A stretch of DNA of 64,000 bases. It comes from Botryllus schlosseri (lineage: Eukaryota). The notes under the pieces were generated by a model. It did not search any database, was not told where the DNA came from, and saw only the letters and a list, made by a program, of their open reading frames with translations. The position numbers and the translations under genes were made by a program. Below, piece after piece: positions 1 through 64,000 of this stretch (position 1 is its first letter; the number at the start of each line of letters is the position of its first letter). Location of the stretch: contig CM119372.1 of assembly GCA_051294905.1 (NCBI GenBank), positions 28,770,001 to 28,834,000 of the forward strand, given 5' to 3'.

Positions 1-1091
1 ACCTATGTGATTCGACAACTGGGTTAGCGCGGTGTTGTTCTACTGATCGAGGTGTGAAAATTGTGCTATCGCGATGAAGTTGTGACTGTGAACAGCAGAC
101 TATTCTGTAGGCGCGAAACAGCGAATAAGCCGAAAGTATTATTCAGGTAGCAATCAATAGCGAAAGAGAACACGATCGGTCATCTGGTACGACTAAACTA
201 CATCATATATCATAATTTACGATCAAACTATTTCACACTGACTGGTCTAGTGTAATAATCGATAGTAGCACACAGCTGGCCGGGAAATAATTCAGCGCGC
301 AGGTCATTCGGAATATAGGTCGCACGCACTGCTTAATCCTCTTGTAAGCCACGTTTCCGTTTGTGCGGTTATTGTTGGTGACTATTCAACACCACGCGAG
401 AGATGGTTGAAAGTGCGAATCACGACCGCACCCATAAGAACACATGGCGAGTCACCACATACCGCGTAAGAATACATGGCACCTCACCGCCGCGGCCTAT
501 ATCCACAACGTTAGTTCACTACGACACAAGAATCCGTGGGCACATCATCGCCACAGCATATATCTGAAAGGGTACCATCATCACCACATAGGCACCTCAT
601 CACCGCATCCATAAGAACACATGGCACCTCACCGCCGAGAGGGGGTCTAAAAGGGTGCCATCACCACCACGAGTTTTCACGGCACCTCACCGCCGCAGCC
701 TATACCCGAAAGGGTGCCGTCACCAGAGATACCATAAGAAACAATGGCACATCACCAGAGATCCCATAAGAACCAATCGCACATCACGAGAGACCGCGTA
801 AGAAACAATGACACATCACCAGAGATCCCATAAGAACCATTGGTACATCACGAGCGATAGGGGGTCTGGGGTCTGAAAGGGTACCATCATCACTACGAGT
901 TTTCACGGCAGGTCATGAGTGAGCCCTATACCTGAAAGGGTGGGGTCACCAGAGATCCCATAAGAAACAATGGCAAGTCACCAGCGATAGGGGGTCTACA
1001 AGGGTGTGGTCACCAACACGAGTTTTCGCGGCAAGTCACGAGCGGGCCCATAAGAACCCCAGCCAGGTCACGACCGATCCTATATACTACT
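1..1091. mobile_element. Right end of a Polinton/Maverick-type DNA element (truncated by window start), related to 19666-33341
   Basis: Ends ...CTATATACTACT (reverse complement AGTAGTATATAG). 278-440 is closely similar to 32871-33030 and it carries the same CCCATAAGAA/TCACC subterminal repeats. Followed by GTCGGC and Tx1 ORF1-like sequence; left end and TSD are outside the window. Confidence 0.7.
420..1080 (+). repeat. Degenerate subterminal repeats (TCACCAGAGATCCCATAAGAA-like and GAAAGGGT(A/G)CCATCACC modules)
   Basis: CATAAGAA, TCACC and AAAGGGT motifs recur many times at roughly 42-bp spacing. Confidence 0.8.
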
Positions 1092-1313
1092 GTCGGCCCA
1101 CAGGCACGCGAAACGCGAGAAAAAACTGGTGCAATACAAAGTGCAATACAAAACCCTGCAACACAAGTACGAGAACAAAGGCCCCTAGAAGAGGCCTCGA
1201 ACACGAACGAAATCCTACATAGAGAAGAGGATAGCGCAAACACTCAAACAATAATTGAAGAAACAAGCGAAATAGAAACAAGCGACAGCGAAGACAGCGC
1301 AAACATCACAATA

Positions 1314-1661
1314 TTGGAACACGATAGCAATAGCGACGAAAGTAGCGTAGACAGCTTACAGACCGTAGAAGAAGAACATAGTCGGACAGAGGAAAGCCGA
1401 AACTGTGAGACGAAAGCTGCACAAGAACAAAAACCAAGCAGCCTTTCGACCCGCAAACTGCGCAACCTATTCGAAAAACCGCCACTCCTAAATGAAAGAG
1501 AAATGGTAAGGTTAATGTGCTCCCCGATAAGAAAACAGCACGGAGCAGCACGAAGTCCTAACAAAAGGAATAGGCATACAAAAGGAATAGGCATGAACGA
1601 AGCCCCAATCTCGAAGGAAAGGCGACGAAAAAACCTAATAACAAGTAGTTCAGCGCAATAA
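1314..1661 (+). pseudogene. C-terminal remnant of ORF1 of retrotransposon A
   Basis: Acidic/basic low-complexity tail just upstream of ORF2; SPNKR motif also seen in the ORF1 tail of element C. The N-terminal part is cut off by the DNA element ending at 1091. Confidence 0.6.
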
Positions 1662-1685
1662 TCCCACCACTCCCCTACCATCGCC

Positions 1686-4600
1686 ATGGCTCTTAACATA
1701 ATTTCGATAAACATTAACGGTATAGAAAAACGATGGTACAACTTGAAAACCTTTCTAAAGACAGACAATACATGGAATGTAGTCTGCCTCCAAGAAACCC
1801 ACAGAGGAAACAAAAGCAAAATAGCAAGATGGGCAAGTAAAAACAACATACTCTACTACCCGAACCACCTAGACGAGAAAGAACCATGGATCGACAAAGA
1901 AGAAAAAAAACTACTATACTACAAAGGAACAGCAATACTTATCAAAAAAGAACTAGAACAACAATACGACATGGAAGAATCGACCTTAAAAGAAGACAGA
2001 ATACAGTCAATGAATCTAATAACAAAACTCAGCAAATCACCGGAAAACATTAGAATATGGAACATTTACGGACCTCTACATGTAGGCAGACACCAAACCG
2101 AAATATTTCGAACATTCACACAAGAAATTGGCAAAGATCCAGACAACGCTGTGATATGCGGCGACTTTAATATAATAACAGAAAGCATAGATTCGAAAAA
2201 TTCAGAAAACTTCCGAATCACACCGGCAGCCAGAATCTGGAAACAATTCATAAAGACACACAAAATCAGAGACGCCTGGCGATGGAGAAATCCAAAGAAA
2301 AGATTATATACTAAAATGCAAACAAAACAATCAAGAAGAATAGACCGTGTTTACACATCGAACCGCTTTATGATAAACATCAAGATGTGTACATACAAAT
2401 TCAACACTTTGGCTGACCACATCCTCTACCCGAGGATTAAAATTAACAAATCCGAAAACGTCAAATGGGGGAAAGTAATGTGGAAGAATGACACCAGACA
2501 CTTCAAGGATGAGGTACTATACGAACAGATCCAGGAGATACACGAACGATGTACAGGACACAAGTACCTTTTCCAAAGCATTTATGAATGGTGGGATTAT
2601 TTCAAGAAATGCGCCAAACTACACCTGCAGAAATACGGCTCGAACAAACAAAAAGCCGAAAGAAGCAAAGCCGAAATGCTTCAAAAAAAGATACTAGAAA
2701 TACAAAATAAGAACAACGACTCAAAGAGTGCATACAAAGAGATAAAAGAGCTCAAGAAAATAGAAGACGATCATTTTAGATACCAATGTCGACTTCATAA
2801 ACTGCGTGATATGGAGGAAAATGAAAAGCCGACGAAGTTTTTCTTCCAAATGCTCCAGACAAGAGAGAGCAAAATGCTAAAAGAAATAGAAACTAATACC
2901 GGGGCTGAATTGACAGAAAAAAAGGATATACTCCGCGAGGTAGAACATTTCTACACTAACTTGTGGAGCAAACCCGAACAGGAAAATTCGAAACTCCAGC
3001 AAGAATATATAGATGAAATTAAACAACATCGAATAACAGAAGAGGAAAAGATAGACCTCGATAGCCAGATCGAAGAAAATGAAATAAAAGCCACCTTAGA
3101 AAAGATGGATAACGATAAAACACCAGGGGCTGACGGCCTATCAAAGGAGTTTTATATACGATACTGGAATATCTTGAGGAAAGATCTCCAAGAACTCTTC
3201 AACAACTCGTACCTCCTGGGAGGTCTCTGCGATAGTTGGAAAAAAGGATTAACAACAATAATCTTCAAAAAAGGTAAACCCCAACAACTGAAGAACTGGC
3301 GCCCGATCACGTTGTTGAATACAGACTACAAGATCATGACCGGCATACTAGCAAGAAGGCTTAACCCAATAACTCCAAACTTGATATATAATACACAGAA
3401 ATGCGCGATAAAAAACAGAAAAATAACAGACGTACTCCGAAACATTCACGCCGCAACAGAATTCGCCAAAGAAAAGAAAAGAGAACTCCTTTTGGTAAAC
3501 CTAGATCAACAAAAAGCCTTCGACCTAGTACACCATCAATACCTGTATAAAATCCTTGAAAATTATCAATTACCGCAGCATTTTACTCGCTTAATCAAAA
3601 ACATCTACGAGACAGCGACAAGCAGCATCATAGTCAACGGCGCTTTAACGAAACCGATCAAATTAGAGCGAGGCATCAGACAAGGATGCCCGCTCAGCAT
3701 GATCCTTTATGCTATCTGCTGCGACCCGCTTGCAAGAAAGATCGCAAGACATAAGAGATTTAAAGGCTTCAATATAGGCAGGATGGAAATAAAACTGCAG
3801 CAGTACGCAGACGATATCACCTGCCTAGCAAACAAAGAAGAAGATCTAACGTATATCTTTAAAGAATTTGACAGATACGAAAGGGCCACCGGACAAAAAC
3901 TGAACGCAGATAAAACGGAAATCTTACATATGAACCAAAAGCAAGACAACAGAATGCGAAAGACTAGATACGAACATCTGAAAAAAACACAAATCAAAAT
4001 ACTTGGACAGATATTCGGAAAAAATCAAATAAAAGACACTTGGAATGAAAAAATCTCGAAAATGAGAAAAACTGCGTACGCATACAGTCATCGCCAACTG
4101 ACCTGGATGGAAAAAAAACCATCCTAGACAGCCTAATAGCTACCCAGACTATATACAATGCCCGCGTGGTCCCAGTACCTGAAGAAGAACAACGCGAAAT
4201 CGAAAAGATATACTTTATTGTGAAACAATAGAGAAGATCGCCAGGAAGACCTTAATAGCGGGGAAAGAGAACGGGGGCCTGGCTATGCCAGACCTGGAAT
4301 CTCGCATAAAAACATGTCAATTGGAAAAAATAATAGAACTAAAAAGAATAACGGAACCAACAGAATTTTGGCACCAACATGCAATCTTCGAAATTGGCAC
4401 AAAAATCAAAAACATCAACCCCGCCCTATACAATATAACTCAGAGCCTCACAAGTATCCCACTCCAAAAATTTGGACCGACACATTAGATCTAGTCGGCA
4501 GACTAAATTGGAAGAATGAGGACTGGGAGACCGCAACCCACACCTCCACTTACAAAGCGATAAAAAACTTGAAAGAAAACAAGACAAGCATAAGAGTAGA

Positions 4601-5130
4601 GAGTGGAGAAGAGATTAAGTGGGAGCGAGTCCTGAAAACGAAATGCATGGGGAGAAACACTATAACAAACGAAGAAAAAATTCTGAATTATAAAACAGCA
4701 CACCAAAGCTATCTATTTGGTGAAAAAAAACGCAAAAGAAATATGATTAGAGACAAAAATGGTAAAATGTTCATCCTGAATTGCAAATTCTGTGACGCGA
4801 AAAACGATAACGTGCAACACGTCCTACTAGAGTGTAGCTTTGCAAAGGAATTGATCTCCTACCTGGACCAACTGCTCCAGAGGAGGCTAACGAAGGACGC
4901 GGCGCAACACAACCACGGGACAAAGCACTTGGATTGGACGATGATATCAATTTACAAATAAACCATCATCAACCTTAAGGTAAACCTTGATATCGAGAAC
5001 AGAAAAATAAGAAATGAAAGATTAGAAAACACACTACTGCAAAGAATCAAAAGAAGACTTCAAAACATTCCAAGCACTGATGAAACAAGAAGAATACCTA
5101 AGAAAATTGAAGAACTGTCAAAGAGCAAAT
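1686..5130 (+). pseudogene. ORF2 of element A: APE endonuclease + reverse transcriptase + C-terminal CCHC, frameshifted after ~4115
   Basis: EN motifs SINING, CLQETH, GDFN, RRIDRVY, ADH; RT motifs KTPGADG, WRPITLLNTDYK, LDQQKAFD, GIRQGCPLS, QYADD (ORF 1686-4127). Continues in other frames (4285-4488, 4314-4961 with CKFC...H...C). Confidence 0.92.
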
Positions 5131-5377
5131 AAGAAATCACACTTACCTCTAATTTCACTTCCGTTAGCATACCTCTCGTTTCCCTTTCAACACATATGTC
5201 ATTTGGATGTGCCTGACTGTTTATAATATAAAAAGTTTTAAAAAAAATACTATAAAAAATAAAAAAAATAAAAAAACAAGAAAAAAACAACACAAAGACC
5301 CCGAGCTGGAGACAACCCAATATATAAGAGAGGGTTGCCAAAGGCCGGCGGATACGGAGAGCCGTGAAAAAAAAAAA

Positions 5378-5516
5378 TGATCAAAAAGGCGGTTCTGCTC
5401 GGGCGAGGCCTAGCCATTGATTGCACTTCGGCTTGGTTGAACTCGGCGATTACCCCAAATGTGGGTAACTCGGTCGTGTAATTTCTGGTAGTGGGGTCTG
5501 CGTTCGCGCTAACCCT
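5378..5516 (+). pseudogene. RNU1: 5'-truncated U1 snRNA gene (first ~27 nt replaced by retrotransposon A)
   Basis: Starts at TGATCAAAAAGG right after poly(A); 3-nt insertion in the U1A loop (CATTGATTGCAC). Confidence 0.9.
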
Positions 5517-6351
5517 TCCATCCAACCATACTAATTAAATAGCTCACAGTGCATGGAAAAGAATTCGTGGCCAGCGGCTCTCGTAACGACACTCACTTAC
5601 ATGCATTCTCGCAAAGCCGCTGATTATAATAAATATACCAAATACTTGGTTTGTTGATTTATTTTCCCCCTCGGAACGAACGTGGCCATATAATACGTTT
5701 CGAGTTGGCCTACACCTCGATTTGTTCTCGTGGACCTGCGATATAGCAATGGCGTCTGACCTTTACATCGTTATAGTGTCTGTTTCTGGGTAAGATTTCA
5801 CGATTAGCGGTTAGTAGGCCTTTTCCGTATAGTGCGAGCCTAATTTCTTTTTCACCTAGCTCTCCTGAACTGATCATATACACTTCATGTATTTCGATAA
5901 GCGCCTGGATTGTGGCGAGAATTGATGACAGTCGGCAGATCAGAAATTAATCTACAATAGGCTTTCCCTATATGCCTCGCTTTTGTAGCTGTGAAAACTT
6001 TGCATTGCTATGTCACGCTTCTGTAATCCTATACCGGCTCTTTATTGGCAAAGCGAATATCAGAGCACCATGGAGATGACCATAAACCGCAAGATAATGA
6101 TTATCGCACTTTTAAGCAAGGAATGGACGGTGGAATTCGCAATTGGACGCCGCAGTCAGTCCAATATCATCGATGACGTCCCATTCGTCCCAATCATATT
6201 TGGCGTTCGCGTCTAGTAGAAACTATTTCATTTTGCTTCGGCGATTCAAAGCGCACTTGGTGAATGCATTTATGCATATGTGGAGAGCGTGCTCACCACA
6301 ATATTTATTTTGTTGTATGAAATTGGGTGTCAATAAATTTCTGGAAAATTC

Positions 6352-6513
6352 ATACTTACCTGACGAGGCAGTGAACCATGATCAAAAAGGCGGTTCTGCC
6401 CGGGCGAGGCCTAGCCATTGCACTTCGGCTTGGTTGACCTCGGCGATTACCCCAAATGTGGGTAACTCGGTCGTGTCATATCTGGTAGTGGGGTCTGCGT
6501 TCGCGCTAACCCT
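6352..6513 (+). ncRNA. RNU1: U1 snRNA (Sm site altered to CATATCTGG)
   Basis: ATACTTACCTG 5' end, GATCA loop I, ATTGCAC loop II, terminal stem-loop with TTCG loop. Confidence 0.9.
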
Positions 6514-6530
6514 TTCCATCCAACCATACT

Positions 6531-6542
6531 AGTTAAATAGCT
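6531..6542 (+). terminator. Putative snRNA 3' box (representative)
   Basis: (G/A)TTAAATAGC ~18 nt downstream of the U1 3' end in essentially every unit; loose match to the GTT..AAA..AG 3'-box consensus. Confidence 0.45.
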
Positions 6543-7277
6543 CACAGTGCATGGAAAAGAATTCGTGGCCAGCGGCTCTCGTAACGACACTCACTTACAT
6601 GCATTCTCGCAAAGCCGCTGATTATTATAAATATACCAAATACTTGGTTTGTTGATTTATTTTCCCCCTCGGAACGAACGTGGCCATATAACACGTTTTG
6701 AGTTGGCCTACACCTCGATTTGTTCTCGTGGACCTGCGATATAGCAATGGCGTCTGACCTTTACATCGTTATAGTGTCTGTTTCTGGGTAAGATTTCACG
6801 ATTAGCGGTTAGTAGGCCTTTTCCGTATAGTGCGAGCCTAATTTCTTTTTCACCTAGCTCTCCTGAACTGATCATATACACTTCATGTATTTCGATAAGC
6901 GCCTGGATTGTGGCGAGAATTGATGACAGTCGGCAGATCAGAAATTAATCTACAATAGGCTTTCCCTATATGCCTCGCTTTTGTAGCTGTGAAAACTTTG
7001 CATTGCTATGTCACGCTTCTGTAATCCTATACCGGCTCTTTATTGGCAAAGCGAATATCAGAGCACCATGGAGATGACCATAAACCGCAAGATAATGATT
7101 ATCGCACTTTTAAGCAAGGAATGGACGGTGGAATTCGCAATTGGACGCCGCAGTCAGTCCAATATCATCGATGACGTCCCAATCATATTTGGCGTTCGCG
7201 TCTAGTAGAAACTATTTCATTTTGCTTCGGCTATTCAAAGCGCACTTGGTGAATGCATTTATGCATATGTGGAGAGC

Positions 7278-7297
7278 GTGCTCACCACAATATTTAT
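7278..7297 (+). promoter_or_regulatory. PSE-like snRNA promoter element (representative; present in every full unit)
   Basis: GTGCTCACCACAATATTTAT at about -63 to -44 from U1 +1; TCACC core and position match snRNA PSEs. Octamer-like ATGCATAT just upstream. Confidence 0.6.
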
Positions 7298-7340
7298 TTT
7301 GTTGTATGAAATTGGGTGTCAATAAATTTCTGGAAAACTC

Positions 7341-7502
7341 ATACTTACCTGACGAGGCAGTGAACCATGATCAAAAAGGCGGTTCTGCCCGGGCGAGGCC
7401 TAGCCATTGCACTTCGGCTTGGTTGACCTCGGCGATTACCCGAAATGTGGGTAACTCGGTCGTGTAATTTCTGGTAGTGGGGTCTGCGTTCGCGCTAACC
7501 CT
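7341..7502 (+). ncRNA. RNU1: U1 snRNA
   Basis: ATACTTACCTG, GATCA (U1-70K loop), ATTGCAC (U1A loop), AATTTCTGG Sm site, SL4 GGGGTCTGCGTTCGCGCTAACCC; 162 nt. Confidence 0.97.
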
Positions 7503-8312
7503 TTCCATCCAACCAACCATATTAATTAAATAGCTCACAGTGCACGGATAAGAATTCGTGGCCAGCGGCTCTCGTAACGACACTCACTTACATGCATTCT
7601 CGCAAAGCCGCTGATTATTTTCAATATACCAAATACTTGTTTCGTTGATTTATTTTCCCCCTCGGAACGAACGTGGCCATATAACACGTTTTGAGTTGGC
7701 CTACACCTCGATTTGTTCTCGTAGACCTGCGATATAGCAATGGCGTCTGACCTTTACATCGTTATAGTGTCTGTTTCTGGGTAAGATTTCACGATTAGCG
7801 GTTAGTAGGCCTTTTCCGTATAGTGCGAGCCTAAATTCTTTTTCACCTAGCTCTCCTGAGCTGATCATATACACTTCATGTATTTTGATAAGCGCCTGGA
7901 TTGTGGTGAGAATTGATGACAGTCAGCAGAACAGAAATTAATCTACAATAGGCTTTCCCTATATGCCTCGCTTTTGTAGCTGTGAAAACTTTGCATTGCT
8001 ATGTCACGCTTCTGTAATCCTATACCGGCTCTTTAATGCCAAAGCGAATATCAGAGCACCATGGAGATGACCATAACACGCAAGATAATGATTATCGCAC
8101 TTTTAAGCAAGGAATGGACGGTGGAGGCGTCCAATATCATCGATGACGTCCCAATCATATTTGGCGTTCGCGTCTAGTAGAAACTATTTCATTTTGCTTC
8201 GGCGATTCAAAGCGCACTTGGTGAATGCATTTATGCATATGTGGAGAGCGTGCTCACCACAATATTTATTTTGTTGTATGAAATTGGGTGTCAATAAATT
8301 TCTGGAAAACTC

Positions 8313-8474
8313 ATACTTACCTGACGAGGCAGTGAACCATGATCAAAAAGGCGGTTCTGCCCGAGCGAGGCCTAGCCATTGCACTTCGGCTTGGTTGACC
8401 TCGGCGATTACCCCAAATGTGGGTAACTCGGTCGTGTAATTTCTGGTAGTGGGGTCTGCGTTCGCGCTAACCCT
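8313..8474 (+). ncRNA. RNU1: U1 snRNA
   Basis: All U1 motifs intact. Confidence 0.95.
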
Positions 8475-9316
8475 TTCCATCCAACCAACCATACTAATTA
8501 AATATCTCATAGTGCACGGGAAAGAATTCGTGGCCAGCGGCTCTCGTAACGACACTCACTTACATGCATTCTCGCAAAGCCGCTGATTATTATAAATATA
8601 CCAAATACTTGGTTTGTTGATATATTTTCCCCCTCGGACCGAACGTGGCCATATAACACGTTTTGAGTTGGCCTACACCTCGATTTGTTCTCGTAGACCT
8701 GCGATATAGCAATGGCGTCTGACCTTTACATCGTTATAGTGTCTGTTTCTGGGTAAGATTTCACGATTAGCGGTTAGTAGGCCTTTTCCGTATAGTGCGA
8801 GCCAAATTTCTTTTTCACCTAGCTCTCCTGAACTGATCATATACACTTCATGTATTTTGATAAGCGCCTGGATTGTGGCGAGAATTGATGACAGTCGGCA
8901 GATCAGAAATTAATCTACAATAGGCTTTCCCTATATGCCTCGCTTTTGTAGCTGTGAAAACTTTGCATTGCTATGTCACGCTTCTGTAATCCTATACCAG
9001 CTCTTTACTGGCAAAGCGAATATCAGAGCACCATGGAGATGACCATAAAACGCAAGATAATGATTATCGCACTTTTAAGCAAGGAATGGACGGTGGAATT
9101 CGCAATTGGACGCCGCAGTCAGTCCAATATCATCTCGATGACGTCCCATTCGTCCCAATCATATTTGGCGTTCGCGTCTAGTAGAAACTATTTCATTTTG
9201 CTTCGGCGATTCAAAGCGCACTTGGTGAATGCATTTATGCATATGTGGAGAGCGTGCTCACCACAATATTTATTTTGTTGTATGAAATTGGGTGTCAATA
9301 AATTTCTGGAAAACTC

Positions 9317-9478
9317 ATACTTACCTGACGAGGCAGTGAACCATGATCAAAAAGGCGGTTCTGCTCGGGCGAGGCCTAGCCATTGCACTTCGGCTTGGTT
9401 GAACTCGGCGATTACCCCAAATGGGGGTAACTCGGTCGTGTAATTTCTGGTAGTGGGGTCTGCGTTCGCGCTAACCCT
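9317..9478 (+). ncRNA. RNU1: U1 snRNA
   Basis: All U1 motifs intact. Confidence 0.95.
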
Positions 9479-9741
9479 TTCCATCCAACCATACTAATTA
9501 AATAGCTCACAGTGCATGGAAAAGAATTCGTGGCCAGCGGCTCTCGTAACGACACTCACTTACATGCATTCTCGCAAAGCCGCTGATTATAATAAATATA
9601 CCAAATACTTGGTTTGTTGATTTATTTTCCCCCTCGGAACGAACGTGGCCTTATAACACGTTTTGAGTTGGCCTGCACATCGATTTGTTCTCGTGGACCT
9701 GCGATATAGCAATGGCGTCTGACCTTTACATCGTTATAGTT

Positions 9742-10613
9742 CAACTTCTCCAGTCGGCGGGCCGGATAGAGGAAAATTAGGTACTTGGCGGGCCGGATTG
9801 CTGAATCGACACATTATTCGCCCATTTATCCACATATACAAGGAATAAATCGTATTTAATAAATGTATTTTAACGACAGCAATGTCGCTTCAAAGCCATT
9901 TCTCCGATAATGGCGAGGACAGTGTGGATTTGAGAATAACATTATCATACAGGCGCCGCCATGTCTGCTTCACTCTGATCAATCAACACACGGTGCAATC
10001 CCTAGTTAAGATTTCAAGTCGTTCGATGACCCCAGGAACCCTAATTTACCAAGATATCAATTCATTAGGGTTGAGTAGGTGCCGTGATAGCGTCGTTGTT
10101 CAACTGTGTGGCGTAAATAATCTCGAATATTGAATTCATACGGCCCGCGTTTTCTACAAAATTTGAAAACTGGCCTGCGACCCGTTTTGAGATGGCGACC
10201 CCTGGAATATGCGGTGCCTTACAAAAGCCTAGAAGTGTGGCGTGCTACAAGTCGGCGGTTGCGGAATCGAAAATAAGAAATATATCAGTCTGGTGTAAAT
10301 GACCATTGTAGTCGACAAAAATCATGATTACCACGGACGACATTAGGGTTGAGTGCATATCGCAAATGCCGATAATGCAAGTCTTCTCGCTTCGACGAAC
10401 TTACGCGTATGCTCCACTCTCGCAACGATGCGCACACACGTATATAATAATATACAGTCACTTAAATTTGACGTAGTATGCAAGTAGTGGGGGATCTCGA
10501 CAGACTGGGGCCGCGGGCCACATTATCATGTAAGACGGAAAACCGTCCGCGGGCCGGACAAAATCCCTTCGCGGGCCGGATCCGGCCCGCGGGCCGTATG
10601 TTGCCCACCCCTG
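9742..10613. mobile_element. hAT-type MITE in U1 spacer, left TIR deleted
   Basis: Same body as 47434-48315; starts at CAACTTCTCC (CAGGGGCTGG missing); right TIR GTTGCCCACCCCTG followed by TTATAGTG. Confidence 0.85.
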
Positions 10614-11164
10614 TTATAGTGTCTGTTTCTGGGTAAGATTTAACGATTAGCGGTTAGTAGGCCTTTTCCGTATAGTGCGAGCCTAATTTCTTTTTAACCT
10701 AGCTCTCCTGAACTGATCATATACACTTCATGTATTTCGATAAGCGCCTGGATTGTGGCGAGAATTGATGACAGTCGGCAGATCAGAAATTAATCTACAA
10801 TAGGCTTTCCCTATATGCCTCGCTTTTGTAGCTGTGAAAACTTTGCATTGCTATGTCACGCTTCTGTAATCCTATACCGGCTCTTTAATGCCAAACCGAA
10901 TATCAGAGCACCATGGAGATGACCATAACACGCAAGATAATGATTATCGCACTTTTAAGCAAGGAATGGACGGTGGAGGCGTCCAATATCATCGATGACG
11001 TCCCAATCATATTTGGCGTTCGCGTCTAGTAGAAACTATTTCATTTTGCTTCGGCGATTCAAAGCGCACTTGGTGAATGCATTTATGCATATGTGGAGAG
11101 CGTGCTCACCACAATATTTATTTTGTTGTATGAAATTGGGTGTCAATAAATTTCTGGAAAACTC

Positions 11165-11326
11165 ATACTTACCTGACGAGGCAGTGAACCATGATCAAAA
11201 AGGCGGTTCTGCCCGAGCGAGGCCTAGCCATTGCACTTCGGCTTGGTTGACCTCGGCGATTACCCCAAATGTGGGTAACTCGGTCGTGTAATTTCTGGTA
11301 GTGGGGTCTGCGTTCGCGCTAACCCT
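11165..11326 (+). ncRNA. RNU1: U1 snRNA
   Basis: All U1 motifs intact; duplicate of the 8313 copy. Confidence 0.95.
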
Positions 11327-12168
11327 TTCCATCCAACCAACCATACTAATTAAATATCTCATAGTGCACGGGAAAGAATTCGTGGCCAGCGGCTCTCGTA
11401 ACGACACTCACTTACATGCATTCTCGCAAAGCCGCTGATTATTATAAATATACCAAATACTTGGTTTGTTGATATATTTTCCCCCTCGGACCGAACGTGG
11501 CCATATAACACGTTTTGAGTTGGCCTACACCTCGATTTGTTCTCGTAGACCTGCGATATAGCAATGGCGTCTGACCTTTACATCGTTATAGTGTCTGTTT
11601 CTGGGTAAGATTTCACGATTAGCGGTTAGTAGGCCTTTTCCGTATAGTGCGAGCCAAATTTCTTTTTCACCTAGCTCTCCTGAACTGATCATATACACTT
11701 CATGTATTTTGATAAGCGCCTGGATTGTGGCGAGAATTGATGACAGTCGGCAGATCAGAAATTAATCTACAATAGGCTTTCCCTATATGCCTCGCTTTTG
11801 TAGCTGTGAAAACTTTGCATTGCTATGTCACGCTTCTGTAATCCTATACCAGCTCTTTACTGGCAAAGCGAATATCAGAGCACCATGGAGATGACCATAA
11901 AACGCAAGATAATGATTATCGCACTTTTAAGCAAGGAATGGACGGTGGAATTCGCAATTGGACGCCGCAGTCAGTCCAATATCATCTCGATGACGTCCCA
12001 TTCGTCCCAATCATATTTGGCGTTCGCGTCTAGTAGAAACTATTTCATTTTGCTTCGGCGATTCAAAGCGCACTTGGTGAATGCATTTATGCATATGTGG
12101 AGAGCGTGCTCACCACAATATTTATTTTGTTGTATGAAATTGGGTGTCAATAAATTTCTGGAAAACTC

Positions 12169-12330
12169 ATACTTACCTGACGAGGCAGTGAACCATGATC
12201 AAAAAGGCGGTTCTGCTCGGGCGAGGCCTAGCCATTGCACTTCGGCTTGGTTGAACTCGGCGATTACCCCAAATGGGGGTAACTCGGTCGTGTAATTTCT
12301 GGTAGTGGGGTCTGCGTTCGCGCTAACCCT
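12169..12330 (+). ncRNA. RNU1: U1 snRNA
   Basis: All U1 motifs intact; duplicate of the 9317 copy. Confidence 0.95.
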
Positions 12331-12593
12331 TTCCATCCAACCATACTAATTAAATAGCTCACAGTGCATGGAAAAGAATTCGTGGCCAGCGGCTCTCGTA
12401 ACGACACTCACTTACATGCATTCTCGCAAAGCCGCTGATTATAATAAATATACCAAATACTTGGTTTGTTGATTTATTTTCCCCCTCGGAACGAACGTGG
12501 CCTTATAACACGTTTTGAGTTGGCCTGCACATCGATTTGTTCTCGTGGACCTGCGATATAGCAATGGCGTCTGACCTTTACATCGTTATAGTT

Positions 12594-13465
12594 CAACTTC
12601 TCCAGTCGGCGGGCCGGATAGAGGAAAATTAGGTACTTGGCGGGCCGGATTGCTGAATCGACACATTATTCGCCCATTTATCCACATATACAAGGAATAA
12701 ATCGTATTTAATAAATGTATTTTAACGACAGCAATGTCGCTTCAAAGCCATTTCTCCGATAATGGCGAGGACAGTGTGGATTTGAGAATAACATTATCAT
12801 ACAGGCGCCGCCATGTCTGCTTCACTCTGATCAATCAACACACGGTGCAATCCCTAGTTAAGATTTCAAGTCGTTCGATGACCCCAGGAACCCTAATTTA
12901 CCAAGATATCAATTCATTAGGGTTGAGTAGGTGCCGTGATAGCGTCGTTGTTCAACTGTGTGGCGTAAATAATCTCGAATATTGAATTCATACGGCCCGC
13001 GTTTTCTACAAAATTTGAAAACTGGCCTGCGACCCGTTTTGAGATGGCGACCCCTGGAATATGCGGTGCCTTACAAAAGCCTAGAAGTGTGGCGTGCTAC
13101 AAGTCGGCGGTTGCGGAATCGAAAATAAGAAATATATCAGTCTGGTGTAAATGACCATTGTAGTCGACAAAAATCATGATTACCACGGACGACATTAGGG
13201 TTGAGTGCATATCGCAAATGCCGATAATGCAAGTCTTCTCGCTTCGACGAACTTACGCGTATGCTCCACTCTCGCAACGATGCGCACACACGTATATAAT
13301 AATATACAGTCACTTAAATTTGACGTAGTATGCAAGTAGTGGGGGATCTCGACAGACTGGGGCCGCGGGCCACATTATCATGTAAGACGGAAAACCGTCC
13401 GCGGGCCGGACAAAATCCCTTCGCGGGCCGGATCCGGCCCGCGGGCCGTATGTTGCCCACCCCTG
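12594..13465. mobile_element. hAT-type MITE in U1 spacer, left TIR deleted
   Basis: Duplicate of 9742-10613 at +2852. Confidence 0.85.
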
Positions 13466-14037
13466 TTATAGTGTCTGTTTCTGGGTAAGATTTAACGATT
13501 AGCGGTTAGTAGGCCTTTTCCGTATAGTGCGAGCCTAATTTCTTTTTAACCTAGCTCTCCTGAACTGATCATATACACTTCATGTATTTCGATAAGCGCC
13601 TGGATTGTGGCGAGAATTGATGACAGTCGACAGATCAGAAATTAATCTACAATAGGCTTTCCCTATATGCCTCGCTTTTGTAGCTGTGAAAACTTTGCAT
13701 TGCTATGTCACGCTTCTGTAATCCTATACCGGCTCTTTATTGGCAAAGCGAATATCAGAGCACCATGGAGATGACCATAAACCGCAAGATAATGATTATC
13801 GCACTTTTAAGCAAGGAATGGACGGTGGAATTCGCAATTGGACGCCGCAGTCAGTCCAATATCATCGATGACGTCCCAATCATATTTGGCGTTCGCGTCT
13901 AGTAGAAACTATTTCATTTTGCTTCGGCGATTCAAAGCGCACTTGGTGAATGCATTTATGCATATGTGGAGAGCGTGCTCACCACAATATTTATTTTGTT
14001 GTATGAAATTGGGTGTCAATAAATTTCTGGAAAACTC

Positions 14038-14199
14038 ATACTTACCTGACGAGGCAGTGAACCATGATCAAAAAGGCGGTTCTGCCCGGGCGAGGCCTAG
14101 CCATTGCACTTCGGCTTGGTTGACCTCGGCGATTACCCCAAATGTGAGTAACTCGGTCGTGTGATTTCTGGTAGTGGGGTCTGCGTTCGCGCTAACCCT
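14038..14199 (+). ncRNA. RNU1: U1 snRNA (Sm site GATTTCTGG)
   Basis: U1 motifs present. Confidence 0.93.
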
Positions 14200-15026
14200 T
14201 TCCATCCAACCATACTGATTAAATAGCTCACAGTGCATGAAAAAGAATTCGTGGCCAGCGGCTCTCGTAACGACACTCACTTACATGCATTTTCGCAAAG
14301 CCGCTGATTATTATAAATATACCAAATACTTGGTTTGTTGATTTATTTTCCCCCTCGGAACAAACGTGGCCATATAACACGTTTTGAGTTGGCCTACACC
14401 TCGATTTGTTCTCGTAGACCTGCGATATAGCAATGGCGTCTGACTTTTACATCGTTATAGTGTCAGTTTCTGGGTAAGATTTCACGATTAGCGGTTAGTA
14501 GGCCTTTTCCGTATAGTGCGAGCCTAATTTCTTTTTCACCTAGCTCTCCTGAACTGATCATATACACTTCATGTATTTTGATAAGCGCATGGATTGTGGC
14601 GCGAATTGATGACAGTCGGCAGATCAGAAATTAATCTACAATAGGCTTTCCCTATATGCCTCGCTTTTGTAGCTGTGAAAACTTTGCATTGCTATGTCAC
14701 GCTTCTGTAATCCTATACCGGCTCTTTATTGGCAAAGCTAATATCAGAGCACCATGGAGATGACCATAAAACGCAAGATAATGATTATCGCACTTTTAAG
14801 CAAGGAATGGACGGTGGAATTCGCAATTGGACGCCGCAGTCAGTCCAATATCATCGATGACGTCCCAATCATATTCGGCGTTCGCGTCTAGTAGAAACTA
14901 TTTCATTTTGCTTCGGCGATTCAAAGCGCACTTGGTGAATGCATTTATGCATATGTGGAGAGCGTGCTCACCACAATATTTATTTTGTTGTATGAAATTG
15001 GGTGTCAATAAATTTCTGGAAAAGTC

Positions 15027-15203
15027 ATACTTACCTGACGAGGCAGTGAACCATGATCAAAAAGGCGGTTCTGCCCGGGCGAGGCCTAGCCATTGCACTT
15101 CGGCTTGGTCGACTTCGGCTTGGTTGACCTCGGCGATTACCCCAAATGTGGGTAACTCGGTCGTGTGATTTCTGGTAGTGGGGTCTGCGTTCGCGCTAAC
15201 CCT
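15027..15203 (+). ncRNA. RNU1: U1 snRNA variant with 15-nt duplication in the 3' strand of stem-loop II
   Basis: CTTCGGCTTGGTCGA CTTCGGCTTGGTTGA; 177 nt. Confidence 0.88.
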
Positions 15204-16039
15204 TTCCATCCAACCATACTGATTAAATAGCTCACAGTGCATGAAAAAGAATTCGTGGCCAGCGGCTCTCGTAACGACACTCACTTACATGCATTTTCGC
15301 AAAGCCGCTGATTATTATAAATATACAAAATACTTGGTTTGTTGATTTATTTTCCCCCTCGGAACGAACGTGGCCATATAACACGTTTTGAGTTGGCCTA
15401 CACCTCGATTTGTTCTCGTAGACCTGCGATATAGCAATGGAGTCTGACCTTTACATCGTTATAGTGTCTGTTTCTGGGTAAGATTTCACGATTAGCGGTT
15501 AGTAGGCCTTTTCCGTATAGTGCGAGCCTAATTTCTTTTTCACCTAGCTCTCCTGAACTGATCATATACACTTCATGTATTTCGATAAGCGCCTGGATTG
15601 TGGTGAGAATTGATGACAGTCGGCAGATCAGAAATTAATCTACAATAGGCTTTCCCTATATGCCTCGCTTTTGTAGCTGTGAAAACTTTGCATTGCTATG
15701 TCACGCTTCTGTAATCCTATACCGGCTCTTTATTGGCAAAGCGAATATCAGAGCACCATGGAGATGACCATAAAACGCAAGATAATGATTATCGCACTTT
15801 TAAGCAAGGAATGGACGGTGGAATTCGCAATTGGACGCCGCAGTCAGTCCAATATCATCGATGACGTCCCATTCGTCCCAATCATATTTGGCGTTCGCGT
15901 CTAGTAGAAACTATTTCATTTTGCTTCGGCGATTCAAAGCGCACTTGGTGAATGCATTTATGCATATGTGGAGAGCGTGCTCACCACAATACTTATTTTG
16001 TTGTATGAAATTGGGTGTCAATAAATTTCTGGAAAACTC

Positions 16040-16201
16040 ATACTTACCTGACGAGGCAGTGAACCATGATCAAAAAGGCGGTTCTGCCCGGGCGAGGCCT
16101 AGCCATTGCACTTCGGCTTGGTTGACCTCGGCGATTACCCCAAATGTGAGTAACTCGGTCGTGTGATTTCTGGTAGTGGGGTCTGCGTTCGCGCTAACCC
16201 T
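16040..16201 (+). ncRNA. RNU1: U1 snRNA (Sm site GATTTCTGG)
   Basis: Duplicate of the 14038 copy. Confidence 0.93.
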
Positions 16202-17028
16202 TTCCATCCAACCATACTGATTAAATAGCTCACAGTGCATGAAAAAGAATTCGTGGCCAGCGGCTCTCGTAACGACACTCACTTACATGCATTTTCGCAA
16301 AGCCGCTGATTATTATAAATATACCAAATACTTGGTTTGTTGATTTATTTTCCCCCTCGGAACAAACGTGGCCATATAACACGTTTTGAGTTGGCCTACA
16401 CCTCGATTTGTTCTCGTAGACCTGCGATATAGCAATGGCGTCTGACTTTTACATCGTTATAGTGTCAGTTTCTGGGTAAGATTTCACGATTAGCGGTTAG
16501 TAGGCCTTTTCCGTATAGTGCGAGCCTAATTTCTTTTTCACCTAGCTCTCCTGAACTGATCATATACACTTCATGTATTTTGATAAGCGCATGGATTGTG
16601 GCGCGAATTGATGACAGTCGGCAGATCAGAAATTAATCTACAATAGGCTTTCCCTATATGCCTCGCTTTTGTAGCTGTGAAAACTTTGCATTGCTATGTC
16701 ACGCTTCTGTAATCCTATACCGGCTCTTTATTGGCAAAGCTAATATCAGAGCACCATGGAGATGACCATAAAACGCAAGATAATGATTATCGCACTTTTA
16801 AGCAAGGAATGGACGGTGGAATTCGCAATTGGACGCCGCAGTCAGTCCAATATCATCGATGACGTCCCAATCATATTCGGCGTTCGCGTCTAGTAGAAAC
16901 TATTTCATTTTGCTTCGGCGATTCAAAGCGCACTTGGTGAATGCATTTATGCATATGTGGAGAGCGTGCTCACCACAATATTTATTTTGTTGTATGAAAT
17001 TGGGTGTCAATAAATTTCTGGAAAAGTC

Positions 17029-17205
17029 ATACTTACCTGACGAGGCAGTGAACCATGATCAAAAAGGCGGTTCTGCCCGGGCGAGGCCTAGCCATTGCAC
17101 TTCGGCTTGGTCGACTTCGGCTTGGTTGACCTCGGCGATTACCCCAAATGTGGGTAACTCGGTCGTGTGATTTCTGGTAGTGGGGTCTGCGTTCGCGCTA
17201 ACCCT
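17029..17205 (+). ncRNA. RNU1: U1 snRNA variant with 15-nt duplication
   Basis: Duplicate of the 15027 copy. Confidence 0.88.
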
Positions 17206-18041
17206 TTCCATCCAACCATACTGATTAAATAGCTCACAGTGCATGAAAAAGAATTCGTGGCCAGCGGCTCTCGTAACGACACTCACTTACATGCATTTTC
17301 GCAAAGCCGCTGATTATTATAAATATACAAAATACTTGGTTTGTTGATTTATTTTCCCCCTCGGAACGAACGTGGCCATATAACACGTTTTGAGTTGGCC
17401 TACACCTCGATTTGTTCTCGTAGACCTGCGATATAGCAATGGAGTCTGACCTTTACATCGTTATAGTGTCTGTTTCTGGGTAAGATTTCACGATTAGCGG
17501 TTAGTAGGCCTTTTCCGTATAGTGCGAGCCTAATTTCTTTTTCACCTAGCTCTCCTGAACTGATCATATACACTTCATGTATTTCGATAAGCGCCTGGAT
17601 TGTGGTGAGAATTGATGACAGTCGGCAGATCAGAAATTAATCTACAATAGGCTTTCCCTATATGCCTCGCTTTTGTAGCTGTGAAAACTTTGCATTGCTA
17701 TGTCACGCTTCTGTAATCCTATACCGGCTCTTTATTGGCAAAGCGAATATCAGAGCACCATGGAGATGACCATAAAACGCAAGATAATGATTATCGCACT
17801 TTTAAGCAAGGAATGGACGGTGGAATTCGCAATTGGACGCCGCAGTCAGTCCAATATCATCGATGACGTCCCATTCGTCCCAATCATATTTGGCGTTCGC
17901 GTCTAGTAGAAACTATTTCATTTTGCTTCGGCGATTCAAAGCGCACTTGGTGAATGCATTTATGCATATGTGGAGAGCGTGCTCACCACAATATTTATTT
18001 TGTTGTATGAAATTGGGTGTCAATAAATTACTGGAAAACTC

Positions 18042-18203
18042 ATACTTACCTGACGAGGCAGTGAACCAAGATCAAAAAGGCGGTTCTGCCCGGGCGAGGC
18101 CTAGCCAATGCACTTCGGCTTGGTTGACCTCGGCGATTACCCCAAATGTGGGTAACTCGGTCGTGTAATTTCTGGTAGTGGGGTCTGCGTTCGCGCTAAC
18201 CCT
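18042..18203 (+). ncRNA. RNU1: U1 snRNA (substitutions CCAAGATC and AATGCAC)
   Basis: U1 motifs present; U1A loop has T>A. Confidence 0.9.
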
Positions 18204-19039
18204 TTCCATCCAACCATACTAGTTAAATAGCTCACAGTGCATGGAAAAGAATTCGTGGCCAGCGGCTCTCGTAACGACACTCACTTACATGCATTCTCGC
18301 AAAGCTGCTGATTATTATAAATATACCAAATACTTGGTTTGTTGATTTATTTTCCCCCTCGGAACGAACGTGGCCATATAACACGTTTTGAGTTGGCCTA
18401 CACCTCGATTTGTTCTCGTGGACCTGCGATATAGCAATGGCGTCTGACCTTTACATCGTTATAGTGTCTGTTTCTGGGTAAGATTTCACGATTAGCGGTT
18501 AGTAGGCCTTTTCCGTATAGTGCGAGCCTAATTTCTTTTTCACCTAGCTCTCCTGAACTGATCATATACACTTCATGTATTTCGATAAGCGCCTGGATTG
18601 TGGCGAGAATTGATGACAGTCGGCAGATCAGAAATTAATCTACAATAGGCTTTCCCTATATGCCTCGCTTTTGTAGCTGTGAAAACTTTGCATTGCTATG
18701 TCACGCTTCTGTAATCCTATACCGGCTCTTTATTGGCAAAGCGAATATCAGAGCACCATGGAGATGACCATAAAACGCAAGATAATGATTATCGCACTTT
18801 TAAGCAAGGAATGGACGGTGGAATTCGCAATTGGACGCCGCAGTCAGTCCAATATCATCGATGACGTCCCATTCGTCCCAATCATATTTGGCGTTCGCGT
18901 CTAGTAGAAACTATTTCATTTTGCTTCGGCGATTCAAAGCGCACTTGGTGAATGCATTTATGCATATGTGGAGAGCGTGCTCACCACAATATTTATTTTG
19001 TTGTATGAAATTGGGTGTCAATAAATTTCTGGAAAACTC

Positions 19040-19201
19040 ATACTTACCTGACGAGGCAGTGAACCATGATTAAAAAGGCGGTTCTGCCCGGGCGAGGCCT
19101 AGCCATTGCACTTCGGCTTGGTTGACCTCGGCGATTACCCCAAATGTGGGTAACTCGGTCGTGTAATTTCTGGTAGTGGGGTCTGCGTTCGCGCTAACCC
19201 T
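19040..19201 (+). ncRNA. RNU1: U1 snRNA (loop I GATCA>GATTA); last unit before the insertion stack
   Basis: U1 motifs present. Confidence 0.9.
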
Positions 19202-19665
19202 TTACATCCAACCATACTAGTTAAATAGCTCACAGTGCATGGAAAAGAATTCGTGATGATTGGAGTATTTGGTTGTATTAAGGTTGCAACCGCCCGTAAG
19301 TATCGACTAACGGCTATTTTCAGGTGATCCAGAGCCACTGTGGCAACTACCGTAAATAGCAGTAACTATTTAGAGTACCTAGTTTACCTTTTCACTTAGG
19401 TTAATTTCTCCTTCTTTCTCTTCATCGTCGTTGGATTTCCGTTATAAATATTATTATAAATATTATAAATATAAATATTCGAACCCATTGTTCGGAGACA
19501 CACAGACAACAATCACGCATCTGACGTAGGCAACTAAAAACAATAGGATTTAAGAATTTAACAGAGTGGTTCGGGAATTCCCGTAAATTTGAGGACTGGT
19601 AGCCGGAGCCTGAAGCAGCCCTGCCATTAATACGAACTGATATCTGTAAGAATACCAGAATCGGG

Positions 19666-22600
19666 AGTAGTTATATAGATCGCTCGTGATTTGCCTGGGG
19701 TTCTTATGGGCCCGCTGGTGAGGTGCCGCGAAACTCGTATTGGTGATGGCACCCTTTTGACCCCCCCTTCCGCTGGTGAGGTGCCATGTGTTCTTATGGG
19801 ATCTCTGGTGATGGTACCCTTTCGGGTATAGGCTTCGTCGGTGATGTGCCGTGAAAACTCGTGTTGGTGATTGCACCCTTTCAGACCCCCTATCGCTCGT
19901 GATGTGTCATTGTTTCTTACAAGATCTCTGGTGATGTGTCATTGGTTCTTATGAGATCTCTGGTGAGGTGCCATGTGTTCTTATGGATGCGGTCGTGATT
20001 CGCACTTTCAACCATCTCTCGCGGGGTGTTGAATAGTCACCAACAATAACCGCACAAACGGAAACGTGGCTTGCAAGAGGATTAAGCAGTGCGACCTATA
20101 TTTCGAATGACCTGCGCGCTGAATTGTTTCACGGCCAACCGCGGTGGTTGTGACTCGCCTTTTTTACTATAGGTGGTGACGGTGATTCGCCTGTCGTGTA
20201 TTCTTACGGGATCTGTGGTGACTCGCCATGTGTTCTTATGGGCGCGGTCGCATGCGGCTATTGCGTCTTATGGCGGGGGTGGTGAGCGGCTATTGATGCT
20301 AACACGAAACCCGGGGTGGCGAGCGGCACTTATTTCTTATGGCGGTGGGTCTTATTTCTTATGGGTGCGGTCGTGATTCGTACTTTCGGTATAGACTGCG
20401 GGCGGCATGTTGTACTTTCAGCAAAAAAGGTGTGAAATAGTTTGCCAAGTCTAGGAATCACTGGCAAGGTAATATTTTGGTATTTAGTTTACCACAGAGC
20501 CGGCGTAGACGGCGATTCGAATATCAACAATAACAACGCTCACGAATTAACACTTCAAATAGCTGTGAAATAGCTTGCAAAACCCCGCGATCGCTGACAA
20601 GATAATGTCTCGGTCATAACCATCTTTCACGACTTGGTGTCATAACCATACCGATCGCCCACGCGGTGAAATTTTAGTAATCAGTTTGAAACAGAACTTG
20701 ATATCGCTGGTAAGATTTAACAAGTAACGAATAACAGACCGCGGTAACTTGAATAGCGACAAATTGTCACTTATTTCCGCTCTAACCCTAATCCTTTGTG
20801 AAGTGAACGCTTATTCAAAAGGGTGTGATATAATTTTAAAATCCAACGACCACTCACCGGATAATGCTTCAGACATATAGCAATCTCTCATACCCACTCA
20901 CAAGGTAATATTTCGGTAATAAGTTTGTCACAGAGCCGTCGCAGCCGGTGATTCGAAAACCAACAATTTGTCACTCGCCCGCGATCGCTATATGTTTCAC
21001 GCCTCCAGAATAGTGGCTGACTTTAGTTGCGTGATAAGATCCATGAAAATATTCAATCAATGTGTTAGTTTATCAACTTGAAATGAAACTCACTACACAA
21101 AGCAAGTCGATTCGTATCTGAATGTTCTAAATCGGTACAACTCTAATCCTTTAACAAATCCCTTAACGCGTTTTTGTTGAATCGAACGTAACCCGAATAT
21201 TACTGACGCCGACTTTCAGCCGCATCGAATTATTCGCACATTCGCCGCTGTTTTCACACTTATAGAATCAATACCAACTATAACTCTACAAGAATCAAGA
21301 ATCACAAGTATGTGCATTACACAGTTATTGTCTTTATTAACTTGAAATCAAACACCTAACAAAAACACGCAACTAATCATTTGGCAACTCTAGCATTACC
21401 AAAAAATTCCAGTATTGTTGATTGAAAATCCTTGAGTCATTATTATCAAAAATGTTATAGTACCGCATCGGAATCCATTCGCGGGATGTACTAAAGGTAA
21501 ATCCAGATAATCCAAAATGAAATATTTGGACTTTGACAAACATGACTACTAACTTTGATCCAGTCACATTTCAAGATTATACTTTGAAACAATCCTTGAA
21601 ACTTACAACTCTATTCACGACTGAGTTTTCCGTTTGTCAGTTTCAGTAAATACTATCGCGATATTTTAAAGTGTTACTACACACAATAGAATCATTCAAT
21701 GAAATAGCACCTGTTGTAAATATTGTGACGCGATGACTTGTGACGCGATGAGTTAAATCGGAATATTTCAATCTATTTGTCGAAACCTTGAACAAGCTAT
21801 CGGGTTATTTTTTTTTTGTTGTAATCGAGTGAACGGAAATAGTATTACGTCTCAACATTTTAACATCTTCCCCTACACAAAAGAGTAAAATACAAAAAAC
21901 CTTGTCAAGTCAATCCGTTTGTAACTTACCCAACCAAAGCAAAAAGTATCCTTATGAAAAGTAGACAAGACTACGCGAGTAATCACCACAATCCAAAATC
22001 CATAGCAAGTTCGGTTGTATTCATAGTCCACCAACTCGTACTTTTATTCAACTGTAAAAGTCGTTACTATTCCGCAAGACAAAGAAATTACTATGTGGTA
22101 TATTTTGTAAGACAAAAGTAATTACTTCTCGGTGTCAGCGACTTGAGATTAACATATGTTTTGAGTATATGATATTTGAATGTCTGACCAACGTAGTTAA
22201 GAATTCATTTTATACGATCGAACACCGGTATTACATTGAAAGTTATCATGCTGTAAACATAAGGATTGACACATGGATTTGACATATGTAATAGTTGATC
22301 ATGACTTGATTATTAAATTATTCGCGTTAATTAGACCCGGCGTTGCGGTAAAGGTTATTATGACAGCAACAAACTTTTCACCGCCGTGGTTATTAACATA
22401 TTGATTTGTAAAACTATACTTGTATGAAATGTTCTTGGTTTGAAAGATATTCCGTGTTGGTACAAATCACTCTGTGTATTACGAATATCAGAAAATATTT
22501 TTACAAATGTAGTTGTTTCCAGTAACCAAGACTAAAGATGACACAACAATTTCGTTTGGAATATCTTTACTGGACGCATCCTATTCTACTAGACTTGAGT

Positions 22601-25600
22601 AATACACAAAACTCATAGCATTAACAAAATCGCAATAGGCGCTACACTGAAATCTACAAAATGTGTTTGTATTGTTACTCAAAGTAGTGATCATAAATTA
22701 TCATTTAAATAAGTAATACTAATCATAAAACCAAACTTGTGAAAGTCATTACCATAACAAAAGAATATTGTAGGTTGCTTGCTAAATGTATGCCGGAAAT
22801 ATTTGTAGAACGCTCACGACCAAAGAAATCGGAAATTTCTCCCCATTGTCATTCGTCAAAGTATATGTTGTCACAATACTCATCCCGTAAAAGATCTTAC
22901 TTGTATGTGATTGAATCGCCGGTAATCAACTCGCTAAATCAAACCATAAGGAAATTTCACTCAGTCATCGGATTATGATATTAAACAGCGTCGCTTAATC
23001 GGCATAGAGCGTTTTTCTAAATGCAAATCATACCTCACCAACAGAAAACAATTTTCACTCACCTCGTAATGAAACCAAGTGGTGGGCCTACGTTCAATAT
23101 TTTGTTTGTGTCAAATACTTTGCAATAAACACACACACTGGAGTGGTTGAGCTTTACATCATCAAGCTGTCATCTGTAAATCGAGATCACATCCGACTTG
23201 TAACTGTATCGTTTACCTAACCGAGTTGTATGCACAGTTTCATATTTTTTATCATTTAGTGATTGCTGAACATACCAAACGATACACATTCACTTCCGAA
23301 ATACTGCGTTGATCTCAATTCCCTTTGTCGTCATAACCGAAGTATCATTTGTTTCGAATTCGTAACAGCCGACTTTTCTATAACACGATAAATTTTGACA
23401 AGTTATGCTTAGAAGATTGGTTGCATATCGCGGAAAATAACATACTGCTCATATTGATACTGTTAATCGATATTTTCACGCGAGTCGATTTTCAAATGAG
23501 TAAAATTTATTACATGAGTTTCTCCGCTTAATGTAAATGAAAACTCAGTCGTCTTTTAACATCACATAGACATTGATAAAAAGTAAGTAAGCAATCAAAC
23601 ACAACACTTTGTACGACACTAATTATTGTTCCACACATCTCATTTCATACTAAGTGTATACGAAAGATATTCATGTTACACGAAAATATTCGCTCATGCT
23701 ACAAACCTGTACAATGATTGGTGGTGTAAGTCCAGCACAATTGTGGTATCCATACGAGTTTAGTTAACACAATTTACGACACCGAGGTCGCCTCATCTTT
23801 CGTAAGACAACAAACCAAGGCTTCAGGATATGTCCATGTCATAACAATAAATCAACTACTCCAACAACAGAGTACATATGTTTTCTAGCACGGTGCTTAC
23901 ATCTTACACACAAATCAACCTACTTTGCTAACGAAAAGCGCTGAGTCATCACATGGTTGTCCTCACAACAATACAACTAAAACATACTATCATACAAAAT
24001 GGCCGTTATAGTTTGCACACCAACGATACATCGTACAAGTAGCAAGTCTCGAGAATCCAGTTATTCAAAAAACGTGAAAGTGTTTCTACGCCAAGTCGGT
24101 ATGTTGACGAAAGCATATATTGTAATATCATGATCGATTTACAATCGTTGGTCACAAAATGTCACTACTCTAAATAATTATTTTTCACTCAAAGCCTACT
24201 TGTCACCATTCGTTTCATCAAGCACGAGTTCAAGAAACCTGCTGCGACATGAATTGTTATTTTTATGTTGTGTAAATAGGTAATAATTAATTTTAGTAAC
24301 ACTATATCAACATCATCGAGTTGCGCGAATAGATTTACATGTGGTCTTGTGGTTTTAATCGAAGTATACAGCACGGTCTAATGTAGAGTCATCTCTACTG
24401 TACAGCAACTCGGTAATCGAAATGCATTAAAATTTAAACAACGATCTTGTTTCGTCGCACCAAAAATATGTTTACTATCGCGATACTCTGCACAGGCCGT
24501 GTAAATCCTTTTCACACTCGTAATAGTATACCAACAGCTACCGGCGACAACGTTTAACAATACCAACAACACTAAACATGCGATACCTACCCAAGTAAAA
24601 TTACCATTTTCACCTAGAGGTCGGTCGTTACCCGAGTAGAAATACCATTGTCCTTTGGAGATTTATCGTTTACCCAGTGTAACAAACCCCTTTTCCTTTG
24701 GAAATATATTTTTTCTCTGGGTAACAAACCTTTTTCACTTGGAAATATATTTTTTCTCTGGGTAACAAACCTTTTTCACTTGGAAATATATTTTTTCTCT
24801 GGTTAACAAACCTTTTTCACTTGGAAATATATTTTTTCTCTGGTTAACAAACCTTTTTCACTTGGAAATATATTTTTTCTCTGGGTAACAAACCTTTTTC
24901 ACTTGGAAATATATTTTTTCTCTGGTTAACAAACCTTTTTCACTTGGAAATATATTTTTTCTCTGGGTAACAAACCTTTTTCACTTGGAAATATATTTTT
25001 TCCCCGGCTAACAAACCTTTTTCCCTGAGCAACAAACCATTTTCACTTGGTGGTCCGTCGTTTACCCGAGTAAAAATATCATTTTCTTTTGGAGATCCGG
25101 CGTTTACCCAGTGTAACAATACATTTTCACTTGGAAAAATACTTTTACCTAGAGTAACTAATCATTTTCTCCTGGGTAACAAACCCTTTTCGTCTGGAAA
25201 CTATCATTTACCTGAGTACCAATACCGTTTTCACTTGGAAATCTATCTTTTCCCTGGGTAACAATACCATTTTCGTTTTGAAAACTGACAACCACACCGG
25301 TCAATTTGATATTTTTTGTATATTGTTACAACAGACAGCGACAAAATATACACCAACAACGACTCCGATACATTTGTCTAATCAAATATTCACTTGCTTT
25401 GATGCATCCCATCAAAATCATTGGTTACTCACATACAATAACAATGTGCTGCTGTACATCGACATGTATGTTTTCGGAATTGGTGAATAAAGGGGTTTCC
25501 GATATGTCCGTGATGTCCGGGTTCGTGCTTTGGATTTTCCAGAGTCAAAATGTCTGAATAAATCACCTCCTCGACTTTGGTAACTGGTTGATACACGGAT

Positions 25601-26014
25601 AATGGTGTTTGGAAAACGGATGAATTTATGTTCCCCATCGCGCTGACAACATCGGGTTACTTGTGAGTTTCCTCGGGTCTGTTTACTATATTGTGTCTTT
25701 ACTGGTCAATACATGTCGCTCCAGTCAGCCGAAACCGGATCACTAATATGAGAAAGTGTGGGGGCCGGATCCGGATATTCACTCATGACCCAACGACCGA
25801 TATTCAAGTAAACATGTTACAGACCGTGTTTTGTCTCCATGAAAAATACCTATGCATACACCATCACATCAAGTACGTCACGATTGTTCACAAGTATTTG
25901 CGTAAACGAGGTGTATGTACAATGTGTCGATGCACAAACATCATGGGACACAAATTCACGTTCTCAAGTCTCATCATGCGCCGACTCTGTACATTCAATG
26001 TGGGCATAGATGAC
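19666..26014 (+). repeat. Left arm of giant inverted repeat
   Basis: ORF track mirrored exactly on the opposite strand (coordinate sums 53004/53007). Confidence 0.97.
24681..25020 (+). repeat. 41-bp minisatellite (~8 near-perfect copies; degenerate copies extend over ~24585-25280)
   Basis: AACAAACCTTTTTCACTTGGAAATATATTTTTTCTCTGG(G/T)T at 24723, 24764, 24805 and onward. Confidence 0.93.
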
Positions 26015-26065
26015 ACACGACATGATACAATGGATAGTGCATTATGCATACCGATATATTCTCAG

Positions 26066-26341
26066 TCAAATATGCGACCCATACACAACCATATACCCTG
26101 ATTTTCGCTGAATATCCACAACACCAACAAATCTGTACATTTCTTTTCCCTTGACCTCAACGATAGAGTTGTCATCCCAATGTACCAATCGAGTGTATGG
26201 TTCATCAGGTGTAAAATCCAAATCAAATGTCACCAAGGTATCGTTTTTCATTTTCAATATTTCCACCGCTGCATCTTGTCTGTGTCGTAAAACCACGGTG
26301 TGAGGCCAGAGGAATCTATGGAACGTTACGCGTAATCCCAT
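26066..26341 (-). CDS. Hypothetical 91-aa ORF in the unique spacer
   Basis: ATG start, protein-like composition, same orientation as 26762-27313; no family recognised. Confidence 0.25.
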   Translation of the reverse strand: MGLRVTFHRFLWPHTVVLRHRQDAAVEILKMKNDTLVTFDLDFTPDEPYTRLVHWDDNSIVEVKGKEMYRFVGVVDIQRKSGYMVVYGSHI

Positions 26342-26761
26342 AATTACTCGTGGATATAGTCGGGTAACGACAACGTTTTCTCAGTGGTCTGCGTGGGTGC
26401 ACCGTTTCAATACGTAGCTGGATCAACTAGACCAAAAGTTTCCAACCACGTTTTATAACGGCATGTAGAATTACGAGACAGCACCCTCTTGCGGAGTGGT
26501 TAACACGAAATCAGTCTTCAACCCACAGAGACACACCTTGGATTACATTATCTAATCGTATTCGAACTCGAGATTCACACACACACAGAGTCCCTGTTTA
26601 CGATTTCAATCCGGAGTCACTGCTCACGATGTTTAGCTGGAGTCGTTGTGTGGGAGTAGCAACATCGGGCATATTCATCACCTGCAAGATTGATAACGAT
26701 GGTGATCGCCAAATACCGAAAACCAGGTGAAACACTGCGGTCTCAGCAAAAAGTTCGCAGG

Positions 26762-27313
26762 TTAGGACGAACAATACGTGGAGGGATTGAGCGAGTTACG
26801 CAACCCGATTATGTCGAAGTCTGGATCACGATACAAGTCTACCTGAGAATCCGAACAATCTTGCAAAATCAAGGTGTGAACCCGTGAAAGGGCTGTACTC
26901 GTGTGAGATTTATTTTTCACAAGTTGGGTGGAGGTCGGTTCATACAAAGACCATGTTACGTCCAAATATGACCGCTTGCCTGTCTCCAAGTCATCTATGC
27001 CCACATTGAATGTACAGAGTCGGCGCATGATGAGACTTGAGAACGTGAATTTGTGTCCCATGATGTTTGTGCATCGACACATTGTACATACACCTCGTTT
27101 ACGCAAATACTTGTGAACAATCGTGACGTACTTGATGTGATGGTGTATGCATAGGTATTTTTCATGGAGACAAAACACGGTCTGTAACATGTTTACTTGA
27201 ATATCGGTCGTTGGGTCATGAGTGAATATCCGGATCCGGCCCCCACACTTTCTCATATTAGTGATCCGGTTTCGGCTGACTGGAGCGACATGTATTGACC
27301 AGTAAAGACACAA
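26762..27313 (-). CDS. Hypothetical 183-aa ORF crossing the arm/spacer junction (possible remnant gene)
   Basis: Longest ORF in the palindromic element; no recognisable motif; non-ATG start in the track. Confidence 0.25.
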   Translation of the reverse strand: MCLYWSIHVAPVSRNRITNMRKCGGRIRIFTHDPTTDIQVNMLQTVFCLHEKYLCIHHHIKYVTIVHKYLRKRGVCTMCRCTNIMGHKFTFSSLIMRRLCTFNVGIDDLETGKRSYLDVTWSLYEPTSTQLVKNKSHTSTALSRVHTLILQDCSDSQVDLYRDPDFDIIGLRNSLNPSTYCSS

Positions 27314-30300
27314 TATAGTAAACAGACCCGAGGAAACTCACAAGTAACCCGATGTTGTCAGCGCGATGGGGAACATAAATTCATCCGTTTTCCAAACACC
27401 ATTATCCGTGTATCAACCAGTTACCAAAGTCGAGGAGGTGATTTATTCAGACATTTTGACTCTGGAAAATCCAAAGCACGAACCCGGACATCACGGACAT
27501 ATCGGAAACCCCTTTATTCACCAATTCCGAAAACATACATGTCGATGTACAGCAGCACATTGTTATTGTATGTGAGTAACCAATGATTTTGATGGGATGC
27601 ATCAAAGCAAGTGAATATTTGATTAGACAAATGTATCGGAGTCGTTGTTGGTGTATATTTTGTCGCTGTCTGTTGTAACAATATACAAAAAATATCAAAT
27701 TGACCGGTGTGGTTGTCAGTTTTCAAAACGAAAATGGTATTGTTACCCAGGGAAAAGATAGATTTCCAAGTGAAAACGGTATTGGTACTCAGGTAAATGA
27801 TAGTTTCCAGACGAAAAGGGTTTGTTACCCAGGAGAAAATGATTAGTTACTCTAGGTAAAAGTATTTTTCCAAGTGAAAATGTATTGTTACACTGGGTAA
27901 ACGCCGGATCTCCAAAAGAAAATGATATTTTTACTCGGGTAAACGACGGACCACCAAGTGAAAATGGTTTGTTGCTCAGGGAAAAAGGTTTGTTAGCCGG
28001 GGAAAAAATATATTTCCAAGTGAAAAAGGTTTGTTACCCAGAGAAAAAATATATTTCCAAGTGAAAAAGGTTTGTTAACCAGAGAAAAAATATATTTCCA
28101 AGTGAAAAAGGTTTGTTACCCAGAGAAAAAATATATTTCCAAGTGAAAAAGGTTTGTTAACCAGAGAAAAAATATATTTCCAAGTGAAAAAGGTTTGTTA
28201 ACCAGAGAAAAAATATATTTCCAAGTGAAAAAGGTTTGTTACCCAGAGAAAAAATATATTTCCAAGTGAAAAAGGTTTGTTACCCAGAGAAAAAATATAT
28301 TTCCAAAGGAAAAGGGGTTTGTTACACTGGGTAAACGATAAATCTCCAAAGGACAATGGTATTTCTACTCGGGTAACGACCGACCTCTAGGTGAAAATGG
28401 TAATTTTACTTGGGTAGGTATCGCATGTTTAGTGTTGTTGGTATTGTTAAACGTTGTCGCCGGTAGCTGTTGGTATACTATTACGAGTGTGAAAAGGATT
28501 TACACGGCCTGTGCAGAGTATCGCGATAGTAAACATATTTTTGGTGCGACGAAACAAGATCGTTGTTTAAATTTTAATGCATTTCGATTACCGAGTTGCT
28601 GTACAGTAGAGATGACTCTACATTAGACCGTGCTGTATACTTCGATTAAAACCACAAGACCACATGTAAATCTATTCGCGCAACTCGATGATGTTGATAT
28701 AGTGTTACTAAAATTAATTATTACCTATTTACACAACATAAAAATAACAATTCATGTCGCAGCAGGTTTCTTGAACTCGTGCTTGATGAAACGAATGGTG
28801 ACAAGTAGGCTTTGAGTGAAAAATAATTATTTAGAGTAGTGACATTTTGTGACCAACGATTGTAAATCGATCATGATATTACAATATATGCTTTCGTCAA
28901 CATACCGACTTGGCGTAGAAACACTTTCACGTTTTTTGAATAACTGGATTCTCGAGACTTGCTACTTGTACGATGTATCGTTGGTGTGCAAACTATAACG
29001 GCCATTTTGTATGATAGTATGTTTTAGTTGTATTGTTGTGAGGACAACCATGTGATGACTCAGCGCTTTTCGTTAGCAAAGTAGGTTGATTTGTGTGTAA
29101 GATGTAAGCACCGTGCTAGAAAACATATGTACTCTGTTGTTGGAGTAGTTGATTTATTGTTATGACATGGACATATCCTGAAGCCTTGGTTTGTTGTCTT
29201 ACGAAAGATGAGGCGACCTCGGTGTCGTAAATTGTGTTAACTAAACTCGTATGGATACCACAATTGTGCTGGACTTACACCACCAATCATTGTACAGGTT
29301 TGTAGCATGAGCGAATATTTTCGTGTAACATGAATATCTTTCGTATACACTTAGTATGAAATGAGATGTGTGGAACAATAATTAGTGTCGTACAAAGTGT
29401 TGTGTTTGATTGCTTACTTACTTTTTATCAATGTCTATGTGATGTTAAAAGACGACTGAGTTTTCATTTACATTAAGCGGAGAAACTCATGTAATAAATT
29501 TTACTCATTTGAAAATCGACTCGCGTGAAAATATCGATTAACAGTATCAATATGAGCAGTATGTTATTTTCCGCGATATGCAACCAATCTTCTAAGCATA
29601 ACTTGTCAAAATTTATCGTGTTATAGAAAAGTCGGCTGTTACGAATTCGAAACAAATGATACTTCGGTTATGACGACAAAGGGAATTGAGATCAACGCAG
29701 TATTTCGGAAGTGAATGTGTATCGTTTGGTATGTTCAGCAATCACTAAATGATAAAAAATATGAAACTGTGCATACAACTCGGTTAGGTAAACGATACAG
29801 TTACAAGTCGGATGTGATCTCGATTTACAGATGACAGCTTGATGATGTAAAGCTCAACCACTCCAGTGTGTGTGTTTATTGCAAAGTATTTGACACAAAC
29901 AAAATATTGAACGTAGGCCCACCACTTGGTTTCATTACGAGGTGAGTGAAAATTGTTTTCTGTTGGTGAGGTATGATTTGCATTTAGAAAAACGCTCTAT
30001 GCCGATTAAGCGACGCTGTTTAATATCATAATCCGATGACTGAGTGAAATTTCCTTATGGTTTGATTTAGCGAGTTGATTACCGGCGATTCAATCACATA
30101 CAAGTAAGATCTTTTACGGGATGAGTATTGTGACAACATATACTTTGACGAATGACAATGGGGAGAAATTTCCGATTTCTTTGGTCGTGAGCGTTCTACA
30201 AATATTTCCGGCATACATTTAGCAAGCAACCTACAATATTCTTTTGTTATGGTAATGACTTTCACAAGTTTGGTTTTATGATTAGTATTACTTATTTAAA

Positions 30301-33300
30301 TGATAATTTATGATCACTACTTTGAGTAACAATACAAACACATTTTGTAGATTTCAGTGTAGCGCCTATTGCGATTTTGTTAATGCTATGAGTTTTGTGT
30401 ATTACTCAAGTCTAGTAGAATAGGATGCGTCCAGTAAAGATATTCCAAACGAAATTGTTGTGTCATCTTTAGTCTTGGTTACTGGAAACAACTACATTTG
30501 TAAAAATATTTTCTGATATCCGTAATACACAGAGTGATTTGTACCAACACGGAATATCTTTCAAACCAAGAACATTTCATACAAGTATAGTTTTACAAAT
30601 CAATATGTTAATAACCACGGCGGTGAAAAGTTTGTTGCTGTCATAATAACCTTTACCGCAACGCCGGGTCTAATTAACGCGAATAATTTAATAATCAAGT
30701 CATGATCAACTATTACATATGTCAAATCCATGTGTCAATCCTTATGTTTACAGCATGATAACTTTCAATGTAATACCGGTGTTCGATCGTATAAAATGAA
30801 TTCTTAACTACGTTGGTCAGACATTCAAATATCATATACTCAAAACATATGTTAATCTCAAGTCGCTGACACCGAGAAGTAATTACTTTTGTCTTACAAA
30901 ATATACCACATAGTAATTTCTTTGTCTTGCGGAATAGTAACGACTTTTACAGTTGAATAAAAGTACGAGTTGGTGGACTATGAATACAACCGAACTTGCT
31001 ATGGATTTTGGATTGTGGTGATTACTCGCGTAGTCTTGTCTACTTTTCATAAGGATACTTTTTGCTTTGGTTGGGTAAGTTACAAACGGATTGACTTGAC
31101 AAGGTTTTTTGTATTTTACTCTTTTGTGTAGGGGAAGATGTTAAAATGTTGAGACGTAATACTATTTCCGTTCACTCGATTACAACAAAAAAAAAAAAAT
31201 AACCCGATAGCTTGTTCAAGGTTTCGACAAATAGATTGAAATATTCCGATTTAACTCATCGCGTCACAAGTCATCGCGTCACAATATTTACAACAGGTGC
31301 TATTTCATTGAATGATTCTATTGTGTGTAGTAACACTTTAAAATATCGCGATAGTATTTACTGAAACTGACAAACGGAAAACTCAGTCGTGAATAGAGTT
31401 GTAAGTTTCAAGGATTGTTTCAAAGTATAATCTTGAAATGTGACTGGATCAAAGTTAGTAGTCATGTTTGTCAAAGTCCAAATATTTCATTTTGGATTAT
31501 CTGGATTTACCTTTAGTACATCCCGCGAATGGATTCCGATGCGGTACTATAACATTTTTGATAATAATGACTCAAGGATTTTCAATCAACAATACTGGAA
31601 TTTTTTGGTAATGCTAGAGTTGCCAAATGATTAGTTGCGTGTTTTTGTTAGGTGTTTGATTTCAAGTTAATAAAGACAATAACTGTGTAATGCACATACT
31701 TGTGATTCTTGATTCTTGTAGAGTTATAGTTGGTATTGATTCTATAAGTGTGAAAACAGCGGCGAATGTGCGAATAATTCGATGCGGCTGAAAGTCGGCG
31801 TCAGTAATATTCGGGTTACGCTCGATTCAACAAAAACGCGTTAAGGGATTTGTTAAAGGATTAGAGTTGTACCGATTTAGAACATTCAGATACGAATCGA
31901 CTTGCTTTGTGTAGTGAGTTTCATTTCAAGTTGATAAACTAACACATTGATTGAATATTTTCATGGATCTTATCACGCAACTAAAGTCAGCCACTATTCT
32001 GGAGGCGTGAAACATATAGCGATCGCGGGCGAGTGACAAATTGTTGGTTTTCGAATCACCGGCTGCGACGGCTCTGTGACAAACTTATTACCGAAATATT
32101 ACCTTGTGAGTGGGTATGAGAGATTGCTATATGTCTGAAGCATTATCCGGTGAGTGGTCGTTGGATTTTAAAATTATATCACACCCTTTTGAATAAGCGT
32201 TCACTTCACAAAGGATTAGGGTTAGAGCGGAAATAAGTGACAATTTGTCGCTATTCAAGTTACCGCGGTCTGTTATTCGTTACTTGTTAAATCTTACCAG
32301 CGATATCAAGTTCTGTTTCAAACTGATTACTAAAATTTCACCGCGTGGGCGATCGGTATGGTTATGACACCAAGTCGTGAAAGATGGTTATGACCGAGAC
32401 ATTATCTTGTCAGCGATCGCGGGGTTTTGCAAGCTATTTCACAGCTATTTGAAGTGTTAATTCGTGAGCGTTGTTATTGTTGATATTCGAATCGCCGTCT
32501 ACGCCGGCTCTGTGGTAAACTAAATACCAAAATATTACCTTGCCAGTGATTCCTAGACTTGGCAAACTATTTCACACCTTTTTTGCTGAAAGTACAACAT
32601 GCCGCCCGCAGTCTATACCGAAAGTACGAATCACGACCGCACCCATAAGAAATAAGACCCACCGCCATAAGAAATAAGTGCCGCTCGCCACCCCGGGTTT
32701 CGTGTTAGCATCAATAGCCGCTCACCACCCCCGCCATAAGACGCAATAGCCGCATGCGACCGCGCCCATAAGAACACATGGCGAGTCACCACAGATCCCG
32801 TAAGAATACACGACAGGCGAATCACCGTCACCACCTATAGTAAAAAAGGCGAGTCACAACCACCGCGGTTGGCCGTGAAACAATTCAGCGCGCAGGTCAT
32901 TCGAAATATAGGTCGCACTGCTTAATCCTCTTGCAAGCCACGTTTCCGTTTGTGCGGTTATTGTTGGTGACTATTCAACACCCCGCGAGAGATGGTTGAA
33001 AGTGCGAATCACGACCGCATCCATAAGAACACATGGCACCTCACCAGAGATCTCATAAGAACCAATGACACATCACCAGAGATCTCGTAAGAAACAATGA
33101 CACATCACGAGCGATAGGGGGTCTGAAAGGGTGCCATCACCAACACGAGTTTTCACGGCACATCACCGACGAAGCCTATACCCGAAAGGGTACCATCACC
33201 AGAGATCCCATAAGAACACATGGCACCTCACCAGCGGAAGGGGGGGTCAAAAGGGTGCCATCACCAATACGAGTTTCGCGGCACCTCACCAGCGGGCCCA

Positions 33301-33341
33301 TAAGAACCCCAGGCAAATCACGAGCGATCTATATAACTACT
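26990..33341 (-). repeat. Right arm of giant inverted repeat
   Basis: Reverse complement of 19666-26014 apart from a few substitutions and a 3-bp homopolymer length difference. Confidence 0.97.
27984..28323 (-). repeat. 41-bp minisatellite, mirror copy in the right arm
   Basis: Reverse complement of 24681-25020. Confidence 0.93.
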
Positions 33342-33396
33342 ATCGGGACCCTGACGTGTCCAGGCCACGGATAGAGAAACACACTAAATACTGAAA

Positions 33397-34515
33397 ATGG
33401 AGATTCAAAATGAGAACAGGCCGAGATCGCTTGATCTGGTAGTCAAAGAGATCAAAACGCAAGATGAAATAATGAAATGGCTTGAGACCCATGAGGTTTT
33501 GAAAAAATACACGAACGAATACGAATGCATCTTCCAAAATGGTAGCAAAACCTTTAACATCACTTTCAAACCGAACGGTGACGGACAAATTGAAACCAGA
33601 GAGGCATTCTACAACGAAGCCAAAAATAAATTGAGTAACGCCACACTTCAGGCGAAACTCTATTTTCCAAAGAAACCATGGAAATACATCAATGTGAGGG
33701 CCGTGCCGGCCGAAATTACCAACGAGGATTTTGAAAAATATCTGGAAACTTTCGATTGCGGTAAAATAAGAACTGTCACAGGTATGCACAACGGCTTTAG
33801 AAGAATTGCTATAGAAGACTACAAAAAAGGAAGCATTCCCCAATTCTTGAAAATAGGCACAACATACAGCAAAGTGTTCCTCCCATTTGATTTGGAAGAG
33901 AGATGCCAAAACTGCCTTGAAAGTGGGCACAAAGCAGATGATTGCGAGAACGAAGTAGTCTGCAGATATTGCCAGAAAACTGGTCACTACCAAACGCGAT
34001 GCCCGAAAAAAGAAACTGACTTTCCTTTGCTACAAAGGAAACCAGTAACAGAAAGGAACGACACAATTGAAAATAAGAATGAGAGAATGAACCAAATAGA
34101 CGAAACAGAGATTGAACAACCAGAGGAACAGAATGTAGTTGAAGAGACAGACACAGAAAGAGAAGTTTTGCAAGAGGAAAATAACAGAGAAAATGTAAAT
34201 AACGATAGGTACCTATCGTATAACAAACAAAACGAAGATTGCTATGAAGACCTGCATGACACACTAGTTAAAGCAGCTCTAGAATTGTCTTCCAGCTCGT
34301 CCGACACTGACGACGAAAAGAGAAATAGATCAAACAAGTCTCAAAAGAAGATCAATGACGAGACAGAAGATATGTCAGATGCAACAGAAAGGACACTGAA
34401 AAACAGAAACTCAGAAGACGAAGAAGCAGAAACAACAGGGAAGCCCCAACCAGACCCGGAAGGGAAACCCAAGAAAAAGAAGAAGAAAAAGAAAAAGGGC
34501 GAAAGAACGAAATAG
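33397..34515 (+). CDS. ORF1 (gag-like nucleic-acid-binding protein) of element B, two CCHC zinc knuckles
   Basis: CQNCLESGHKADDC and CRYCQKTGHYQTRC; acidic tail and poly-K; N-terminal NRPRSLD shared with ORF1 of C; intact 372 aa. Confidence 0.9.
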   Translation: MEIQNENRPRSLDLVVKEIKTQDEIMKWLETHEVLKKYTNEYECIFQNGSKTFNITFKPNGDGQIETREAFYNEAKNKLSNATLQAKLYFPKKPWKYINVRAVPAEITNEDFEKYLETFDCGKIRTVTGMHNGFRRIAIEDYKKGSIPQFLKIGTTYSKVFLPFDLEERCQNCLESGHKADDCENEVVCRYCQKTGHYQTRCPKKETDFPLLQRKPVTERNDTIENKNERMNQIDETEIEQPEEQNVVEETDTEREVLQEENNRENVNNDRYLSYNKQNEDCYEDLHDTLVKAALELSSSSSDTDDEKRNRSNKSQKKINDETEDMSDATERTLKNRNSEDEEAETTGKPQPDPEGKPKKKKKKKKKGERTK

Positions 34516-34535
34516 CAACTCCTAAAAACTCCAAG

Positions 34536-37500
34536 ATGAAGCTGTCAATCCTGTCGATAAACATAAACGGATTAGGGAAAAACTGGATAAAATTCAAGAC
34601 TCTGTTACTAAGAAACAAAAAGTACGATATAATTTGTCTACAGGAAACTCACAAATTAGATAAAAAACAACTCGAATCTCAGCTGTCACACTTAGATTAC
34701 ACTCTATTAGAAAACTGCCTTGACAAAACAGAAAAGAACGATCGTAATAAATTATACTTTCAAGGCACAGCCATAATTATTAGAAAACAGTTAGAAAATT
34801 ATACGTTGATGAAATCAGAAATAATTATCGAACACAGAGCACAGAAAATCGAAATTAAAGATGATCAACACATTATAGAGATCTGGAACATATACGCCCC
34901 CCCGAACCAGGGAAAGTATAAAACAGATTTCTACGACAGTTTGACGACAGCGATTGGGAAAACGGATGAGAGAAAGATCATATGCGGCGACTTCAATATG
35001 ATTAGTAGAGAAATAGATGCGAAAATTAAAACGAAACAGGGCTTGTCACCGGCAGGAAAGAAATGGAATGACACAATCAGACGATATAATTTGAGAGATA
35101 TTTTCAGAACGAGGAACCCCCAAAAAATCTTATATACAATGATCAGAAAACATCAAGAAAGAAGAATAGATCGCATATACTGCACAAAAAACATCGAACA
35201 AGAGATACACAAATTTGAATACAAAGTCAACACCATTTCGGATCACCTATACATGAGCACCTTACTACTAGTCAAACAGAAGAGACCCGCATGGGGGAAA
35301 GGGCATTGGAAAAATAATGTGAATTTATATAATGATAAAGAAATAAGACAAGAAATCAAAGAGACCTACCTGATCTATGCCGGACAAAAAGAAATCTTTG
35401 ATAGCATAGCAGGATAGTGGGATAAAATGAAAAGTAAGATCAAGCAGACACTGAAGAAGAGAGGAAAGAAACACAGAAAGGAAGTGTCGGAACGGAGATC
35501 TAAGATGGAAACTGAGCTGAGCCGAACCCTGACGAGCACAGAAAAACATCGAGATCTAATAGCAAAGATACGAGAATATGATAAGGAAGAAATTAAAAGA
35601 TTAAATAAGAGAGCTAGAGTCATGGATATAGAACATGATGAAAAACCAACAAAATACTTCTTCGACCGAATAAAAAGCGAAGAAAAACGTCAAAACATAG
35701 AAACACTCGAAAACAGTAACGGAGAGTTACTAATCGAGAAAAAAGAAATGATGGATGAGGTTAAAGAATTCTACAATGGGTTGTGGGAGAAAACCTCCAA
35801 TATTGATATGAGAATACAAGAAACCTTCAAAAAAGAAATTGAAGGTAGCCTATAGGAATTAGCGAAGAAAAACGAGCACATCTGAACGACACGATATCGG
35901 AAGATGAAATTCTGCTCGCGATTAAATCGATGAAAAATAATAGATCCCCCGGTACCGACGGGATCTCCATTGAATTCTATAAAACATTTTGGAACATGAT
36001 AAGAAAAGAACTTACCGAGGTAATGAACAACGCATACAGCTTCAATTCTACCTGCAACACATGGGAAGAGGGATTAGTAAAGCTAATTTACAAGAAAGGA
36101 AATCCTAGGCACATCAAAAATTACCGACCGATAACATTATTAAATACGGATTACAATATATTATCTAAAATACTAACCAGTAGAATGAAAAGCATACTAC
36201 CGGATATCATAGACAACACCCAAAAATGCAGCATTGACAAGAGAAGCATTTTTGATGCGGCACTTAATCTGAAATCTGCAATAGATTATTCCAGAAAGAA
36301 GGAGATACCGGCAGTGATAGGCAGCGTAGACCAGGAGAAAGCGTTTGATAGGGTCAATCATGACTACCTATTATCGCTAATAAAATCCTGGGATTTGGGA
36401 GAAAACTTCTACAATTATATCAAACATACATATAATAACGCTAGAAGTCGAATCCAAATCAACGGAGCGAAAACTAACTCGGTGAAAATAAAAAGAGGCA
36501 TTAGGCAAGGCTGCCCCATGAGCATGATGCTCTATGCAATGGCAACCGAACCATTAGCAAAGAAAATAATAAAAGACGAAGAAATTAGAGGAATTAGATT
36601 AGGCCAAGAAGTTTTGAAAATTCAGCAATACGCGGACGATTTAACGACGTTCACTCAATCGAAAAACTCACTTACTAAAATTATGAAACACCTGAAAGAT
36701 TTTGAGAAAGCAACGGGACAAAGCATTAACGAAGAAAAAACTCAACTACTGCCACTAACAAGAGCGGCAGGAATTGAGCTCAAAAACTCAGTATTCGAGA
36801 ATTTCACAAAAAATAGTATAAAGATATTGGGATATAAGTTTGGGAAGGATGAAAACAAAGAGTCGTGGAAAGAAAGAATAGATAAGATCGATAAAATAAT
36901 AAATATGTACAAAACAAGACGGCTGACTTGGATAGGAAAAATACAAATCCTGAAAAGTCTTGCAACGTCTCAGATACTCTACACTGCTAGAGTACATAGA
37001 CCTACCAATGAGAACATTAAAAAAATAGAGAGGAGTTTCTTCCAGTTCATGTATTATCCAGAAAAGATGGAAGTAATAGCTAGGAATCTCCTTATAAAAA
37101 GGAAACACGAAGGGGGACTGGCCATGCCATTCCCAAAATCGATCGTAGACACGTGCCAATTGATAAAAATTGAGGCCCTGTCGGAATTAGAAAACACATG
37201 CGAATTCTGGCATCAAGAAGCCTTATATCAATTAGGAACCAAAATTAAAGCCATCAACGCGGGACTGTACACAAACAGCATGCCGCATAATGATAGCCCA
37301 GATCAAGAATGGAGAAGAATAGTTGAAGACATGAAGAAAATACGATGGTCAACCGAACAATGGATGGACGCCACTTTCAAAAACCTGTACATGAGATGTA
37401 CAGAAAGTGTGGAGAAAAAATCACCATTCAGGCAAACGATGAAGTGGAAGGTATTGCAAGGAGAGGAGAGAGGACGTAATAACATACTTACCAACAAAGA

Positions 37501-37967
37501 GAAGATCATAAATTACAGACTAAATAACAAAGGATATATATTCGGCAAAGAAAAAAGAAGAAGAAATCTATGGAAAAGAAATGATATAACGTCTTGCAAG
37601 TTTTGCGGGAAAGATGAAGACGATATAGAACACGTCTTCACAAAATGTGCCTTCTCGCAAGAAGTCCTATGCAAGATGGAAAGCGAGAAAGGGATAAAAT
37701 TACCGAGAAGAGAAAAACTACTTTACAGCCAAAAAAAAAAAAAATATGAACCAAATAATTCTTATCACGATATTTAGGAAAGTGATCCTGAGAACAAAAC
37801 AAAAATGGGATATCGAAAACGTCTCAATGATTAACCGACAACACTGGACGGAAAAGACTGTAAAAGAAATTCTCAAAAAATACGACGACAGAATCGACTT
37901 GATTGAAAAGGTCGAACAAGAAAATACCTGGACGACCGACGAAGACGGACACACGATGACAAATTGA
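34536..37967 (+). pseudogene. ORF2 of element B (EN-RT-CCHC), disrupted
   Basis: CLQETH, GDFN, RRIDRIY, SDH, GIRQGCPMS, QYADD, CKFC..H..C. In-frame TAG at 35415 where A and C have W(W)D; frameshifts near 35855 and in the A-run at ~37735. Confidence 0.92.
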
Positions 37968-38169
37968 CGACGATGGTTGGAGACGAACGAGGCGAGTTGA
38001 ACGATGATGACGAGCATGGCGATGGAAATCTTGCAAGAATGATGATTTTGTGTATTTGTGTTTTTGCTTTTTTCACGCAATTTAATAACTTGTATTGAGA
38101 TTATATTTTGAATAAACTATGGTTGACTGTGGCCAACCACGATAAAAAAAAAATTTCCGTTTCACCTTC

Positions 38170-38390
38170 GAGTCTTCTTCAGACTCTAACCTCCTCCCTC
38201 CTTGGACCTGACTCGTCTTCGTGAGTCAGGTCTGAAGAAGTCTGTTCCTACCTCTACTGGAGCTTGACTCGTCTTAGTGAGTCAACTCTAGTAGAGTCTT
38301 TTCTCTTCAGGTCTTGACTCTCTCTCTCGAGTCAGGACTTGTCGAGTCTTTTCTTTGGAGACTTGACTCTCTCTCGAGTCAAGTCTCCAA
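38170..38390 (+). repeat. Tandem GACTC...GAGTC hairpin repeats in the 5'UTR of element C
   Basis: GACCTGACTC/GAGTCAGGTC, TTGACTC/GAGTCAA and GGAGACTTGACTC/GAGTCAAGTCTCC inverted pairs. Confidence 0.75.
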
Positions 38391-38581
38391 CCTTTCCTTC
38401 TCTCGCACCTCTCTCCTGAGGCGACGAGTGAACTTCTTTAACCTTAGCTCAGTTCGATTGTCTGACGTCAGCCGCCAGACATCGAACGATCCTCGCGCGT
38501 CTGCGAAACCGCGGTATCGATTTCTCGCTTGTCTGGAAACGCCTCGCTTTGAGTTCCATAGCAAGATAAAAACGCCACAAT

Positions 38582-39847
38582 ATGGCCTATTCAAACGCAA
38601 TAAAAGGCCGTGAATATCAGCGTATTACCTATGGAAACAGGCCGAGATCACTCGATGTAATGACGCCACTCGGCTGTCAAACAAGCGAGGTGATAGACGC
38701 CATCATCACAGATCCCAGACTTGGGCAATACAAAGATCATATATCATCAATATATCAAATTGGAAGAACAACATACAACCTTACATTCCATCAACAAGCA
38801 GAAACAGAAGCAATTCGCGAAAGGTTCATGGAAATAACACACCTTGGAATACTAACAACAAATGGAATGATTTACTTTCAGAAGCCGAGGCCGCCTGCAG
38901 CACAGGTTAACATTAGAGCTGTACCCACAGAAGTGGAGGAAGACGAAATACGCCACAAAATAGCCCAATATCAATGCGGCACGGTACAAGGAGTAAAACT
39001 CATATACCATAAAGGAACTGCCATACACAACGGGTATCGGCAGATAACCATAGAAGGCTACATACCTGGAAAAATCCCGCCCTTCATATATCTAGGCCAA
39101 GCCCCGTGCAAGGTCTACCCACCAAATAATGAAGGGAGCGAGACATGCTACAAATGTCTACAGAGAGGACACACTGCGAACCAGTGTCCAAATCAAACAG
39201 CGTGCTTTCTGTGCAAACAGACAGGACATAGACGTGATCAATGTCCAACAAAAACTGATGAACAAATACCCTCAAATCAACGTAGAATACTAAAAGTAGA
39301 CGAAAACATAACACATGTCGATATGGTTGTGGAAGAACCAGCCCAACCAGATCTGAGTGAAAACGAAGAAAAATGCCCAACCCCTGTAGCGAGCGAGGCA
39401 GAGGTTGAGGAGACAAACGAACAAGAAGACAAGGACGAAAACGAAGAAGAAGAAACAGTAGAAGACTACTTTAACTTAGACCAACAATCACAGACAGATA
39501 GCGAACCAGATACACAAGCAGACAGCGAATTAGACAAAACAATCATTGAGAGAGCAGACAACGAAAGCAAATCGGACGAAGAACTAAAAATCATCACAAG
39601 TGATGATGAAACGCAAACAAGCACAAGCAGTAACCAACAAAAACGTATATTAAACAAAGACAGAGCCAACCAAACCTCGATACTTAGACAAAGATTCGAA
39701 GTTAGTAGCTTCACAGAAAAGGAATTCTTTAGCAAAACACATTACTCGCCAAACAAAAGAAGCAGGGACGCTCGTAGTCCGACATCGCCAACGGCAGGCA
39801 GAGCCAGACGAAAGCTGGCAAAGCCAGACCATAGCGATGAGAAATAG
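38582..39847 (+). CDS. ORF1 (gag-like) of element C, two CCHC zinc knuckles
   Basis: CYKCLQRGHTANQC and CFLCKQTGHRRDQC; VNIRAVP and HNGYR motifs parallel ORF1 of B; intact 421 aa. Confidence 0.9.
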   Translation: MAYSNAIKGREYQRITYGNRPRSLDVMTPLGCQTSEVIDAIITDPRLGQYKDHISSIYQIGRTTYNLTFHQQAETEAIRERFMEITHLGILTTNGMIYFQKPRPPAAQVNIRAVPTEVEEDEIRHKIAQYQCGTVQGVKLIYHKGTAIHNGYRQITIEGYIPGKIPPFIYLGQAPCKVYPPNNEGSETCYKCLQRGHTANQCPNQTACFLCKQTGHRRDQCPTKTDEQIPSNQRRILKVDENITHVDMVVEEPAQPDLSENEEKCPTPVASEAEVEETNEQEDKDENEEEETVEDYFNLDQQSQTDSEPDTQADSELDKTIIERADNESKSDEELKIITSDDETQTSTSSNQQKRILNKDRANQTSILRQRFEVSSFTEKEFFSKTHYSPNKRSRDARSPTSPTAGRARRKLAKPDHSDEK

Positions 39848-39891
39848 AAACGTGCCTTAAAGCGAACAAGTCTCCCCTCACTCTAAAGAAA

Positions 39892-42800
39892 ATGGAATTC
39901 GATTTAGATATATTATCTCTGAACGTAAATGGAATGTCCACCCACTGGCACAAAATCAAAAGTCTAATAAAAACAGAAAAGCACACAAACATCATATGCC
40001 TCACGGAAACACACAGAGTAGACACACAAAAAGTCCAGAAATGGGCAAATCAAAACAACCTCTTATACTATTCGAACCATATAGGCCTGAAAGAAAAGTG
40101 GGTAGACACGGCAGAAAGAAAAAAGTTATACTACAAAGGAACCGCGATACTAGTTAAAAAAGACCTGGAAAACCAATACCATTTGACACACAAGATAATC
40201 AGAGAAGACAGGGTGCAGCTACTAACCCTAATAGATAGAGAGACCGGAGAGGAAACAAACCTCTACAACATCTACGGTCCACCCGATGTAGGGAGGCATC
40301 AAACAGAGTTATATCAAGAACTCATAAACGAAATCGAAAAGAAACCGAATGATGCCATCATCTGTGGTGACTATAACATCGTCACTGAAAAAATAGATGC
40401 AAAAAACAACACAAACTTCACCATGACGCCAGCTGCTAAGATATGGAAATTTTTCACTGACATACATAAAATTAGAGATATCTGGAGGTGGAGAAACCCA
40501 AGAACCAGGCTGTACACAGTCATAAAACACCAACAATCCAGAAGAGTCGATAACATCTACGTATCAGAAAGATTCCTGAGCCGAGTTAAGTCATGCGAAC
40601 ACAAACTAAACTTCGTCTCTGACCACATCTTCTTACAAAAGATCCACATAAGAATGAAACCAAGGCAGAGCAGATGGGGCAAGGGAATCTGGAAAAACGA
40701 CACCAGAAAATACGCAGATGATAGCCTACGGAAACAGATAGAAAACCTACACGAAAGATGTGCCCAGGACAAACCAATCTTTGATGATATCTATGAATGG
40801 TGGGACCATTACAAAAAAGAAATGAGGAGACTAATAAGCACAAACGAAAGGCACAAAAGAATCGCGGCAAATAAAGAAAAACAAGCGATACAAGAAAATA
40901 TCGCAAAAACACTACAAAACACCAGTGGGGACCAAAACACCTACGAAGAAGCAAAAAAACTCAAAAAAACAGAAGAAGAAAACATAAGATACCAATGCAT
41001 ACTGCACAAGTTGCATGACATCGAAGAGAATGAAAAACCCACCAAGTACTTCTACGATAAACTAAAGCAACGCAAAGAAAGTAAAATCTTTACAACTTTA
41101 GTGAACGAATCGGGAGTAGAAACGAAAAATAACATAGAAACTATGCGCGCAGTGGAAGATTTTTATAAAAATCTGTGGGGGAAGTCAAAGCAAGAGGACT
41201 CCAAGCTCCAAGACGACTACTTAGAAAATATAAGTGGCCTTCACATAAGTGAAGAAGAAAGAGCCCAGCTGGAAAGCCAAATTGACGAGGCAGAAGTTCG
41301 ACACGCGATCCAAAACATGGAGAATAGAAAGACTCCCGGCTCTGACGGGCTGTCCAAAGAATACTATGCGACATATTGGAACATTCTTAAAAAAGAACTG
41401 ACGGAGGTTATTAATAATGCATATATGTTTGGTGGATTATGTAAATCATGGACAACGGGTATTACAACATTACTATACAAAAAAGGAGAACCAAAGAAAT
41501 TAAAAAACTGGCGGCCAATAACTCTCTTGAATACAGACTACAAAATATTTCCGGAATCATATCGAACAGGCTTAAACCCATCTTACCAAACCTTATCCAC
41601 CACACACAAAAATGCGCTATAAAAGAACGGCAGATAACCGACGTCCTAAGAAATACCCAAGCGGTAATAGAATATGCCCAAGAAAAACATAAAGAACTCC
41701 TGGTCATGAACTTGGACCAGGAAAATGCTTTTGATAGGATTCATCACGAATACCTCTTCAAAATCTTGGGAGCATACCAACTACCCAACAACCTGACACG
41801 CATAATACGAGAAATCTATGAAAACGCCTCCAGCAAGATCCAAGTCAACGGAGCACTTACGAACCATATAAAAATAGAACGTGGAATCAGACAGGGGTGT
41901 CCGCTGAGTATGGCGCTCTACGCCATCAGCAGTGACCCCCTGTCAAGAAAAATCGAAAACGACGACAAAATAAAGCCATTTAACATCGGCAAAACGAAAA
42001 TCAAAATTCAGCAATACGCTGACGACATAACCTGTTACTTAACCTGCGAAAAGGACGTAAAACAAATATTAAGTGAATTTGGCAAATTCGAACGCGCAAC
42101 GGGACAGAGCCTTAACACCGGAAAAACCGAGATTCTACATATTAACCCGAAAAAACATCGGACTCGAATCCCGGAATTAGAAAGTAAAAAAAAAGATATG
42201 ATAAAAATACTCGTACAATATTACGGTAAAAATCAAAATAAAGAAACCTGGAAAGAGAGAATAGCCAAATTGAAACGTATATTTTACGCCTACCGAAACA
42301 GGAATTTGACATGGACAGGGAAACTCACAATCCTAAACTCCCTTGCGTCAAGTCAGATATTGTACAATGCCAGAGTAATAACACCGCTCAAAGAGGACAT
42401 TAAAAACATCGAAAAACTATACTTCGAATTTCTGTGGCATCCACAGAAAATGGAATGTATTGCGAGAAAAACGCTCATTGCAAACAAAGAAAAAGGCGGG
42501 ATCGGATTCCCTGATGTAATAGGGAAAATCCAAACCTGCCAAGCAGAAAAAATTGCAATTCTAAAAAAACTTGTTACGCCAACAGAAATATGGCACAAAC
42601 ATGCCATCTATGAACTTGGTACCAAACTTAAAGGGATTAACAGTAAATTATATAACAACTCAGAAGCACATAAATACCCGACCCCCAAAAATTGGATAGA
42701 TACTCTGAACATAACAAATAAGCTGGAACTGACGGAAGAAGAATGGGGAGAAATAACACACAAAAAATTGTACACAGAAATCAAAAAACTGAGAGCAAAT

Positions 42801-43354
42801 AACCCAACTATTAGATTAGAAAATGGTACCGAGGCAAAATGGTCAAAAATCTGGAAAACGAAATACAAGGGCCAAACCATCATCACAAACAAAGAATTGG
42901 AAATAAACTACAGAATTGCAATAGAAGGGTATATATTTGGTGAAAAAAAGCGAAATAGAAATATGACACACACCAAATATAACAAACCGCTGCTTTTAAA
43001 CTGCAAATTCTGCGGAGCGAAAAATGATAATGCAAAACACCTGATTACGGAATGCACATATATTAAAAAGATCAGAAAAAATATAGAATGTGCACTAAAA
43101 TTACGTTGTCAAACGACGCAATTATGTACAATAATGAAAAAAATAAAATTAATTGGATATTAACATCAATCCTAAAGAGAAAAACCATAAACACGAAAAT
43201 ATCGCTCGACATTAACAACGAAAGAGTAGATCGTGAGGACATTGAAAAGAAAACCCTGAAAAAAATGAAAAAAAGACTCGAGAGAATAACACCGAACCCG
43301 GAAATACGCGAATGGGTTGAAAAAATAGTACTATATCTAGAAGAAATATCGTAA
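39892..43354 (+). pseudogene. ORF2 of element C (EN-RT-CCHC), two frameshifts
   Basis: CLTETH, GDYN, SDH, KTPGSDG, GIRQGCPLS, QYADD, CKFC..H..C; frame changes near 41550 and 43100; visibly closer to ORF2 of A than to B. Confidence 0.92.
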
Positions 43355-43850
43355 ATTGAAAAAAAGAAAACACAATATTAGATCAACTTGGGTTCCAAAC
43401 GAGAGTTTGGTTAATCTAACAAACACCACAGAGAAAAAAAGTGAAAAAATCCCTACAGGGGGGAGGGGGGGCTCGACAGAAAGCCACCAAACCACTCGCT
43501 TCCGGCGGTGAACCTCTGATCCACAAACGGGAGTCTGGAATACACAACACTCTTTTGATGTTGGAGTAGTTGGTTGTAATAAGGTACACACCAACTACAA
43601 AAACAGCTATCTAGAAACAACAGTACGCAAATAAGAGCTATCTAGAAACAAGAGTACGCAAATAAGAGTAAAATAAACAAGAAGAAACCTTTAAATTATG
43701 TTTATAAACTGTTTGAACCCTAAGTTTATAAAAAAAAAAAAAATAATAATAAATATGTAATAAAGACCCCGGCGGGAGGCAGCCCTAACCTAAGAGAGGA
43801 CCGCCAAACGCCGGCGGATACGGAGAGCCGTATAAAAAAAAAAAAAAAAA

Positions 43851-44240
43851 CCTTGTGGTACAACCGATACTTCCAATCACTTGCACACCTTGGAAGAGTA
43901 TGGCCCTTGGCCTTCATATTCCAACCCGGGATCTCTGTCAGCTTGACTGGCCAGTATCCCAGTCACAAGTATGGTGGCGGCGGGACAAGCCTCCGCAGAC
44001 GCCCCCAGCCAAAGCCTGCTTGTGACAGCCGTTTGAACCAACAAGGAAGAGAAACTTTGAAGGTAAAAATGGCAACCAGAAGCAACCTTTTGTGAGCTCT
44101 TGGGTCCTTTCGACCCAAGAGTGACCTATTAAGGCGCTTGTGGCAATAGCAACATGGTGTAGTGCCATGCGGCTGCCACAAGCGTAACGGGGTGGAGGTT
44201 TACTGCGGTTCCTCCAGGTTACCCCTAAAAAAAAAAAAAA
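43851..44240 (+). mobile_element. Poly(A)-tailed, highly structured 3' fragment of another retroelement or SINE
   Basis: Lies between two poly(A) runs; stems CTCTTGGGTC/GACCCAAGAG, GCTTGTGGCA/TGCCACAAGC, GGGGT/ACCCC directly before A14. Confidence 0.55.
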
Positions 44241-44987
44241 TGATGAACAAGCATGGCAATGCGCCATAACCACTGAAATAAAAAATAGAGTGAACTACAA
44301 AGAAGAAACCGTTTTATTTAAGTTCGAAAACAATTCAAACACCTTATTTAAAAAAAAACAAAAACCATAAAAAATAACAAAAATGTGTAATCAAATCCCC
44401 GAGCGGGAGGCAGCCCTGCAGATCAGTGATGAGCATCGGAGCGGAGTCGGAGTGGATTCGGAGCGGAGTTTTGCCGATTTTGTGACAGTCGGAGCGGAGT
44501 CGGAGTTTACTAGAGATATTTTTTCGGAGTACTGTAACTTTTGTCTCCGATATATTTGGATAGCTCTGACCAGAATACACTATTGATTATGATTACAAGC
44601 CAAAACACAGACAGTTGACACCTTGTGAAGTTGTAATATGACGGGTAACATGCAAAAATGATAGGCAAGGGCATAAAAATCAGTCATCTGCACTGCAATT
44701 GGGGACTAGAGAGTAAACAATACTATGAGTCCAACCATATTATCACATGTACCATGTTGTACCATGTACCATGCTTGCCACTGTCTCGGATACTTGACGA
44801 GATTCATCGGAGTATCTCGGAGTCTTGGATTAAAGCTCTTCGGAGTCGGAGGGAGTTTTCCTCAGACACTAAAGTTGTCGGAGGGATTCGGAGTCTCGAA
44901 AAGCACTATCCGCTCACCACTGCTGCAGATGCGAGAGGGATGCCAAACGCCGGCGGTTACGGAGAGCCGTATAAAAAAAAAAAAAAA
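44241..44987 (+). mobile_element. 5'-truncated retroelement copy D1 (~240 bp), interrupted by a MITE
   Basis: Near-identical to 44988-45228; conserved tail ending TACGGAGAGCCGTAT plus poly(A). Confidence 0.75.
44424..44922. mobile_element. 499-bp hAT-type MITE
   Basis: 8-bp TSD CTGCAGAT (44416-44423 and 44923-44930); TIRs CAGTGATGAGC / GCTCACCACTG; CGGAG(T/C) subterminal repeats; the empty site is visible in copy D2. Confidence 0.88.
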
Positions 44988-45228
44988 GATGATGAACAAG
45001 CATGGCAATGCGCCATAACCAGTGAAATAAAAAATAGAGTGAACTACAAAGAAGAAACCGTTTTATTTAAGTTCGAAAACAATTCAAACACCTTATTTAA
45101 AAAAAAAAAAAACCATAACAAATAACAAAAATGTGTAATCAAATCCCCGAGCGGGAGGCAGCCCTGCAGATGCGAGAGGGCTGCCAAACGCCGGCGGTTA
45201 CGGAGAGCCGTATAAAAAAAAAAAAAAA
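44988..45228 (+). mobile_element. 5'-truncated retroelement copy D2
   Basis: Conserved tail plus poly(A) joined to the U1 3' flank TTAAATAGCTC. Confidence 0.75.
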
Positions 45229-46036
45229 TTAAATAGCTCATGGTGCACGGGAAAGAATTCGTGGCCAGCGGCTCTCGTAACGACACTCATTTACATGCAT
45301 TCTCGCAAAGCCGCTGATTATTATAAATATACCAAATACTTGGTTTGTTGATTTATTTTCCCCCTCGGACCGAACGTAGCCATATAACACGTTTTGAGTT
45401 GGCCTACACCTCGATTTGTTCTCGTAGACCTGCGATATAGCAATGGCGTCTGACCTTTACATCGTTATAGTGTCTGTTTCTGGGTAAGATTTAACGATTA
45501 GCGGTTAGTAGGTCTTTTCCGTATAGTGCGAGCCTAATTTCTTTTTCACCTAGCTCTCCTGAACTGATCATATACACTTCATGTATTTTGATAAGCGCCT
45601 GGATTGTGGCGAGAATTGATGACAGTCGGCAGATCAGAAATTAATCTACAATAGGCTTTCCCTATATGCCTCGCTTTTGTAGCTGTGAAAACTTTGCATT
45701 GCTATGTCTCGCTTCTGTAATCCTATACCGGCTCTTTATTGGCAAAGCGAATATCAGAGCACCATGGAGATGACCATAAAACGCAAGATAATGATTATCG
45801 CACTTTTAAGCAAGGAATGGACGGTGGAATTCGCAATTGGACGCCGCAGTCAGTCCAATATCATCGATGACGTCCCAATCATATTTTGCGTTCGCGTCTA
45901 GTAGAAAATATTTCATTTTGCTTCGGCGATTCAAAGCGCACTTGGTGAATGCATTTATGCATATGTGGAGAGCGTGCTCACCACAATATTTATTTTGTTG
46001 TATGAAATTGGGTGTCAATAAATTTCTGGAAAACTC

Positions 46037-46198
46037 ATACTTACCTGACGAGGCAGTGAACCATGATCAAAAAGGCGGTTCTGCCCGGGCGAGGCCTAGC
46101 CATTGCACTTCGGCTTGATTGACCTCGGCGATTACCCCAAATGTGGGTAACTCGGTCGTGTAATTTCTGGTAGTGGGGTCTGCGTTCGCGCTAACCCT
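46037..46198 (+). ncRNA. RNU1: U1 snRNA
   Basis: U1 motifs intact. Confidence 0.95.
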
Positions 46199-47004
46199 TT
46201 CCATCCAACCATACTAATTAAATAGCTCACAGTGCATGGAAAAGAATTCGTGGCCAGCGGCTCTCGTAACGACACTCACTTACATGCATTCTCGCAAAGC
46301 CGCTGATTATAATAAATATACCAAATACTTGGTTTGTTGATTTATTTTCCCCCTCGGAACGAACGTGGCCATATAACACGTTTTCAGTTGGCCTACACCT
46401 CGATTTGTTCTCGTGGACCTGCGATATAGCAATGGCGTCTGACCTTTACATCGTTATAGTGTCTGTTTCTGGGTAAGATTTCACGATTAGCGGTTAGTAG
46501 GCCTTTTCCGTATAGTGCGAGCCTAAATTCTTTTTCACCTAGCTCTCCTGAACTGATCATATACACTTCATGTATTTTGATAAGCGCCTGGATTGTGGCG
46601 AGAATTGATGACAGTCAGCAGATCAGAAATTAATCTACAATAGGCTTTCCCTATACGCCTCGCTTTTGTAGCTGTGAAAACTTTGCATTGCTATGTCACG
46701 CTTCTGTAATCCTATACCGGCTCTTTATTGCCAAAGCGAATATCAGAGCACCATGGAGATGACCATAACACGCAAGATAATGATTATCGCACTTTTGAGC
46801 AAGGGATGGACGGTGGAGGCGTCCAATATCATCGATGACGTCCCAATCATATTTGGCGTTCGCGTCTAGTAGAAACTATTTCATTTTGCTTCGGCGATTC
46901 AAAGCGCACTTGGTGAATGCATTTATGCATATGTGGTGAGCGTGCTCACCACAATATTTATTTTGTTGTATGAAATTGGGTGTCAATAAATTTCTGGAAA
47001 ACTC

Positions 47005-47166
47005 ATACTTACCTGACGAGGCAGTGAACCATGATCAAAAAGGCGGTTCTGCCCGGGCGAGGCCTAGCCATTGCACTTCGGCTTGGTTGACCTCGGCGAT
47101 TACCCTAAATGTGGGTAACTCGGTCGTGTAATTTCTGGTAGTGGGGTCTGCGTTCGCGCTAACCCT
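47005..47166 (+). ncRNA. RNU1: U1 snRNA
   Basis: U1 motifs intact. Confidence 0.95.
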
Positions 47167-47433
47167 TTCCATCCAACCAACCATACTAATTAAATAGTTC
47201 ACAGTGCACGGAAAAGAATTCGTGGCCAGCGGCTCTCGTAACGACACTCACTTACATGCATTCTCGCAAAGCCGCTGATTATTATAAATATACCAAATAC
47301 TTGGTTTGTTGATTTATTTTCCCCCTCGGAACGAACGTGGCCATATAACACGTTTTGAGTTGGCCTACACCTCGATTTGTTCTCGTGGACCTGCGATATA
47401 GCAATGGCGTCTGACCTTTACATCGTTATAGTG

Positions 47434-48315
47434 CAGGGGCTGGCAACTTCTCCAGTCGGCGGGCCGGATAGAGGAAAATTAGGTACTTGGCGGGCCGGAT
47501 TGCTGAATCGACACATTATTCGCCCATTTATCCACATATACAAGGAATAAATCGTATTTAATAAATGTATTTTAACGACAGCAATGTCGCTTCAAAGCCA
47601 TTTCTCCGATAATGGCGAGGACAGTGTGGATTTGAGAATAACATTATCATACAGGCGCCGCCATGTCTGCTTCACTCTGATCAATCAACACACGGTGCAA
47701 TCCCTAGTTAAGATTTCAAGTCGTTCGATGACCCCGGTAACCCTAATTTACCAAGATATCAATTCATTAGGGTTGAGTAGGTGCCGTGATAGCGTCGTTG
47801 TTCAACTGTGTGGCGTAAATAATCTCGAATATTGAATTCATACGGCCCGCGTTTTCTACAAAATTTGAAAACTGGCCTGCGACCCGTTTTGAGATGGCGA
47901 CCCCTGGAATATGCGGTGCCTTACAAAAGCCTAGAAGTGTGGCGTGCTACAAGTCGGCGGTTGCGGAATCGAAAATAAGAAATATATCAGTCTGGTGTAA
48001 ATGACCATTGTAGTCGACAAAAATCATGATTACCACAGACGACATTAGGGTTGAGTGCATATCGCAAATGCCGATAATGCAAGTCTTCTCGCTTCGACGA
48101 ACTTACGCGTATGCTCCACTCTCGCAACGATGCGCACACACGTATATAATAATATACAGTCACTTAAATTTGACGTAGTATGCAAGTAGTGGGGGATCTC
48201 GACAGACTGGGGCCGCGGGCCACATTATCATGTAAGACGGAAAACCGTCCGCGGGCCGGACAAAATCCCTTCGCGGGCCGGATCCGGCCCGCGGGCCGTA
48301 TGTTGCCCACCCCTG
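47434..48315. mobile_element. 882-bp hAT-type MITE, complete
   Basis: 8-bp TSD TTATAGTG; TIRs CAGGGGCTGGCAAC / GTTGCCCACCCCTG; GCGGGCCG subterminal repeats; empty sites in neighbouring units. Confidence 0.92.
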
Positions 48316-48887
48316 TTATAGTGTCTGTTTCTGGGTAAGATTTAACGATTAGCGGTTAGTAGGCCTTTTCCGTATAGTGCGAGCCTAATTTCTTTTTCAC
48401 CTAGCTCTCCTGAACTGATCATATACACTTCATGTATTTCGATAAGCGCCTGGATTGTGGCGAGAATTGATGACAGTCGGCAGATCAGAAATTAATCTAT
48501 AATAGGCTTTCCCTATATGCCTCGCTTTTGTAGCTGTGAAAACTTTGCATTGCTATGTCACGCTTCTGTAATCCTATACCGGCTCTTTATTGGCAAAGCG
48601 AATATCAGAGCACCATGGAGATGACCATAAACCGCAAGATAATGATTATCGCACTTTTAAGCAAGGAATGGACGGTGGAATTCGCAATTGGACGCCGCAG
48701 TCAGTCCAATATCATCGATGACGTCCCAATCATATTTTGCGTTCGCGTCTAGTAGAAACTATTTCATTTTGCTTCGGCGATTCAAAGCGCACTTGGTGAA
48801 TGCATTTATGCATATGTGGAGAGCGTGCTCACCACAATATTTATTTTGTTGTATGAAATTGGGTGTCAATAAATTTCTGGAAAACTC

Positions 48888-49049
48888 ATACTTACCTGAC
48901 GAGGCAGTGAACCATGATCAAAAAGGCGATTCTGCCCGGGCGAGGCCTAGCCATTGCACTTCGGCTTGATTGACCTCGGCGATTACCCCAAATTTGGGTA
49001 ACTCGGTCGTGTAATTTCTGGTAGTGGAGTCTGCGTTCGCGCTAACCCT
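48888..49049 (+). ncRNA. RNU1: U1 snRNA (several stem substitutions)
   Basis: U1 motifs present. Confidence 0.9.
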
Positions 49050-49853
49050 TTCCATCCAATCATACTAATTAAATAGCTCACAGTGCATGGAAAAGAATTC
49101 GTGGCCAGCGGCTCTCGTAACGACACTCACGTACATGCATTCTCGCAAAGCCGCTGATTATAATAAATATACCAAATACTTGGTTTGTTGATTTATTTTC
49201 CCCTCGGAACGAACGTGGCCATATAACACGTTTTGAGTTGGCCTACACCTCGATTTGTTCTCGTGGACCTGCGATATAGCAATGGTGTCTGACCTTTACA
49301 TCGTTATAGTGTCTGTTTCTGGGTAAGATTTCACGATTAGCGGTAGTAGGCCTTTTCCGTATAGTGCGAGCCTAAATTCTTTTTCACCTAGCTCTCCTGA
49401 ACTGATCATATACACTTCATGTATTTTGATATGCGCCTGGATTGTGGCGAGAATTGATGACAGTCAGCAGATCAGAAATTAATCTACAATAGGCTTTCCC
49501 TATATGCCTCGCTTTTGTAGCTGTGAAAACTTTGCATTGCTATGTCACGCTTCTGTAATCCTATACCGGCTCTTTATTGCCAAAGCGAATATCAGAGCAC
49601 CATGGAGATGACCATAACACGCAAGATAATGATTATCGCACTTTTGAGCAAGGAATGGACGGTGGAGGCGTCCAATATCATCGATGACGTCCCAATCATA
49701 TTTGGCGTTCGCGTCTAGTAGAAACTATTTCATTTTGCTTCGGCGATTCAAAGCGCACTTGGTGAATGCATTTATGCATATGTGGTGAGCGTGCTCACCA
49801 CAATATTTATTTTGTTGTATGAAATTGGGTGTCAATAAATTTCTGGAAAACTC

Positions 49854-50015
49854 ATACTTACCTGACGAGGCAGTGAACCATGATCAAAAAGGCGGTTCTG
49901 CCCGGGCGAGGCCTAGCCATTGCACTTCGGCTTGGTTGACCTCGGCGATTACCCTAAATGTGGGTAACTCGGTCGTGTAATTACTGGTATTGGGGTCTGC
50001 GTTCGCGCTAACCCT
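49854..50015 (+). ncRNA. RNU1: U1 snRNA variant (Sm site AATTACTGG)
   Basis: U1 motifs; Sm U-tract interrupted. Confidence 0.88.
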
Positions 50016-50846
50016 TTCCATCTAACCAACCATACTAATTAAATAGCTCACAGTGCACGGAAAAGAATTCGTGGCCAGCGGCTCTCGTAACGACACTCAC
50101 TTACATGCATTCTCGCAAAGCCGCTGATTATTATAAATATACCAAATACTTGGTTTGTTGATTTATTTTCCCCCTCGGAACGAACGTGGCCATATAACAC
50201 GTTTTGAGTTGGCCTACACCTCGATTTGTTCTCGTAGACCTGCGATATAGCAATGGCGTCTGACCGTTACATCGGTATAGTGTCTGTTTCTGGTTAAGAT
50301 TTCACGGTTAGCGGTTAGTAGGCCTTTTCCGTATAGTGCGAGCCTAATTTCTTTTTCACCTAGCTCTCCTGAACTGATCATATACACTTCATGTATTTTG
50401 ATAAGCACCTGGATTGTGGCGAGAATTGATGACAGTCTGCAGATCAGAAATTAATCTACAATAGGCTTTCCCTATATGCCTCGCTTTTGTAGCTGTGAAA
50501 ACTTTGCATTGCTATGTCTCGCTTCTGTAATCCTATACCGGCTCTTTATTGGCAAAGCGAATATCAGAGCACCATGGAGATGACCATAAAACACAAGATA
50601 ATGATTATCGCTCTTTTAAGCAAGGAATGGACGGTGGAATTCGCAATTGGACGCCGCAGTCAGTCCAATATCATCGATGACGTCCCAATCATATTTGGCG
50701 TTCGCGTCTAGTAGAAACTATTTCATTTTGCTTCGGCGATTCAAAGCGCACTTGGTGAATGCATTTATGCATATGTGGAGAGCGTGCTCACCACAATATT
50801 TATTTTGTTGTATGAAATTGGGTGTCAATAAATTTCTGGAAAACTC

Positions 50847-51007
50847 ATACTTACGTGACGAGGCAGTGAACCATGATCAAAAGGCGGTTCTGCCCGGGCG
50901 AGGCCTAGCCATTGCACTTCGGCTTGGTTGACCTCGGCGATTACCCCAAATGTGGGTAACTCGGTCGTGTAAGTTCTGGTAGTGGGGTCTGCGTTCGCGC
51001 TAACCCA
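50847..51007 (+). ncRNA. RNU1: U1 variant with 5' end ATACTTACGTG and Sm site AAGTTCTGG
   Basis: C9>G, one A lost in loop I, Sm change; possible pseudogene. Confidence 0.85.
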
Positions 51008-51270
51008 TTCCATCCAACCATACTAATTAAATAGCTCACAGTGCATGGAAAAGGATTCGTGGCCAGCGGCTCTCGTAACGACACTCACTTACATGCATTC
51101 TCGCAAAGCCGCTGATTATAATAAATATACCAAATACTTGGTTTGTTGATTTATTTTCTGCCTCGGAACGAACGTGGCCATATAACACGTTTTGAGTTGG
51201 CCTACACCTCGATTTGTTCTCGTGGACCTGCGATATAGCAATGGCGTCTGACCTTTACATCGTTATAGTG

Positions 51271-52152
51271 CAGGGGCTGGCAACTTCTCCAGTCGGCGGG
51301 CCGGATAGAGGAAAATTAGGTACTTGGCGGGCCGGATTGCTGAATCGACACATTATTCGCCCATTTATCCACATATACAAGGAATAAATCGTATTTAATA
51401 AATGTATTTTAACGACAGCAATGTCGCTTCAAAGCCATTTCTCCGATAATGGCGAGGACAGTGTGGATTTGAGAATAACATTATCATACAGGCGCCGCCA
51501 TGTCTGCTTCACTCTGATCAATCAACACACGGTGCAATCCCTAGTTAAGATTTCAAGTCGTTCGATGACCCCGGTAACCCTAATTTACCAAGATATCAAT
51601 TCATTAGGGTTGAGTAGGTGCCGTGATAGCGTCGTTGTTCAACTGTGTGGCGTAAATAATCTCGAATATTGAATTCATACGGCCCGCGTTTTCTACAAAA
51701 TTTGAAAACTGGCCTGCGACCCGTTTTGAGATGGCGACCCCTGGAATATGCGGTGCCTTACAAAAGCCTAGAAGTGTGGCGTGCTACAAGTCGGCGGTTG
51801 CGGAATCGAAAATAAGAAATATATCAGTCTGGTGTAAATGACCATTGTAGTCGACAAAAATCATGATTACCACAGACGACATTAGGGTTGAGTGCATATC
51901 GCAAATGCCGATAATGCAAGTCTTCTCGCTTCGACGAACTTACGCGTATGCTCCACTCTCGCAACGATGCGCACACACGTATATAATAATATACAGTCAC
52001 TTAAATTTGACGTAGTATGCAAGTAGTGGGGGATCTCGACAGACTCGGGCCGCGGGCCACATTATCATGTAAGACGGAAAACCGTCCGCGGGCCGGACAA
52101 AATCCCTTCGCGGGCCGGATCCGGCCCGCGGGCCGTATGTTGCCCACCCCTG
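51271..52152. mobile_element. hAT-type MITE copy
   Basis: Same TIRs and TSD as 47434-48315. Confidence 0.9.
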
Positions 52153-52703
52153 TTATAGTGTCTGTTTCTGGGTAAGATTTAACGATTAGCGGTTAGTAGG
52201 CCTTTTCCGTATAGTGCGAGCCTAATTTCTTTTTCACCTAGCTCTCCTGAACTGATCATATACACTTCATGTATTTCGATAAGCGCCTGGATTGTGGCGA
52301 GAATTGATGACAGTCAGAAGATTAGAAATTAATCTACAATAGGCTTTCCCTATATGCCTCGCTTTTGTAGCTGTGAAAACTTTGCATTGCTATGTCACGC
52401 TTCTGTAATCCTATACCGGCTCTTTATTGCCAAAGCGAATATCAGAGCACCATGGAGATGACCATAACACGCAAGATAATGATTATCGCACTTTTGAGCA
52501 AGGAATGGACGGTGGAGGCGTCCAATATCATCGATGACGTCCCAATCATATTTGGCGTTCGCGTCTAGTAGAAACTATTTCATTTTGCTTCGGCGATTCA
52601 AAGCGCACTTGGTGAATGCATTTATGCATATATGGTGAGCGTGCTCACCACAATATTTATTTTGTTGTATGAAATTGGGTGTCAATAAATTTCTGGAAAA
52701 CTC

Positions 52704-52865
52704 ATACTTACCTGACGAGGCAGTGAACCATGATCAAAAAGGCGGTTCTGCCCGGGCGAGGCCTAGCCATTGCACTTCGGCTTGGTTGACCTCGGCGATT
52801 ACCCTAAATGTGGGTAACTCGGTCGTCTAATTACTGGTAGTGGGGTCTGCGTTCGCGCTAACCCT
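52704..52865 (+). ncRNA. RNU1: U1 variant (Sm site AATTACTGG)
   Basis: U1 motifs present. Confidence 0.88.
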
Positions 52866-53132
52866 TTCCATCCAACCAACCATACTAATTAAATAGCTCA
52901 CAGTGCACGGAAAAGAATTCGTGGCCAGCGGCTCTCGTAACGACACTCACTTACATGCATTCTCGCAAAGCCGCTGATTATTATAAATATACCAAATACT
53001 TGGGTTGTTGATTTATTTTCCCCCTCGGAACGAACGTGGCCATATAACACGTTTTGAGTTGGCCTACACCTCGATTTGTTCTCGTAGACCTGCGATATAG
53101 CAATGGCGTCTGACCTTTACATCGTTATAGTG

Positions 53133-54014
53133 CAGGGGCTGGCAACTTCTCCAGTCGGCGGGCCGGATAGAGGAAAATTAGGTACTTGGCGGGCCGGATT
53201 GCTGAATCGACACATTATTCGCCCATTTATCCACATATACAAGGAATAAATCGTATTTAATAAATGTATTTTAACGACAGCAATGTCGCTTCAAAGCCAT
53301 TTCTCCGATAATGGCGAGGACAGTGTGGATTTGAGCATAACATTATCATACAGGCGCCGCCATGTCTGCTTCACTCTGATCAATCAACACACGGTGCAAT
53401 CCCTAGTTAAGATTTCAAGTCGTTCGATGACCCCGGTAACCCTAGTTTACCAAGATATCAATTCATTAGGGTTGAGTAGGTGCCGTGATAGCGTCGTTGT
53501 TCAACTGTGTGGCGTAAATAATCTCGAATATTGAATTCATACGGCCCGCGTTTTCTACAAAATTTGAAAACTGGCCTGCGACCCGTTTTGAGATGGCGAC
53601 CCCTGGAATATGCGGTGCCTTACAAAAGCCTAGAAGTGTGGCGTGCTACAAGTCGGCGGTTGCGGAATCGAAAATAAGAAATATATCAGTCTGGTGTAAA
53701 TGACCATTGTAGTCGACAAAAATCATGATTACCACAGACGACATTAGGGTTGAGTGCATATCGCAAATGCCGATAATGCAAGTCTTCTCGCTTCGACGAA
53801 CTTACGCGTATGCTCCACTCTCGCAACGATGCGCACACACGTATATAATAATATACAGTCACTTAAATTTGACGTAGTATGCAAGTAGTGGGGGATCTCG
53901 ACAGACTGGGGCCGCGGGCCACATTATCATGTAAGACGGAAAACCGTCCGCGGGCCGGACAAAATCCCTTCGCGGGCCGGATCCGGCCCGCGGGCAGTAT
54001 GTTGCCCACCCCTG
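53133..54014. mobile_element. hAT-type MITE copy
   Basis: Same TIRs and TSD. Confidence 0.9.
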
Positions 54015-54586
54015 TTATAGTGTCTGTTTCTGGGTAAGATTTAACGATTAGCGGTTAGTAGGCCTTTTCCGTATAGTGCGAGCCTAATTTCTTTTTCACC
54101 TAGCTCTCCTGAACTGATCATATACACTTCATGTATTTCGATAAGCGCCTGGATTGTGGCGAGAATTGATGACAGTCGGCAGATCAGAAATTAATCTACA
54201 ATAGGCTTTCCCTATATGCCTCGCTTTTGTAGCTGTGAAAACTTTGCATTGCTATGTCACGCTTCTGTAATCCTATACCGGCTCTTTATTAGCAAAGCGA
54301 ATATCAGAGCACCATGGAGTTGACCATAAAACGCAAGATAATGATTATCGCACTTTTAAGCAAGGAATGGACGGTGGAATTCGCAATTGGACGCCGCAGT
54401 CAGTCCAATATCATCGATGACGTCCCAATCATACTTGGCGTTCGCGTCTAGTAGAAACTATTTCATTTTGCTTCGGCGATTCAAAGCGCACTTGGTGAAT
54501 GCATTTATGCATATGTGGAGAGCGTGCTCACCACAATATTTATTTTGTTGTATGAAATTGGGTGTCAATAAATTTCTGGAAAACTC

Positions 54587-54748
54587 ATACTTACCTGACG
54601 AGGCAGTGAACCATGATCAAAAAGGCGGTTCTGCCCGGGCGAGGCCTAGCCATTGCACTTCGGCTTGGTTGACTTCGGCGATTACCCCAAATGTGGGTAA
54701 CTCGGTCGTGTGATTTCTGGTAGTGGGGTCTGCGTTCGCGCTAACCCT
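54587..54748 (+). ncRNA. RNU1: U1 snRNA (Sm site GATTTCTGG)
   Basis: U1 motifs present. Confidence 0.92.
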
Positions 54749-55575
54749 TTCCATCCAACCATTCTGATTAAATAGCTCACAGTGCATGAAAAAGAATTCG
54801 TGGCCAGCGGCTCTCGTAACGACACTCACTTACATGCATTTTCGCAAAGCCGCTGATTATTATAAAAATACCAAATACTTGGTTTGTTGATTTATTTTCC
54901 CCCTCGGAACGAACGTGGCCATATAACACGTTTTGAGTTGGCCTACACCTCGATTTGTTCTCGTAGACCTGCGATAGAGCAATGGCGTCTGACCTTTACA
55001 TCGGTATAGTGTCTGTTTCTGGTTAAGATTTCACGATTAGCGGTTAGTAGGCCTTTTCCGTATAGTGCGAGCCTAATTTCTTTTTCACCTAGCTCTCCTG
55101 AACTGATCATATACACTTCATGTATTTTGATAAGCGCCTGGATTGTGGCGAGAATTGATGACAGTCTGCAGATCAGAAATTAATCTACAATAGGCTTTCC
55201 CTATATGCCTCGCTTTTGTAGCTGTGAAAACTTTGCATTGCTATGTCACGCTTCTGTAATCCTATACCGGCTCTTTATTGGCAAAGCGAATATCAGAGCA
55301 CCATGGAGATGACCATAAAACACAAGATAATGATTATCGCACTTTTAAGCAAGGAATGGACGGTGGAATTCGCAATTGGACGCCGCAGTCAGTCCAATAT
55401 CATCGATGACGTCCCAATCATATTTGGCGTTCGCGTCTTGTAGAAACTATTTCATTTTGCTTCGGCGATTCAAAGCGCACTTGGTGAATGCATTTATGCA
55501 TATGTGGAGAGCGTGCTCACCACAATATTTACTTTGTTGTATGAAATTGGGTGTCAATAAATTTCTGGAAAACTC

Positions 55576-55736
55576 ATACTTACCTGACGAGGCAGTGAAC
55601 CATGATCAAAAGGCGGTTCTGCCCGGGCGAGGCCTAGCCATTGCACTTCGGCTTGGTTGACCTCGGCGATTACCCCAAATGTGGGTAACTCGGTCGTGTA
55701 AGTTCTGGTAGTGGGGTCTGCGTTCGCGCTAACCCT
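55576..55736 (+). ncRNA. RNU1: U1 variant (loop I minus one A, Sm site AAGTTCTGG)
   Basis: U1 motifs present. Confidence 0.87.
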
Positions 55737-55999
55737 TTCCATCCAACCATACTAATTAAATAGCTCACAGTGCATGGAAAAGAATTCGTGGCCAGCGGCT
55801 CTCGTAACGACACTCACTTACATGCATTCTCGCAAAGCCGCTGATTATAATAAATATACCAAATACTTGGTTTGTTGATTTATTTTCCCCCTCGGAACGA
55901 ACGTGGCCATATAACACGTTTTGAGTTGGCCTACACCTCGATTTGTTCTCGTGGACCTGCGATATAGCAATGGCGTCTGACCTTTACATCGTTATAGTG

Positions 56000-56863
56000 C
56001 AGGGGCTGGCAACTTCTCCAGTCGGCGGGCCGGATAGAGGAAAATTAGGTACTTGGCGGGCCGGATTGCTGAATCGACACATTATTCGCCCATTTATCCA
56101 CATATACAAGGAATAAATCGTATTTAATAAATGTACTTTAACGACAGCAATGTCGCTTCAAAGCCATTTCTCCGATAATGGCGAGGACAGTGTGGATTTG
56201 AGAATAACATTATCATACAGGCGCCGCCATGTCTGCTTCACTCTGATCAATCAACACACGGTGCAATCCCTAGTTAAGATTTCAAGTCGTTCGATGACCC
56301 CGGTAACCCTAATTTACCAAGATATCAATTCATTAGGGTTGAGTAAGTGCCGTGATAGCGTCGTTGTTCAACTGTGTGGCGTAAATAATCTCGAATATTG
56401 AATTCATACGGCCCGCGTTTTCTACAAAATTTGAAAACTGGCCTGCGACCCGTTTTGAGATGGCGACCCCTGGAATATGCGGTGCCTTACAAAAGCCTAG
56501 AACTGTGGCGTGCTACAAGTCGGCGGTTGCGGAATCGAAAATAAGAAATATATCAGTCTGGTGTAAATGACCATTGTAGTCGACAAAAATCATGATTACC
56601 ACAGACGACATTAGGGTTGAGTGCATATCGCAGATGCCGATAATGCAAGTCTTCTCGCTTCGACGAACTTACGCGTATGCTCCACTCTCGCAACGATGCG
56701 CACACACGTATATAGTAATATACAGTCACTTAAATTTGACGTAGTATGCAAGTAGTGGGGGATCTCGACAGACTGGGGCCGCGGGCCACATTATCATGTA
56801 AGACGGAAAACCATCCGCGGGCCGGACAAAATCCCTTCGCGGGCCGTATGTTGCCCACCCCTG
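56000..56863. mobile_element. hAT-type MITE copy with 18-bp subterminal deletion
   Basis: Same TIRs and TSD; GATCCGGCCCGCGGGCCG missing. Confidence 0.9.
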
Positions 56864-57414
56864 TTATAGTGTCTGTTTCTGGGTAAGATTTACCGATTAG
56901 CGGTTAGTAGGCCTTTTCCGTATAGTGCGAGCCTAATTTCTTTTTCACCTAGCTCTCCTGAACTGATCATATACACTTCATGTATTTCGATAAGCGCCTG
57001 GATTGTGGCGAGAATTGATGACAGTCAGAAGATTAGAAATTAATCTACAATAGGCTTTCCCTATATGCCTCGCTTTTGTAGCTGTGAAAACTTTGCATTG
57101 CTATGTCACGCTTCTGTAATCCTATACCGGCTCTTTATTGCCAAAGCGAATATCAGAGCACCATGGAGATGACCATAACACGCAAGATAATGATTATCGC
57201 ACTTTTGAGCAAGGAATGGACGGTGGAGGCGTCCAATATCATCGATGACGTCCCAATCATATTTGGCGTTCGCGTCTAGTAGAAACTATTTCATTTTGCT
57301 TCGGCGATTCAAAGCGCACTTGGTGAATGCATTTATGCATATGTGGTGAGCGTGCTCACCACAATATTTATTTTGTTGTATGAAATTGGGTGTCAATAAA
57401 TTTCTGGAAAACTC

Positions 57415-57576
57415 ATACTTACCTGACGAGGCAGTGAACCATGATCAAAAAGGCGGTTCTGCCCGGGCGAGGCCTAGCCATTGCACTTCGGCTTGGTTGA
57501 CCTCGGCGATTACCCTAAATGTGGGTAACTCGGTCGTGTAATTCCTGGTAGTGGGGTCTGCGTTCGCGCTAACCCT
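57415..57576 (+). ncRNA. RNU1: U1 variant (Sm site AATTCCTGG)
   Basis: U1 motifs present. Confidence 0.88.
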
Positions 57577-57843
57577 TTCCATCCAACCAACCATACTAAT
57601 TAAATAGCTCACAGTGCACGGAAAAGAATTCGTGGCCAGCGGCTCTCGTAACGACACTCACTTACATGCATTCTCGCAAAGCCGCTGATTATTATAAATA
57701 TACCAAATACTTGGGTTGTTGATTTATTTTCCCCCTCGGAACGAACGTGGCCATATAACACGTTTTGAGTTGGCCTACACCTCGATTTGTTCTCGTAGAC
57801 CTGCGATATAGCAATGGCGTCTGACCTTTACATCGTTATAGTG

Positions 57844-58725
57844 CAGGGGCTGGCAACTTCTCCAGTCGGCGGGCCGGATAGAGGAAAATTAGGTACTTGG
57901 CGGGCCGGATTGCTGAATCGACACATTATTCGCCCATTTATCCACATATACAAGGAATAAATCGTATTTAATAAATGTATTTTAACGACAGCAATGTCGC
58001 TTCAAAGCCATTTCTCCGATAATGGCGAGGACAGTGTGGATTTGAGCATAACATTATCATACAGGCGCCGCCATGTCTGCTTCACTCTGATCAATCAACA
58101 CACGGTGCAATCCCTAGTTAAGATTTCAAGTCGTTCGATGACCCCGGTAACCCTAGTTTACCAAGATATCAATTCATTAGGGTTGAGTAGGTGCCGTGAT
58201 AGCGTCGTTGTTCAACTGTGTGGCGTAAATAATCTCGAATATTGAATTCATACGGCCCGCGTTTTCTACAAAATTTGAAAACTGGCCTGCGACCCGTTTT
58301 GAGATGGCGACCCCTGGAATATGCGGTGCCTTACAAAAGCCTAGAAGTGTGGCGTGCTACAAGTCGGCGGTTGCGGAATCGAAAATAAGAAATATATCAG
58401 TCTGGTGTAAATGACCATTGTAGTCGACAAAAATCATGATTACCACAGACGACATTAGGGTTGAGTGCATATCGCAAATGCCGATAATGCAAGTCTTCTC
58501 GCTTCGACGAACTTACGCGTATGCTCCACTCTCGCAACGATGCGCACACACGTATATAATAATATACAGTCACTTAAATTTGACGTAGTATGCAAGTAGT
58601 GGGGGATCTCGACAGACTGGGGCCGCGGGCCACATTATCATGTAAGACGGAAAACCGTCCGCGGGCCGGACAAAATCCCTTCGCGGGCCGGATCCGGCCC
58701 GCGGGCAGTATGTTGCCCACCCCTG
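57844..58725. mobile_element. hAT-type MITE copy
   Basis: Duplicate of 53133-54014 at +4711. Confidence 0.9.
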
Positions 58726-59297
58726 TTATAGTGTCTGTTTCTGGGTAAGATTTAACGATTAGCGGTTAGTAGGCCTTTTCCGTATAGTGCGAGCCTAATT
58801 TCTTTTTCACCTAGCTCTCCTGAACTGATCATATACACTTCATGTATTTCGATAAGCGCCTGGATTGTGGCGAGAATTGATGACAGTCGGCAGATCAGAA
58901 ATTAATCTACAATAGGCTTTCCCTATATGCCTCGCTTTTGTAGCTGTGAAAACTTTGCATTGCTATGTCACGCTTCTGTAATCCTATACCGGCTCTTTAT
59001 TAGCAAAGCGAATATCAGAGCACCATGGAGTTGACCATAAAACGCAAGATAATGATTATCGCACTTTTAAGCAAGGAATGGACGGTGGAATTCGCAATTG
59101 GACGCCGCAGTCAGTCCAATATCATCGATGACGTCCCAATCATACTTGGCGTTCGCGTCTAGTAGAAACTATTTCATTTTGCTTCGGCGATTCAAAGCGC
59201 ACTTGGTGAATGCATTTATGCATATGTGGAGAGCGTGCTCACCACAATATTTATTTTGTTGTATGAAATTGGGTGTCAATAAATTTCTGGAAAACTC

Positions 59298-59459
59298 ATA
59301 CTTACCTGACGAGGCAGTGAACCATGATCAAAAAGGCGGTTCTGCCCGGGCGAGGCCTAGCCATTGCACTTCGGCTTGGTTGACTTCGGCGATTACCCCA
59401 AATGTGGGTAACTCGGTCGTGTGATTTCTGGTAGTGGGGTCTGCGTTCGCGCTAACCCT
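59298..59459 (+). ncRNA. RNU1: U1 snRNA (Sm site GATTTCTGG)
   Basis: Duplicate of the 54587 copy. Confidence 0.92.
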
Positions 59460-60286
59460 TTCCATCCAACCATTCTGATTAAATAGCTCACAGTGCATGA
59501 AAAAGAATTCGTGGCCAGCGGCTCTCGTAACGACACTCACTTACATGCATTTTCGCAAAGCCGCTGATTATTATAAAAATACCAAATACTTGGTTTGTTG
59601 ATTTATTTTCCCCCTCGGAACGAACGTGGCCATATAACACGTTTTGAGTTGGCCTACACCTCGATTTGTTCTCGTAGACCTGCGATAGAGCAATGGCGTC
59701 TGACCTTTACATCGGTATAGTGTCTGTTTCTGGTTAAGATTTCACGATTAGCGGTTAGTAGGCCTTTTCCGTATAGTGCGAGCCTAATTTCTTTTTCACC
59801 TAGCTCTCCTGAACTGATCATATACACTTCATGTATTTTGATAAGCGCCTGGATTGTGGCGAGAATTGATGACAGTCTGCAGATCAGAAATTAATCTACA
59901 ATAGGCTTTCCCTATATGCCTCGCTTTTGTAGCTGTGAAAACTTTGCATTGCTATGTCACGCTTCTGTAATCCTATACCGGCTCTTTATTGGCAAAGCGA
60001 ATATCAGAGCACCATGGAGATGACCATAAAACACAAGATAATGATTATCGCACTTTTAAGCAAGGAATGGACGGTGGAATTCGCAATTGGACGCCGCAGT
60101 CAGTCCAATATCATCGATGACGTCCCAATCATATTTGGCGTTCGCGTCTTGTAGAAACTATTTCATTTTGCTTCGGCGATTCAAAGCGCACTTGGTGAAT
60201 GCATTTATGCATATGTGGAGAGCGTGCTCACCACAATATTTACTTTGTTGTATGAAATTGGGTGTCAATAAATTTCTGGAAAACTC

Positions 60287-60447
60287 ATACTTACCTGACG
60301 AGGCAGTGAACCATGATCAAAAGGCGGTTCTGCCCGGGCGAGGCCTAGCCATTGCACTTCGGCTTGGTTGACCTCGGCGATTACCCCAAATGTGGGTAAC
60401 TCGGTCGTGTAAGTTCTGGTAGTGGGGTCTGCGTTCGCGCTAACCCT
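60287..60447 (+). ncRNA. RNU1: U1 variant (Sm site AAGTTCTGG)
   Basis: Duplicate of the 55576 copy. Confidence 0.87.
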
Positions 60448-60710
60448 TTCCATCCAACCATACTAATTAAATAGCTCACAGTGCATGGAAAAGAATTCGT
60501 GGCCAGCGGCTCTCGTAACGACACTCACTTACATGCATTCTCGCAAAGCCGCTGATTATAATAAATATACCAAATACTTGGTTTGTTGATTTATTTTCCC
60601 CCTCGGAACGAACGTGGCCATATAACACGTTTTGAGTTGGCCTACACCTCGATTTGTTCTCGTGGACCTGCGATATAGCAATGGCGTCTGACCTTTACAT
60701 CGTTATAGTG

Positions 60711-61574
60711 CAGGGGCTGGCAACTTCTCCAGTCGGCGGGCCGGATAGAGGAAAATTAGGTACTTGGCGGGCCGGATTGCTGAATCGACACATTATTCGC
60801 CCATTTATCCACATATACAAGGAATAAATCGTATTTAATAAATGTACTTTAACGACAGCAATGTCGCTTCAAAGCCATTTCTCCGATAATGGCGAGGACA
60901 GTGTGGATTTGAGAATAACATTATCATACAGGCGCCGCCATGTCTGCTTCACTCTGATCAATCAACACACGGTGCAATCCCTAGTTAAGATTTCAAGTCG
61001 TTCGATGACCCCGGTAACCCTAATTTACCAAGATATCAATTCATTAGGGTTGAGTAAGTGCCGTGATAGCGTCGTTGTTCAACTGTGTGGCGTAAATAAT
61101 CTCGAATATTGAATTCATACGGCCCGCGTTTTCTACAAAATTTGAAAACTGGCCTGCGACCCGTTTTGAGATGGCGACCCCTGGAATATGCGGTGCCTTA
61201 CAAAAGCCTAGAACTGTGGCGTGCTACAAGTCGGCGGTTGCGGAATCGAAAATAAGAAATATATCAGTCTGGTGTAAATGACCATTGTAGTCGACAAAAA
61301 TCATGATTACCACAGACGACATTAGGGTTGAGTGCATATCGCAGATGCCGATAATGCAAGTCTTCTCGCTTCGACGAACTTACGCGTATGCTCCACTCTC
61401 GCAACGATGCGCACACACGTATATAGTAATATACAGTCACTTAAATTTGACGTAGTATGCAAGTAGTGGGGGATCTCGACAGACTGGGGCCGCGGGCCAC
61501 ATTATCATGTAAGACGGAAAACCATCCGCGGGCCGGACAAAATCCCTTCGCGGGCCGTATGTTGCCCACCCCTG
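60711..61574. mobile_element. hAT-type MITE copy with 18-bp deletion
   Basis: Duplicate of 56000-56863. Confidence 0.9.
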
Positions 61575-62125
61575 TTATAGTGTCTGTTTCTGGGTAAGAT
61601 TTACCGATTAGCGGTTAGTAGGCCTTTTCCGTATAGTGCGAGCCTAATTTCTTTTTCACCTAGCTCTCCTGAACTGATCATATACACTTCATGTATTTCG
61701 ATAAGCGCCTGGATTGTGGCGAGAATTGATGACAGTCAGAAGATTAGAAATTAATCTACAATAGGCTTTCCCTATATGCCTCGCTTTTGTAGCTGTGAAA
61801 ACTTTGCATTGCTATGTCACGCTTCTGTAATCCTATACCGGCTCTTTATTGCCAAAGCGAATATCAGAGCACCATGGAGATGACCATAACACGCAAGATA
61901 ATGATTATCGCACTTTTGAGCAAGGAATGGACGGTGGAGGCGTCCAATATCATCGATGACGTCCCAATCATATTTGGCGTTCGCGTCTAGTAGAAACTAT
62001 TTCATTTTGCTTCGGCGATTCAAAGCGCACTTGGTGAATGCATTTATGCATATGTGGTGAGCGTGCTCACCACAATATTTATTTTGTTGTATGAAATTGG
62101 GTGTCAATAAATTTCTGGAAAACTC

Positions 62126-62287
62126 ATACTTACCTGACGAGGCAGTGAACCATGATCAAAAAGGCGGTTCTGCCCGGGCGAGGCCTAGCCATTGCACTTC
62201 GGCTTGGTTGACCTCGGCGATTACCCTAAATGTGGGTAACTCGGTCGTGTAATTCCTGGTAGTGGGGTCTGCGTTCGCGCTAACCCT
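62126..62287 (+). ncRNA. RNU1: U1 variant (Sm site AATTCCTGG)
   Basis: Duplicate of the 57415 copy. Confidence 0.88.
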
Positions 62288-63118
62288 TTCCATCCAACCA
62301 ACCATACTAATTAAATAGCTCACAGTGCACGGAAAAGAATTCGTGGCCAGCGGCTCTCGTAACGACACTCACTTACATGCATTCTCGCAAAGCCGTTGAT
62401 TATTATAAATATACCAAATACTTGGTTTGTTGATTTATTTTCCCCCTCGGAACGAACGTGGCCATATAACACGTTTTGAGTTGGCCTACACCTCGATTTG
62501 TTCTCGTAGACCTGCGATATAGCAATGGCGTCTGACCGTTACATCGGTATAGTGTCTGTTTCTGGTTAAGATTTCACGGTTAGCGGTTAGTAGGCCTTTT
62601 CCGTATAGTGCGAGCCTAATTTCTTTTTCACCTAGCTCTCCTGAACTGATCATATACACTTCATGTATTTTGATAAGCACCTGGATTGTGGCGAGAATTG
62701 ATGACAGTCTGCAGATCAGAAATTAATCTACAATAGGCTTTCCCTATATGCCTCGCTTTTGTAGCTGTGAAAACTTTGCATTGCTATGTCTCGCTTCTGT
62801 AATCCTATACCGGCTCTTTATTGGCAAAGCGAATATCAGAGCACCATGGAGATGACCATAAAACACAAGATAATGATTATCGCTCTTTTAAGCAAGGAAT
62901 GGACGGTGGAATTCGCAATTGGACGCCGCAGTCAGTCCAATATCATCGATGACGTCCCAATCATATTTGGCGTTCGCGTCTAGTAGAAACTATTTCATTT
63001 TGCTTCGGCGATTCAAAGCGCACTTGGTGAATGCATTTATGCATATGTGGAGAGCGTGCTCACCACAATATTTATTTTGTTGTATGAAATTGGGTGTCAA
63101 TAAATTTCTGGAAAACTC

Positions 63119-63279
63119 ATACTTACGTGACGAGGCAGTGAACCATGATCAAAAGGCGGTTCTGCCCGGGCGAGGCCTAGCCATTGCACTTCGGCTTGGT
63201 TGACCTCGGCGATTACCCCAAATGTGGGTAACTCGGTCGTGTAAGTTCTGGTAGTGGGGTCTGCGTTCGCGCTAACCCA
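63119..63279 (+). ncRNA. RNU1: U1 variant with 5' end ATACTTACGTG
   Basis: Duplicate of the 50847 copy at +12272. Confidence 0.85.
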
Positions 63280-63542
63280 TTCCATCCAACCATACTAATT
63301 AAATAGCTCACAGTGCATGGAAAAGGATTCGTGGCCAGCGGCTCTCGTAACGACACTCACTTACATGCATTCTCGCAAAGCCGCTGATTATAATAAATAT
63401 ACCAAATACTTGGTTTGTTGATTTATTTTCTGCCTCGGAACGAACGTGGCCATATAACACGTTTTGAGTTGGCCTACACCTCGATTTGTTCTCGTGGACC
63501 TGCGATATAGCAATGGCGTCTGACCTTTACATCGTTATAGTG

Positions 63543-64000
63543 CAGGGGCTGGCAACTTCTCCAGTCGGCGGGCCAGATAGAGGAAAATTAGGTACTTGGC
63601 GGGCCGGATTGCTGAATCGACACATTATTCGCCCATTTATCCACATATACAAGGAATAAATCGTATTTAATAAATGTATTTTAACGACAGCAATGTCGCT
63701 TCAAAGCCATTTCTCCGATAATGGCGAGGACAGTGTGGATTTGAGAATAACATTATCATACAGGCGCCGCCATGTCTGCTTCACTCTGATCAATCAACAC
63801 ACGGTGCAATCCCTAGTTAAGATTTCAAGTCGTTCGATGACCCCGGTAACCCTAATTTAACAAGATATCAATTCATTAGGGTTGAGTAGGTGCCGTGATA
63901 GCGTCGTTGTTCAACTGTGTGGCGTAAATAATCTCGAATATTGAATTCATACGGCCCGCGTTTTCTACAAAATTTGAAAACTGGCCTGCGACCCGTTTTG
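63543..64000. mobile_element. hAT-type MITE copy, truncated by window end
   Basis: Left TIR CAGGGGCTGGCAAC after TTATAGTG. Confidence 0.88.

Follow-up and report, generated by a model that had tools for sequence, protein, structure and literature searches.

The window analysed is a 64,000-nucleotide stretch of contig CM119372.1 from Botryllus schlosseri. It contains an element of 13,676 bp, 92.9% of which is made up of two inverted arms that enclose a unique central loop (Table 1). BLAST comparison of the sequence with itself gives a single inverted match, 19666–26014 against 33341–26990, with 99.89% identity across 6352 columns. Global alignment of one arm with the other identifies four substitutions, at positions 19872, 19921, 21186, and 22484, and a single gap of 3 nt at 21808 / 31187, where a run of T10 lies opposite one of T13. 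An earlier note on this DNA had described reverse-complementary arms with four substitutions and one homopolymer difference of this size, separated by a spacer of 975 bp, and the global alignment reproduces these differences and the spacer. The AGTAGT and ACTACT ends and the perfect ATCGGG duplication that it had reported are also present. ATCGGG is a direct repeat immediately outside both ends of the element, and the sequences beyond it differ between the two sides. A 6 bp match has a chance probability of 2.9e-4 at the composition of the window, for this one insertion site only. The proposal that the element was inserted as a unit is supported.

The GC content of the left arm is 47% in the outer 1.3 kb and 35% in the middle. 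Its 32 bp subterminal repeats are mirrored at 33022–33115 in the right arm, and the motif cluster that holds them may be a set of protein-binding sites. The insertion is within a U1 snRNA array and adjoins ORF1 of a LINE that is called Tx1/L1-like on the basis of its gene layout, with the element just upstream and the ORF1 start 49 nt past the target-site duplication. The left flank is probably the 5' leader of this LINE, which would then resume at 33348. A second, independent terminus of the same type is found near the start of the window; it resembles the outermost 470 bp of the arm (75–89% alike) and is unrelated beyond.

Table 1. Features of the palindromic element and its surroundings (window coordinates)
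Feature	Position	Strand	Basis or remark
Second, independent terminus, ACTACT end at 1091	277..1091	-	Partner end lies outside the window
Left flank, non-U1 sequence	19256..19659	+	U1-unit matches end at 19255 (self-BLAST)
Left target-site duplication copy, ATCGGG	19660..19665	+	Sequence comparison
Left arm, 6349 bp, AGTAGT at start	19666..26014	+	Self-BLAST, global alignment
32 bp subterminal repeats, in TTCTTATG / GGTGA(T/G)G motif cluster spanning about 19700–20360	19892..19985	+	
41 bp minisatellite, 8.4 copies, 96% matches	24679..25023	+	Mirror copy 27981–28325
Unique central loop, 975 bp, GC 44%	26015..26989		Global alignment
Intact 91-codon gene, unnamed protein family, predicted all-beta	26066..26341	-	Protein alignments, selection test
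TATAAAA, possible TATA box, 110 nt upstream of the loop gene ATG	26451..26457	-	
Right arm, 6352 bp, ACTACT at end, reverse complement of left arm	26990..33341	-	Self-BLAST, global alignment
Right target-site duplication copy, ATCGGG	33342..33347	+	Sequence comparison
Right flank, Tx1/L1-like LINE (clade by gene layout): ORF1 (zinc knuckle), then endonuclease-RT ORF2 in pieces	33397..37777	+	

The commonest ends of vertebrate Mavericks are described as 5'-(AGT)2//(ACT)2-3', with 6 bp duplications (PMC8097293). The ends and duplication of the element match this description, in agreement with the Polinton/Maverick signature recognised in the earlier note. Autonomous Polintons have either (AGT)2//(ACT)2 or (AG)3//(CT)3 as terminal motifs; the element has the former and, at its one site, the 6 bp duplication. 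It also shares with them terminal inverted repeats and a length within 12.7–24.6 kb (PMC8097293; 10.1101/2023.08.22.554363). However, the repeats of autonomous elements are given in these sources as 46–1447 bp in vertebrates and 100–1500 bp in general, whereas the 6.35 kb arms of this element (6349 and 6352 bp) are beyond the expected range of about 50–1500 bp. The genes expected of an autonomous Polinton, encoding a protein-primed polymerase and integrase, and usually an ATPase, protease, and capsids, are likewise not seen, and there is instead a lone orphan gene in the loop. No Pfam family was found at E ≤ 0.05 in any of 18 six-frame pieces with X read through, nor at E < 0.02 in any of 19 stop-free frames, and there was no PHROG match in six pieces. 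The arms contain no protein family detected by these searches, and the absence of core genes asserted in the earlier note holds as far as tested. The longest stop-free frame in the arm plus loop, at 144 codons, is ordinary against the null (P 0.37). A 191-codon frame at 27337–26762 exceeds most nulls in length (P 0.027) but has no other support; it is touched by a match to P0003, a repeat adhesin of Vibrio (E 8.6e-5 as the sum over seven repeats), and this match was taken as chance.

Foldback elements typically have long inverted arms with internal repeats, and copies of Galileo/FB contain little else (PMC3573991). The subterminal repeats and minisatellite of the element resemble this arrangement, and 6 bp duplications are also made by IS3EU/GingerRoot. 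It is nevertheless improbable that the element belongs to the foldback-type DNA transposons of a different superfamily, such as Galileo/FB or IS3EU/GingerRoot, and owes its movement to an ordinary transposase. Galileo/FB, in the P-element superfamily, are described with 7 bp flanking duplications, inverted repeats of about 0.3–1.2 kb, and a different end motif (PMC3573991), as opposed to the 6 bp duplication found here. In IS3EU/GingerRoot the 6 bp duplication is accompanied by TA..TA or TG..CA termini, in contrast to the AG..CT termini of this element. Both termini of this kind in the window end in (AGT)2.

Five full-length relatives of the loop gene product, with identities of 47–75%, align with it at their starts and ends; these are known as proteins and may not all lie in palindromes. 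In neutral simulation of the gene a stop was gained in about 75% of runs, and the observed changes differ from this neutral expectation in being conservative (P 0.013–0.024) and in multi-base changes (P 0.002–0.034). The possible TATA box upstream, spotted post hoc, has an expected chance occurrence of about 0.017 per 150 nt. The earlier note had overlooked this conserved gene. Database searches with the protein gave nothing near the Pfam cut-off (best E 0.009, one member), no PHROG match, and a best match among PDB sequences at only E 0.31. A profile of the gene confirmed none of 313 pattern matches in metagenome contigs and none of 346 in viral contigs, and none of 54 candidates was a longer relative. 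AlphaFold models of the protein have low confidence (pLDDT 37 and 47), and a fold search with the model gave no matches at E ≤ 0.001. Recurring matches to a herpesvirus nuclear-egress fold were not considered credible, the model being too poor. A protein atlas gave no usable hit; the top feature score there was 0.78, with TM ≤ 0.57 to AMIN-domain models, and these are leads only. Our guess is that the gene encodes an accessory factor favouring the satellite's own copying or packaging. Its conservation suggests a satellite with a function of its own, rather than debris.

Part of the stretch is present in 20 of the 24 runs listed, from nine studies and two organisms; none of the runs listed as containing it is an RNA run. 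The element is one copy of an abundant, high-depth family, with many related sequences in these runs, and is by itself an ordinary young family member. Summed contig depth in run X1, which is not equal to copy number, is 107 in the flank bin, 96,000–473,000 in the arm bins, and 23,000–44,000 in the bins of pure loop. The whole element length is also covered in runs X4 and X11. In X1 and X11 the loop is covered 5–10 times less deeply than the arms, where a uniform family would give a 2-fold difference, and many members of the family must therefore have a different loop or lack one. Run X1 appears to be without the insertion's own flank allele at 19632. Run X23 contributes 199 reads on both strands, 97% of them continuing into unlike sequence, which are too few to address expression. 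Metagenome contigs gave no matches to the terminal motif, and two matches in viral contigs were dismissed as chance, these being phage contigs without BLAST similarity to the window. No autonomous partner with the same ends was found in either collection.

Both inner joins are found in other data. The left join is bridged by record 7 of run X1 (25973–26068), with 8 differing letters in 96. The right join is crossed, on the + strand, by protein P0002 from a 1005 bp ENA contig. This protein agrees at 60 of 70 residues within the loop and at 53 of 65 within the arm. It is likely to be a spurious gene prediction, with W opposite TGA, and was used solely as a witness to DNA continuity. The relatives with these joins are about 8% (DNA) and 16% (protein) apart from the element. 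With both arm–loop joins occurring in diverged relatives, the fold-back looks old, predating the present copy. A recent copy-back (snap-back) defective Polinton virus genome, one formed at the time of insertion or shortly before it and able to interfere with its parent, would have arms as alike as the 99.9% seen here, and 13.7 kb falls inside the 12.7–24.6 kb of intact vertebrate Mavericks (PMC8097293). Snap-back genomes are known in AAV, where they are likewise self-complementary, with both ends of one type, and helper-dependent, yet these arise afresh from parent sequence (PMC11575299), whereas the element belongs to a family that is inherited in integrated form and has a conserved gene of its own. 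The arm of a copy-back genome would be the end of its parent genome, recently folded; the element appears to depart from this in its shared joins and missing core-gene remnant. Given the divergence of the relatives that have both joins, 7.4 kb without a core-gene remnant, and a loop gene conserved down to 47%, such an origin is highly improbable. The fold-back derivative proposed in the earlier note is, as a fresh copy-back, not upheld for the same reasons, which point to a palindromic family of long standing, passed on by inheritance, and not to a defective genome of recent origin.

At 15 of the 30 arm sites shown, drawn from the best-supported 40 of 279 variants, another letter makes up at least 90% of the X1 depth. 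Both arms bear the same rare letter at 14 of these 15 sites, and differ from each other at four sites overall. This suggests recent homogenisation of the arms, because 14 family-rare alleles are common to both, although chromosomal gene conversion or assembly polishing would likewise yield shared rare alleles. The right arm has the relatives' letter at three of the four differences (19872, 19921, and 22484). Use of the arm differences as a clock was rejected, as four sites are too few. The main rival is that this is the same Polinton-dependent family without hairpin copying, in which the arms are kept alike by chromosomal gene conversion. Long chromosomal palindromes do undergo gene conversion, as on the human Y. 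This process accounts equally well for the 14 shared alleles, and the relatives' letters in the right arm fit ordinary drift after insertion. However, the perfect duplication and the absence of nested insertions point to a recent insertion event that would have left little time for many rounds of mutation and conversion, and the arm boundary appears to be conserved across diverged relatives. This alternative is rather unlikely.

If the palindrome were a fold-back chimera created in the library or the assembly, rare alleles common to both arms would also result, and polishing could inflate arm identity even in a real element. The runs examined consist of short contigs and short reads, none of which crosses an outer junction or carries the two inner joins together, and among the 15 joints shown of 194 none changes strand. 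Yet the symmetry ends exactly at (AGT)2, the 6 bp repeat is direct, the flanks are unlike, other data sets contain both inner joins, and the arms are not identical. It is very unlikely that the palindrome is an artefact of this kind.

The element is probably a non-autonomous satellite that is copied and inserted by a complete Polinton of the host, with one arm likely to have been re-made from the other in copying. As expected of a non-autonomous Polinton derivative, it combines Polinton ends and footprint with the absence of core genes, and it is abundant in DNA runs. An 'N' in Polinton names marks non-autonomous families. Among these, zebrafish Polinton-1N1_DR (name in PMC9341505) is similar in its presumed mobility by helper enzymes. 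Butterfly polintons also have expanded inverted repeats, in the form of gene-bearing repeats of about 2 kb, and polB-less mobile derivatives, but retain capsid and protease genes in the repeats (10.1101/2025.02.07.637071), whereas the arms here are three times longer, cover 93% of the element, and contain no recognisable gene. In such a satellite the protein-primed polymerase of the helper would start at the (AGT)2 ends and displace one strand. The displaced strand could fold into a 6.35 kb stem with a 1 kb loop, which would carry to an extreme the racket-shaped intermediate of the Polinton replication model summarised in PMC4196379. Extension or mismatch repair inside the stem would restore arm identity, and the integrase of the helper would insert the duplex, generating the 6 bp duplication. 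The fold-back itself would have happened once, in the ancestor of the family.

Searches of the main texts of papers found no account of a Polinton derivative that is palindromic over almost its whole length. Such palindromes collapse in short-read assemblies and may therefore be widely overlooked. A stronger reading, offered tentatively, is that of an old, independent lineage of polintovirus hairpin satellites, which would copy through a 6 kb single-strand stem, travel in helper particles, and have their own gene under selection to exploit the helper. Polinton replication is known through models, not observation. If this lineage exists, the racket intermediate, which has never been observed, would have left its record in genomes as paired arm alleles. 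Because the 6 kb arms of this abundant family remain matched as its members diverge, genome sequences alone would suffice to test the fold-back step, through the paired arm alleles at insertion compared with those after insertion.

Comparison of the window with itself gives a single long inverted match, 19666-26014 against 33341-26990, at 99.89% identity. On global alignment the arms differ by substitutions at 19872, 19921, 21186 and 22484 and by a 3-nt length difference in a run of T. The whole element is 13,676 bp, of which the arms make up 92.9%; it starts with AGTAGT and ends with ACTACT. An ATCGGG direct repeat abuts both ends (chance probability of a 6-bp match 2.9e-4), beyond which the flanks differ. 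These results agree with the earlier note in every figure for the arms, their four substitutions and 3-nt difference, the loop, the ends and the duplication. The palindromic element is real. Polishing could have raised the apparent identity of the arms. An artefactual palindrome is highly improbable, because the symmetry ends at the terminal motif, the repeat of 6 bp has direct orientation, and each arm-loop join recurs in other data.

The description of the element as free of core genes is borne out. Pfam families were absent from all 18 pieces tested (six frames over 19666-27101, with X read-through), none of 19 stop-free frames had a Pfam family below E 0.02, and six frames had no PHROG match. 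The frames tested therefore contain no polymerase, integrase, ATPase, protease or capsid gene, nor a recognisable remnant of one.

The left arm-loop join is bridged, with 8 differences, by a 96-nt contig (record 7) of X1, a DNA sequencing run containing sequence similar to the element. The right join is followed on the + strand by P0002, a protein-database match predicted from a 1005-bp contig in a different assembly; 60 of 70 residues agree on the loop side of the join and 53 of 65 on the arm side. P0002 is probably not a real protein, having W opposite a TGA. Although witnessed on separate molecules, both joins thus appear older than the divergence from relatives that differ by several per cent. 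The earlier note had read the element as a copy-back derivative; the palindrome with Polinton-type ends stands, but a recent fold does not accord with joins that recur in diverged relatives, and there is little chance that this is a copy-back defective genome of recent origin. AAV provides a known example of snap-back genomes (PMC11575299).

The arms differ mutually by 0.06%, far less than from the family, and were thus homogenised recently. The 40 variant rows displayed, of 279, include 30 arm sites; at 15 of these the other letter makes up at least 90% of the depth in X1, and in 14 of the 15 cases the two arms share the rare letter. The right arm matches relatives at 19872, 19921 and 22484, three of its four differences from the left arm, which has the derived letter there; no polarity could be assigned to 21186, and four differences are too few for a clock. 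The main rival explanation, a Polinton-dependent family whose arm likeness is maintained by chromosomal gene conversion, is considered unlikely.

Part of the stretch is contained in 20 of the 24 listed runs (9 studies, 2 organisms). Mapped onto 19300-26989, X1 has a summed contig depth, which is not copy number, of 107 for the flank bin. Arm bins past the outermost 400 bp have 96,000-473,000, and bins of pure loop have 23,000-44,000. The contrast between flank and element indicates that the family is abundant and diverged. Runs X4 and X11 likewise cover arm and loop. Loop depth is 5-10 times lower than arm depth in X1 and X11, so that many members must have different loops or none. In X4, depth over the outer arm (19814-21355) and inner arm end (25211-25981) is 10-70 times that of the arm middle, a pattern unlike X1 that may reflect shorter relatives or an enriched library. 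None of the 15 joints displayed, of 194, switches strand, the flank allele of the insertion at 19632 is seemingly absent from X1, and no record of these short contigs or short reads spans the whole element.

With one loop frame as query, 1.84 billion representatives yielded three matches. One of these protein-database matches, P0001, is 75% identical to the 91-codon loop frame over its full length, from start to stop. A first profile search accepted 5 of 38 candidates and a second 6 of 174, the six including the window's own protein; the five relatives, all full length, have 75, 71, 67, 62 and 47% identity. In a neutral simulation with a matched number of changes, resting on one sequence pair and on databases that contain open frames only, about 75% of runs acquired a stop; among stop-free runs, changes at least equally conservative had P 0.013-0.024, and an equal number of multi-base changes had P 0.002-0.034. 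We take this frame to be a real gene. No named relative of its protein was found, and predicted structures are poor (pLDDT 37 and 47; all beta). TATAAAA lies 110 nt upstream and is only suggestive of a promoter element. Metagenome and viral contig searches recovered no DNA context for the relatives.

The window is a tandem U1 snRNA gene array (26 Rfam matches) interrupted by LINEs with a zinc-knuckle ORF1 and an endonuclease-RT ORF2. We name these LINEs Tx1-like because of how their genes are arranged and because of the target preferences known for the Tx1 clade (PMC4494074). The element starts 410 bp past the last U1-unit match and ends 49 bp ahead of an ORF1 start, a spacing that makes insertion into a LINE 5' leader most likely. 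The features of these surroundings mark the host as an animal. A second terminus is 75-89% alike to the outermost 470 bp of the arm; as only these ~470 bp are shared, it belongs to a different subfamily or may be the end of an autonomous element preceding the window. At 5377-5378 a Tx1-like LINE poly(A) tail meets a U1 gene ~25 nt inside it, leaving a U1 copy without its 5' end; this may be a U1-targeting LINE. A 27-kb stacked-LINE block (19256-45227) splits a single U1 unit a short way downstream of the gene, with ~33 nt of the unit present imperfectly on either side of the block (19223-19255 and 45228-45262). Several LINE copies that differ in sequence have a common 3' tail, GGAGAGCCGT followed by poly(A). 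Short palindromes of the form GACTC..GAGTC are repeated in the leader of the next LINE (38150-38420). Nine U1 units (9741-10612 and eight more places) contain, at 98.8-100% identity, an 872-bp insert that has GCGGGCCGG motifs and an end resembling those of hAT-type elements; this insert was spread through array amplification.

Features of the element and its surroundings
Feature	Coordinates	Strand	Description
Central loop	26015-26989		
Loop gene	26341-26066	minus	intact frame; P0001 match
U1 snRNA array	5352-19203 and 45228-64000		unit ~1.0 kb; higher-order repeats 2.85 and 4.7 kb
Second terminus, same type	277-1091		ends at 1091, abutting truncated LINE at 1092
Common LINE 3' tails	5340-5377, 43794-43850, 44933-44987, 45164-45227		

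The element shares its end motif and footprint with intact vertebrate Mavericks, which are 12.7-24.6 kb long and have inverted repeats of 46-1447 bp (PMC8097293). Polinton repeats in general are given as 100-1500 bp (10.1101/2023.08.22.554363), and gene-bearing repeats of ~2 kb are reported in butterfly polintons (10.1101/2025.02.07.637071). Galileo generates 7-bp duplications (PMC3573991) rather than 6 bp, while IS3EU/GingerRoot generates 6-bp duplications but has TA or TG ends (PMC10045372); membership of a different foldback superfamily is improbable. General background is found in PMC6431247, PMC4028283, PMC11414722, PMC8502044 and PMC5499653. No description of a near-wholly palindromic Polinton derivative was found in the literature searched, which took in neither the original Polinton paper nor Repbase entries or supplementary files.

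A mechanism in which a helper drives copying and one arm is re-made from the other during it is rather probable, and a copy-back genome, another foldback superfamily and an artefact fit less well. A complete Polinton would provide polymerase and integrase. Copying would begin at the (AGT)2 ends and displace one strand, which would fold into a 6.35-kb stem, an extreme case of the racket intermediate that has been put forward for Polintons (summary in PMC4196379). One arm would be re-made from the other by extension or repair within the stem, and integrase would insert the element, leaving the 6-bp duplication. Non-autonomous Polintons have been named previously (such as Polinton-1N1_DR, PMC9341505). 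An autonomous Polinton this element is clearly not; it probably works like a non-autonomous one and is a candidate helper-dependent derivative.
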